This document shows positions 1 to 49,905 of a DNA stretch of 49,905 nucleotides, in pieces. Positions within the stretch are counted from its first letter, which is position 1; the number at the start of each line of letters is the position of its first letter. The stretch comes from Verrucomicrobiota bacterium. Lineage in GTDB: Bacteria > Verrucomicrobiota > Verrucomicrobiia > Limisphaerales > UBA9464. Below the pieces are notes generated by a model. The model ran no database searches. It saw only the letters and a program-made list of their open reading frames with translations, and was not told where the DNA came from. The position numbers and the translations under genes were made by a program. Where the stretch lies: assembly GCA_026397755.1 (NCBI GenBank), contig JAPLUF010000118.1:1-49905 (forward strand), written 5' to 3'.

Positions 1-59
1 ATGATTCTAAAGAGCTTCGGGGTCTGGTCCCTGTCTGGCTGTCCCTTGTTTGTGCGGGC

Positions 60-1448
60 TTAGGAATACAAGGCCATGAATTCACGGCGATACCGGGCCT
101 CTTGGGCTGGGAATTGTTGACGGAGGGTTTCCTTTGAAATGGCCCCGTGCTGGAAGCGGCGCTTTTCGAAGATGGGCATATCCACACCGAATACCGCCTG
201 GATGCCGCGCCGCACCACTTCACCCTTGAGTGAGTACAGCGTCGGTACGTCGTAGCGGGTGAGTTCGATGAACGGAATGGCTTCACTGACGGCCATGACG
301 GCGCGGCTCATGAGTGGGCTGTATCCCTCGAATCCGTGCCTTCGGGCGGGTGCGTAGGTTCGGACGTAGCCGCGGCTGAGACCGCCGCTGTAGGTGAGCG
401 AGTGCTTGATGCGCCCCACGCCCCAGCCTTCGTGGTAGAGCATGAGGTTGTGGACCACCGAGCGGATGGTTAGCTCGGGGTTCTCTTCGATTGGGTAGTC
501 CTTGAGGTTCTCATCACCACCGTCCCCATCGAAAAGGTGTTTCCAGTCGGGATGGCGCTCACGGATTCCGCGGCAAAGGGCCAGAGCCATGGTGCCGCAT
601 TCCACATCCAATGGTTTGTAATCCTCCAGCACCCGCAGGGTTTCCGACGGATTCAAGGTGCGCGGATCCCCGGAAATCTCTTCCAAAAAGAGCCCGAGTC
701 CGAGTGGCTCCAGGAAGGCTCGGGCCTGAGCCAAATCGGGTCCATCGCCCAGGTGAAGGGTGAAGGCTTTGAGCCGTGAGGGACTCATGCCGAGGCGGCG
801 CATCTGGAAGTAGGTGGCCAACAAAACCGCGCCGCTATCGACTCCGCCGGAGAAGGCGACCCCGATGGGTTCCTGAGAATCGATGGAGCCGAGTTGCTTG
901 CCGATTTCGTCGGCCAGGGCCCCGATGTATTGGCGACCGATGGTGTCGAGGTCAGCCGGTAGTGAATTGGGTAGGGGGTTGAAGTAGCGGGTATAGACCG
1001 GATCAGGATCCGGGCAGCCGATGAGCTGAATTTCCACCACGTAGTGCGCGGGTACCATGCGCGTGTAGCTCGGATGAAACTGGTCCGCCAAACCCTCGAG
1101 CTCCAGTTGGGCGTGGATGGCATCCATGCGGTCGGCCACGATGAGGGCCGGACCCTCCGCTCGTTTTGCCAAGAAGTAGCGCATCGGGCGATCCAGGGAC
1201 CGAGCCATACGCACGGTCTTTCCGTCGCGAGCCAAGAGGGCGAAGGAACCGTCGATCTCTGCCACACGGGCTGCATCACCGCTGAGGACCCGTTCAACGG
1301 CCTCGGCCTGCGAGACGTTGCGCAGACGGTTCAGCGTGGGATCCAGGAGGTTGACGACGCGTTCAACGTACTCAGGGTGCATGAAGTGACATTGGGACAA
1401 GCTGGGCCGGTGATCAACCGGTCCGTTGGACTTGGGCGTGTCGAGCAA
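60..1448 (-). CDS. Asparagine synthetase-family PP-loop ATP pyrophosphatase homologue lacking the N-terminal Cys nucleophile
   Basis: 462-aa ORF. PP-loop motif GVAFSGGVDSGAV. AsnB-like stretch DGSFALLARDGKTVRMARSLDRPMRYF. The N-terminus is MLDTPK..., not MCG. Confidence 0.7.
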   Translation of the reverse strand: MLDTPKSNGPVDHRPSLSQCHFMHPEYVERVVNLLDPTLNRLRNVSQAEAVERVLSGDAARVAEIDGSFALLARDGKTVRMARSLDRPMRYFLAKRAEGPALIVADRMDAIHAQLELEGLADQFHPSYTRMVPAHYVVEIQLIGCPDPDPVYTRYFNPLPNSLPADLDTIGRQYIGALADEIGKQLGSIDSQEPIGVAFSGGVDSGAVLLATYFQMRRLGMSPSRLKAFTLHLGDGPDLAQARAFLEPLGLGLFLEEISGDPRTLNPSETLRVLEDYKPLDVECGTMALALCRGIRERHPDWKHLFDGDGGDENLKDYPIEENPELTIRSVVHNLMLYHEGWGVGRIKHSLTYSGGLSRGYVRTYAPARRHGFEGYSPLMSRAVMAVSEAIPFIELTRYDVPTLYSLKGEVVRRGIQAVFGVDMPIFEKRRFQHGAISKETLRQQFPAQEARYRREFMALYS

Positions 1449-1463
1449 GGATCCCTGAGGGGC

Positions 1464-3374
1464 TTACTCTAGGACGATTCGTCCCCAATCCTCCGGTCGT
1501 CCCTGAACGCCGGGTCGTGGGGACCAGGCCAGTCGGGTGCGGTTGATGTTTTCTCCGGGTTGGGCATCAACCTTGTCGCCGTCATAGATCAACACATTGA
1601 ACCCAGCACCGACGCCGGACTTTCCTTTCAATCCCAACTCCCGCAACGGGATGAGCGCACGGAGGGTGTAGCCATCAGCAGTGCGCCAAGAAAGCAGGCG
1701 GGTGCCCGGAGAATGGGCTTCCAGAGGGCCAGGATTGGCATCGGCATCGCGGGCACCCCGGACCTGGCCAGAACGGTCGAAGGGAAAGAGGCCTGCTTTC
1801 CAGCAGCCCAGCGTGTGCTCGGCGCCGGCCGACGGGTCCACACAAAGCTCTACCGAATCGCTTCGCCAATGCCCCTTGATGTCATTGGTTTCGATGTTGG
1901 AAACCACATGGTCATCCCGGACCTGGATTTCCACCCAGAGGTGTTTGCCGTCATGGCCTAAACGGAATCGACCACTGCAGTCTGAAGCCCCGTCGGAACG
2001 TCCCTGCCAGGATTGCTCGGGCCCGATGGTGGTGGCGGGCAAGGCCATCCAGGCTGAGTCATCGCTGTGGTGATTCCAGGGGAGTGCTGCGATTCGGGGG
2101 ACCTTCAGGGATGGCACCGGGTGCAGGCGGACCATTGTTCGGTGGTTACCGACCCTCGCCAGCAGTGTGACGTCCTCACGGGCCGTGGCCGGGGCCATGA
2201 CGCCCACTCGACCTCCTGATATTACTCGCGCCGACCAGCCGGGTGGGGTTTGGAACTGCACCGTTGCCTGGGCTAAAGAACGGTCCCGGAAAAGGGACAG
2301 GCTCGTTTCTTGGCCGGCGACGACGGGGACATCGGCCTGGAAGGACTGGGCCGCATGGGCGATCTGGTGGACGCGAACAAACTCCCGGTACCGAGCCACC
2401 GCGGGTCTCGGTACAAAGAACAGGTCAGGGTCCTCGGTTGTCTCTGGTACCGGAAACCCATTCCAACGCGGGGGACAGGCTCCTAAAGCCTCGGGGAGGG
2501 GAAGCCCTTGGAAGAGATCGGTCTCGCTCGGGTGGATGGGCAGGACGCTGCAAACCGGGGTGAACCAATGGTTGGTGGTGCGACGAAACCACGGTGACTG
2601 AGCAATGGAACCAAATGCCTGGGATCGGTGGTTGGACAGAGCCTCGGCGGCAACGCTCACCGGTAGGCGTCCGTCGGGTAGGGTGTGTGTGAGTGGAATC
2701 GATAAGGCCTGTCCCGGATTGGCGGCAGCCCCGGAATAGAAAAGCTTCCGCGGTCGCCATGGGGACAGGCCTTCCAGGCGCAGGTGGTCCGGAAATTGGT
2801 TGGGATCTGCTGCGGCCTCGAAGGCTTCGGTGGCCAGCCATCCGGCAGCCTGATGGTTGCCGTGCTGCCCGGGCGAGGGGGCGGGGTTCATGGTGACCAC
2901 CACCTCCGGTCTCAGGGTGCGGATGACCCGAACCAAGCGGCCGAGGGTGTCCGAGTGGCTCCATCGCTCCAGAGTGACACCGAGACTTTCGGTGTAGGCG
3001 AAGTCGGCCTTATCGAGGAAATGCACTTGTTGTACCCCCAGCCCCCGAAGGGCGTCCCGCAGTTCGATCTCCCGCAGGATTCCTAGAGCCGGTCCCGACT
3101 GGGTTCCTACCATATTGCCCCCGCCTTCGCCTCGAGTGCAGTAGACATGGGCGATGGAACGACCAGAACCGTGGCTCAGTGAGGCGATGGTGGCTGCCAC
3201 GCCAGTTTCGTCGTCGGGATGGGCGAAGACACCCAACAGGTCCACCTTCAATCGGGCTGCCCCGGATTCGTTGGCTCGGCTGGCGGTTTGACCTTCGAGG
3301 ATCGCGGGCAACAGGGACGACGACAGCAGCGACGACAGCAACAGCGACAAGGCGGTGCGGGCCGGAGGGAACAT
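1464..3374 (-). CDS. PIG-L/LmbE-family deacetylase with a C-terminal carbohydrate-binding (CBM9/DOMON-like) region, secreted
   Basis: Motif LLGVFAHPDDETG plus downstream GQHGNHQAAG. I trimmed the start to the ATG at 3374 (MFPPARTALSLLLSSLL..., signal-like) because the longer ORF overlaps infA. The C-terminal domain call is tentative. Confidence 0.65.
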   Translation of the reverse strand: MFPPARTALSLLLSSLLSSSLLPAILEGQTASRANESGAARLKVDLLGVFAHPDDETGVAATIASLSHGSGRSIAHVYCTRGEGGGNMVGTQSGPALGILREIELRDALRGLGVQQVHFLDKADFAYTESLGVTLERWSHSDTLGRLVRVIRTLRPEVVVTMNPAPSPGQHGNHQAAGWLATEAFEAAADPNQFPDHLRLEGLSPWRPRKLFYSGAAANPGQALSIPLTHTLPDGRLPVSVAAEALSNHRSQAFGSIAQSPWFRRTTNHWFTPVCSVLPIHPSETDLFQGLPLPEALGACPPRWNGFPVPETTEDPDLFFVPRPAVARYREFVRVHQIAHAAQSFQADVPVVAGQETSLSLFRDRSLAQATVQFQTPPGWSARVISGGRVGVMAPATAREDVTLLARVGNHRTMVRLHPVPSLKVPRIAALPWNHHSDDSAWMALPATTIGPEQSWQGRSDGASDCSGRFRLGHDGKHLWVEIQVRDDHVVSNIETNDIKGHWRSDSVELCVDPSAGAEHTLGCWKAGLFPFDRSGQVRGARDADANPGPLEAHSPGTRLLSWRTADGYTLRALIPLRELGLKGKSGVGAGFNVLIYDGDKVDAQPGENINRTRLAWSPRPGVQGRPEDWGRIVLE

Positions 3375-3447
3375 GGCAACAGACTGCTCCGAACTGCGGA
3401 TCCGGGCAATCCCGAGAGCGGTGTCGGGAAAATTTCCGGGGTGGGGC

Positions 3448-3672
3448 TTAGGGCGTGCCGCAGCGGCCGATGATGCGTCCCCGAGACAGATCAAATGGAG
3501 ACAGTTCGAGTTCCACGGTGTCGCCGGGTTGGATCGCGCCGATCACCGGTTGGAGCTTGCGGGTGACATGGGCCACCAGTTCATAGCCGTTGCTCAGGCG
3601 CATGCGATAGGCGGCGACTCCCAGCGGACTTAGGACCTGGGCCGGGACGTGGATGGCATCTTCTTTAGGCAT
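3448..3672 (-). CDS. infA: Translation initiation factor IF-1
   Basis: 74 aa. MPKEDAIHVPAQV...GDTVELELSPFDLSRGRII matches the S1-like IF-1 pattern (KEDxI, SPYDLxxGRI). Confidence 0.9.
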   Translation of the reverse strand: MPKEDAIHVPAQVLSPLGVAAYRMRLSNGYELVAHVTRKLQPVIGAIQPGDTVELELSPFDLSRGRIIGRCGTP

Positions 3673-3786
3673 GGCAGGTGGACGAGGAGAGTTTTGGCTG
3701 GAGGCTGAAGGATGAAAAGCAGGAAGGCGAAGAGGGAGTCTCTTCGCCTTCCGATGTTGGATTGCAGAAAACCGCAGTTCCGGCGA

Positions 3787-5265
3787 TCAGGGCAACGAGG
3801 TGGCGCCCATCAGGTAACGGTCGCACTCACGGGCCGCACCGCGGCCCTCATTGAATGCCCAAACCACGAGGCTCTGGCCCCGGCGACAGTCACCGGCGGC
3901 GAACACTTTCGGGATGCTGGTGGTGAAGCGGCCATGCTCGGCCTTGATGTTGGAACGCGGGTCCCGTTCCAGGCCCAGGGACTCGAGCAACGGCTGCTCA
4001 GGCCCGACAAAGCCCAAGGCCAAGAGAACGAGCTGGGCCGGAACGACCCGATCGGTGCCGGGCACATCGACGGGGGTGAATTGGCCCTTATCGTTGCGCT
4101 CCCAGCGGATCTCCACCAGATGCACTCCGGACACGTTGCCCTGATCGTCGGTCAGGAACTTCTTGGCGGTTGTCAGGTAGACGCGCGGATCGGAGCCATA
4201 CGCAGCGGCAGCCTCTTCCTGACCGTAGTCCATCTTGTAGGTCTTGGGCCATTCCGGCCACGGATTGTCCTTGGCGCGTTCGGTGGGCGGCTTGGGCAGA
4301 ATTTCCACCTGGATGAGGCTCTTGCAACCGTGACGCATGGACGTGCCCACACAGTCGGTGCCGGTGTCGCCACCACCAATGATGATGACGTCCTTGCCGG
4401 CTGCGGAGATTGGAGGCTGAGCTTTGTCGAGCAGGGCCTTGGTGTTGCCGTGGAGGAATTCCATGGCGAAGTGGATGCCCTTGGATTGCCGGCCTTCGAT
4501 GGGCAAATCTCGCGGCTTGGTGGCACCGGTGCACAGCACCACGGCGTCGAAATCTTCGACCAGTTGGGCTGATGTGATGTCGCGACCGACCTCGCTGTTG
4601 CAGCGGAAGGCGATACCCTCACGCTCCATTTGCTTGATGCGGCGCAGCACGACCTTCTGCTTGTCGAGCTTCATGTTCGGGATGCCGTACATGAGCAGGC
4701 CGCCGGGACGGTCAGCACGCTCAAACACCGTGATGTAATGGCCCGCCTTGTTGAGTTGGGCCGCGGCGGAGAGTCCCGCAGGGCCGGAACCGATGACGGC
4801 CACCTTCTTGCCGGTCCGTTTCTTGGGCGGCTGCGGCTTGACCCAACCCTTTTCCCAGGCGTGGTCGATGATGGTGCACTCGATGTTCTTGATGGTCACC
4901 GGCGGCGCATTGATGCCGAGGACGCAGGAACCTTCGCAGGGTGCCGGGCAGACTCGGCCGGTGAACTCCGGGAAGTTGTTGGTCTTGTGCAGACGGTCCA
5001 GCGCTTCTTTCCATAGCCCCCGGTACACGAGATCGTTCCACTCGGGGATCAGGTTGTTGATAGGGCATCCGCTGGCCATGCCGCTGATCAGCGAACCGCT
5101 GTGGCAGAAGGGCACGCCGCAATCCATGCATCGGGCTCCTTGTTGGCGCAGGCTCTGGTCGTCCATGTGTTCATGGAACTCATTCCAGTCATTGATGCGT
5201 TTCAGGGCGCTACGGTCGAGAGGGAGCTCGCGCGCGTATTCTAGAAATCCTGTGGGTTTTCCCAT
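3787..5265 (-). CDS. gltD: Glutamate synthase (NADPH) small subunit
   Basis: 492 aa. N-terminus [11 protein letters not shown], Cys clusters CMDCGVPFC and CPAPCEGSC, dinucleotide fold [11 protein letters not shown]. Sits directly downstream of gltB. Confidence 0.92.
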
Positions 5266-5331
5266 ATCTCTATGTCGTTTGAAGGCCTTGGTCTTGTGAC
5301 GATTTGCGGGGTTCTGTGTCGCGCTTGGATA

Positions 5332-8300
5332 TTAGCCCCCACCGGATCGGGAGACGTCTTTGGAGTTGGCTTCGAAGGCGGCATTCAGCGCGTCATCGCC
5401 CGTGAGACCATCGGCCTGGGCTTTGAGCAGCGCTGTGAGCACGCGCTTGTAGTCGCGGGGCATCACCTTGATGAACTTCGGTTGCGTGGTGCTCCAGTCC
5501 TTCAGGATGGAAGAGGCCCGGGTGCTCTTGGTGTTGATCGCGTGGTTTTGGATCATCTCCTGGAGCACTGCGTTGTCGGACTCTTCTAGCTTCTCCAAGG
5601 CGACCATTTGCAGGTTGCACTTGGAGGCGAAGTCTCCGGCCTCATCGTAGATATAGGCGACGCCACCGGACATGCCTGCTGCGAAATTGCGGCCCGTCGG
5701 ACCGAGAATGACCACCGTTCCGCCGGTCATGTACTCGCACCCATGGTCACCCACGGCTTCAACGACGGCCTTGACGCCGGAATTGCGGACGCCAAATCGC
5801 TCGCCCGCCATGCCGCGGATGAAAACTTCACCCTGGGTCGCGCCATACAACGCAACGTTGCCGACGATCATGTTCTCTTCTGGTGCAAAGGTGCTGGCCG
5901 CCGGCGGATACAAGATCAGTTTGCCACCGCTCAGGCCCTTGCCGAAGTAGTCGTTGGCATCGCCCTCAAGCGTGAAGGACATGCCCTTGGGCATGAACGC
6001 ACCGAAACTCTGACCAGCACTGCCTTGGAAGGTAATCTGGATGGTGTCTTCTGGCAGTCCGGCGGCACCGCGTTGGCGGGTTAGCTCGCTGCCGGTGATG
6101 GTTCCGACCACGCGGTTGACGTTGCGAATGGGAAGGGTCGCCTTGATTTTCTCTCCTCGCTCGATGGCGGGTCGGCACAACGGCAGCAGTTGGGTGATAT
6201 CCAGCGATTTGTCGATGCCGTGATCTTGGATCATCTGGCAGTAACGTCCCACTTCGGGGCCCGCTTCCGGTTGATAGAGGATCTTGCTGAAGTCGACCCC
6301 TTTGGCCTTCCAATGCTCGATAGCCTTACGGGGCTCGAGTCGGTCGGTGCGGCCCACCATCTCGGTGATGCAGCGGAAGCCGAGCTGCGCCATGATCTCG
6401 CGAACTTCTTGAGCAATGAAGCGCATGAAGTTGATCGCATGCTCCGGTTCGCCGGTGAAGCGCTTGCGCAGTTCAGGGTCTTGAGTAGCGACACCCACAG
6501 GACAAGTGTTCAGATGACACACGCGCATCATGATGCAGCCCAGTGATACCAGGGGCGCGGTGGCAACTCCGAACTCCTCGGCACCCAGCAGCGCAGCGAT
6601 GACCACGTCGCGGCCGGTTTTCAGTTGGCCGTCGGTCTCGACCACGATGCGCGAGCGCAGGTTGTTAAGCACTAGGGTCTGGTGAGTTTCGGCCAAGCCG
6701 AGTTCCCAAGGAATGCCCGCGTGCTTGGTGGAGGTCTGAGGTGAAGCACCCGTGCCGCCATCGTAACCCGAGATGAGCACCACGTCGGCATGCGCCTTGG
6801 CCACGCCGGCGGCGATGGTTCCGACGCCTACCTCGGACACCAGCTTGACGCTGATCCGGGCGTGGATGTTGGCGTTCTTCAGGTCGTGGATCAGTTCGGC
6901 GAGATCCTCGATGGAATAGATGTCATGGTGCGGCGGCGGGGAAATCAGACCGACACCCGGGGTCGAGTGACGGGTCTTGGCCACCCATGGGTACACCTTG
7001 GTGCCTGGCAACTGGCCGCCCTCACCGGGCTTGGCGCCCTGGGCCATCTTGATCTGGAGTTCTTGGGCGTTGACCAGATATTGGCTGGTCACACCAAAGC
7101 GTCCTGAAGCCACTTGTTTGATGGCAGAATTCTTGGAGTCGCCGTTGGGCAGGGGAATAAAACGTTCCGGATCTTCGCCGCCCTCGCCGGTGTTGGACTT
7201 GCCGCCCAGGCGGTTCATGGCGATGGCCAAGGTCTCATGGGCCTCCTTGGAGATGGATCCATAGCTCATCGCGCCGGTCTTGAACCGCTTCACGATGGAC
7301 TCGACCGATTCAACCTCTTCGATGGGGATCGGGCTCGACGACTTGAAGTCGAGGAGTCCCCGCAGTGTGGCCCAATGCTTGAACTGCTCATTGACCGACT
7401 TGGAGTAGTCTTGGAAAGCCTTGTAGTCGCCAGAGCGGACCGCCTTCTGGAGCTTGTGGACCGTGTCGGGATTGAACAGGTGGTACTCACCATCGCGACG
7501 CCACTGATACCGGCCACCGACATCGAGCGTGGGGTTCTGCGACTTCCGGTCGGGGAAGGCGGTTCGGTGACGAATTTCGATGTCGCGGGCGATCTCCTCC
7601 ATGCCGACGCCTTCCACGCGGGTCGGTGTCCAGGTGAAGTAGCGATCTACGACGGCCTCGTTAATACCGACCGCCTCGAAGATTTGAGCGCCGCGGTAGG
7701 ATTGGATGGTCGAGATACCCATCTTGGAGGCCACCTTGATGACGCCCTTGACCGCGGACTTAACGAAGTTCTTGTAGGCGGTCTTGGAGTCGACGTTGGT
7801 CAGCAACCCCTGATGGATCATGTCGTCGATCGACTCGAAGGCCAGATACGGATTAATCGCTCCGCACCCGTAGCCGATGAGCAGCGAGAAGTGGTGAACC
7901 TCGCGCGGTTCGCCCGACTCGAGAACGAGCCCGACGCGATTCCGGTCGCCTTCGCGGATCAAGTGATGATGGAGGCCGCTGACAGCCAGCAATGCTGGGA
8001 TGGCCGCGCTCTTGGCGCTGAGGCCGCGGTCGGACAGGATCAGGATGTTGACCCCGTCATTGATCGCTTTGGAAGCTGCCTTGAACAGGTCTTTCAGGGC
8101 TTTCTCGAGTCCTTTGGATCCCTTGTCCACCTTGTAAAGGATGGGGAGCGTGACCGACTTGTAGCCCGACTGATTGATGCTCTTGAGCTTGGCTAGTTCT
8201 TCGTTGGTCAGCACCGGCGATTTCAGCTCGATGAGGTGGCAGCTCTCCGCTGACGGGGTGAGCAAGTTCTTCTCGGAGCCGATGGTGGTGATCGCGCTGG

Positions 8301-9921
8301 TGACAATTTCTTCGCGGATGCAGTCGATCGGAGGATTGGTGACCTGCGCGAAGAGTTGGTGGAAGTAATTGTAAAGTAGCTGCGATTGGTTGGACAACAC
8401 CGCCAAGGGCGTGTCGGTACCCATCGAGCCGATGGCTTCGACGCCGTCGCGGGCCATGGGAACTAGCAGCATTCGCAAGTCTTCAAAGGAATAACCGAAG
8501 GCCTGCTGGCGCTGCAGCACTGTGGAGTGGCCGGGCTCGGGCAGGTGCTCCTGGTCGGGCAACGAGGACAACTCGATCAAGTGCTGGTTGAGCCACTGAC
8601 GATAGGGTTGTTCGATAGCAATTTGCTCCTTGATCTCGGCGTCATCCACGATCCGGCCCTGGGCCGTATCGATGTAGAACATGCGGCCGGGTTGGAGACG
8701 GCCCTTATGGGCGATGTTCTCCGGAGCGATGTCGAGTACGCCGACCTCTGAGGCCATGATGACCTGGTCGTCTTTGGTGACGTAATAGCGCGACGGGCGC
8801 AGGCCGTTGCGGTCTAAAGATGCTCCGATGCGGACGCCGTCGGTGAAGGCCACGCAAGCTGGGCCGTCCCACGGTTCCATCAGGCATGAGTGGTACTCGT
8901 AGAACGCCTTCTTCTCGTCGCTCATCGACTCATGATTGGCCCAGGGTTCTGGGATCATCATCATCATCGCGTGCGGCAAGGAGCGGCCGGCCAGCACCAG
9001 CAATTCCAGCACGTTGTCGAACATGGCTGAATCGCTGCCGTCTGGGTCGACGATGGGCAGGATCTTGTGGATGTCGTCGCCGAAGGCATCGGATTGGAAC
9101 AGGGCCTCGCGGGCACGCATCCAATTGATGTTGCCCCGAAGCGTGTTGATCTCGCCGTTGTGAGCGATGTAACGGTACGGGTGCGAACGGGCCCAACTCG
9201 GAAACGTGTTGGTGCTGAAGCGGGAGTGGACCAGTGCCAGGCCCGACTTCATGTCCGGGTTCTTGAGGTCCAGGAAGTATTTGTCGACCTGTTCGGTCAT
9301 CAGCATTCCCTTGTACACGAGGGTGCGGCAGGAAAGGCTGCAAATGTACCAGTACCCGGCGCCGTCCTTGGTGGAGCAACGAATCTCGGAGTAAGAGCGC
9401 TTGCGGATGACGTAGAGTTTCCGTTCGAAGGCTAGGTCGTCGCTGAGTTCCGGATTCTTGCCGATGAAGACCTGTCGGACATGGGGTTCCGAAGACTTCG
9501 CAGTCTCGCCGAGCGAGCTGTTGTCAGTTGGTACGGTGCGCCAGCCCAAGAGCTCTTGGCCTTCGGACTGGATGATCTTCTCAAAGGCCATCTCCAGCTT
9601 GCGGCGCTGCCGCGGATCTCGAGGCAAGTACACCATGCCCACGCCGTACTGACCCGGGGGCGGCAGGGTGATGCCCACACGCTGGGTCTCGCTGGCCAAG
9701 AACTCGTGAGGCATCTGGATGAGGATGCCGGCGCCATCGCCCGTGTTGGCTTCGCAGCCGCACGCGCCGCGGTGGTCCAGATTCCGGAGAATTTGGAGCC
9801 CTTGTTGGACCACAGAATGAGTCTGGGTTCCCTTAATGTTGGCGACAAAACCGACGCCACACGCGTCGTGTTCGAAGTCAGGCCGGTAGAGTGAGTTCGG
9901 TACGGACGGGTACGAGTTCAT
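5332..9921 (-). CDS. gltB: Glutamate synthase large subunit
   Basis: 1529 aa. Ntn amidotransferase Cys in [17 protein letters not shown]/Fe-S central domain and C-terminal GXGXG beta-helix region ([30 protein letters not shown]). Confidence 0.95.
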
Positions 9922-10091
9922 TCAACGGGAAATAGTGAGACCTTGTTTGGGTCCAAGTGAGCAAAGTGAACCAATCGAAATGGTGGGGAGCAAAATATTT
10001 TTTGAAATGGACCGGGAATACCTTTCAAGGGCGGAAACGCATAACGATTCCGCCGAGAATAGCCCGGCGGCTTGAGATGAATCCGGGGAGT

Positions 10092-10514
10092 TCAGCTCTT
10101 CCAGTCAAACGCGCGTTTTTTGACGGCGTAAATGTATCCGACAAAGACGATTCCCAGGAACGAAAGGATTCCGCCGAGGCCGAGTGCCAGATCCGTTCGG
10201 GCCAGTTCCTTAAAAGTAACGGCCCAAGGGTACATGAAGACCACCTCGATATCGAACAGGACGAATAGCAGGGCGACCAGATAGAACTTAATGCTGAGTC
10301 GAGCGCTGCCCTCGCCCTGAGGGAGCATTCCGCACTCGTAGGGGATGTCCTTGGTTTGAGTCCGTCGGCCTGATTTTCCGAGCAACACGGACACAGCCAA
10401 AGTTCCAACGGCAAAATTGGCAGCCACGAACAGCAGCATCAGCACCGGAAGGTACTGGTTCAGTTGAGTATCCATCAATGGGGATATGATGGGATCGAAG
10501 CCGTTTCCCGGCAA
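10092..10514 (-). CDS. nuoA: NADH-quinone oxidoreductase subunit A
   Basis: 140 aa, three TM segments. YECGMLP, FYLVALLFVLFDIEVVFMYPW are typical NuoA/ND3 motifs. Confidence 0.85.
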   Translation of the reverse strand: MPGNGFDPIISPLMDTQLNQYLPVLMLLFVAANFAVGTLAVSVLLGKSGRRTQTKDIPYECGMLPQGEGSARLSIKFYLVALLFVLFDIEVVFMYPWAVTFKELARTDLALGLGGILSFLGIVFVGYIYAVKKRAFDWKS

Positions 10515-10539
10515 GTGGACATTGAGTCCAGCACTTCAA

Positions 10540-10573
10540 AAGAGCCTGTCCCTTTTGAGAGCCTGTCCCTTTT
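10540..10573. repeat. Tandem 17-nt direct repeat (aagagcctgtccctttt / gagagcctgtccctttt, 16/17 identical) in the nuoA / rrf2 divergent intergenic region
   Basis: Read directly from the sequence. It lies 26-59 nt upstream of the nuoA start codon. Confidence 0.6.
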
Positions 10574-10645
10574 TCGGGGAATCGGATGAATTTGGTCTGG
10601 AAATGGTTTTGACAGTGCAAAGGGGGGAGGTACGTTGATTTAATT

Positions 10646-10664
10646 CCAGACGGAAATGGTCTGG
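10646..10664. promoter_or_regulatory. Perfect 6-bp inverted repeat CCAGAC-n7-GTCTGG, candidate operator just upstream of the Rrf2 gene
   Basis: Palindrome ends 8 nt before the ATG at 10673. A related GGTCTGGAAATGG copy lies at 10594-10606. The operator role is inferred. Confidence 0.35.
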
Positions 10665-10672
10665 TTCAAGGG

Positions 10673-11197
10673 ATGCAAATCACCAAAGCAGGAGAATACG
10701 GGGTTTTAGGGCTAATTGCCCTTTCTCGCCGTCCTTTGGGTGAGGTGGTCATGATTGACATCCTCTGTGAAGAAGAGTGTGTCCCGAAAAGTTTTCTGGG
10801 CAAAATTTTCCAGAATCTCAGTAAGTCGGGCTTGGTGGGTTCAGCTCGCGGATCCGGTGGGGGGTTCTACCTCACCCGCCCAGCGTCTGACATCTCCGTG
10901 CTCGAGATTTTGGAGTCCATTGAGGGACCTATCGCTCTTCAGAGATGCCTCGAAATCGATGTGGGCTGCGAACACAGTCGTGGTTGCGCACTTTGCGGCC
11001 TGTTGGCCGAGGCTCAGGAGCGGATGAAAGAGGTTTTTGTTGGCACAAGCTTGGCCACCTTGGCGGGACGCCACTTGCCCAACGGTCTGGTCCAACAGGC
11101 CCGGTTGGTCCGAAACCCCAAGATTTTTTTGACGGCTTCCGATGGTGCTATTGCCCCGCTGGCAGACGGAACCGCATTGGCCCCAACTCTGAATTAA
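10673..11197 (+). CDS. Rrf2-family (IscR-like) transcriptional regulator
   Basis: 174 aa. Rrf2 HTH region MQITKAGEYGVLGLIAL...KIFQNLSKSGLVGSARGSGGGFYL. Cys cluster CEHSRGCALC. Heads an iscU-iscS block. Confidence 0.85.
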   Translation: MQITKAGEYGVLGLIALSRRPLGEVVMIDILCEEECVPKSFLGKIFQNLSKSGLVGSARGSGGGFYLTRPASDISVLEILESIEGPIALQRCLEIDVGCEHSRGCALCGLLAEAQERMKEVFVGTSLATLAGRHLPNGLVQQARLVRNPKIFLTASDGAIAPLADGTALAPTLN

Positions 11198-11207
11198 TTT
11201 CAATTTT

Positions 11208-11636
11208 ATGAGCGAAACTTACACGTTATATAATTCCACGGTGATGGAGCACTTCATGAATCCTCGCAATATGGGGGATCTGAAGGATGCGGATGGTGTG
11301 GGTGAGGTGGGGGCCGCAGCCTGCGGAGACATCATGAAGATCTCCATTAAGATCAAGGACGGTCGAATTGAGGACGCCCGGTTCAAGACTTTCGGCTGCG
11401 GTTCAGCCATTGCCAGTTCGAGTATGGCCACCGAACTGATCAAGGGACGCACCATCGACGAGGCTATGTCCTTCTCCAACCAGGAGGTAGTAGATGCCCT
11501 CGGTGGGTTGCCTCCGGTCAAGATCCACTGCTCGGTCCTTGCTGAGGAGGCTCTCAAGGCCGCATTGGAGGATTATGTGAAGAGAAACCCTTCCGCGGCC
11601 GCCAAGGCGGCGACGACGGATTCGGTTGCTGCTTAA
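11208..11636 (+). CDS. iscU: Fe-S cluster assembly scaffold IscU/NifU-N
   Basis: 142 aa. GAAACGD, FKTFGCGSAIASSS, LPPVKIHCSVLAEEAL (three ligand Cys plus Asp). Confidence 0.9.
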   Translation: MSETYTLYNSTVMEHFMNPRNMGDLKDADGVGEVGAAACGDIMKISIKIKDGRIEDARFKTFGCGSAIASSSMATELIKGRTIDEAMSFSNQEVVDALGGLPPVKIHCSVLAEEALKAALEDYVKRNPSAAAKAATTDSVAA

Positions 11637-11789
11637 TTTGCTTATCTTGAGTGGCCTGCAGTCGGAGGAAGTTTCGAGGACTGCAGGCTTTCTTGGTGAT
11701 TTGAAGCCGTTCCCGGTCCATTGCTGTCGGCATACCGGGGTTATTCTCAGCCAACTCTGCACCGTCTGATTCCCCTGATTGTTTCATCC

Positions 11790-13055
11790 ATGCGCCAGGT
11801 TTTCCTTGATCACCAGTCTTCGACTCCGGTCCTCCCGGAGGTCTTCGATGCCATGCGGCCGTACTTCACCGAGTACTTTGGTAATGCTTCCTCGCTCCAC
11901 CAGCATGGCCTTCGGGTCCGGGACGCTCTGAAGCGCGCGCGCCAGCAAATGGCCGCATTGATCGGCGCCGAGAGCGAAGAGGAGATCTACTTTACTTCGG
12001 ATGGCACCGAATCCTCTAACTTGGCCATCAAGGGCGCGGCCTATGCGAACGAACGCAAGGGCAAGCACTTGGTGATTTCCGCGACGGAGCATCCGAGTGT
12101 GATGAACTCCTTGGAGTTCTTGGAAAAGCAGGGGTGGACCTGCACTCGAGTCGGTGTGACGCCTCAGGGGATGATTCGGTTGGACGAACTCGAGGCAGCC
12201 ATCACGCCCCAGACGGTGCTTGTGGCGGTGCACCATGTGAACCACGACATCGGTACTATTCAACCGATGCGTGAGGTGGGGCAGATTTGTGCCACCAAAA
12301 ACGTGCCCCTTTATGTGGACTGTGAGGCCAGTGCCGGGTGGTTGCCCATTGATGTGAAGGAGTGGGGGGCGGCCATGGTGAGTTTCTCTCCCCATCGGTT
12401 CTACGGTCCCAAAGGGGTTGGTGTGCTCTACCGCAATCGCAAAGCCCGCATCGTCAGTGTGATCCATGGTGGGGTGCAGGAAGGGGGGCGTCGGGCTGGC
12501 ACCGAGAATATTCCGGCTATCGTGGGTGGCGGAGTGGCTGCAGAAATTGCTCAGGAACGGCTGTCACAACGGGTTACGCACGTGGCTCCGTTGCAGAAAC
12601 GGCTTTGGGAAGGGTTGAAGCTGAATGTTCCTTACATCCAGCTCAACGGCCCGGAACCGGGCCCCGATCGCGTCGCGACTAATTTGAATCTTTCAACCGA
12701 GTTCATCGAGGGCGAGGGTCAGTTGCTGCTCTGCGACATGAACGGAATCGCCGTGGCGAGTGGATCGAGTTGCGTGAGCAAGAGTCTCAAGATCTCCCAT
12801 GTCCTGGGAGCCATTGGCTTGGATCATGCACTGGCACAAGGGAACATCATTATGACCCTTGGCGAGGCCAATACCGAAGCCGACATCGACTACGTGGTTG
12901 AAACCTTCGCCAAAATTGCTTCCAAGCTCCGGGGGATGTCCCCGATGTGGGATGAGTTTGAACACGGTGTGATCGACTCGGTCATCGCACCCACCGGTCG
13001 TGGAAAGTCCTTCAGCCAGCATGCGGCGGAAGTGTCTGGAAAGCCGGCGCACTAG
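11790..13055 (+). CDS. IscS/NifS-like class V aminotransferase (cysteine desulfurase homologue) with Arg in place of the PLP lysine
   Basis: Start trimmed to ATG 11790 (MRQVFLDHQSSTPV...). ATEHPSV, YVDCEAS, SFSPHRFYGPKGVGVLY (canonical SFSGHKIYGPKG), catalytic loop ASGSSCVS, IscS-type tail SPMWDEF. Confidence 0.85.
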   Translation: MRQVFLDHQSSTPVLPEVFDAMRPYFTEYFGNASSLHQHGLRVRDALKRARQQMAALIGAESEEEIYFTSDGTESSNLAIKGAAYANERKGKHLVISATEHPSVMNSLEFLEKQGWTCTRVGVTPQGMIRLDELEAAITPQTVLVAVHHVNHDIGTIQPMREVGQICATKNVPLYVDCEASAGWLPIDVKEWGAAMVSFSPHRFYGPKGVGVLYRNRKARIVSVIHGGVQEGGRRAGTENIPAIVGGGVAAEIAQERLSQRVTHVAPLQKRLWEGLKLNVPYIQLNGPEPGPDRVATNLNLSTEFIEGEGQLLLCDMNGIAVASGSSCVSKSLKISHVLGAIGLDHALAQGNIIMTLGEANTEADIDYVVETFAKIASKLRGMSPMWDEFEHGVIDSVIAPTGRGKSFSQHAAEVSGKPAH

Positions 13056-13152
13056 ACGCGATCCGCAGAGGTGCAACCCCTTGATCAGAGGCCGTTTTCG
13101 TGAGCACCTGCACTGATTTGCACAATTTGATTCCTGCAATAACATTCCGTTT

Positions 13153-14157
13153 ATGACCATAAACATGACTTTGGCTCATGCCTTGACCGTGTCGGCCTTC
13201 TTGCTGGTTCCTGCTGCAGTGAATGCTGCCACTCCGTCGGAGTTGCGAGCGGGTGCCTTGAAGGTGCTGGAGCCTATTCCTGAGAAAATGACGGGTGGCG
13301 AAAACGACACTCCGGCTCGTGTAAAACTTGGTCGGGACTTGTTTTTTGAGAAGAAGCTCTCGGCCAACAATACCCAATCTTGCAACTCCTGCCATGCGGT
13401 GGATCACAACCGTGGCGGCGTGGACAATGAGCCAACTTCTCCAGGTGCCTTCGGCAAGCGGGGTGGTCGCAATTCACCGACAGTGCTCAACGCTGGCTTC
13501 CATGTTGCTCAGTTCTGGGATGGTCGCGCCAAGACCTTAGAGGATCAGGCCAAGGGACCCGTGCTCAACCCCGGTGAAATGGCCATGCCCAGCGAGGCGG
13601 CGGTGATCGAGAAGCTTAAGGCGGAAAAAAAGTACGTCGGAGCCTTCAAGAAGGCGTTCCCAGGCGAGTCCGATCCGGTTACTTACGACAATTTTGCCAA
13701 AGCCGTCGGCTCATTCGAGCGAACCCTCCGTACGCACGACCGATTTGATGATTTTCTTAAAGGTGACAACAAGGCTCTCACCGCTACCGAACTGAAGGGA
13801 CTCGACACCTTCTTGTCGATCGGGTGCACCACCTGACATACAGGTCCTCTCATCGGAGGCAACGACTACAAGAAGCTCGGAATCCTTAACGCCTACGAAA
13901 ACACCGCGGACAAGGGGCGTATGGAGGTGACCAAGGAAGACTACGACGAATTCGTTTTCAAGGTGCCTAGCCTACGCAACGTCGCCCTGACTGCGCCGTA
14001 CTTCCACGACGGCACCCAGAAGACTTTGGAGCAAACGGTCCAGAAGATGGCTTGGCTGCAATTGGGCAAGAAGCTCTCCGCCGAAGAAACGAGCAACCTG
14101 ACAGCCTTCCTCCGGGCGCTTTCCGACAAGAAGCGGTCGGTCGTCGCGGCCAAGTGA
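13153..14157 (+). pseudogene. Di-haem cytochrome c peroxidase (CCP/MauG family) interrupted by one in-frame TGA (13834-13836) at the second Cys of the second CXXCH
   Basis: ORFs 13153-13836 and 13921-14157 are in the same frame. First haem site is CNSCH. The second reads GCTT-TGA-HTGP. Downstream conserved FKVPSLRNVALTAPYFHDG is intact. Signal peptide is present. Confidence 0.8.
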
Positions 14158-14178
14158 ACTGCTGACGAATTTATTTCA

Positions 14179-14217
14179 GGGGTGGAGCCGTCCTTTCGGA
14201 TGCTCCACCCCCTTTTT
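14179..14217 (+). terminator. Rho-independent terminator after the peroxidase gene
   Basis: 10-bp GC-rich stem ggggtggagc / gctccacccc (14179-14188 / 14202-14211) followed by cttttta. Confidence 0.75.
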
Positions 14218-14256
14218 ACAACGGCTAAGACCCTCGTATTCCGAACAAAATCATCC

Positions 14257-15324
14257 ATGGCAACCATTCAAGAGTCCTCCGTGATGGAGGCGCTGCGCAC
14301 GGTCAAGTACCCCGGATACAGCCGGGACATCGTCTCCTTCGGATTGGTGAAAGGGGTTCAGATTGACGGTGGCGCAGTGGGAGTGCTTCTTGAATTGACC
14401 ACCCCGAATCCGGAGATCGGCAATCAAATCGCCGATGCAGCTAAGGCCGCATTGCGGGACCAGATCGAGGGGATCACTGACGCCCATGTGCAGGTTCAGG
14501 TACCACCGCCGACCTCGGCAGTTTCGGCTACTCCGACCAATACCGGGGTTGCTCAGCGCAATCGCATGCCCGGAGTCCGTCGGGTGGTTGCGGTGGCTTC
14601 GGGCAAGGGAGGGGTCGGTAAGTCTACTTGCTCGGTCAATTTGGCGTGCGCCTTGGCGCGTGCCGGATTGCGGGTAGGGCTTTTGGATTGTGACATCTAC
14701 GGCCCGAGCATTCCGCTGATGATGGGTATCCAGGAGCGGCCCACCCTCACCGATGATGAGCGCTTGGTGCCACCGGTGCGCCATGGGGTGAAACTCATGA
14801 GCATGGGCTTTCTCATTGATCCGGAACAGGCCGTCATCTGGCGTGGGCCGATGATCCAGAAAACCATCCATCAGTTCATTAATCAGGTGGCGTGGGGTGA
14901 CTTGGACTACTTGTTGGTGGATCTGCCGCCGGGCACCGGCGATGCCCAGTTGTCCTTGTGCCAGTCGGTGCCGCTGGATGGAGGCGTCATCATCACTACA
15001 CCGCAGGAAGCCTCCTTGGGAGTGGTTCGCAAGGGGATGTCGCTCTTTGAGAAGGTTCAGGTTCCGATCCTGGGTATCGTGGAGAACATGAGTGGTTTCC
15101 GTCTCGCTGATGGAACACGCGTGGACATCTTCGGACATGGCGGCGGGCGTCTTGAAGCCGAGCGCAAAGGAGTCACGTTTCTGGGAGAAATTCCGTTGGT
15201 TGTCGCGATCCGCGAGGGCGGGGATCGTGGCGAACCGGTGGTGGTGGCCGACCCGATGGGTGAGGCGGCCCGGGCCTTTTCAGCGGTGGCTGCCGGGTTG
15301 CAGCAATGCTTTCCGGGCGGCTGA
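14257..15324 (+). CDS. apbC: Mrp/NBP35/ApbC-family Fe-S cluster carrier ATPase with N-terminal DUF59-like domain
   Basis: Start trimmed to ATG 14257, downstream of the terminator. VKYPGYSRDIVSFGLV (DUF59-like), deviant Walker A VASGKGGVGKST, DLPPGTGD, CxxC absent but ENMSGF present. Confidence 0.85.
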   Translation: MATIQESSVMEALRTVKYPGYSRDIVSFGLVKGVQIDGGAVGVLLELTTPNPEIGNQIADAAKAALRDQIEGITDAHVQVQVPPPTSAVSATPTNTGVAQRNRMPGVRRVVAVASGKGGVGKSTCSVNLACALARAGLRVGLLDCDIYGPSIPLMMGIQERPTLTDDERLVPPVRHGVKLMSMGFLIDPEQAVIWRGPMIQKTIHQFINQVAWGDLDYLLVDLPPGTGDAQLSLCQSVPLDGGVIITTPQEASLGVVRKGMSLFEKVQVPILGIVENMSGFRLADGTRVDIFGHGGGRLEAERKGVTFLGEIPLVVAIREGGDRGEPVVVADPMGEAARAFSAVAAGLQQCFPGG

Positions 15325-15393
15325 ACTTGGGTCGATCTTAGGATGAAAACCTTGGGCATTGCCGACTAGGCCTGCTGCAGCAATCCTCCAACC

Positions 15394-16161
15394 GTGTTTC
15401 GTGAACTGGGCAAGATGCTGGTGCTTTTTGGGGCGACCCTGAGGGCATTGCCGAGGATTTTTCGCTATCGGCGTAATTTGGCCGAGCAGTTGTTCGAGAT
15501 TGGCAACGCCAGTCTCTTCATGGCGTGCGTGCTCTCGCTCTTCATTGGCGGCGTGTTGTCGTTGCAGGCGGGGCCATTGCTGGCTCAGCGAGGTCTCGGT
15601 TCCATGCTGGGCGGCTTGGTCGGTGCCTCGCTCGCTAAAGAACTGGGGCCGGTGATGATGTCGATCCTCATCGCGGGTCGCATCGGTTCGGCGATGGCGG
15701 CCGAGTTGGGATCCATGAGGGTTTACCAAGAAATCGATGCTCTGCGCACCCTGAACATCGACCCGGTCGAGTACCTCGTGCTTCCGCGGGTTGTCGCCAT
15801 ATCACTGGCACTGCCATGCCTGCTGGTGTTTTCGCTGCTCATTGGTTCAGCTGGCGGCGCCTTCGTGGCGGCCCTCAACCCGGAAGTGGCGGTGTCGGCC
15901 ACGGCCTTCTTCAACAGTCTCAAGGCGACTTTGGAACCGCGGGACATCATCCACGGACTGATTAAGACATTCCTCTTCGCCATAACGGTGGGTGTGGTCT
16001 GCTGCAATCAGGGCCTCGACACCATGGGCGGTCCTCGCGGAATCGGTCGCAGCGTTACCAAGGCGGTTGTGAACTCGATCGTGTTCATTCTAGTGCTCGA
16101 CTATGTCATCACTCGGATGCTCTTACCGTTCACTAAGGCCTCGATGGCGGGAGGGTTTTAA
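15394..16161 (+). CDS. mlaE: MlaE-family ABC transporter permease
   Basis: 255 aa, GTG start, multi-TM. EIGNASLFMACVLSLFIGGVLSLQ and MRVYQEIDALRTLNIDPVEYLVLPRV are typical of MlaE/Ttg2B. Confidence 0.8.
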   Translation: MFRELGKMLVLFGATLRALPRIFRYRRNLAEQLFEIGNASLFMACVLSLFIGGVLSLQAGPLLAQRGLGSMLGGLVGASLAKELGPVMMSILIAGRIGSAMAAELGSMRVYQEIDALRTLNIDPVEYLVLPRVVAISLALPCLLVFSLLIGSAGGAFVAALNPEVAVSATAFFNSLKATLEPRDIIHGLIKTFLFAITVGVVCCNQGLDTMGGPRGIGRSVTKAVVNSIVFILVLDYVITRMLLPFTKASMAGGF

Positions 16162-16166
16162 AATCC

Positions 16167-16925
16167 ATGACTTCTGCGAAGATCGATGAATCGGGCGTGT
16201 CCGTCCGAGTCCAACAGCTCCGAAAATCCTTCGGTTCCCAGATCGTTCTCGACGGCGTTGACCTTGAGATTCAACCCGGGGAGATCTTTGTTCTAATGGG
16301 TCCGAGCGGTTCCGGGAAATCGGTGTTGCTGCGCCATTTGATCGGACTCGAGACGGCCGATTCTGGGGAGATTCGCCTCAACGATACCCGCATTGAGGAC
16401 GAAGGCGTCCGCGATCGGTTCCGCTTGGCCATGGTGTTCCAGAGCGGGGGCCTACTCAACTCACTGACGGTGGGTGAAAATGTTGGCCTTTATCTGTCGG
16501 AACACCGCCTGAAACCCGCGGCAGAGATCGAGCGGATCGTTCAAGAGAAACTGGCGTTGGTGCATCTGGGGCCGAAGGATTCCCTGAAGTATCCGTCGGA
16601 ACTTTCGGGCGGCATGAAGAAACGCGTAGCCATTGCTCGGGCATTGGTAATGGAGCCGCAGGTTGTTCTTTACGATGAGCCGACTAGTGAATTGGATCCG
16701 CTGGTCGCAGTGACGGTCGGACGAGAAATTGTGCGGGCCAATGCCGTGACCCGAGCCACCACGCTGGTGGTGACCCATGATCGCGACCTCGCTTTCGGTA
16801 TTGCCAATCGTATCGCCTTCCTCAGCGAAGGGCGGATCGTGGCCGTGGGCGCGCCAGAAGTGATTCGTGCTTCGCAGGATCCGTTAATCCGTCGATTTCT
16901 TTCCGCCGATTTTACTCGGGATTGA
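16167..16925 (+). CDS. mlaF: MlaF-like ABC transporter ATP-binding protein
   Basis: Walker A GPSGSGKS, signature LSGGMKKRVAIARAL, Walker B VVLYDEPTSELD. Confidence 0.88.
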   Translation: MTSAKIDESGVSVRVQQLRKSFGSQIVLDGVDLEIQPGEIFVLMGPSGSGKSVLLRHLIGLETADSGEIRLNDTRIEDEGVRDRFRLAMVFQSGGLLNSLTVGENVGLYLSEHRLKPAAEIERIVQEKLALVHLGPKDSLKYPSELSGGMKKRVAIARALVMEPQVVLYDEPTSELDPLVAVTVGREIVRANAVTRATTLVVTHDRDLAFGIANRIAFLSEGRIVAVGAPEVIRASQDPLIRRFLSADFTRD

Positions 16926-17011
16926 ACGGTTGCCCCGATTTTCCAGCGTCACTAGTCCCACTCGGTTAGTCACCACTGGCTCCGGTTCGAACTGCTAGAT
17001 AGCATGGGTCC

Positions 17012-20000
17012 ATGCGAGGGTTTTTCTCTTGGATCAGTCCATGGCTGTTGGGGGGTATCGCAGCACTGGCGTTGCAGGCCGATGAGGCTCGGTTGTTGCG
17101 GTTTCCTTCTCTGAATGGAAATCGGGTGGTGTTCACCTATGCCGGTGATCTTTATACCGTCTCGGCCTTGGGAGGGGTGGCCCGACGACTGACCTCCGAC
17201 CCGAAAGGGTTTGAAATGTTCGCCCGCTTTTCGCCCGACGGCAAAACACTGGCCTTCACCGGCCAATATGACGGAAACACCGAGGTCTATGTGATGCCTT
17301 CCGAGGGTGGCGAACCCCGGCGGCTTACCCATACCGCGACCCTGGAACGGGACGATGTCTCGGACCGGATGGGCCCCAACAACATTGTCATGGCCTGGAA
17401 GGACAATGAGACGGTGGTGTACCGTTCGCGCCGGAACCATTGGAACCCGTTCAAAGGTGAACTCACCTTGGCCCGTCTCTCGGGCGGCGTTCCGGAGACG
17501 TTGCCGGTGCCCCGCGGCGGTTGGTGCAGTTTCTCGCCGGATGGTCGGCAGATGGCCTACAATCGAGTGTTTCGTGAGTTTCGCACCTGGAAGCGCTACC
17601 GAGGCGGCCAGGCCGATGAAATCTGGTTGCACGATTTTGGGACGGGTCAGACCACCCGACTGACCACCGATCCCGCACAAGACATCTTCCCCATGTGGCA
17701 CGGAGATAAGATGTACTTCGTCTCGGAACGCGAGGAGTCCCATCAAGCCAACCTCTACGTGATGGACATGAAGACCCGGAAGCCCCGCCGACTGACCGAG
17801 TTCACGGAATTCGCCGTCAAGTTCCCCTCGATGGGTGACACGGGCATCGTCTTCGAGAATGGCGGGTATTTGTACCGCCTGGATTTCCAGACGGAGAAAG
17901 CGGTGCGGATTCCGGTGGAAATTCATGAAGACATGGCGATCGGCCGCGGTGGTTTGCGTGATGTCAGCAAGGAGATCACTACTTATGAAATTGCCCCGGA
18001 TGGTGCTCGTGGGTTGATCGGTGCACGGGGGGATGTGTTCACGGTGCCGGCCAAGAACGGGGCCGCCCGCAACCTGACGCAATCACCTGGGGTGCATGAG
18101 CGCAATGCGGTGTGGTCTCCGGACGGAAAATGGATCGGCTATGTCAGTGACCAAAGTGGCGGGGATGAGGTTTGGATCCGCCCGCAAGAGGGATCGGGTG
18201 AACCGCGGGCGCTGACCTCTGGGGCCGACACCTACAAGTACGAGATCGCCTGGTCTCCCGATTCCAAACGCATCGCCTGGACCGACAAGCTCAACCGCCT
18301 CCAATTCGTGGAGGTGGAGTCGAAGCTGGTGACTCAGGTGGCTCAATCAGACGCCTTCGAAATCCGCGATTTCGTCTGGTCTCCGGACGGCCAGTGGTTG
18401 GCGTTCACGCAACCGGAGGTGCGACGATTCGCGAACATCTACCTCTACGGGTTGGCACAGAAAAATCAGGTCCAAGTCACCGATGGGTGGTTTGATGTGG
18501 GTTCGCCGGAATTCAGCAGCGACGGCAAGTACCTGTTCTTCATCTCAGAGCGCTCCTTCAATCCCTCCTACGGCCAGACGGAGTGGAACCACACTTACAG
18601 CGACATGGAGCGGATCTACCTGGTCACATTGGCCGCCGCCACGAAGTCGCCCTTGGCGCCGAAGTCCGACGAGGTGAAACCGCGCGACGACAAGGCAGCA
18701 GTCAGCGGCACCGAGGCCAAAGCGGCTTCCGACAAAGACAAAGACAAGGACGGAGACGTGGCCAAGGCCGCCAAGCCCTCCAAGGTGGTGGTGAGCGTGG
18801 ACGTCGAGGGGTTAACTCAGCGCATCATCGTGCTGCCACCTTCGGCCTCGAATTACGGATCGCTGTCCTCGGTGGGCGACAAGCTGTTCTATGTGAAGAA
18901 GGGCAAGCTCCACCTCTTCGACCTGGAGAAGGAAAAGGAGACAGAGTTGGGCGAGGCGGCTGGGTTCCGGGTCTCGGCCGACCGCAAGAAGATGCTGGTC
19001 AAGGTGGGCTCAGATTTGGCGATTCTGGATCTTCCTTCCGCCAAGCTCGATCTCACCGATCGCAAGCTGAGCTTGAGCGACCTGAAGGTGCGTCTGGATC
19101 GCCGGGCGGAGTGGAACCAGATTTACAACGAATGCTGGCGTCAGATGCGGGATTTCCTCTTCGATCCGAAGCTGCACGGCGTGGACTGGGCGGGCATGCG
19201 CCGCCGTTATGAGCCCTTGCTGGCACATGTGCAGCATCGGGCCGACCTCACCTTCATTATCGGGGAGATGATCGGGGAGTTGAACATTGGACACGCCTAT
19301 GTGGGCGGCGGTGATTTGCCCAAGCCAGAGCGGATTCCCCTGGGGTTGCTCGGGGCGGTCATTCAGCCCGATGCCAGTGGTTATTTCCGCATCGAGCGCA
19401 TTCTCCGCGGACACAACTGGGACTCCAAGTATCGAAGTCCGCTGACGGAGATCGGTGTCGAAATCCGTCCCGGTGACTACATCCTGGCTGTTCAAGGGCA
19501 ATCTACCCGGAGCATGACGGATTTGTATTCGGCCTTGGTGGGCACGGCCGGCAAGCCCGTTGTTCTGCGGGTGAACCGGGAACCCAAAGAAGAAGGTGCT
19601 CGTGACCAGACGGTGATTCCCACGGCGGACGAACATCCGCTCTATTACCTCGATTGGGTCTTGGGGAACATCGACAAAGTGGACAAGGCCAGTGGCGGCA
19701 AGATCGGCTATGTGCATATCCCCGACATGGGGGTTCCGGGACTCAACGAGTTCGCCAAGTTCTACTACCCACAGCTCCACAAGGAAGCGCTCGTGGTGGA
19801 TTGCCGTGGCAATGGCGGCGGGAACGTCTCACCGATGATCATCGAGCGCCTGCGGCGTGAACCGGCGATGTGGACGGTGGCGCGCAACGGCGCGGTGAAC
19901 GTGGATCCCAGCGGTCAGGTGTTGGGGCCCAAGGTGCTGCTCATCGACCAGCACAGCGCCAGCGATGGCGACATCGTCGGCTATCGTTTCCGGAAGCATC

Positions 20001-20305
20001 GGCTAGGGCCAATCATCGGTCAGCGTTCGTGGGGCGGGGTGGTGGGCATCCGGGGCAGCTTACCGTTGCTGGATGGAGGCATTCTGAACCGGCCCGAGTT
20101 CAGCCGCTTCGACCTCGAAGCCAAGGAATGGATCATGGAAGGCACCGGAGTGGAGCCGGACATCGAAGTCGACAATGATCCGACCCGTGAGTTTTCGGGC
20201 ATTGACGACCAACTCAACCGCGCTATCGCCGAGCTAAAAAAAGCGATGGAAGCCAAGCCGGTGAAGATCCCGCAACCGCCGGCCTATCCTGATAAGTCGA
20301 AGTGA
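17012..20305 (+). CDS. Tricorn protease homologue (S41 peptidase with beta-propeller, PDZ and C-terminal peptidase domains)
   Basis: 1097 aa. LLRFPSLNGNRVVFTYAGDLYTV, FSPDGKTLAFTGQYDGNTEVYVM, repeated WSPDG motifs, C-terminal S41-like region IDQHSASDGDI. Confidence 0.85.
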   Translation: MRGFFSWISPWLLGGIAALALQADEARLLRFPSLNGNRVVFTYAGDLYTVSALGGVARRLTSDPKGFEMFARFSPDGKTLAFTGQYDGNTEVYVMPSEGGEPRRLTHTATLERDDVSDRMGPNNIVMAWKDNETVVYRSRRNHWNPFKGELTLARLSGGVPETLPVPRGGWCSFSPDGRQMAYNRVFREFRTWKRYRGGQADEIWLHDFGTGQTTRLTTDPAQDIFPMWHGDKMYFVSEREESHQANLYVMDMKTRKPRRLTEFTEFAVKFPSMGDTGIVFENGGYLYRLDFQTEKAVRIPVEIHEDMAIGRGGLRDVSKEITTYEIAPDGARGLIGARGDVFTVPAKNGAARNLTQSPGVHERNAVWSPDGKWIGYVSDQSGGDEVWIRPQEGSGEPRALTSGADTYKYEIAWSPDSKRIAWTDKLNRLQFVEVESKLVTQVAQSDAFEIRDFVWSPDGQWLAFTQPEVRRFANIYLYGLAQKNQVQVTDGWFDVGSPEFSSDGKYLFFISERSFNPSYGQTEWNHTYSDMERIYLVTLAAATKSPLAPKSDEVKPRDDKAAVSGTEAKAASDKDKDKDGDVAKAAKPSKVVVSVDVEGLTQRIIVLPPSASNYGSLSSVGDKLFYVKKGKLHLFDLEKEKETELGEAAGFRVSADRKKMLVKVGSDLAILDLPSAKLDLTDRKLSLSDLKVRLDRRAEWNQIYNECWRQMRDFLFDPKLHGVDWAGMRRRYEPLLAHVQHRADLTFIIGEMIGELNIGHAYVGGGDLPKPERIPLGLLGAVIQPDASGYFRIERILRGHNWDSKYRSPLTEIGVEIRPGDYILAVQGQSTRSMTDLYSALVGTAGKPVVLRVNREPKEEGARDQTVIPTADEHPLYYLDWVLGNIDKVDKASGGKIGYVHIPDMGVPGLNEFAKFYYPQLHKEALVVDCRGNGGGNVSPMIIERLRREPAMWTVARNGAVNVDPSGQVLGPKVLLIDQHSASDGDIVGYRFRKHRLGPIIGQRSWGGVVGIRGSLPLLDGGILNRPEFSRFDLEAKEWIMEGTGVEPDIEVDNDPTREFSGIDDQLNRAIAELKKAMEAKPVKIPQPPAYPDKSK

Positions 20306-20500
20306 GGGGCGGGATCTAGGGGTCACCAAAACGGCTTTGCCCCCAGTCCGGATCGGAGGCTTGTTTTCTGTGGCGGGCGGGGCAGTGGCCTATTGCCCAA
20401 GGAGCCCGCGTGCCTGAAGGCCCAGCTTCATCCTTTCGGCGCGGGGATCCCGGATTTGATGGGTTTCCCGGTGGGAGACTGAACGGGGTCCCGGAGGCGA

Positions 20501-21421
20501 TCACTTCGGGGTCGAGGCCGCCTTGCGGAGGATCCGGGAAGGGCGGTGTTCCGGGAAATCGCGGGCATATCGGTCCCGTAGTGCCTGAGTATCGGCCTTC
20601 ATGAGGTAGATGCGGCCACGGATCTGTTTAGTTTCACCGGGTTGCAGGCCTCCGAGACGGAGGTCTGAGTGCAGGCATCGGATGACGCCTTGGAAGAGTT
20701 CCTGATACGGTTCCCAGGCCGTGGCGAAAATCCATTGGCCATCGCCGCTGAAGGCACCGATCAACCCATCATCGGGCACCACTGGGCTCAAGGGCCGAGG
20801 GTTCACGTCAGTGCGGGGCACATGGAGGGGACACCAGGTTTGCCCAGGAACATACCGGGCGGCTTTGACCCACGGCTGGATTTCGGGGAAGCGCGTGACG
20901 CGGTTGCTCAAGATCAGGAAACACTGAGGCAGGTAGTCGTCGAGATTGGTGCCCTGAGCTGGAAAGCCGGTGAAACCGCCCAACCGCACGCAGGCCTGCG
21001 CCCAGTGGGCCTCGGAGCGTTTTGGCCCGGGGTTGTGGGCCACCAGGCGGAAGTTCACATCATCGGTCCCCGCCCGGATGGTGTGATCGACCACCACCCC
21101 GTCTGCCAAAGTGTCTCGGAGTTTCAGGGTCTTTCGATCGGCGCTCAGGCTAATTAACTCGGCCCGGTGCGGGATGACCGTGTGCTTCACCCAATCCGCC
21201 TCGGTGGATCCGGCCCGGCAATAGGCCTCCAGGTAGTTTACCTCGATGGATTTACCCGGCAGATGCTCCCCCTCGATGTACAGCCAATGCGGCGCCTTGA
21301 AGCGCAGCGTCAACGAGTCGGCCCGGCCCAAGGACAGCATCATCAACAGAAAGATTGAGACGCGTAGCCACCTCAAAGGGGACAGGTGGTTCGGTTGGTG
21401 GGTCGACTGAGAGGGGAACAT
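20501..21421 (-). CDS. Hypothetical secreted protein
   Basis: 306-aa ORF with a signal-like N-terminus (LRVSIFLLMMLSLGRA) and host-like composition. No motif recognised. Confidence 0.5.
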   Translation of the reverse strand: MFPSQSTHQPNHLSPLRWLRVSIFLLMMLSLGRADSLTLRFKAPHWLYIEGEHLPGKSIEVNYLEAYCRAGSTEADWVKHTVIPHRAELISLSADRKTLKLRDTLADGVVVDHTIRAGTDDVNFRLVAHNPGPKRSEAHWAQACVRLGGFTGFPAQGTNLDDYLPQCFLILSNRVTRFPEIQPWVKAARYVPGQTWCPLHVPRTDVNPRPLSPVVPDDGLIGAFSGDGQWIFATAWEPYQELFQGVIRCLHSDLRLGGLQPGETKQIRGRIYLMKADTQALRDRYARDFPEHRPSRILRKAASTPK

Positions 21422-21723
21422 CCCTGAGAGAGTTCACACCCATCGGCACAAGGCAAGTGGCGCAATGGGGCACCCAGTGGGGTTTGGTAGAGACGCAGGG
21501 GACAGGGTTCTTCGCTATTTTCAGTGGTTTTTAAACCGGCAGATTTCATTGGTTTTCACACCGTCTCTGGCAGTTGGTTTTTGCCCCCTCGGAGGCCGCC
21601 CCAGGGCCTCCTAGGTAGGGACCGATCTCCGAGCGGTCCGCCCCTGCGACAGTCCGTGTCTGCGACGGTGCTATCTCTGCGGCGGTCCGTGTCTGCGGAC
21701 GTGGCGCTTTCGGAGAAATTGCC

Positions 21724-22200
21724 CTACCTCGGAGGTGCTTGGGTGAGGTGGGGTTTCCTCGCTTCCCTTGGCATCCTTCCAACCGTAGAGGTCTTAACCG
21801 TAGAGGTCTTGAAGCACACGCATCCTGTCGCAGGCCATGCCCCAACAGACCGTTTCAGGGCCATCGCCTGCCACTTCTGGGCTTCCTTCGCCGACCTGTT
21901 CACTGGGTTCTTGCGCCACATCCAGCGAATCCCCTCCAAAAGCACCCGCCTCTTAGCGTCACCCCGGATCTCTGTCCTTCGGACTTGGCCGAACGCATCC
22001 ACCTCAGTTTGGATGACGTGAAACCTGTCTTGCATCATTCGCACGATCCTAAGGTTGACGCCCACCCCTTCGTGTAGGCCGGATCGCATGTCGATGGCCC
22101 TTTGCTGGATGGCCTTGGGATATCCGTAGCGGCCAATCAATTTCGCAGAAAAGCCTCCCCAAACACCGGCGTCCTTTTCAATGGCGCTGAAAAGAGTCAT
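21724..22200 (-). pseudogene. ISL3-family transposase fragment (central DDE region only); more degraded N-terminal remnants probably extend to about 22690
   Basis: AIDM...DRFHVIQTEVDAFGQVRRTEI...LLEGIRWMWRKNPVN matches the ISL3 core (iDm..., DrFHv, vRr.e, lkg.rwlllknp.n). The C-terminal NGpvEG region is missing. Upstream frames carry stops, and a 60-nt AT-rich block sits at 22200-22262. Confidence 0.7.
21781..21810. repeat. Perfect tandem duplication of a 15-nt unit (aaccgtagaggtctt x2)
   Basis: Read directly. It lies at the truncated 3' edge of the ISL3 fragment and appears as KTSTVKTSTV in the ORF. Confidence 0.7.
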
Positions 22201-22713
22201 CTGATTAGCTAAATCACAATCAATAAATAGTTGACTAAACTGAGGATTAGATTAATTAATCAAAAGTCCTCGATGAGAAACCACCCACATCAACGGAAGC
22301 CACGCCGAAGTACCGGTAGTCAGCCCGTGGGGTGTCTTGGTGGTCCGAGCCAGACCGAGGCAGGCATTGCCGTTCAGGTAACCCAAGCCCAATCGTCGCG
22401 CTGGACTTTTCTCAGCTCGGATGATGGCGACTTGGCGACTTGGCGAATCTGGTCGCGGGTGACCACAGGGTTCCGACCCGCGCACTCTGCTCCGGCCACT
22501 ACCTCGGCATTTCCTCCTCCTTCCGTAAGGACGTCGAGAGGTTCGCCTCAGCCGCACCTCATGACCACGCCAAGCATCCCTATCCAGAGCAACCATCCAA
22601 GCGTCTCCTCAGATTTCACCGCTTCGCATCGTCTTGTAGCCGTCAAGCCACATCTTTCCAGCTTAAAACAGCGTCGAACCTATAAAATAAAATTAATAAG
22701 CACTTAAATAAAA

Positions 22714-23469
22714 ATGAAACAAAACAACTTCAAAAAGCGAAGCGAATATTATTTAAAACATGCTTTTTCAGTAAGATTTAGCAGAGCTGCTGTTTTTGTT
22801 CTAGCGATACTTTTTCAGTGCTGCTTTATCACTATTTGTACCGCAACTAATTACGCGGCTGCAGGTCTTGTTTTAGCTGGAGCAACATTAATCAAGGATA
22901 TTTTCGGTGGGGAAACAAAGGTTGCATACCACATGATGATATTTGATAAGACGTACACAAGAAAATATTTCGGCGTGTTGGTCAGTGATAAATATTTAAT
23001 GAATGTGCTTCCTAGCCAGAAGATGGTGTACAAACAAACTTATACGCTCAAGTTCCCTGATCAAACACCAACGCTAATAATCAAAAACACTAATGCTTGG
23101 GAATTCAATCAAGGGGGGACAGAAATGGGCGATCATCAGATTGAGGTTAGAGACTTTGTTTGCAAGCACGGTGGTGACTATGGTGGAATGGATATAGATT
23201 TGAAAGTATCGTTCACAATGGGGTTTCAAACGGAAACTAGTGCATCTTCCATCTTGCCTACTAGGGCAGCTGTTACAATAAGCGGTTGGAACGAAGAACA
23301 TTCTGACTGTACTGGTTGGCCAACTTACAACGTGGGAGATAAAATTGATTGGAGCGCTCAGATTCTACCGAACGGGCAAGGTCAAGTGCATGTCACTCCC
23401 AACAAGCCTGGTTTTAAAGTGAATCGCAGCTGGGGTAGAACAGGTGCACTCAGTGTAACCGCCGGTTAA
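22714..23469 (+). CDS. Hypothetical membrane-anchored protein with a beta-rich C-terminal domain (island gene 1)
   Basis: 251-aa ORF, ATG start, basic N-terminus, hydrophobic segments AAVFVLAILFQCCFITICTA and AAGLVLAGATLI. No recognisable family motif. Confidence 0.6.
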   Translation: MKQNNFKKRSEYYLKHAFSVRFSRAAVFVLAILFQCCFITICTATNYAAAGLVLAGATLIKDIFGGETKVAYHMMIFDKTYTRKYFGVLVSDKYLMNVLPSQKMVYKQTYTLKFPDQTPTLIIKNTNAWEFNQGGTEMGDHQIEVRDFVCKHGGDYGGMDIDLKVSFTMGFQTETSASSILPTRAAVTISGWNEEHSDCTGWPTYNVGDKIDWSAQILPNGQGQVHVTPNKPGFKVNRSWGRTGALSVTAG

Positions 23470-23476
23470 AAACAAA

Positions 23477-24244
23477 GTGAAGCGTATAATTTTATTGGTG
23501 CTAACCGGTGGTGTTGTTCTATTGTTTTTAAAAATCCGGCAGCCTAATTCAAAATCATATTCATTTAGTGGTAAATTAATTGATTCTGTTCTAACCAACC
23601 GCCTAGTCAATATTGAAAAAGTTAATTCAAATCTCCGCTCGAGGCGTATCGAGACATTGGGTTTTTTGGTTGGCACCGGTCCTATGTTGATTTCGGAGGA
23701 GTATGAGTCAGGTGCTATTACAAACCTCTACCAATTCCCCTCGGGAAAATTGATTACCGAGGTCGTTCTGCCTAACCCGAAAACCCCACTCCTGGGTTCT
23801 GCTGACTATGAAATGCTAGCCGAGCAAGATTACATAAAATCAGCAGCGATGGAGACCAATCTTGTGGAAATCAAGGAAATCTTCGAAGAGTTCTCTCTTG
23901 CAAAAAAGTCTCAATACTTATACTCCGGAATTAGAGAGGCTTATGTGTTAATGGCAAAACTTTACCGTTTGGAGGATTCTGGATTGTTGATTTCAGCGGA
24001 ACAAGATATTGTCGAAAAGGAAATTTGGTCGGTTTCCGACCCGGTTGAGCGAGAACTAAAATCCAAGGAGGTTTATAACAGAGTTCACGAAGAAGCGTTG
24101 AAGATATGGTTGGAAAAGGCTGACGCTCCAAATCGATTTAAGCAACGAATGGAGCGCCTGTATGGTGAGTTTCCAAAACCGATTTTTCAACGGTTAATGT
24201 CTCTTGAAATAACAACCGAGCCGAAAGAACTGGTTAATCCGTAA
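23477..24244 (+). CDS. Hypothetical signal-anchored protein, paralogue A (island gene 2)
   Basis: 255 aa, GTG start 7 nt after the gene 1 stop. N-terminal hydrophobic segment. Shares VLPNP, TNLVEIKEIFEEF, KSQYLYSGI, LYGEFPKPIFQRL with gene 3. Confidence 0.6.
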   Translation: MKRIILLVLTGGVVLLFLKIRQPNSKSYSFSGKLIDSVLTNRLVNIEKVNSNLRSRRIETLGFLVGTGPMLISEEYESGAITNLYQFPSGKLITEVVLPNPKTPLLGSADYEMLAEQDYIKSAAMETNLVEIKEIFEEFSLAKKSQYLYSGIREAYVLMAKLYRLEDSGLLISAEQDIVEKEIWSVSDPVERELKSKEVYNRVHEEALKIWLEKADAPNRFKQRMERLYGEFPKPIFQRLMSLEITTEPKELVNP

Positions 24245-24298
24245 ATTTATTTAGGACTATTTGGTGTCGTTAACTGATTGCGATAAAGCGCAGAATTT

Positions 24299-25066
24299 AT
24301 GAATAAACGAGTTTTGATTGGTGTGTTTGTTTGTGTGCTGATTTTCTTTGCTTGTCGATGGTTTGGCTTTGAATCACCAAGCCGGCTGGACGTTCTTGAA
24401 TCCACTATCCAGACCGTGAGTCAGAGTAACACTGCTGTTGGTCTATCACGCATTGCGAAGGCTAATAGCGAATTGGTGGGTTCGGTTGGTTCCGTAGAAT
24501 CCAATCCTCCTGAGGTGGAGGGTGTAACCAATACTTATAGTTTCTCTTCAAATCATGTCGTGACGCGAATCGTTATTCCCAACCCCGAATTCAAAATATT
24601 TGGAACCCCTAAGTTTGAATCTCTGGCTAAGGCTCAGTTTGATAGCCTTACTATTAATTCAAAATACATGGTGGACACAAATCTTTATGAGCTCAAAGAG
24701 GTGTTTAAAGATTTCCCGGCAGCCATGAAGTCACAATTGCTTTATAGTGGAATCTATCAAACTGCTATTACTACATGTACACTTGGGGAAGTGCGGCAGT
24801 TTATTTTTAATACACGGTATCAGGCGATGCGAGATTTGGAGGAGGCGAATACCATTACCGACGCGGCTGAGAGAGAATCAAAAATTCAGCGAATCAAGGC
24901 TCTGTCAGATGCACAATTGGAGCTTTACAAGTCGATGCGACAAGAAACATTAGAGGATGGACGCAAAAACTTAATAAAATTGTATGGAGAACTTCCTAAG
25001 CCGATCTTTCAAAGGCTTTTGGGCATCGAACTTCGAAATGCTATGGGTCGACTTCCATACCCGTAA
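24299..25066 (+). CDS. Hypothetical signal-anchored protein, paralogue B (island gene 3)
   Basis: 255 aa. N-terminal hydrophobic segment. VIPNP, TNLYELKEVFKDF, KSQLLYSGI, LYGELPKPIFQRL are shared with gene 2. Confidence 0.6.
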   Translation: MNKRVLIGVFVCVLIFFACRWFGFESPSRLDVLESTIQTVSQSNTAVGLSRIAKANSELVGSVGSVESNPPEVEGVTNTYSFSSNHVVTRIVIPNPEFKIFGTPKFESLAKAQFDSLTINSKYMVDTNLYELKEVFKDFPAAMKSQLLYSGIYQTAITTCTLGEVRQFIFNTRYQAMRDLEEANTITDAAERESKIQRIKALSDAQLELYKSMRQETLEDGRKNLIKLYGELPKPIFQRLLGIELRNAMGRLPYP

Positions 25067-25618
25067 AATTTCAACCCGTTTGTAGTTGATTTAAGTTCGG
25101 TAATAGTTCGTTAAAATAAAGCTTTGAAGCGGGAGCCAGAACGGGGTAATTGTTAAATAGTAAACGATCGGGGGGCTGGTTCTCGCTTAATTGGTTTCTT
25201 TTCAGACCTGTGATAATTAGTAGAATGATGGTCTCAGTCGGTCCAGGGGCGTGGGTCCTGGGAACGGTAGTCAAAAACGACTGCACCAAGGTTTTTCAAG
25301 TAGTGTGGCTAGGGTCCTGTTTTTTGTCGATTTAGGAAGCTCACTCCCCATCCATCCAATTCCTCGCGGAGGGAGTTCTCGCACTCGGGCCCCACCCGAA
25401 AGTAGTTTCTTCGGATGAGTAGTCTCGATTTCGAGATGGATCGATGGGCGTTCGGTGGCTCGGAATCGGCGAAATCCACGAGTCACAGCGATCGTTCGAA
25501 TGACTGGGTCTTCGGCGATAGTCGTTGAAAAGGGATAATTGGCTCATTCCAGAGGCTTGCGTTTTCTCCACCCCGACTGCGAAACTAGTGGCATTCCATC
25601 ACCCGTTTTCATTCTCTC

Positions 25619-26983
25619 ATGAACACTGTATCCTTCGTTTCTGGTTGCCTGCTGGCAGCGATGACCTTGTCTGCGGCTGCGCCGAAGAAGGTCCTCGTGG
25701 TCACGGCCACCAAGGGCTTCCGCCACAGCTCCATCGCCACCGCCGAAAACGTCATTGCGACGCTCGGTGAAACCACCGGGGAATTCACCGTGGTGGATTA
25801 CGTGCGAGGTGGAGCCGACGGCAAGGACGACAACGAAGTCCGCGAGAAGCTTTCCATGGCCAATTTGGCCAAGGTGGACGCGGTGATCTTCGCCAACACC
25901 ACCGGTGATTTGGCGATTCCCGATCGCGAGGGCTTCATTCGCTGGGTGGAGCAGGGACACGCCCTCATCGGCATGCACTCGTGCAGCGACACGTTCCATG
26001 GGTTTCCGGCGTTTTACGGCATGTTGGGCGGGTTGTTCCTGACCCACGGCGCGCAAGTCAACGTCGACATGGCCAACCAGGATTCGTCGCACCCGGCCAA
26101 CCAGCACTTGGGCGACACGTGGTCGATGTATGACGAAATCTACGAGTTTAAGGAGTTCCACCGCGATCGCGTGCACGGGCTGTTGACACTCGATAAGCAC
26201 CCGCAGAACCACCTGCCCGGCGATTATCCCGTGGCGTGGTGCAAAGACCTCAAGGGGGGAGGCCGCATGTTCTACACCTCACTAGGCCACCGCGAAGATG
26301 TGTGGACCAGCGCCGCCTACCAGAAGCACATCCTTGGCGGCATTCGTTGGGGCCTGGGTCTGGCCAAGGGTTCCGGAGCGGTGACCGATACGGCCAATGG
26401 GCTGAGCGCGACCGAGAAGAAGGCGGGCTTCAAGCTGCTGTTCGACGGCACGTCCATGAAGGGTTGGAAGTACCGCCGCGATGACGGGATGAAGTCGTGG
26501 AGCGTTCAGAACGGCATGCTGTGCAACGTGCTCAAGGTGGACCGCGAGGGCAATTTCACCGAGCACGGCACGGACTTGCTCACCGAGGAGAAGTTCAAGG
26601 ACTTCGTCATTCGCTATGAGTACCAGGTGGCTCCGAAATCGAACTCCGGCCTCTACCTGCGCGGACGTCACGAAATCCAGATCTTGGATGATGTGAAGAC
26701 CGGCAAGGCCTCTAACGGTGGCAATGGGGCTATTTACAACCTCCAGCCGACCTCGCTCTTCGTTTCTCGCAAGGCCGGACAGTGGCAGACGGCGGAGGCC
26801 AAGATCATCGGCCAGAAGATCACCCTGACTCTCAACGGGGTGAAGGTGCATGACGGGGTGCTCAGCCCGAAGGGTACCGGGGGTCAACTCGACGATCAGG
26901 TAGACCAACCCGGGCCTATTCTGCTCCAGGGCGATCACGGTGCGGTCGCTTTCCGGAATGTTCGCATCCACACGTTGGATTGA
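25619..26983 (+). CDS. ThuA-like domain fused to a DUF1080 (3-keto-disaccharide hydrolase-like) domain, secreted
   Basis: Signal peptide. KKVLVVTATKGFRHSSI (ThuA). C-terminal GFKLLFDGTSMKGW...NSGLYLRGRHEIQILDD...LLQGDHGAVAFRNVRI (DUF1080 pattern). Confidence 0.78.
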   Translation: MNTVSFVSGCLLAAMTLSAAAPKKVLVVTATKGFRHSSIATAENVIATLGETTGEFTVVDYVRGGADGKDDNEVREKLSMANLAKVDAVIFANTTGDLAIPDREGFIRWVEQGHALIGMHSCSDTFHGFPAFYGMLGGLFLTHGAQVNVDMANQDSSHPANQHLGDTWSMYDEIYEFKEFHRDRVHGLLTLDKHPQNHLPGDYPVAWCKDLKGGGRMFYTSLGHREDVWTSAAYQKHILGGIRWGLGLAKGSGAVTDTANGLSATEKKAGFKLLFDGTSMKGWKYRRDDGMKSWSVQNGMLCNVLKVDREGNFTEHGTDLLTEEKFKDFVIRYEYQVAPKSNSGLYLRGRHEIQILDDVKTGKASNGGNGAIYNLQPTSLFVSRKAGQWQTAEAKIIGQKITLTLNGVKVHDGVLSPKGTGGQLDDQVDQPGPILLQGDHGAVAFRNVRIHTLD

Positions 26984-27129
26984 TGATGAGCCAGACAAGG
27001 TGCGGGGCAGACATTGGTTTTGCCCCGCGCCGCCGGCCTTCCGGTAACGATCGAGTGTCGGGGTGTCTGTGTGGTTGAATCAAACCGGCAGTTCCGGCGA
27101 AGATTTGTTGATATGGATCGCGGAACCCC

Positions 27130-28647
27130 ATGTCTCAAAGCAGGAGGCCGAGTCGGATGAATCCGATGAGATCCATGGTCTGGGGATCGCTGGTGGCGAT
27201 CGGGGTTTTGTTGGGGTTGCTGTTCTGGAATCAGAGGCGACCTGCCAACTCTCCCGCGTCAGAACCGCTGGTGGTCTACTGCGCGGCTGGGCTTAAGCCG
27301 GTGGTCGAGGCGGTTGCGAAAGACTACGAGAGGGAACAGAAAGTCGCCGTCCAGCTCCAGTACGGTGGCTCGGGCACGCTGTTGAGTAATCTTCGGGTGG
27401 CCCAACGCGGCGACTTATTCATCCCCGGCGATGCCAGCTTCATCGACTTAGGTAATTCCAATCACTTGCTGGCCGAGGTGCTTCCGTTGGCTCGCATGTC
27501 TGCCGTTATTACGGTGGCCAAAGGCAATCCCAAGAACATCCGTTCGATTCGGGATCTTCTCCGCGACGGGGTTCGAGTGAGCTTAGGAAATCCCGATTCG
27601 GTGGCCATCGGGACGGTGGCCCGGGCGGCCCTGACCCGTAGTGGCGATTGGGCTGCGTTGTCGGCTCGGGCACTGGTCTTCAAGCCGACGGTCAACGATG
27701 TGGCCAACGACGTGAAGCTCGGAGCGGTGGACGCAGGCATCGTTTGGAATGTCACGGTGGCCCAATATCCGGAATTGGAGGCGGTGGTGGTGCCCGAATT
27801 GTCCTCGGCCCGTTCCGAGGTGTCGGCGTGTGTGCTGCAATCGAGCACCCAACCTACAGAGGCCTTGCGCTTTGCTCGCTACCTGAGCGCCCGAGATCGT
27901 GGGCTGCGTCGATTCCAAGAGTCAGGTTTTGAGGTGATGCCTGGGGATGTCTGGAACCCTCATCCCTCGGTGCTCTTCTACAGCGGATCGGTCAATCGCT
28001 TGGCCGCGGAACCCACCTTGCGTGAGTTTGAGCAGCGGGAAGGCGTGGACATTACCCGGGTTTACAATGGTTGCGGCATCCTCACAGCCCAGATTCGTTC
28101 CGGTCAGCGCCCGGACGCCTACTTCGCCTGCGATGTCTCCTTTATGGACACCGTTCAAAGCTACTTTCAGCCGGCGGTGGCGTTGGCTCGAACGCCTCTG
28201 GTGTTGGCTGTGCGGAAGGGTAATCCGAAGGCGATTGGTGGGTTGTCCGATTTGACCCGCACGACCTTGAAGGTGGGGTTATGCCAGGAAGACCAAAGTG
28301 CCCTCGGCGCCTTGAGTGCTCGGTTGCTGCGCTCCGTAGGGCTTTGGGATTCGGTGAAATCCAACTTGGCGGTGCAGGCGCCGACGGGCGATTTGCTCAT
28401 CAACCAATTGCGTTCGGGAGCCTTAGACGTCGCACTGGTGTATGCCGCGAACACGGCCGCGGTGTTGGATGCGGTGGACGTGGTTCGACTAACGGGACCG
28501 GGAACCATAGCCATTCAGCCGTATGCCGTGAGCCGCAACTCGGACCATGCGCAGTTGATGTCCCGCCTGCAGCAGGCGTTGGAATCGAAAGTGTCGCGCG
28601 ACCGCTTCGTGTCGGCCGGATTTCAATTGCAGGAGTCTCTCCCTTGA
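27130..28647 (+). CDS. Tandem-duplicated ModA/WtpA-like periplasmic oxyanion-binding protein (two PBP2 domains in one chain)
   Basis: 505 aa. Half 1 is LVVYCAAGLKPVVEAV...YGGSGTLLSNL...GDLFIPGDASF. Half 2 is VLFYSGSVNRLAAEP...NGCGILTAQI...DAYFACDVSF. N-terminal TM/signal. First gene of a modABC-like set. Confidence 0.72.
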   Translation: MSQSRRPSRMNPMRSMVWGSLVAIGVLLGLLFWNQRRPANSPASEPLVVYCAAGLKPVVEAVAKDYEREQKVAVQLQYGGSGTLLSNLRVAQRGDLFIPGDASFIDLGNSNHLLAEVLPLARMSAVITVAKGNPKNIRSIRDLLRDGVRVSLGNPDSVAIGTVARAALTRSGDWAALSARALVFKPTVNDVANDVKLGAVDAGIVWNVTVAQYPELEAVVVPELSSARSEVSACVLQSSTQPTEALRFARYLSARDRGLRRFQESGFEVMPGDVWNPHPSVLFYSGSVNRLAAEPTLREFEQREGVDITRVYNGCGILTAQIRSGQRPDAYFACDVSFMDTVQSYFQPAVALARTPLVLAVRKGNPKAIGGLSDLTRTTLKVGLCQEDQSALGALSARLLRSVGLWDSVKSNLAVQAPTGDLLINQLRSGALDVALVYAANTAAVLDAVDVVRLTGPGTIAIQPYAVSRNSDHAQLMSRLQQALESKVSRDRFVSAGFQLQESLP

Positions 28648-29513
28648 GTCCCCCCACTGACACCCCTTCGTCTCCCTCGATCGACGAGTCTCGCCGCGGC
28701 TTGGATCTTGGTTCAGACCGTCGTTTTCTGGCGGCCTTGATCCTCTTGGGGGGCACTTATGTGATCTTGCTCTTGGCGATGGTGGTCGCCGATTTATTTT
28801 ACACCACGCCCGGACACCTGTGGCATGCCTTGGGTTCGCCCGAGATCCGGTATGCCATCCGATTGAGTCTCTTGAGTTGCACGCTCACGACGCTGCTCTC
28901 GCTGTGGGTGGCGGTGCCGATCGGGTACTTGATGGCCCGCTTCGAGTTTCCAGGTCGGGCCATTCTGGATGCCTTGTTAGATATCCCGATCGTGCTCCCA
29001 CCCTTGGTGATTGGTTTGAGTTTGTTGATTCTCTTCCAGACAGCCCCGCTTCGGGCCCTCGAAACGGTGTTTCCGGTCACCTATGCGGTGCCTTCGGTCA
29101 TCCTGGCGCAGTTTATGGTCGCCTGTGCGTTTGCTGTCCGCACGCTCCGAACAACCTTTGCCCAAATCAACCCTCGCCAAGAACAAGTGGCCATGACCTT
29201 GGGTTGCAATCGGGCCCAAGCCTTCTGGCGGGTGGTGCTGCCGGCCGCGCGCCCGGGCATCCTCACGGCAGCCACTTTAGCGTGGGCTCGGGCACTCGGT
29301 GAATTTGGGCCTATCCTCGTTTTCTCGGGAGCCACCCGCATGAAGACAGAGGTGCTGCCAACCACCGTCTTTCTGGAACTCTCCGTCGGCCGATTGGAAG
29401 CGGCGGTCGCCGTCTCATTGCTGATGATGGGTTCGGCCGTGGTGGCCTTGCTCTTGGTGCGTACCTGGGGCGGGACCGGGCTTGGCGGCGGAACCTCCCT
29501 TCAACACAAATGA
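28644..29513 (+). CDS. modB: ModB/CysTW-type ABC transporter permease
   Basis: Proposed TTG start at 28644 overlaps the upstream TGA (TTGA). Multi-TM. Permease EAA-like loop region ...AWARALGEFGPILVFSG. The longer ORF from 28281 overlaps the binding-protein gene. Confidence 0.72.
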   Translation: MSPPTDTPSSPSIDESRRGLDLGSDRRFLAALILLGGTYVILLLAMVVADLFYTTPGHLWHALGSPEIRYAIRLSLLSCTLTTLLSLWVAVPIGYLMARFEFPGRAILDALLDIPIVLPPLVIGLSLLILFQTAPLRALETVFPVTYAVPSVILAQFMVACAFAVRTLRTTFAQINPRQEQVAMTLGCNRAQAFWRVVLPAARPGILTAATLAWARALGEFGPILVFSGATRMKTEVLPTTVFLELSVGRLEAAVAVSLLMMGSAVVALLLVRTWGGTGLGGGTSLQHK

Positions 29514-30145
29514 TCTCCCTCCGTCACATCACGGTTCAGGCAGGGAGTTTCCACCTTCGGGATCTCTCGATGGAGATTCCCACCGGAAGCCATACCGCTC
29601 TCATGGGGCGAACGGGGTAGGGCAAAACCACTTTGCTCGAAGGGATTTGCGGTTTGCGTTCGGTTCGTTCGGGATCGATTTGGATCGGAGACCGTGAGGT
29701 GACAAATTTGCTGCCCGGACAGAGAGGTATTGGATTGGTTCCGCAGGACGGGGCTCTCTTTGATCACCTGACCGTGCGTCAGCACTTGGAGTTTGCCTTG
29801 GAAGTGCGGGGCTGGGCTCCTGAGCGCCGCGAAAGCCGTTCCCAGGAATTGGCTGAATGGCTGGGCTTGACCCTGCTCATGGATCGTCTGCCCGCCGGGA
29901 TGAGTGGCGGGGAACGTCAGCGGGTCGCGTTGGGGCGGGCCTTGGCCTTCCATCCGCCGGTCCTTTGCCTCGATGAGCCGTTGTCGGCCCTCGATGATCA
30001 AACACGGGGTGAAATCGTTGCTGTTCTGACCGAGATCCGGAATCGCACCGGCATCACGATCTTGCACATTACCCACAACCGCTCCGAAGCCGAGCGATTG
30101 GCCGACCGAATCCTCCACTTGCGCGATGGACGCCTTGAATCCTGA
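29510..30145 (+). pseudogene. modC: ModC-like ABC ATPase with an in-frame TAG (29618-29620) inside the Walker A motif
   Basis: ATG 29510 overlaps the modB stop (ATGA). It reads MGRTG-TAG-GKTTLLE in the same frame as ORF 29633-30145. Signature [15 protein letters not shown], Walker B LCLDEPLSALD, H-loop ITHN. Confidence 0.78.
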
Positions 30146-30929
30146 GCTTCCGGCGGGCGCTGACCGATGCCCCGAGCTGACCGCCGACGAGGTGGAGGCC
30201 TACGGCTGGCAAATTCCCGTGGGCGGCTTTGGTGAGTTGGCCCAGCGCCGTCTCAAGGGGGCCTCAGTGCTGGTGTCTCGTGTGGGTGGACTGGGTGGCA
30301 TGGTGGCCTTTGAATTGGCGGCTGCTGGAGTCGGGCGGTTAATTCTCGCCCACGGCGGTAATTTACGTTCCGACGACCTCAACCGCCAATTGCTCATGAC
30401 CCATGACCACATTGGTAAGCCTCGCATCGACTGCGCCGTGGCGCGATTGAAGGCCTTGAATCCGCGGGTAGAAATCGTAGCCGAGCCGGCCAACATCACG
30501 GAGGACAACGCCGCGCGATTGGTGGGCCTGGCCGATGTCGTGGTGGATTGCGCTCCCCTCTTTGAAGAGCGCTACTTGATGAACCGCGAGGCCATGCGTC
30601 AGGGGCGGCCGATGGTGGAAGCGGCCGTCTATGATTTGGAGTTTCACCTGACCACGTTCGTGCCGGGAGTCACCGGATGCCTGCGGTGCCTGTACCCTCA
30701 GCAAAGCCAGACATGGTCCCGGAGATTTCCCGTGCTGGGGGCCGTGTCGGGGACGGCCGGAGGGATGGCTGCCCTCGAGGCCATCAAGGTCATCACCGGG
30801 TGTGCGCGTCCTCTGGAGGGAAGATTGCTGGCTTGCGATTTGCGAACTTACCGGATGTCCCAGTTGAAGATCGGTCGGATTCCCGGCTGTGTGGACTGCG
30901 CTCAACGCACGGGAGGCAAGGCATTATGA
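30126..30929 (+). CDS. ThiF/MoeB/HesA-family E1-like adenylyltransferase
   Basis: 267 aa. Nucleotide loop VSRVGGLGGMVAFELAAAGVGRL, NRQ motif DDLNRQLL, two CxxC pairs (CLRC, CVDC). Overlaps the modC end by 20 nt. Confidence 0.82.
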   Translation: MDALNPELPAGADRCPELTADEVEAYGWQIPVGGFGELAQRRLKGASVLVSRVGGLGGMVAFELAAAGVGRLILAHGGNLRSDDLNRQLLMTHDHIGKPRIDCAVARLKALNPRVEIVAEPANITEDNAARLVGLADVVVDCAPLFEERYLMNREAMRQGRPMVEAAVYDLEFHLTTFVPGVTGCLRCLYPQQSQTWSRRFPVLGAVSGTAGGMAALEAIKVITGCARPLEGRLLACDLRTYRMSQLKIGRIPGCVDCAQRTGGKAL

Positions 30930-32131
30930 AGGTCTGTAATCGATTTCGAAGCAAGGTGGGGTGGCTCGTATTCCTCGTGGCCGTATCCGCCTGGGCGTGC
31001 CGCTACTCGGTTCGCGACACCGGCTTTGTGGATCTGGGGCTAGAAGCCTATCGATTGCGATGGGTGACCGAATCGGGAGCTTCGGCGGAGGTGCGTTCCA
31101 AGGCCGAATTGCTGCTGCGCGATTCCAATTTGATCTGGGACGAAGATCCCACGGGCGGGGGCTTCCCGCGGGCTGCTGGGTTGTACTTGCGCGATGTGGA
31201 AGGCCGCATTCTGAGCCTGCCATTGTCCAATCCTTCCGACGCGACGGCGGTGCTGCGAGGTGTCGAGATCGCGGTGATGTCGCCGCTGCGGGAGCGGGTG
31301 TATCGCGATGGGCTTCGTGCTTACGCGCTGGTTTTATTGCTCGAAGGCACCGATGGGGAGGCCAATGCCCGAGTCCGTCAGGATGTCGACTCCGCCATTA
31401 CCGCCACGGCGCGGTTACTGTCTTCGATGCCCAAGCCGGTGGAGACCCCGCCGCAATTGGTGGCCGTGTCGTTGAAGGAACAGGCGACCGAGAAGGTTCT
31501 GGTCTGGGGCTTGGGCTTGGATCCTGCGTCCACGGATTCACCTCGGGTGGTCCTCGTTTTTGGTCGAGGACGCCGGTTGGGTTTGCCCTTGGAAGGGCCA
31601 CTCATCACGCAAACGGCCTTGCGAGACCGATTGCTACTCATTGGTCAGGACTGCGAATGCGATTTGGATCGGGCCTGGTTGAAGGGGCCTCTCTTGCCGG
31701 GGCGTTGGGGGCGCGATTTGCAGCAGGCTGCCTTGGACACGCTGGGTTTCGATCCGGGCAATCCCATGGTGCGTGCCGAGATCAGCCGCATTGTTGAACG
31801 CGGACCACAGAATCCCGGGCGTCGTCGCCCGCCGTCTTCCGGGACCTCGCTGGGTTACTCCGAGGAGTCGGTCGAAACGGTGCTCGGGTCGGAATCCGAT
31901 CCAGCCGAGCCATCGAATACTCAGGCTGCTCCGGCCACTTCCGCGACTTCGACGGACCCGACTGCTTCGATAGTTCCTACGGCGTTGACCTCATCGACCG
32001 CGCTGTCGAAACCACCGCCCATTTCCACCGCAACGAACCCGGGTCGCGGCCTTTGGTTCGTCTTGGCGGGGGCTTTGACCGTCTTTTTTGCTGCGGGTCT
32101 CGGTCTTTGGTTTCGTGCGTCCAAGCGATGA
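30926..32131 (+). CDS. Hypothetical bitopic membrane protein (N-terminal signal/anchor, Ser/Thr/Pro-rich linker, C-terminal TM)
   Basis: Start trimmed to ATG 30926 (ATGA overlap with the upstream stop). VGWLVFLVAVSAWACRYSVRDTGFVDLG, LIGQDCECDLDRAW, C-terminal GLWFVLAGALTVFFAAGLGLWF. No family recognised. Confidence 0.55.
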   Translation: MKVCNRFRSKVGWLVFLVAVSAWACRYSVRDTGFVDLGLEAYRLRWVTESGASAEVRSKAELLLRDSNLIWDEDPTGGGFPRAAGLYLRDVEGRILSLPLSNPSDATAVLRGVEIAVMSPLRERVYRDGLRAYALVLLLEGTDGEANARVRQDVDSAITATARLLSSMPKPVETPPQLVAVSLKEQATEKVLVWGLGLDPASTDSPRVVLVFGRGRRLGLPLEGPLITQTALRDRLLLIGQDCECDLDRAWLKGPLLPGRWGRDLQQAALDTLGFDPGNPMVRAEISRIVERGPQNPGRRRPPSSGTSLGYSEESVETVLGSESDPAEPSNTQAAPATSATSTDPTASIVPTALTSSTALSKPPPISTATNPGRGLWFVLAGALTVFFAAGLGLWFRASKR

Positions 32132-33285
32132 ACTTAACTCTCCAAAACATCTTGCGGGAAGGGTGGTACTCCCGCCTCAACTCAGCCCTGATGCTCGTCG
32201 CATTGACGGGAGCGGTGACCTTGCTCACGGCCGTGCACCTGCTTACCGCGGCCGCGGAACGCGAGACCCGGCGTGTGGTTCGGGACATGGGGTTCAACTT
32301 GCGAATTCTTCCCAAGGACACCGATCCCGAGCGTTTTTTTCTGGAAGGCTATTCGGAGAACACGCTGCCGGCGGACACCGTGACTCGCTTGGCGGCGGGT
32401 GCAGGGACCTTCATCACCTTCAATCACCTGACACCCGTCTTGGAACGGCGGATTCGCCTGGGCGGTCACGAGTGCCTGCTCACGGGACTGGGTGACACGG
32501 TCGTCGGGCCGGGTGAAAAGAAACAGCCCATGGGTTTTCGCATCGCCCCGGGAACGGCTCAACTCGGGAGTATTTTGGCCGAGCGATTGGGAGTGAAGGT
32601 GGGCGGGACTGTGGAAGTGGCCGGCCGAACACTCAGCGTGGAACGGGTTCTGTTGGAGGCGGGAACGGACGAAGACGTGCGGCTTTACACCGCCTTGTCC
32701 GATGCGCAAATCGCCCTCGGTTTGCCGGGTCGCATTAGCGAGATCAAGGCCATCGATTGCCTGTGCCTGACGGCTGATCAGGATCCTTTGCCGAAGATCC
32801 GCGAAGCGCTGTCACAATTGTTGCCGGAGGCTCGGGTAATTCAAATGCGCGCCTTGGCCGACGCGCGGGCCAAGCAACGCCAGGCCTCGGAACGGGTAAG
32901 CGCCTTCGCCGTGCCGATGACCTTGCTGGTGGCGGCCGTGTGGGTTTTGGTGCTGGCCGTGTTGAACGTGCGTCAGCGCCGGGTAGAGATCGGTCTCTGG
33001 CGTGCCTTGGGGACAGGCTCTTCACGCATTGCCGCGTTGTTCCTAGGCAAGGCGGTGCTGCTGGGCGGATTGGGCGGTGCGTTGGGATGGACTATCGGAA
33101 CCCTCGTGGCGTTGCGCTGGGGGCCTGACTTGTTTCCGGTGACGGCGGCCTCGTTGAAAATGGATCCTACCCTGATTGGGCCGGCCCTGACCTGGACGCC
33201 GCTCTTCGCGGCCGCCTCCAGTTTTCTGCCGGCGATGATGGCGGTGTCGCAGGACCCGGCCGAAACACTCCGAGCCGATGGATGA
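32128..33285 (+). CDS. FtsX-family (MacB/LolCE-type) ABC transporter permease
   Basis: Start ATG 32128 (ATGA overlap). N-terminal TM, large extracytoplasmic domain. FtsX motif RRVEIGLWRALGTGSSRIAALFLGKA followed by TMs. Confidence 0.75.
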   Translation: MNLTLQNILREGWYSRLNSALMLVALTGAVTLLTAVHLLTAAAERETRRVVRDMGFNLRILPKDTDPERFFLEGYSENTLPADTVTRLAAGAGTFITFNHLTPVLERRIRLGGHECLLTGLGDTVVGPGEKKQPMGFRIAPGTAQLGSILAERLGVKVGGTVEVAGRTLSVERVLLEAGTDEDVRLYTALSDAQIALGLPGRISEIKAIDCLCLTADQDPLPKIREALSQLLPEARVIQMRALADARAKQRQASERVSAFAVPMTLLVAAVWVLVLAVLNVRQRRVEIGLWRALGTGSSRIAALFLGKAVLLGGLGGALGWTIGTLVALRWGPDLFPVTAASLKMDPTLIGPALTWTPLFAAASSFLPAMMAVSQDPAETLRADG

Positions 33286-33991
33286 CGCCATGAACTTACC
33301 TCTCATCGAAGCTTCGGGCCTCACCCGGAATTACGCCTCCAAACCCGGCGTGGTGGCTGGTGTCACCGATTTGTCCCTGCGCGTGGAGCGCGGTGAGTTC
33401 GTGGTGATCCAAGGCGCGAGTGGATCGGGTAAGAGCACCTTGTTAATGATGTTGGGAGCGCTGCTCCGGGCGGAGCGTGGAACCCTGCGTATTGACGGGG
33501 TGGAGTTGACCCGCCTCAGCGCCGTTGAGAGGTCCGGATATCGGGCGCGTTCGGTGGGCTTCGTCTTCCAATTATTCCATCTCGTTCCTTACCTGAGCGT
33601 GCACCGCAACGTGCTTTCCGGACTGCCTCCGGGCGGTGCTATCGAGTTGTCGGAAGCCGATCGGTGGATTGATGCGCTGGGGTTGACCGAGCGCCGTGAC
33701 GCAAACCCCGCGACACTGAGTGCCGGTGAGCGGCAGCGGGTGGCCTTGGCTCGAGCCTTGGTCAAACGACCGCCATTGATTTTGGCCGATGAACCGACCG
33801 GCAATCTAGATCCCGACAATGCGGCCCGGGTGCTGGAGCACTTGGACCACTACCGTCGCTCTGGCGGTACGGTGGTGCTGGTGACCCACGGTTCCGAGGC
33901 CAATCGGTATGCTACCCAACGTCTCCGGTTGGAGGCCGGGCGCTGGGCGGTTCCATCCGCATTTCCCCTTTTTAACGACTCTGCATCATGA
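33278..33991 (+). CDS. ABC transporter ATP-binding protein (MacB/LolD-type)
   Basis: Walker [10 protein letters not shown], signature [15 protein letters not shown], Walker [12 protein letters not shown]. Alternative start at 33290. Confidence 0.88.
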
Positions 33992-35415
33992 ACCGATTCT
34001 GTACTTTGATCGCATCGGCCGCCGTCTGGGCCGTGGCTTCCGCCCGAGCCGCCGACTGGCCCACCTACCGTGGAGACTATTCTCGCAGTGGTGTCTCCAC
34101 CCAGAGCTTGGCCGGGACGCCCGTGGTCTCGTGGACTTGGCAATCGAAGCACCCACCACAACCTGCGTGGCAGGGAGAGGCCAAGTGGGATGGCTGGAAC
34201 AAGGTTTTCGACCTGAAGCCGCGTCAGGCCTTCGACCGTGCTTTCCATGTCGTGGTCTCGGGGCGTCGGGCCTACTTCGGTTCTTCGGCCGATGATCAGG
34301 TGCGCTGCTTGGATACCCGATCGGGAAACGTGCTCTGGAGCTTTTTTACCGAGGGACCGGTCCGATTGGCTCCGACCCTTCAAGAGGGTCGCATTTATTT
34401 CGGGAGCGATGATGGCTGCGTCTATTGCCTGAAGTCGGACGATGGACAGTTGATTTGGAAGACTCGGGCCGTCCCGACAGATCGACGGATTCCGGGCAAT
34501 AGTCGCATTATATCGGCCTGGCCGGTGCGCACTTCCGTGGTGGTCCAAGACGGCAAGGTGTATGTGACAGCGGGAATGTTTCCGGCCGACGGAGTCCACT
34601 TGGTCGCATTGGATGCGGGCACCGGAACGGAAGTCTGGCGGCAGGTCCAGAACGACCTCCCGGCTCAGGGCTACTTGTTGGCATCCCGCAGTCGCCTTTA
34701 CGTGCCGGCGGGGCGCAACAATCCAGCCGTCTGCGATATCGCGACAGGCAAGCGGGTGCGCGTGGTCGAGGGAGCTGGCGGAACTTATGCGCTCTTGACC
34801 GATGATTTGCTCGTCTTTGGACCGGGCAAAACCGGGCAATTGGGAGCGGTGGAGGAGGGGAGCTCCGATCAACTGGCCAGCTTCCAGGGCAACCACATGA
34901 TCGTCACGGGCAACCGGTCGTACTTGCACTCGGATTCGGAAATCACCGCCCTCGATCGCGGCCGCTATTTGCAACTGGCGCGTGAGCGGAAATCTATTTC
35001 GCGACAGCAAGGCGAGTTGGCCAAGAAGGCCAAATCTCTGGCCAGTAAGGCGGGCACCGAGGCCGAGCGCGAAGCCATCAAGAAGCAGTTGGCCGACTTG
35101 GGCAAACGCCTCGATGAAGCCACCCAGGCCATGGACCAATGCCTGCTGTGGAAGGCGCCTTCGATCTGGCCCCACTGTGTAATCTTGTCGGGCGACACAC
35201 TCATCCTCGGCGGCTCCAGCGAAGTGGCTGGTTTGCCGTCAGCCTCCGGCAAACTGGGGTGGAAACTCCCGGTTCCCGGCATCGCCTACGGATTGGCCGC
35301 GGCCGATGACGCGGTGTTTGTTAGCACCGATCGCGGGGCGATCCTCTGTCTTCGCTCTCCGAGTGCCTCGGAACCCTCTGCCTCTTCCAACGCTTCGACC
35401 TCTTCCCGGCCATGA
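33988..35415 (+). CDS. PQQ-like (BamB-like) beta-propeller repeat protein with an inserted coiled-coil, secreted
   Basis: Signal peptide. Repeats such as RRAYFGSSADDQVRCLDTRSGNVLW and GRIYFGSDDGCVYCLKSDDGQLIWK. ATGA overlaps at both ends. Confidence 0.72.
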   Translation: MNRFCTLIASAAVWAVASARAADWPTYRGDYSRSGVSTQSLAGTPVVSWTWQSKHPPQPAWQGEAKWDGWNKVFDLKPRQAFDRAFHVVVSGRRAYFGSSADDQVRCLDTRSGNVLWSFFTEGPVRLAPTLQEGRIYFGSDDGCVYCLKSDDGQLIWKTRAVPTDRRIPGNSRIISAWPVRTSVVVQDGKVYVTAGMFPADGVHLVALDAGTGTEVWRQVQNDLPAQGYLLASRSRLYVPAGRNNPAVCDIATGKRVRVVEGAGGTYALLTDDLLVFGPGKTGQLGAVEEGSSDQLASFQGNHMIVTGNRSYLHSDSEITALDRGRYLQLARERKSISRQQGELAKKAKSLASKAGTEAEREAIKKQLADLGKRLDEATQAMDQCLLWKAPSIWPHCVILSGDTLILGGSSEVAGLPSASGKLGWKLPVPGIAYGLAAADDAVFVSTDRGAILCLRSPSASEPSASSNASTSSRP

Positions 35416-38276
35416 ATTCTGCTTCTTTAATACGCCTCGGAGTCTCCGTCCTTCTTTCCACCGCTCTGAGCTTGTGCGCCCAGGAAACCGGCCGCATCGG
35501 GCGTTGGGTCTTCGCCCCGGAGTGGGCACAGAACGCGGGCATGCGATCGCCCGTCGGCAAGGAGTTGACCTTCGTGGGTAAACCCAGACTGGTGAAGGAT
35601 CCCAGTCCACCGCGGATCGAGCTTCCGGGCCGCGATGAGCGCATTGTGGTGGCCAACGCGCCGGATCGGGCGCTGCTGCCGGAGCGTGATTTGACAGCCG
35701 AAGCCTGGGTTCGCGTCGACCGCATCACCCCGTGGGGCGGATTCATCGGACAGGTGCAGGACAATGGCGACTTTGAGCGCGGTTGGGTGCTGGGATTCGT
35801 CGAATCCAAATTCTCGTTCGCCCTCGCCTCCGAAGGTGGCAAGCAACTCACCTTCCTGACTGCTCCAACGACATTCCAGACCAACCGGTGGTATCATGTG
35901 GCCGGAGTCTATGATGGGGCCGAGATGCGTCTGGTGGTCGATGGCGCGGTGGTGGCGACCAGTCGCGATCAGTCAGGTCCCATTTTGTATGCCCCGTCTG
36001 GACCTATGGTCATTGGGTCGTATCAGGACGACGATGAGCACTTCCGTTTGAGCGGTGCCTTGCACGAAGTGGGGTTGTTCCGTCGCGCCGTGCCCTCGGC
36101 GGAGTTGTTGTCTCACTACGAGGCTCGGAAGCGCTTGTTTCCAGAACCGGCTCCCGAGCCGATCTTCGCCAAGCCCGATTTTGGTCCGTTCGTTGACTGG
36201 GTGGACCGCACGACGGTGCACGTGTCCTGGGAGACCCTCACGGACGAGCCGACGGTGTTGGAATTGGAAATGCCCGATGGCACCCCCCGTCGTTCGGGCG
36301 TCGGCCAGACACGGAATCATTCGGTGACACTCACTGGGCTGCTGCCCGACCGGGAGTACCACTACCGGTTGATTTTCCCAAATCGCGAGGGACGACCGGT
36401 CACCAGCCGTCGGTACCTTTTCGATTCTTCGTTTTACTATCGACCGGCTCAGCCTGCGGTATCGCTGAAAACGCCCGCGGCCTCCCGCGCCGCACAGGTG
36501 ATCCAGGCCTCCGGGGTGCGCCAGGGGTATGCGCTCATTTTCGGTTCGACCGATGCTGATCTGGCCATCGAACTGGTCCGCCAAAGCGACCTGGAAGTGA
36601 TCTTGGTGGAGAAGGATGCCGCATTAATTCAGCGCCTGCGCGCGCGTTTGGACGAGGCGGGCATCTACGGTGTACGAGCCACGGTGATGCGCTCCGAATC
36701 CGCCCAATTGCCCTTCGGTGGCCTGACCGCCAACCTGATTGTCGTGGCTTCAGGTGCTCCGCCAGAAGTTCCGGCGGCCGAGATCCACCGATTGTTGCGA
36801 CCCGTGGGCGGCGCATTTATGGCCGAGGTGCCCCGCCGCCAATCCGAGGCCTGGGCTCGTTGGATGATGGGCTCCGACATGGCTCAGTGGAGTCCGGTGG
36901 CACGTGGGGGCGATTGGCACCGATGGGTCCGCAGTCGTTTGGTGGGTGCGGGCGATTGGGCACACCAATATGGCGGCGCCGACAATTCTTCGTGTAGTCA
37001 AGATGACTTGGTTCGCGGCGACCTTCAGGTGGCTTGGTGGGGCGATCCGGGTCCCCGGCCGATGCCCGATCGCGGTAATCGCAACCCGGCTCCCTTGAGC
37101 GTCAATGGGCGCCTGATGATTCAGGGGGAACGGATCCTGTTCGGCCTGGATGCCTACAACGGTGCCATCTTGTGGTCGTTCTCTTGTCCGGAAGTTCGCC
37201 GAGCGAACGTGACTCGCGACAGTTCCAACATGACGGCCGCCGGGGACAGGCTCTTTGTGGCTCACGGGCGTCATTGCGTGGGAATCGATGCCCAGACCGG
37301 TGCGCGGTCTCGCCGCTACTCGGTTCCGGCCGCCGGCGAGGAGGCCCGGGACTGGGGCTACGTGGCCGCCGAGGGGGGGCTCCTCATCGGGAGTCGGGTG
37401 AAGCCGGGATCGGCGTATCTGGGGGATGATGGCGAGTGGTACGAGGAGTACGCCGCCGACCAAATTGCCCGGGTGACCAGTGACCTGCTTTTCGCCACGG
37501 ATCCGGAGACGGGTAAACTGGTTTGGCAGTACTCGGGCGGAGCCGTTCTCAATTCCACGATCACCCTGGGTGACGGAATGCTCTTCTTCCTCGAGAGCCG
37601 AAACCCGGAGGCCATCGCCGCGCCCTTTGCCCGGCAGAACCCTAATGTCCTTACCGATCAATGGTTGGTCGCGCTGGATTTAAAGACCGGAAAGAAACTC
37701 TGGCAGAAAACCCACGACTTCAGCGCCTGCAAGTTCATGACCTATTTGGTCTATGGGAAGAACACGGTGGTGGTGACCGGCACCGACGCCTCCAAGAACT
37801 TCCACACCTTTGCCTTCAACGCACCGTCCCCACGTGGGAATCAAGACAGCGGCGACGACATCATCAGCGCCATCGGTGGCCGTGTTCTTTGGTCGGAGTC
37901 GCACAAAGAAGACAAGGGGCACCACAGCGGGCACCTCCAGCATCCCGTGGTTATCGGGGACACCTATTATTCGGATCAGCGGGCTTTTAAACTCACCTCG
38001 GGAGACTTGGTTCGCAAGGATCTGCCCGAGCGTCGGGGCTGCGGGGTGATGTCGGCGGGTCGCAATGCGATCTTCTTCCGTCATCACTTCCACGGCATGT
38101 GGGATCTGGAATCCAACAAGCGGACCCAATTCGAGGGTATTCGTTCTGGATGCTGGCTGAGCATGATCCCGGCGGGAGGAATGTTGTTGGCTCCGGAGAC
38201 GAGCGCGGGCTGCTCCTGCACCCACGCGATACAAACCTCTATCGGTTACATCCCAAAGGTCTTGGCGGGGCGATAG
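35412..38276 (+). CDS. Large secreted multidomain protein: LamG-like, FN3-like, Rossmann/methyltransferase-like and PQQ-like beta-propeller
   Basis: 954 aa. LamG-like AEAWVRVDRITPWGGFIG...WYHVAGVYDGAEMRLVVDG. FN3-like TTVHVSWETLTDEPTVLELE...REYHYRL. GYALIFGSTDADLAIELV...VILVEKD. Propeller repeats (GERILFGLDAYNGAILW, DPETGKLVWQY, DLKTGKKLWQ). Confidence 0.68.
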   Translation: MNSASLIRLGVSVLLSTALSLCAQETGRIGRWVFAPEWAQNAGMRSPVGKELTFVGKPRLVKDPSPPRIELPGRDERIVVANAPDRALLPERDLTAEAWVRVDRITPWGGFIGQVQDNGDFERGWVLGFVESKFSFALASEGGKQLTFLTAPTTFQTNRWYHVAGVYDGAEMRLVVDGAVVATSRDQSGPILYAPSGPMVIGSYQDDDEHFRLSGALHEVGLFRRAVPSAELLSHYEARKRLFPEPAPEPIFAKPDFGPFVDWVDRTTVHVSWETLTDEPTVLELEMPDGTPRRSGVGQTRNHSVTLTGLLPDREYHYRLIFPNREGRPVTSRRYLFDSSFYYRPAQPAVSLKTPAASRAAQVIQASGVRQGYALIFGSTDADLAIELVRQSDLEVILVEKDAALIQRLRARLDEAGIYGVRATVMRSESAQLPFGGLTANLIVVASGAPPEVPAAEIHRLLRPVGGAFMAEVPRRQSEAWARWMMGSDMAQWSPVARGGDWHRWVRSRLVGAGDWAHQYGGADNSSCSQDDLVRGDLQVAWWGDPGPRPMPDRGNRNPAPLSVNGRLMIQGERILFGLDAYNGAILWSFSCPEVRRANVTRDSSNMTAAGDRLFVAHGRHCVGIDAQTGARSRRYSVPAAGEEARDWGYVAAEGGLLIGSRVKPGSAYLGDDGEWYEEYAADQIARVTSDLLFATDPETGKLVWQYSGGAVLNSTITLGDGMLFFLESRNPEAIAAPFARQNPNVLTDQWLVALDLKTGKKLWQKTHDFSACKFMTYLVYGKNTVVVTGTDASKNFHTFAFNAPSPRGNQDSGDDIISAIGGRVLWSESHKEDKGHHSGHLQHPVVIGDTYYSDQRAFKLTSGDLVRKDLPERRGCGVMSAGRNAIFFRHHFHGMWDLESNKRTQFEGIRSGCWLSMIPAGGMLLAPETSAGCSCTHAIQTSIGYIPKVLAGR

Positions 38277-38322
38277 GTTTGGAGTCATCAGTGCCGGATG
38301 GGAGTGCCAGGGCACTGGCGGC

Positions 38323-39018
38323 TCATGGAAGCCGTGCGGGATGGTTCCCGCGGTAGACATCGTTGACGATGGCTTCCTTGGCTTTCCAAACGAGGGTCAT
38401 GGTCAGAGCCACGGGCAGGAGTCCTAGAGAGACCACCAAGAGCACCCGGGCTTGCTCCAAAACCTCGAGGATTTCTTGGAGGTGGTTCGGGAGAGATTGA
38501 AATTCCCGGGCCAGCGTCCATGCGGATGCGAAGGCTAACAGCGTGCTCAGCAGGGTGGTGTTGACGGTGGTGAAGAGTCGCATGTCCGAGCGGAGGGTTT
38601 CGTCTGGGAGCAAGGCGGCCAAACGACGGAGCGAATGGTTTAAGGCCAGAAGAAACCCCAGCCCTGAGAAGAGCATGAGCAGGAGGCTCGCCCCGAACAG
38701 CGCAACATCGGGGCGTCGGCTCCACCACCAAGTGAAGGGTGAAAGAGCCAGATTCAGCAGGGCCAGTAACTCGGCCCGATTCACGGATCGCACCCAGACT
38801 CGTTCTTGGGTCTGGAACTGCTCCAATTGCTTCAGCCCAAACCAGACGAGTCCGCAGGAAGCCACCGGAAGGCCGATGCCGAACTGGGACCACAATTCAC
38901 CCAGGGCGGTTCGGGTGCAGGCGAGCAAGGCCAACGGCAGTCCCCAGAAAAGGCAGGACAACCCGCGCACAACGCGGGACAGAGAGGTCAATAAGGAGTC
39001 CTGATTCACCGCGGGCAA
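38323..39018 (-). CDS. Hypothetical polytopic membrane protein
   Basis: 231-aa ORF with about 6 hydrophobic segments and host-like GC. Convergent with the operon end. No motif recognised. Confidence 0.5.
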   Translation of the reverse strand: MPAVNQDSLLTSLSRVVRGLSCLFWGLPLALLACTRTALGELWSQFGIGLPVASCGLVWFGLKQLEQFQTQERVWVRSVNRAELLALLNLALSPFTWWWSRRPDVALFGASLLLMLFSGLGFLLALNHSLRRLAALLPDETLRSDMRLFTTVNTTLLSTLLAFASAWTLAREFQSLPNHLQEILEVLEQARVLLVVSLGLLPVALTMTLVWKAKEAIVNDVYRGNHPARLP

Positions 39019-39439
39019 ACGAAACGCTGTTTGGAGGGGTCACCGCAAGGAGGAACCCGAACGGTTTAAGACAACAAAAGCAACCTGCCTAAATTCGGTT
39101 CACGCGGGAGACGAAAAATTGGGTTCACTCAGGCCGCGGGTCACACGTCTCAAACTGATTTCAAAAGCAGAGGTTAGGGATGGGTTCAGTTACCAGAAAT
39201 CGCACCCACTGCTCGATGCTCGGAGCTCTCGATCAGCATGTCTCTGGGCCGGAAGCTCAGGAGATCGAGGTGATGTGCAAATTGGTGGAGACTTTGCATC
39301 GGCGATGACGGGCACTGTCCATCTGGTGGTCGACCAACAAGATGATGCTGACGGCGTGGACGGCATGCCTGAAGAGGCGCACAAGCAGGTCCTGCAACCT
39401 GATTTGTGCTGCGAAGGGCATCGACCCAACCACTAGTAA

Positions 39440-41490
39440 TTTAAATTATTAGATGGTTTTTTAAAACAACAAAAATAACTCTATATCAGTGTTTAATCTT
39501 AAACTATTTAATTTCTATAAAAGTGCGCCCGCTGAATTCTTTTAAACAGTCACTTACAGTTCTGTTTCTGTAATCTTTTAGATCAAAATTCGCGCCTTTA
39601 TATTTCAGAAATTTTAATATCAACAAATACTGCTCTGACATTGCTGTGTTTTCTGGCTCCACCTTTATTGCGGCAACATGGGCGGGTGTGTGCCCATAAC
39701 TATCCGCCTTATTTGGATTTGCTCCAGCATCAATCAGTAGTTGAACGTCATCTAAATTTCCGATTCGTACAGCGTTAAACAAGGCTGTTCTGTTCATGAT
39801 GTCTAGTGCATCAACATCTTTAAAGTGTGGCAACAATATATAAATTGGATTGTAGTCTCTTAATGCTTTTGGTGATGCAGCGGCTAAATGCAAAGGGGTT
39901 CTTCTAAAACGATCCCTCAATTGACTAAGGTCTATCTGAGTATTAAATATTCCTGGAGTTTGCGCAATGCGGGCTTCGTTCAAAAATTCTTTACCTTGAA
40001 GTAAGGCTTCTGTTTTAAACGATTCACCTAAAACATAGAAGGCAAACAACCCTATTAAAACTGGCCTCCAGGTAAATTTTATAATATCAGTTGTGCTTAT
40101 ATGGTTGTCACTCATGTTTGAGTTTCGCGCTTTTCTTCGACCCATAAAATAATCCCCTAAAACTGTATATCGCACAAAAACATTGTAACTCCACCACATG
40201 ATATAAAAACTAACGGTGAGAATTAATCCAGATTTTGTGAGTGAATTCAAAACATTTACCTTGGCTAACATGTAAGAGAGGGTAAATGTTAACAACAGGT
40301 GGGAATAAAACATCCAGTACGAGGCATCTGAAATATATTTTATAATCAAATTTTCTTTTTTGAAATAACGTTCCGCAAGACCGATAAAGCCAAGTGAAAA
40401 CAACCAAGCTACACAAGATCGCAACAAAACTACAGACGATTTAAAAATGCCACCTTCAAGTGCTGCCTCCTTTACCCAACGAAAACCGACAACCTTATAG
40501 CTTAATAGATCATGAACGACACTGGGATAAAGATCACCCGCTAACGGAGTTAGTTGCATGCAGAAAGGGACCGTTAGCAATCCGATTCCTAAATAAATAA
40601 AGCAGTTTTTCTTTAGGTGTTCTATGTTTTCGCGCTTTACATATAAACCAATCCCAACAAAATAAAACGTCATGTAACTTGCGAGGTTGTTGATTTCAAA
40701 GTTAAAATGATTGGGCGGTAAATCAATTTCACTGAGTGAAAAATTAATTGGAAAACATAAAAAGCCTAACCAAATTGCAGACATTGGTTTTTCCGTAATT
40801 CTTCCAAGAAAATTGCAAAACGAAACCTTTATCCTTGTGGGTAAAACAAGGCGCATTATTACATGCGCTAAATACATTATAATTAAATAATAAATAAACC
40901 AATAGTGCCAGAATCCTATAAAATCAAGAACTGAGTTTTTAGAAAACCCCCCGTATAGCAGAACGCTGTTGACGCATTCTAAAATTGGTTTCTCCATCAG
41001 TATTTTTCTTACCAGTGATGGTTGACCTGCTGCTGAAATAATTAGATGGTGAATTGGCACCAAAAAAACTATTGCGAATAAGAAAGGAATTAAGATTCTT
41101 TTTTTCCTGTCTTCAATAAATTTTAAAATCCCATTTTTTTCTATAACCATTTGAGCAAAAAATCCTGCCAATAGAAAAAACAGTTGCATGCGGAACAAAT
41201 GAATGAAAGTCACAATTAATCGGTTGAATGGATCGGTTAAGTGCTCTCCCATCATCCACAGCCCTTGGTCATCCATGAAAAATATTGAAACGTGGATTAC
41301 CAATCCCAGCAACAAGGCTCCAGACCTAATAAGATCGAGGCCATAATATCTATTTGTTTTATTCATTTTGATTCATAAAATTTAAATTTGTTTTTTGATT
41401 TGGATGGTTATTTTAAACTGATGAGGCGCTTAGGGGTGATAAATCGTAACGGTCTGAAATTAACAATAATTATTAAATTAAACTCATGTT
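39440..41490. other. Second AT-rich islet (about 35-40% GC)
   Basis: Spot count of line 40261 gives 38% GC. Abrupt transitions at about 39436 and about 41490. Confidence 0.8.
39504..41366 (-). CDS. Acyltransferase family 3 (OafA/OpgC-like) membrane protein fused to C-terminal ankyrin repeats
   Basis: 620 aa. AT3 N-terminus YGLDLIRSGALLLGLVIHV and about 10-11 TMs. C-terminal RTPLHLAA..., NRTALFNAVRIGNLDDVQLLIDAGANPNKADSYGHTPAHVAA (ankyrin consensus). Confidence 0.8.
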   Translation of the reverse strand: MNKTNRYYGLDLIRSGALLLGLVIHVSIFFMDDQGLWMMGEHLTDPFNRLIVTFIHLFRMQLFFLLAGFFAQMVIEKNGILKFIEDRKKRILIPFLFAIVFLVPIHHLIISAAGQPSLVRKILMEKPILECVNSVLLYGGFSKNSVLDFIGFWHYWFIYYLIIMYLAHVIMRLVLPTRIKVSFCNFLGRITEKPMSAIWLGFLCFPINFSLSEIDLPPNHFNFEINNLASYMTFYFVGIGLYVKRENIEHLKKNCFIYLGIGLLTVPFCMQLTPLAGDLYPSVVHDLLSYKVVGFRWVKEAALEGGIFKSSVVLLRSCVAWLFSLGFIGLAERYFKKENLIIKYISDASYWMFYSHLLLTFTLSYMLAKVNVLNSLTKSGLILTVSFYIMWWSYNVFVRYTVLGDYFMGRRKARNSNMSDNHISTTDIIKFTWRPVLIGLFAFYVLGESFKTEALLQGKEFLNEARIAQTPGIFNTQIDLSQLRDRFRRTPLHLAAASPKALRDYNPIYILLPHFKDVDALDIMNRTALFNAVRIGNLDDVQLLIDAGANPNKADSYGHTPAHVAAIKVEPENTAMSEQYLLILKFLKYKGANFDLKDYRNRTVSDCLKEFSGRTFIEIK

Positions 41491-42371
41491 TGCGTGGTTT
41501 TATTCTGTATCAGTGGCATGATGTAATTTGGCGGTGAAGTTTTTGTGGGGCTATTGATTGATCGGTAAAGTAAGCGGGTCTGGTTTCCCACTCGTAGGAG
41601 GTTCGATGAGAATACCAGTCTGGTGGTAGAGGAATGGGGATTTGTTCGGAAATGGTCTACGACGCGATTGCAGCGCTGGATGTCATGATGGATGCTCTCG
41701 CACATGTTGGAGGTGCGCAGGCGGGGGCGGACGTGCTCGGGCTGTTTATAGGCGGCGAGTTTTGGGACGTAAGCTTGGGCGCTGTGCTGAAGATGAAACT
41801 GGTAGCGTTGCCAGGGGCTAGCACAGAGGGCGGTGCTCGATGCGGCTTTGAGACTGTCTTGAGCGTTGGAAGTGACGTTGTCGGGGATGCCGATGCCGCG
41901 CCGTTGGAAAAAGCAGATAAAGTCGCAATGGGGTTCAGCTTCGGAGAGGGCGCAGGTGACACCGAGAACTCTGCGCTGGGCATCGTCGCGGGGGGCTCTG
42001 ATGGCGGCGAGGGCAGCGCCCGTGTACAAAACCGTTGGGTTCGACCTTGATGTAAGTGGCGTCGAGGATGAGGTGAGGGATTTCGGGCAGCGGACGGGTG
42101 CGCTAGAGGTTAGATTCGGGCTCCAGCTCTGCAGTGAGGCGGGAGACTGAGGTGTAGGAGGTCTCCAAGCCGCAAGGTTCTTCGAGGACCTTGGAAACGC
42201 GGGGAGTGGAGATGTTCTGAAGATGAGACGATGGGAGCTTAGAACTTCCAGGTGGTTCGCCGTCGCCCTCTGTAAGTCTCGGCGATGGAGAGGCTGGAAA
42301 ATTGGTGGAGGCTGCGGGGCGATCGGTCGCAGCGCGAAGGTAGCCTCTTGAGGCTTAGAGTCTGGGTTCAC
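41484..42371 (-). pseudogene. IS256-family (mutator-type) transposase remnant: 5'-truncated, with an in-frame TAG and at least two frameshifts
   Basis: WQRYQFHLQHS (QRCxVH motif), LRTSNMCESIHHDIQRCNRVVDHF (TTNxIESxNxxIKRRtrVv). In shifted frames: NISTPRVSKVLEEPCGLETSYTSVSRL and L-TAG-RTRPLPEIPHLILDATYIKV. Confidence 0.72.
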
Positions 42372-42500
42372 GCATTTAGATGCGTCAACCGGACGTGGAA
42401 CGGATCAATTATTTTGCGAAAGACGCTAAAAAATTAAGCGGCCCCAAATTTGTCAGCGATTGAGAGGGAGCTTTTGAGGCAAAAATACTGAGAGAAAAAT

Positions 42501-42534
42501 AAAAAAGACCGGCGGGTTAGGCCGGTCTTTTTTT
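42501..42534 (-). terminator. Intrinsic (bidirectional-looking) terminator downstream of tRNA-Gly
   Basis: 8-bp stem agaccggc / gccggtct with a 7-nt loop, flanked by an A-run and a T-run. Confidence 0.7.
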
Positions 42535-42543
42535 CTGGAAAGC

Positions 42544-42620
42544 TGGAGCGAGTGAAGGGATTCGAACCCTCGACATTCACCTTGGCAAGGTGACGCTCTA
42601 CCAGACTGAGCTACACTCGC
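42544..42620 (-). tRNA. tRNA-Gly (anticodon GCC), CCA encoded
   Basis: Reverse complement is GCGAGTGTAGCTCAGTCTGGTAGAGCGTCACCTTGCCAAGGTGAATGTCGAGGGTTCGAATCCCTTCACTCGCTCCA. It has a 7-bp acceptor stem, D-loop AGTCTGGTA, anticodon loop TTGCCAA and T-loop TTCGAAT. Confidence 0.93.
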
Positions 42621-42699
42621 GTTGACCGATAAAATTTGCCTCACATTCGGGTGCCTTGGCAAGAGGTGTTTTCGGATTCCGCATTTTAAGCGCGGAGTC

Positions 42700-45600
42700 C
42701 TACGGAGTGACGACCCGGTAGATACGGGTGGCGTTGGTGGTCGTCAGGTCGCGGAATTCTTCAATCATCGATGGGTTTGAATCTGATGGAAATTCCATTA
42801 AATCCCGCCAGTTTTGTGCGGAATCGGTGGTCAACGCCTCATGGAATTGGAGGCGGTAGGAGCGGGCGCCATGTCTTGAGAAACGTAAGATGGGGTTTCC
42901 ATCGAAGGGGGAGGGTAACGCCTTGAGGCTGGGATGGTCTGAGGCATCGCTGGGAAGGGTTCCTGCCAGAAATTCCTCACGATTGCTGGCGCCATCGCCG
43001 TCGGGGTCCGCATCACCGTGCAGTTGGAGGGATCCAAAGAAGTTCAGTTCCCAGAGGTCCGCCAGACCATCGCCATCAGAGTCCGTGCCCGGTCCGACGT
43101 CAGAGGCCTGATCGGGTTGGCCGGGCGATCCGTCGGCTTGGGCGCTGGCCACCCAGGCCGATGGGGTGTCGATCTGGAACGCCTGAAGGGCCTCGGATCG
43201 CAGTACCATGCTGTAGCCGTCTCCATCAGCCGGGGGAACCCATTGATCGGTGAGTTCAAAATCAAACACGGGGTTGCCCTGTGGATCAACGAGCTTCAAG
43301 CGACCTCCGCCGTCGGACAGTTGCCCAGAATATTTCCCCAGATGTTCGACCATGGTTCCGTAGCGGGAGCGGAAGGTGGAATTGTCTGACGCCAGCACCA
43401 CACGCGCGTTCGGCGCGAGGATCCGTGTGCCGTTGGTCGCGTTGAAGGCGAACGATATATCGCCCTCAATTCGAAACCCGGTCAGGTCGAGCGGTGCGCC
43501 GGAGGTGTTCTTGAGTTCGATGAATTCGCTCTGATCGGGATCGAAGGACCGGTTTCCCCGTTGGTCTGATGGGTGGAAGTGGATCTCACTGAGGGTCAGG
43601 GGCGGAGCGGATAACAGGAAGGTGCGAGCGACCGGTCCAGACCAGGGCGTGCTGATCGGGGGGCCACTGGTCTGACGGCGGAGCGTGTCCAGAGTGCGAG
43701 CCCTCAGGCGGACCGGGCCAGTGATCGTGATTGGCCCTGTGTACAATAGGGCGCTGGACGAACGGTTGGAGGTTCCGACCGCTCGGGGGTCGGTGCCATC
43801 GAGAGTGTACCAAATTGCAGCACTGGTGCTGGCGTTGGGCCCCAAGGACAAGGTGAACGTGGTGCCTGACGGGACGATGCCTGAATCGAGCGAGGACACG
43901 GGCGGTTGCGCGAGTTGCCGATCTACAAAGTCGAGGCGGTTGGACACCCAGCGCTTCATGGAGTCGAGTTCGGCCTGATAGCTGCCGCCGCGGCGAGGGA
44001 TCTTCCAGCGCTGATAGTCGCGGCGCTCCGCCAGGCGAATTTGATTGGCCAGGCGGTCCATGAGCATTCCGGTGTAGCGCACCGACAGTTGGTGGGTCCG
44101 CAGGTGTTGGAACCGATCTACCCACCGCTGCCAGGCCTCGGTATCTTGGAAAAGTTGCCCATACCAGCCAGCGAAGACGGGGCCGCAAGTCCAGCTCCGC
44201 GGATTGGAGTCTCGTCCGTCGGTCGATCCCAGGGCCCGGTCGAAATCCCAGTGGGGTCCAAAGATGAGCTTCTGGTTCCGGGGTTTGTGGAAGTAGGCGC
44301 TCAAGACCATCGTGTCCACATTGCCTGAGAGCATTTCCAGGATGTGGTAGTCGATGGCCCGGCCCATCTCGATGTAGTTTTCGTAGCTGTTGGTGGGGTT
44401 GCGTCGATTGGCCACCTGAAATCCACGGCTCATGCCGTTGACGTAGTCGGTCAGGTACTTTTTTTGGGCGGTCCGTTGCGCCAGTTTCAAATCTTTTTCC
44501 TTGGGGTTGATCATGGCCACACTCATGCCGCCCATGGTCACCCCGGTATCGCCGGGATCGAATCGGTCAATTTTCATGACATAGGGGCCGGTGATGTCCG
44601 GAAGCGTGTTGTCTTCGGGTTGCAGTTTGGGGCCCGGGATGCGTTTGCCTCCCACGCCAATTTTCTCGGTCAGCACATAAAGTCCCTCGTACTGGTTGGT
44701 GGTCAGAGGTCCCAGCTTGTTGATGAACACCTCCACGAACCGGGTCCGAGGTGAGTACTCCCCGATGTCGCGCGCCAGTTGGTGCAAGAATGGATTATGA
44801 ATGCAAACCGGCTCGAAATTGTTCGGGGCATACAGCACCCATTCCGATTCGGCGGGCATTCCCAGCGCCGGCAGTTCGAGATCCTGATTGTAGTCATCGG
44901 TCCATTGCAGTGCGTACTGCTTCTTGGCCAATCCGGCACTGCTCGAGCCACGGATCTTAATGCCGCCGCGCGCGGTGAAGTCGGGTTTTCCGATGACGCG
45001 TGCGACCCCGTTCTTCGGCTCGAACAGCGACAAGGCCACTACCGTGTTGGCACTCTCATTGGGGGACTTCCCAAAGGTACTGATGACCAGCAGCGGCAGA
45101 TCGGAGCGGAATTGCTGGATGTTGGGGTTGGAGACGTTCTGGAGCAAATCTCCCCAGGCGTTGGTTCCCTGGACCGGCCCTGCCGACGATACAAATAGAG
45201 GCGTGTAGTATTCGGTGCGAACGGGGCCTGGTAGGTGATTGGTCCGAAAGGCTCGGGCCCGCAGCATGAGCGCGTTGCTCGTCACCAACACCAAGGGTTG
45301 GGTGTAGGTAAACCCGTTGGTCAGGGTGGGGATGCGGCCGTCGAGGGAGTAGCGGATCAGCGCATCAGGAGCGGTTTGCGCCAGGGACAGTCGGAGGGTC
45401 AGGTTCAATTTCGGATCCGGAATTAGCCCGCCGCTTTGAGAAAATAGAACCGCCGGAGCAAAGCCGACTCCGGAGATGGAGTTGGGAGCACCGGGTGTCG
45501 GTGTCGCCAGGAATCCGCTTTGCGAGGTGTCACCATTGGCTCGTCCATAGGCGACATTGGCCGGAGTGGCCGGATATTTGGGGGCGAAGGCATCCACCGT

Positions 45601-46308
45601 GACACCGTCGGGCGCGCTCAGGCCGAGATACTCACCGTCGCTCTTGAGTTTAAAATCGGTATGGAGGCGGTTGGTGACGCTGGCTCGGTCTTTGCCGGAA
45701 GCGAACACCACCAGGAAACCCCGGGCCGGAAGAGTGATGTCGGGGAAGGTCCAGGGGCGTGGGTTCGTGGGGTCATCGGTCAGGTGCCATCCCGCCAGTG
45801 AGATGTCTTGGTCGGTGATGTTTTGGAGTTCAATCCAGTCTTCGTAATCGCCCTCTTCGTCCCGAAGGGTCTTTTGGTTGTCCGGGACCACTTCCGAAAA
45901 AATGACTCCACCGGGTCGCGGCGGCGGCAGTAGTTGATACTCGATGGGCTTGGTTCCGGCGAAACGGTTGGGGATGTCCGCCAAATCTCGGATATCGGCG
46001 TCACTGGCCCAAGTGAGCGACGCGGTGCCGAGGGGGAGTTCTGGGAGCGTGAACACGTAGACATCGGCGCTCACAGGTCGGACTGCGGTGGCCGCAAGGC
46101 CGTTGACACGAAGGTCTCCAGCATCGACTCCCTGAACCGCTTCGCTGAAATGCACTTCGACTTGGGAGAGGCTGAAGACAAAGCCGGATTCGGGGAAGAT
46201 CGCCTCGACTGTCGGAGGAACCACTTCGGCGTCGGCCAGACCCCGGGTCGTCAGCAGGCAGAGCAGGGGAAGACCCAGTAAAAGCAGAAATCGGCGGAAG
46301 GAACTCAT
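42700..46308 (-). CDS. Large secreted CotH-kinase-family protein with lamin-tail (LTD), Ig-like and TSP3-like Ca-binding repeats
   Basis: Start trimmed to ATG 46308 (MSSFRRFLLLLGLPLLCLL signal). LTD-like FSEVVPDN...WIELQNITDQDISLAGWHLTDD and SEFIELKNTSGAPLDLTGFRIEG. CotH-like YHILEMLSGNVD...FGPHWDFDRALG. DSDGDGLADLWE, DPDGDGASNREE. Confidence 0.78.
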   Translation of the reverse strand: MSSFRRFLLLLGLPLLCLLTTRGLADAEVVPPTVEAIFPESGFVFSLSQVEVHFSEAVQGVDAGDLRVNGLAATAVRPVSADVYVFTLPELPLGTASLTWASDADIRDLADIPNRFAGTKPIEYQLLPPPRPGGVIFSEVVPDNQKTLRDEEGDYEDWIELQNITDQDISLAGWHLTDDPTNPRPWTFPDITLPARGFLVVFASGKDRASVTNRLHTDFKLKSDGEYLGLSAPDGVTVDAFAPKYPATPANVAYGRANGDTSQSGFLATPTPGAPNSISGVGFAPAVLFSQSGGLIPDPKLNLTLRLSLAQTAPDALIRYSLDGRIPTLTNGFTYTQPLVLVTSNALMLRARAFRTNHLPGPVRTEYYTPLFVSSAGPVQGTNAWGDLLQNVSNPNIQQFRSDLPLLVISTFGKSPNESANTVVALSLFEPKNGVARVIGKPDFTARGGIKIRGSSSAGLAKKQYALQWTDDYNQDLELPALGMPAESEWVLYAPNNFEPVCIHNPFLHQLARDIGEYSPRTRFVEVFINKLGPLTTNQYEGLYVLTEKIGVGGKRIPGPKLQPEDNTLPDITGPYVMKIDRFDPGDTGVTMGGMSVAMINPKEKDLKLAQRTAQKKYLTDYVNGMSRGFQVANRRNPTNSYENYIEMGRAIDYHILEMLSGNVDTMVLSAYFHKPRNQKLIFGPHWDFDRALGSTDGRDSNPRSWTCGPVFAGWYGQLFQDTEAWQRWVDRFQHLRTHQLSVRYTGMLMDRLANQIRLAERRDYQRWKIPRRGGSYQAELDSMKRWVSNRLDFVDRQLAQPPVSSLDSGIVPSGTTFTLSLGPNASTSAAIWYTLDGTDPRAVGTSNRSSSALLYTGPITITGPVRLRARTLDTLRRQTSGPPISTPWSGPVARTFLLSAPPLTLSEIHFHPSDQRGNRSFDPDQSEFIELKNTSGAPLDLTGFRIEGDISFAFNATNGTRILAPNARVVLASDNSTFRSRYGTMVEHLGKYSGQLSDGGGRLKLVDPQGNPVFDFELTDQWVPPADGDGYSMVLRSEALQAFQIDTPSAWVASAQADGSPGQPDQASDVGPGTDSDGDGLADLWELNFFGSLQLHGDADPDGDGASNREEFLAGTLPSDASDHPSLKALPSPFDGNPILRFSRHGARSYRLQFHEALTTDSAQNWRDLMEFPSDSNPSMIEEFRDLTTTNATRIYRVVTP

Positions 46309-46390
46309 CGGGAATGTCCTCAGGCTACCGGCTCCCCTTGCGGTGGCGAACCCAGAGATGGTTTTTTGAGCGGTTTCTTGGAGCGCGTCG

Positions 46391-48502
46391 ATGTCACACC
46401 TCTGGCGTTTGTTCTTGTTCGAAGTTCGAGGTAGAATGATCTCAATGATGGGTTTTGTTCGCTCTGCAATTGGGGTCGCTTGGGTTGGTGGTTGGCTGCT
46501 CAGTGCATGGGGTGGTGCTCCATGGATGGCGGCTGCGCCTTCGCTCCAAGAAGCACCGGCGCCGGCATTGGCCTCGGAGTGGGGCGTGGGTCGATGGGTT
46601 CCCGACCTGGAAATTCGACCGGAATCCGGGTCGCGGTCGTCGCTGTCCAAGCTGACGCGAGATGCGCGTGCGGTGGTGATCGCCGTGACTAGCAGTAGTT
46701 GTCCGGTCTCCGGGCGCTATGGTCCGACACTGGCTGCCCTCGAAAAGGAGTATGCCAGTCGAGGGGTGCGGTTCGTTTGGATCAATCCGGTGCCAACCGA
46801 TTCCAAGGCCTCCGTGCGGCAATGGATCCGGGATCAGGGGCTCCAAGGTCCTTACGTGCGCGACGAGCGGGGAGACATCGCGAAGGCACTGGGCATCCGA
46901 TCGACCGCGGAGGTCTTCGTCTTGGATGCCGCCTGTACGGTTCAATTCCGAGGGGCCGTGGATGATCAGTATGGCCTGGGTTATTCCAAGGCGGCGCCGA
47001 ACCAACGGTATTTAGTGAGCGCCCTCGAGTCGGTTCTCGCTGGAAGAGGAGTCGAAACGGCCTGCACCAGCGTTCCGGGTTGCGCTCTCGAATCGGCAGC
47101 GCCCGTGGCCGTTTCCCAGTCGGTGACTTACCACAACCGGATTTCCCGGATCTTGCAGCAGTCGTGTGTGCCGTGTCACCGAGAGGGGGGTATCGCCCCG
47201 TTCGCGTTGACCACTCCCTCCGAGGTGGCTGCGCATGCAGGCATGATCCGCAAGCAAGTGACTCTAGGGGCCATGCCTCCGTGGTTTGCGGCGTCGCCGA
47301 CTCACGGTCCCAGCCCCTGGCTGAACGACCGAAGTCTCCCTGCTGCCGATAAGGAGGATTTGTTGGCGTGGATGGAGCGGGGCCGGCCTGAAGGGAAAGC
47401 CTCCCACGCTCCCAAACCGCAAACCTATCCCTCCGAATGGCAGTTGGGTGAGCCGGATGCCATCATTCGGCTTCCGGAACCGGTAGACGTGGCCGCTTCG
47501 GGTGTCATGTCGTACATTAATATCGACGTACCTACGGGATTCGACAGCGATCGATGGGTTCAGGGGTGGGAAATTCGCCCCACGGCACGGGATGTCGTCC
47601 ACCATGTCTTGGTTTATGTGTTGCCGCCGGGGAACGACGGGAAACCCCAGAAGAACCGCCGTATCGACGGTACGAGCAGCTACCTCGCCGCCTATGCGCC
47701 GGGCTATCAGGCTGTTTCATATCCGGAGGGGTGGGCCAAATTTATCCCGGCCGGTTCCACGCTGCACTTCCAACTGCATTATACTCCCAAGGGCAAGGCC
47801 ACCCGCGACCAGAGCGCTCTGGGACTCAAGTTCTCCAAGACGCCACCGAAGCATGAGGTGCGTGTCAGCGCCATCGCTGGCGCCGTCGACATTCCGCCCG
47901 GCGACCCCGACTTCGTGGTCGAGGGGAAACTTCCGGTGCCGCAGTCCGCGCGATTAATGTCCTTCATGCCGCACATGCATGTCCGCGGGAAAGCTTACCG
48001 GTATGAGCTCGAATTGCCCGGGAGCGCGCCTAAAACCCTCCTGAATGTTCCTCGTTATGATTTTAACTGGCAGTTGCTCTACCGCTTGTCCGAGCACATC
48101 GACTTGCCGGCCGGCAGTGTCCTCAAGGGCATCGCTCGCTACGACAACAGCGCCGGCAATCCGGCCAATCCCGATCCGACCCGCCGAGTGCAGTGGGGTG
48201 AGCAGACCGATGAGGAGATGATGCTCGGTTACATCGAATATTACTTGCCCGAAGTGCCTCCCGGAACGCCGGTAGATTTGCGTCCTCCCGCGGGCCGTCG
48301 CGGAGGATCTAAGGCCTTTGATTCACTCGATCGAAACCACGATGGCCGGATCACCCCCGACGAATCGCCCTCACCGGAACAGTTCAAGGCGGCCGATGCG
48401 GATGGGAATGGCGAGGTGAGTCGCGAGGAATTGAAGGCCTTCTTGCAGAAGTTGAACCCTCGCCGTGCTGCTGGCTCCAAACCGTCATCGGAAGCACCGT
48501 GA
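46391..48502 (+). CDS. Fusion protein: redoxin/thioredoxin-like, CXXCH haem-binding segment, copper-monooxygenase-like beta-sandwich region and C-terminal EF-hands
   Basis: 703 aa. VIAVTSSSCPVSGRYGP (redoxin-like, CxxS), QQSCVPCHREGGIAPF, HHVLVYV / HMHVRGKAYRY / YDFNWQ, EF-hands DRNHDGRITPDE and DADGNGEVSREE. Start uncertain (46391 or 46436). Confidence 0.62.
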   Translation: MSHLWRLFLFEVRGRMISMMGFVRSAIGVAWVGGWLLSAWGGAPWMAAAPSLQEAPAPALASEWGVGRWVPDLEIRPESGSRSSLSKLTRDARAVVIAVTSSSCPVSGRYGPTLAALEKEYASRGVRFVWINPVPTDSKASVRQWIRDQGLQGPYVRDERGDIAKALGIRSTAEVFVLDAACTVQFRGAVDDQYGLGYSKAAPNQRYLVSALESVLAGRGVETACTSVPGCALESAAPVAVSQSVTYHNRISRILQQSCVPCHREGGIAPFALTTPSEVAAHAGMIRKQVTLGAMPPWFAASPTHGPSPWLNDRSLPAADKEDLLAWMERGRPEGKASHAPKPQTYPSEWQLGEPDAIIRLPEPVDVAASGVMSYINIDVPTGFDSDRWVQGWEIRPTARDVVHHVLVYVLPPGNDGKPQKNRRIDGTSSYLAAYAPGYQAVSYPEGWAKFIPAGSTLHFQLHYTPKGKATRDQSALGLKFSKTPPKHEVRVSAIAGAVDIPPGDPDFVVEGKLPVPQSARLMSFMPHMHVRGKAYRYELELPGSAPKTLLNVPRYDFNWQLLYRLSEHIDLPAGSVLKGIARYDNSAGNPANPDPTRRVQWGEQTDEEMMLGYIEYYLPEVPPGTPVDLRPPAGRRGGSKAFDSLDRNHDGRITPDESPSPEQFKAADADGNGEVSREELKAFLQKLNPRRAAGSKPSSEAP

Positions 48503-48627
48503 GAATGGGCTGACGGGTTGGATGGGTCTTTTGACGATCCTAGCGTTGCGAGTGGGGACTTGCTCCGTCGCTTGCTCTGCGGTTGTTCCCTGATGGAATT
48601 CAGGAAACACTGGTGGCGTTGTTCCCC

Positions 48628-49905
48628 ATGACTGAATCGATGCCACCGCGCCGGGCCTCTGAGTTTCCAAGAGGTGTGACGGCCTGGTTGAACACGGGAG
48701 TGTTTCGTATTTTTCGAAGGGTCGTCCCACTGGCTGGTGCTGTCGCGATGTTGGCCCGGAACGAGGCGGCAGAGCCGGCTGCTTCGGGGTCTCTCTTCAG
48801 CCGAGCCCAGATGCATTGGGCCTTCCAACCGTTGTCGGCATCGGTGCCGGGTCGAGGGTCTGATCGGGCGTCTCCTGAATCCGAGGTGGGCCCCTTGGAC
48901 CGGTTTGTTGCACAGCGCTTGCGAGCTCAGGGATTGTCCCCAAGCCCGCAGGCCGATGCGGCGACCCGTTTGCGGCGGATGGCAATAGTGCTCACCGGAT
49001 TGCCTCCGACTCCGGAAGATCTCCAAGCCTTTATCGCCGACCACAGACCCGAGGCCACGGAGATTTGGTTGGAGCGGTTGCTGGCTTCACCGGCCTATGG
49101 AGAACGTTGGGCCCAGCACTGGCTGGATGCAGCGGGGTATGCTGATTCCAACGGGTACTTCAACGCCGACTCGGATCGCCCCTTGGCCTTCCGTTACCGG
49201 GACTATGTGATCCGGTCGATCAACCAAGACAAACCCTTCGACCGCTGGATTCGGGAGCAATTGGCGGGCGACGAAATGGCGGGGTGGAAACCCGGGGATC
49301 CGGTAACTCCGGAAATTCGGGAGTTGCTGGAAGCGACCCATTTCCTGCGCAACGGTCAGGATGGTACCGGCGAATCGGACGGCAATCCGGATGAGGTCCG
49401 TGTGGATCGCTATTATGCGTTGGAAGCCTGCCAGCAAATCATCGGGTCGAGCTTGCTGGGACTGACGGTCCAGTGTGCCAAGTGCCACGACCACAAGTTC
49501 GAGCCCATCACCCAGAAGGACTATTATGCCTTGCAGGCGTTCTTCTATCCCGCCTTTCCCATCGAGGATTGGGTGAAGCCCAACGACCGGGTCATCGAGG
49601 CACCGCTGAGCGGTGAACACGAGGCCTGGTTGGCGGCCGAGCGTCGCTGGGAACGCGGCGAAGCCCAAGCCCGTGCAGGATTGTCGGGCTGGAAGGTCGA
49701 GCATCAGCCCCCACTCAAACCTCTGTGGGAAGACTCGTTCGACGCCTCGGGATCTCTCGGTGACCGTTGGTCCAACACCGTTCCCGGAGAGGACCAACCC
49801 GCCGGCTCACCGCCTGTGTCTATCGGTGGTTCGGTGGGCCCGGCGGCGCGGGTGAAGGAGGGTGTTCTGCAACTCATCGAAGGTGGCGGGTCTGGGGACC
49901 GTTGG
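48628..49905 (+). CDS. DUF1549/DUF1553 (PSCyt2/PSD1-type) protein, 3'-partial (runs off the window)
   Basis: I translated this by hand in frame 1; it is not in the ORF track because no stop is reached. HWAFQPL, SPAYGERWAQHWLDAAGYADSNGY, QCAKCHDHKFEPITQKDYYALQAFF. Start ATG 48628 or 48640. Confidence 0.8.
   Translation, partial: MTESMPPRRASEFPRGVTAWLNTGVFRIFRRVVPLAGAVAMLARNEAAEPAASGSLFSRAQMHWAFQPLSASVPGRGSDRASPESEVGPLDRFVAQRLRAQGLSPSPQADAATRLRRMAIVLTGLPPTPEDLQAFIADHRPEATEIWLERLLASPAYGERWAQHWLDAAGYADSNGYFNADSDRPLAFRYRDYVIRSINQDKPFDRWIREQLAGDEMAGWKPGDPVTPEIRELLEATHFLRNGQDGTGESDGNPDEVRVDRYYALEACQQIIGSSLLGLTVQCAKCHDHKFEPITQKDYYALQAFFYPAFPIEDWVKPNDRVIEAPLSGEHEAWLAAERRWERGEAQARAGLSGWKVEHQPPLKPLWEDSFDASGSLGDRWSNTVPGEDQPAGSPPVSIGGSVGPAARVKEGVLQLIEGGGSGDRW

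Follow-up and report, generated by a model that had tools for sequence, protein, structure and literature searches.

A three-gene orphan cassette behind a shared, repeat-bearing leader in freshwater Verrucomicrobiota: a candidate exchangeable cell-envelope module

An orphan cassette encoding three envelope-targeted proteins

Within the 49,905-nucleotide stretch of Verrucomicrobiota DNA analyzed here (the window), three genes of the same orientation lie in an AT-rich block whose neighbors are housekeeping genes (Tricorn protease, Mla, ThuA, ABC transporter). An earlier sequence-only reading had already delineated these open reading frames (ORFs), and their coordinates and the gaps of 7 and 54 nt between them were exactly reproduced:

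22714–23469, plus strand: g1, encoding an exported or anchored, predicted beta-rich protein of 251 amino acids with a conserved cysteine pair (C150/C199)
23477–24244, plus strand: g2, with a GTG start codon, encoding a protein of 255 amino acids with an N-terminal membrane anchor
24299–25066, plus strand: g3, a paralogue of g2, encoding a protein of 255 amino acids

Each of the three products carries an N-terminal hydrophobic segment, in agreement with the envelope targeting that had been proposed for all of them, and the suspected paralogy of g2 and g3 is substantiated by an identity of 30% (E 2e-28). The g1 protein had been described as membrane-anchored and beta-rich; its hydrophobic N-terminus is indeed present, but the beta-rich character is a prediction from a low-confidence model. 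Since this AF2 model is poor (pLDDT 49.5), Foldseek matches to it are meaningless, and the structural comparison that had been suggested for g1 yielded nothing usable; weak HMMER matches of g1 to Ig-like repeats give only a hint of a possible beta-sandwich. The AF2 model of g2 is confident (pLDDT 82.9, pTM 0.72) and predicts a four-stranded sheet with a helical bundle, a fold for which no structural neighbors were found in PDB or BFVD.

That no family motif could be recognized by eye is in keeping with the database searches: none of the three proteins has a match in Pfam, NCBIfam, PADLOC, PHROGs or PDB, so that membership in a well-characterized family, which would have undermined the earlier proposal, was not found. 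PADLOC-DB returned 0 families at E ≤ 1, a PDB profile search with g1 was empty, and an exhaustive search of 1.84 billion representative proteins gave only 10 matches to g1; the exhaustive search brought up nothing for g1 beyond its own family and weak matches to Ig-like and Listeria-Bacteroides repeats. Homologous protein clusters number 27 for g1 and 130 for g2 and g3, which form one joint family; g3 has 56 close homologues. Because of these many clusters and of pairwise dN/dS values of 0.41, 0.23, and 0.24 for g1, g2, and g3, the reading frames represent more than chance, and sequence comparison identifies all three as real genes under purifying selection.

The order of the trio is kept in about 30 loci, all of them from freshwater Verrucomicrobiota, with one to three cassettes per metagenome-assembled genome (MAG). 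Wherever the sequence is long enough the gene order is fixed, and this holds across several subtypes and across genomic contexts that number at least four, which answers the question of co-occurrence raised by the earlier reading. The g2 and g3 genes were always found as a pair, and this pair is duplicated as a unit at loci L005, L027, L053, and L074. Judged by these comparisons, the trio is an orphan, accessory three-gene operon of a narrow freshwater clade. A full-text literature search found no description of such a locus. In a side observation, one copy of the type B subtype was found to adjoin an RHH-PIN toxin-antitoxin pair.

The cassette genes evolve with dN/dS values 4–8 times those of the adjacent housekeeping genes, and g1 is the fastest of the three. 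It is also mosaic: segment identities are discordant (e.g., 92/89/63% and 45/73/86%), and the per-gene dS values between the cassettes of the window and of L006 are incongruent (0.79, 0.33, and 0.11). Between L001 and L005, the cassette dS (0.25–0.52) exceeds that of the flanks (0.16–0.17).

A small defence module of the envelope had been envisaged for this trio; as an anti-phage system, it might act for instance through abortive infection or receptor masking. The cassette is accessory, AT-rich and strain-variable, it has a transposase remnant nearby, and the toxin-antitoxin pair next to the type B copy would suit such a role. We nevertheless regard it as very improbable. There is no PADLOC match, Pfam reveals no nuclease, ATPase or other effector domain in the cassette proteins, the neighborhoods are of the housekeeping type rather than defence islands, and no viral contig in IMG/VR carries the cassette. 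Moreover, variation of a phage receptor is already part of the surface-diversification reading that we develop below and requires no dedicated machine. A phage origin of the genes was likewise rejected, given the lack of IMG/VR relatives and of PHROG matches.

Composition and age of the AT-rich block

The GC content amounts to 0.37–0.45 across positions 22600–25300 and to 0.58–0.64 on either side (300-nt windows); the span of the coding sequences (22714–25066) has a GC content of 0.415, compared with 0.587 for the remainder of the window. Hence, the abrupt GC drop reported from the sequence alone is real and starts from about 0.60, but it reaches about 40% in 300-nt windows rather than the 30–40% given. 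Its left edge is sharp (at about 22680), and on the right side the GC content climbs back gradually between about 25140 and about 25450. At third codon positions, the GC content of the cassette is 0.40 vs. 0.75–0.80 in the flanking genes. An assembly chimera, considered earlier as a possible refutation, is excluded by identical junctions in independent NCBI, JGI, ENA, and Logan assemblies. A second AT-rich islet is present in the window beside an IS256 remnant and a tRNA gene; a C-rich stretch ahead of the window's other AT-rich gene, tried as a candidate leader, turned out to be a remnant of an IS256/Mutator transposase.

To the left of the block lies the insertion element remnant noticed in the earlier reading:

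21724–22200, minus strand: decayed ISL3 transposase fragment (Pfam DDE_Tnp_ISL3, E 3.2e-10), a neighbor rather than a working part of the locus

The remnant exists, but it does not abut the AT-rich block, from which it is separated by about 480 nt of GC-rich DNA (22231–22679). It covers only positions 52–138 of the 240 profile positions and is truncated at both ends. Of the features expected of an ISL3 transposon, neither an intact DDE transposase nor matching inverted repeats at its flanks were found. The remnant DNA is common to L001, L004, L017, L018, and L006; it is missing in L005 and L014, where the cassette is present within the same Tricorn-to-ThuA synteny.

These data bear on the notion that the trio is a recent foreign islet brought in by ISL3 and devoid of a host-specific role. 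The low GC3 value, the nearby ISL3 fragment and the second AT-rich islet speak for this idea, yet it is now largely refuted. The cassette occupies one and the same locus even among species with a flank dS of 0.3–0.9, its genes are under purifying selection, two cassettes do without the truncated ISL3 fragment, and the exhaustive protein search revealed no low-GC donor lineage. Since the synonymous divergence of the cassette is similar to that of its flanks or higher, the insertion is an old one, beside which the ISL3 remnant is only a secondary neighbor; acquisition via ISL3, as originally proposed, is therefore not upheld.

A shared leader, its exchangeable cargo and an octanucleotide repeat

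The GC-rich DNA between the ISL3 remnant and g1, which the sequence-only reading had missed, is a conserved leader that we consider, together with its octanucleotide repeat, the most informative feature of the locus:

22231–22236, plus strand: −35-like box TTGACT at the start of the leader
22265–22425, plus strand: conserved leader core, with conservation at the DNA level in 45 distinct aligned copies
22273–22707, plus strand: upstream ORF of 144 codons, opened by a near-invariant ATG and closed by a TAA that lies 6 nt ahead of the g1 start
22424–22448, plus strand: octanucleotide repeat tract (GGCGACTT) of about three units
22450–22679, plus strand: C-rich, G-poor 3′ half of the leader (C 0.38, G 0.23; GC skew −0.28)

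The −35-like box is near-invariant (TTGAC/TTGAT) in 47 unique leaders; a consensus promoter scan missed it because the −10 region is weak. Leader core DNA is conserved between type A and type B loci although their proteins are only 30–45% identical. No terminator-like site was found on the plus strand from the leader to g3. We rejected a structured leader RNA: Rfam 15 gave two chance-level matches over positions 20000–27000 at E ≤ 1, both outside the leader, and RNAalifold on the 45 copies yielded −7.3 kcal/mol and no compensatory pairs. The folding energies are likewise unremarkable (MFE z-scores of −0.5 and −0.2, the latter for the C-rich 3′ half of the leader, which has no excess stability), and covariation seen by eye failed confirmation. 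The view of the leader as a coding region or decayed gene was dismissed as well (the tested ORFs have no Pfam match, codon periodicity is weak, and loci differ in the frame that follows the repeat), and the leader does not supply the N-terminus that the ISL3 transposase lacks.

In a metagenome scan, 50 loci were found to carry the leader; the search pattern was built from known copies, and the recovered diversity is therefore biased. The same leader precedes at least 15 unrelated AT-rich cargo architectures with GC contents of 0.36–0.51. Most of the listed cargo ORFs begin with an N-terminal hydrophobic segment, several second genes add a C-terminal anchor, and the products are often Cys-rich. 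The ten cargo products scanned against Pfam gave no match, and homology of the trio to the other cargos was rejected, since the profile HMMs of g1 and g2/g3 match none of them. Leader cores that are at least 95% identical carry unrelated cargo, with upstream flanks that are 90–96% identical where comparable. The leader of the window ends in CAGCGTCGAAC (22669–22679), its junction with the AT-rich cargo, and in four pairs of loci that differ in cargo, homology breaks off no farther than 4 nt from the leader 3′ end (…GAGGAAC). Loci L032 and L023 have 5 kb of left flank in common before their cargo diverges, and compared with L042 the platform of L049 is empty. Cargo units are very small (0.9–4.9 kb). 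At the window's own locus, exact look-ups with two flanking proteins recovered no alternative cargo or empty state.

The opposite end of the cargo is less clear. A tentative right-end motif of the AT-rich block at 25129–25142 (plus strand, GCGGGAGCCAGAAC) resembles GGGG.CAG(G)GAAC, with which some other cargos end on the right. At other loci, however, this motif is part of a multi-copy REP-like repeat adjoining remnants of a gene that looks RAYT-like by eye. The idea that the GGGGTCAG(G)GAAC-like ends form a conserved recombination motif on the right was rejected on these grounds, since right-end similarity is confounded by this repeat.

The interchangeability of the cargo speaks to two further explanations of the trio. 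In the first, g1 would be an exported polymorphic toxin, and g2 and g3 its duplicated immunity proteins, a reading proposed from the sequence alone. Although the three products are envelope-targeted, g1 is the most divergent and mosaic of them, and the extra g2′-g3′ pairs at some loci recall orphan immunity arrays, we judge it quite improbable. Neither Pfam nor NCBIfam detects a toxin, trafficking (Rhs, PAAR, LXG, CdiA) or immunity domain, no secretion-system genes occur within ±8 kb, and g2 and g3, always found as a pair, show higher conservation than g1. The two genes do not appear to sort with the C-terminal type of g1 (in the few independent lineages compared, g2 is 0.81–0.91 identical to that of the window with either of the two types). 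At L023, an unrelated protein of 228 amino acids occupies the g1 slot in front of the same g2-g3 pair, and the shared leader heads many unrelated modules without this layout.

The second explanation, a lineage-specific housekeeping complex of the envelope (a scaffold or assembly factor) in which AT-richness and leader would do no more than reflect regulation and differences in repeat and cargo would be neutral, strikes us as unlikely. It would account for the purifying selection on g1, g2, and g3 and for a Tricorn-ThuA synteny that is stable in several species. It is at odds with the elevated dN/dS values of the cassette, with recombination and mosaicism in g1, and with a copy number of one to three per MAG plus extra g2-g3 pairs; furthermore, the platform occurs empty or with other cargos, and the family is limited to a narrow clade.

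The length of the repeat tract varies between 0 and 106 nt across loci, and several lineages are without the repeat. Between copies whose flanks are at least 97% identical, the tracts differ by 8, 16 or 32 nt; unit-number polymorphism between near-identical copies, the hallmark of a contingency locus, is thus present. The reading frame behind the repeat varies among loci, and the number of units alters the frame of the putative upstream ORF, which has 73 codons in L014 (7 units) and 135 codons in L015 (8 units). In about 34 of 47 leaders this ORF ends within 100 nt of the cargo start, often at a distance of 6–28 nt. Its coding character is weak: diversity at the three codon positions (0.25/0.25/0.34, p ~0.03) points to a weak constraint on the peptide, the synonymous fraction is 0.29 vs. 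0.24 expected (p ~0.03), a clear Shine-Dalgarno sequence is lacking, and ATG or frame are lost in a few lineages (L042, L065, and L041/L068). Compared with shuffled sequences, the C-rich tract has only a modest excess of stop-free frames (1.16 vs. 0.83), so that base composition partly accounts for the long upstream ORFs.

A proposed switchable envelope module and its relation to known systems

Taken together, we tentatively favor, at somewhat less than even confidence, the view that the trio is one cargo of a modular locus family and represents a replaceable, probably phase-variable module of the cell envelope. The operon would send three proteins outside the cytoplasm: g1 would be the exported, beta-rich protein that bears the variation, and the paralogous g2 and g3 proteins, anchored in the inner membrane, would probably hold, assemble or present it; both the interaction of the three and their surface exposure are putative. 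In this locus family, a GC-rich promoter-leader platform of about 480 nt precedes interchangeable AT-rich modules, which differ by strain, start at a precise junction and mostly encode proteins with signal peptides or membrane anchors. Read from this context, a likely role of the trio would be diversification of the envelope or surface, e.g., against phages or grazers as putative selective agents, or for attachment.

Expression would probably be switchable, since slippage of the 8-nt repeat shifts the frame of the upstream ORF. In the putative ON state, translation of this ORF would cross the C-rich, Rho-loading-like tract and end only a few nucleotides short of the first cargo gene; in the OFF state, the ORF would stop early and leave the C-rich tract bare for a putative action of Rho. 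With its stop 6 nt before g1, the window would represent the ON state. A more far-reaching version of this proposal, which we hold to be rather unlikely, is a hitherto undescribed cassette-exchange system in which the leader acts as expression site, strains swap orphan envelope modules at the junction …GAGGAAC through putative recombination, and the repeat toggles a frame over the Rho-loading-like tract. Such a system would join the modularity of integrons to the switching of contingency loci.

Should the favored view be correct, abundant free-living lake bacteria diversify their surface through a compact platform with an exchangeable cassette, and repeat-driven switching, hitherto tied mainly to host-adapted pathogens, extends to lake bacteria. 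It would also provide a context for more than 20 families of orphan proteins, for which neither relatives nor a match to a solved structure are known, and the leader would serve as a defined DNA motif for finding such loci in metagenomes. Two questions become testable: whether uncultured aquatic bacteria vary in this way the surfaces exposed to phages and grazers, and why AT-rich genes stay unameliorated in GC-rich genomes.

Several known systems share elements with the locus. Polymorphic toxin-immunity cassettes also combine a small exported protein with small, sometimes duplicated partner genes; the trio differs from them in its lack of toxin or immunity domains and in having partners that are more conserved than the putative effector. 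In leader-peptide/Rho attenuators such as the Escherichia coli tna operon, control is exerted by ligand-induced ribosome stalling. The likeness, purely an analogy of mechanism, is an upstream ORF followed by a C-rich, G-poor tract before the structural genes, whereas the control proposed here would reside in a frame-shifting repeat, with both ORF translation and Rho action putative. To our knowledge, no phase-variation mechanism based on a frame-shifting repeat within an upstream ORF ahead of a C-rich tract has been described.

Replacement flexible genomic islands ("metagenomic islands") encode exposed surface structures in aquatic bacteria. As in these islands, the same flank or platform is followed in close relatives by different, unrelated cargo that is envelope-targeted and atypical in composition. 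The units described here differ from them in being much smaller, in encoding orphan proteins instead of glycosyltransferase or O-antigen clusters, and in that all of them start at one precise junction behind a common leader.

The locus resembles an integron in that unrelated cargos, which have no platform promoter of their own, lie at one fixed junction downstream of a promoter-bearing platform that also exists in an empty form. Unlike in integrons, the junction GAGGAAC does not fit the GTTRRRY core and the cargo is AT-rich and multi-gene. No IntI-type integrase was found among the Pfam-annotated neighbors within ±6–8 kb at eight loci, many of them on short contigs, and no attC-type imperfect inverted repeats were detected in the cassette region of the window; shared right-end sequences correspond to the REP-like direct repeat.

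The simple-sequence-repeat contingency loci include the 7-bp repeats upstream of hmw1A/hmw2A in non-typeable Haemophilus influenzae and the CTCTT repeats of the Neisseria opa genes. There, as here, envelope-protein genes contain or follow a short tandem repeat, near-identical copies differ by whole units, and the proteins encoded downstream are fast-evolving and recombining. The known repeats sit in the structural gene or the promoter spacer, whereas the Verrucomicrobiota locus has a unit of 8 nt that is placed inside a long leader and its upstream ORF, with about 270 nt between it and the first structural gene downstream; furthermore, the hosts are free-living freshwater bacteria rather than host-adapted pathogens, and switching is a proposal drawn from the repeat.

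An AT-rich block with three orphan genes

The abrupt drop in GC content that the sequence-only reading had reported is real: in 300-nt windows, values of 0.58-0.64 give way to 0.37-0.45 over the stretch from about 22,600 to 25,300, and the three-gene span has a GC content of 0.415 compared with 0.587 for the remainder of the window. The three ORFs described for this block, here referred to as g1, g2 and g3, were recovered at exactly the same positions; their GC3 is about 0.40, compared with 0.75-0.80 in the neighboring genes.

ORF calls in the AT-rich block
22714-23469, g1
23477-24244, g2
24299-25066, g3

The proposed paralogy of g2 and g3 was confirmed (30% identity, E 2e-28), and the statement that none of the three proteins belongs to a recognizable family held as well, with zero matches in Pfam, NCBIfam, PADLOC and PHROGs. 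Searching the PDB sequences with profiles of the g1 family and of the g2/g3 family also returned nothing. An exhaustive HMMER search of 1.84 billion representative proteins with the g1 profile yielded 10 hits only, mostly members or fragments of the family itself; two were weak hits to repeat proteins, one of them Ig-like.

Each protein carries a hydrophobic segment at its N-terminus. In g1, the N-terminus is long and positively charged; a hydrophobic stretch comes next, and then a conserved core of about 185 amino acids with an invariant HxIEVRDxVC run and two invariant cysteines. The AF2 model of g1 is beta-rich but unreliable (pLDDT 49.5), and a fold search with this low-confidence model was uninformative. 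For g2, modeled from 40 diverse family members, a confident structure was obtained (pLDDT 82.9, pTM 0.72), in which an N-terminal helix, a disordered linker, a four-stranded sheet and a helical bundle are predicted; neither the PDB (best E 0.05, TM about 0.2) nor BFVD contained a significant neighbor of this model.

The AT-rich block is separated from the ThuA gene by about 480 nt of intermediate GC content (25143-25618) with no convincing ORF and no match in Rfam; conservation in the homologous loci L001-L004 (about 88-91%) is confined to roughly the final 180 nt.

Linkage, settings and history of the trio

Homologous clusters numbered 27 for g1, 56 for g3 and 130 for a joint g2 and g3 profile. 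All homologs are metagenomic or stem from MAGs labeled Verrucomicrobia/Verrucomicrobiota, one being labeled Verrucomicrobium sp. and one Akkermansia muciniphila; a search of IMG/VR found no relatives of the trio. The order g1-g2-g3 is kept in every locus with sufficient sequence, across several genomic settings: a syntenic locus running from a Tricorn protease gene to ThuA (L001, L004, L005, L014, L017), FG-GAP/ASPIC genes (L006-L008, L018), an S4-domain gene with an RHH-PIN pair (L009-L011), SASA/DUF1559-type genes (L012) and a duplicated rarA region (L022). One MAG contains three cassettes (L018, L022, L023). At L022, the cassette, of type B, one of the trio subtypes, is bracketed (2103-4160 and 7477-8434) by two copies of a gene and the DNA downstream of it; by eye, this gene looks like that of the replication-associated recombination protein A (rarA), and the second copy of this duplication has an internal deletion, and the arrangement looks like either a single-crossover integration or an assembly artifact.

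In four loci (L005, 9933-11346; L027, L053 and L074), a diverged g2'-g3' pair follows the trio, with g2' 51-60% and g3' 82-83% identical to their counterparts in the window. A run of Ns separates the pair copies in L005, and the three other contigs confirm the layout. These second pairs suggest that g2 and g3 are duplicated together and also work together as a pair. The g1 slot of some type B loci (L023, 4958-5644; L029, L036, L066) is taken by an unrelated 228-aa signal-anchored protein with the same g2-g3 behind it, and in L075 a true type B g1 precedes a g2 with 98% DNA identity.

The trio genes are real, with pairwise dN/dS values of 0.41 for g1, 0.23 for g2 and 0.24 for g3. Synonymous divergence between species in the comparisons made with the window is similar for cassette and flanks, and between L001 and L005 the cassette exceeds the flanks about 1.5- to 3-fold (dS 0.25-0.52 vs. 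0.16-0.17). These values point to an AT-rich state that is old and maintained, and not to a recent import. The histories of the three genes are incongruent: dS between the window and L006 is 0.79 for g1, 0.33 for g2 and 0.11 for g3. The g1 gene is itself a mosaic; over residues 1-64, 65-168 and 169-251, the homolog P0004 is 92, 89 and 63% identical to the window's protein and the homolog P0009 45, 73 and 86%.

The sequence-only reading had placed a decayed ISL3 element at the left edge of the block and taken it as a sign of horizontal acquisition. The element exists (21724-22200, minus strand), although it covers only a part of the Pfam profile. An ISL3-mediated acquisition found no support: L005 and L014 carry the cassette at the same locus with no ISL3 fragment, and the transposase remnant is therefore a secondary neighbor. 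To its left lies a 21-nt direct repeat (CTGCGACAGTCCGTGTCTGCG; 21644-21697, spacing 33 nt), and 21565-21648 gave a chance-level PreQ1-III match (E 0.95; 20.9 bits vs. a gathering score of 63 bits).

One leader, many cargos

Between the ISL3 fragment and g1 lies a GC-rich leader of about 480 nt, which had been overlooked in the sequence-only reading. Its DNA sequence is conserved throughout the type A loci; in type B loci, which encode proteins with just 30-45% identity to those of the window, it is conserved as well, at 67-70% identity.

The ISL3 fragment and the leader
21724-22200, minus strand, ISL3 transposase fragment (Pfam profile positions 52-138 of 240)
22231-22236, near-invariant TTGACT box in the 5' part of the leader
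22265-22425, leader core, about 160 nt long, including a near-invariant ATG (22273)
22424-22448, tandem octanucleotide tract, GGCGACTT or variants
3' of the octanucleotide tract, C-rich, G-poor tract of about 230 nt (C 0.38, G 0.23)
22669-22679, conserved leader 3' end ...CAGCG(A/T)(G/C)GAAC, after which the AT-rich DNA begins

The leader matched no Rfam family, and the leader ORFs tested matched none in Pfam. A structured RNA was considered and rejected, given an unconvincing conserved secondary structure and no excess folding stability.

Scanning metagenomes with a degenerate pattern of the leader recovered 50 leader loci, behind which we found several trio subtypes and at least a dozen other gene sets, as well as the 228-aa gene followed by type B g2-g3 and one empty platform.

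Other cargo gene sets behind the leader (protein lengths in aa)
Two genes: 178+348, 195+369, 231+357, 200+410, 174+447, 201+187, 540+440, 647+430
Other sets: 224, 229, 256, 367, 397/412, 270+362+607

These cargos have a GC content of 0.36-0.51 within GC-rich surroundings. Most begin with a signal-peptide or anchor-like segment, many of the second genes encode a C-terminal anchor, and several of the first genes encode Cys-rich proteins. None of the ten cargos tested matched Pfam, and no similarity to g1-g3 was found among the other cargos.

Unrelated cargos stand behind leader cores that are at least 95% identical, with upstream flanks, where comparable, 90-96% identical; in four pairs with different cargos, homology ends within 4 nt of the leader 3' end. 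L032 and L023 have 5 kb of left flank in common (81% identity), followed by different cargos behind the same leader. In the empty platform L049 (leader core 542-648, junction at about 916-920), the leader end ...GCGAGGAAC is joined straight to a DUF1559-type gene, named by eye from its prepilin-like N-terminus. In L042, leader and DUF1559-type gene are separated by an AT-rich cargo of 1.85 kb (397-aa gene), which has GGAAC at both edges. No definite right junction emerged, because the sequences shared by cargo right ends belong to a multi-copy REP-like repeat. This element, (AAAGGGGTCAGT)n then TTCTTGATATTGGCTACTCC, occurs in L023 (7467-7540, 8601, 9693, 11021-11090), L032 (9250), L036 (1877-1925) and L041 (5939). 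Next to it, by eye, is the 3' end of a repeated gene remnant with a C-terminus like that of a RAYT-type transposase, and PIN-domain-like ORFs (by eye) are found near it in L023.

Upstream of many leaders lies a gene for a membrane protein of 527 aa, or the decayed 3' part of that gene (L023, 2805-4388; L019, L041, L056, L058, L063, L075). The protein has a weak, sub-threshold match to PMT_2 (GT-C glycosyltransferase; E 0.004), and the AT-rich cargo of L071 includes a polytopic membrane protein. These two proteins may represent a link to envelope glycosylation.

A second AT-rich islet of the window (39000-42620, GC 0.36-0.45) has no sequence in common with the leader. The gene next to it (42700-46650) encodes a secreted protein of 1316 aa that combines CotH kinase, lamin-tail, Fn3-associated and CHB_HEX_C_1 domains.

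Features of the second AT-rich islet
39504-41366, minus strand, Acyl_transf_3 and ankyrin-repeat membrane protein
41484-42371, minus strand, decayed IS256/Mutator transposase (Pfam E 3.6e-5), preceding the Acyl_transf_3 gene
42544-42620, minus strand, tRNA-Gly, also preceding the Acyl_transf_3 gene

A candidate switch and the nature of the module

The octanucleotide tract varies from 0 to 106 nt across leaders, and its length differs by 8, 16 or 32 nt between copies whose flanks are at least 97% identical, the signature of slipped-strand change. The near-invariant ATG opens an ORF that encloses the octanucleotide tract. This upstream ORF reads through the C-rich tract in about 34 of 47 leaders and terminates no more than 100 nt from the first cargo gene, frequently at a distance of 6-28 nt or overlapping the start of that gene; in about a dozen leaders it stops 240-450 nt earlier. 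In the window it is 144 codons long, with 6 nt between its end and the g1 ATG. The otherwise near-identical L014 (7 units) and L015 (8 units) have upstream ORFs of 73 and 135 codons, respectively. We propose that, through its frame, the upstream ORF would determine both ribosome coverage of the C-rich, Rho-loading-like tract and ribosome delivery to g1. Several observations limit this proposal: the coding signal of the ORF is weak, stop-free frames show only a modest enrichment compared with composition-matched shuffles, and some lineages lack the octanucleotide repeat or the ATG of the ORF.

Collectively, the trio is a genuine, conserved orphan operon. Its genomic context speaks for an envelope or surface module that varies between strains and is probably subject to phase variation; its variable part would be g1, partnered by the membrane-anchored g2/g3 pair. 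A role in toxicity and immunity, as suggested by the sequence-only reading, gained no support from our sequence-based analysis, nor did a known defense system, PADLOC having returned no match.

We found no description of a leader-linked family of exchangeable AT-rich cassettes in the libraries and literature searched (Rfam, Pfam, full-text). Although it lacks the defining features of an integron, this cassette family shares features with contingency loci, replacement genomic islands and integron-like platforms.
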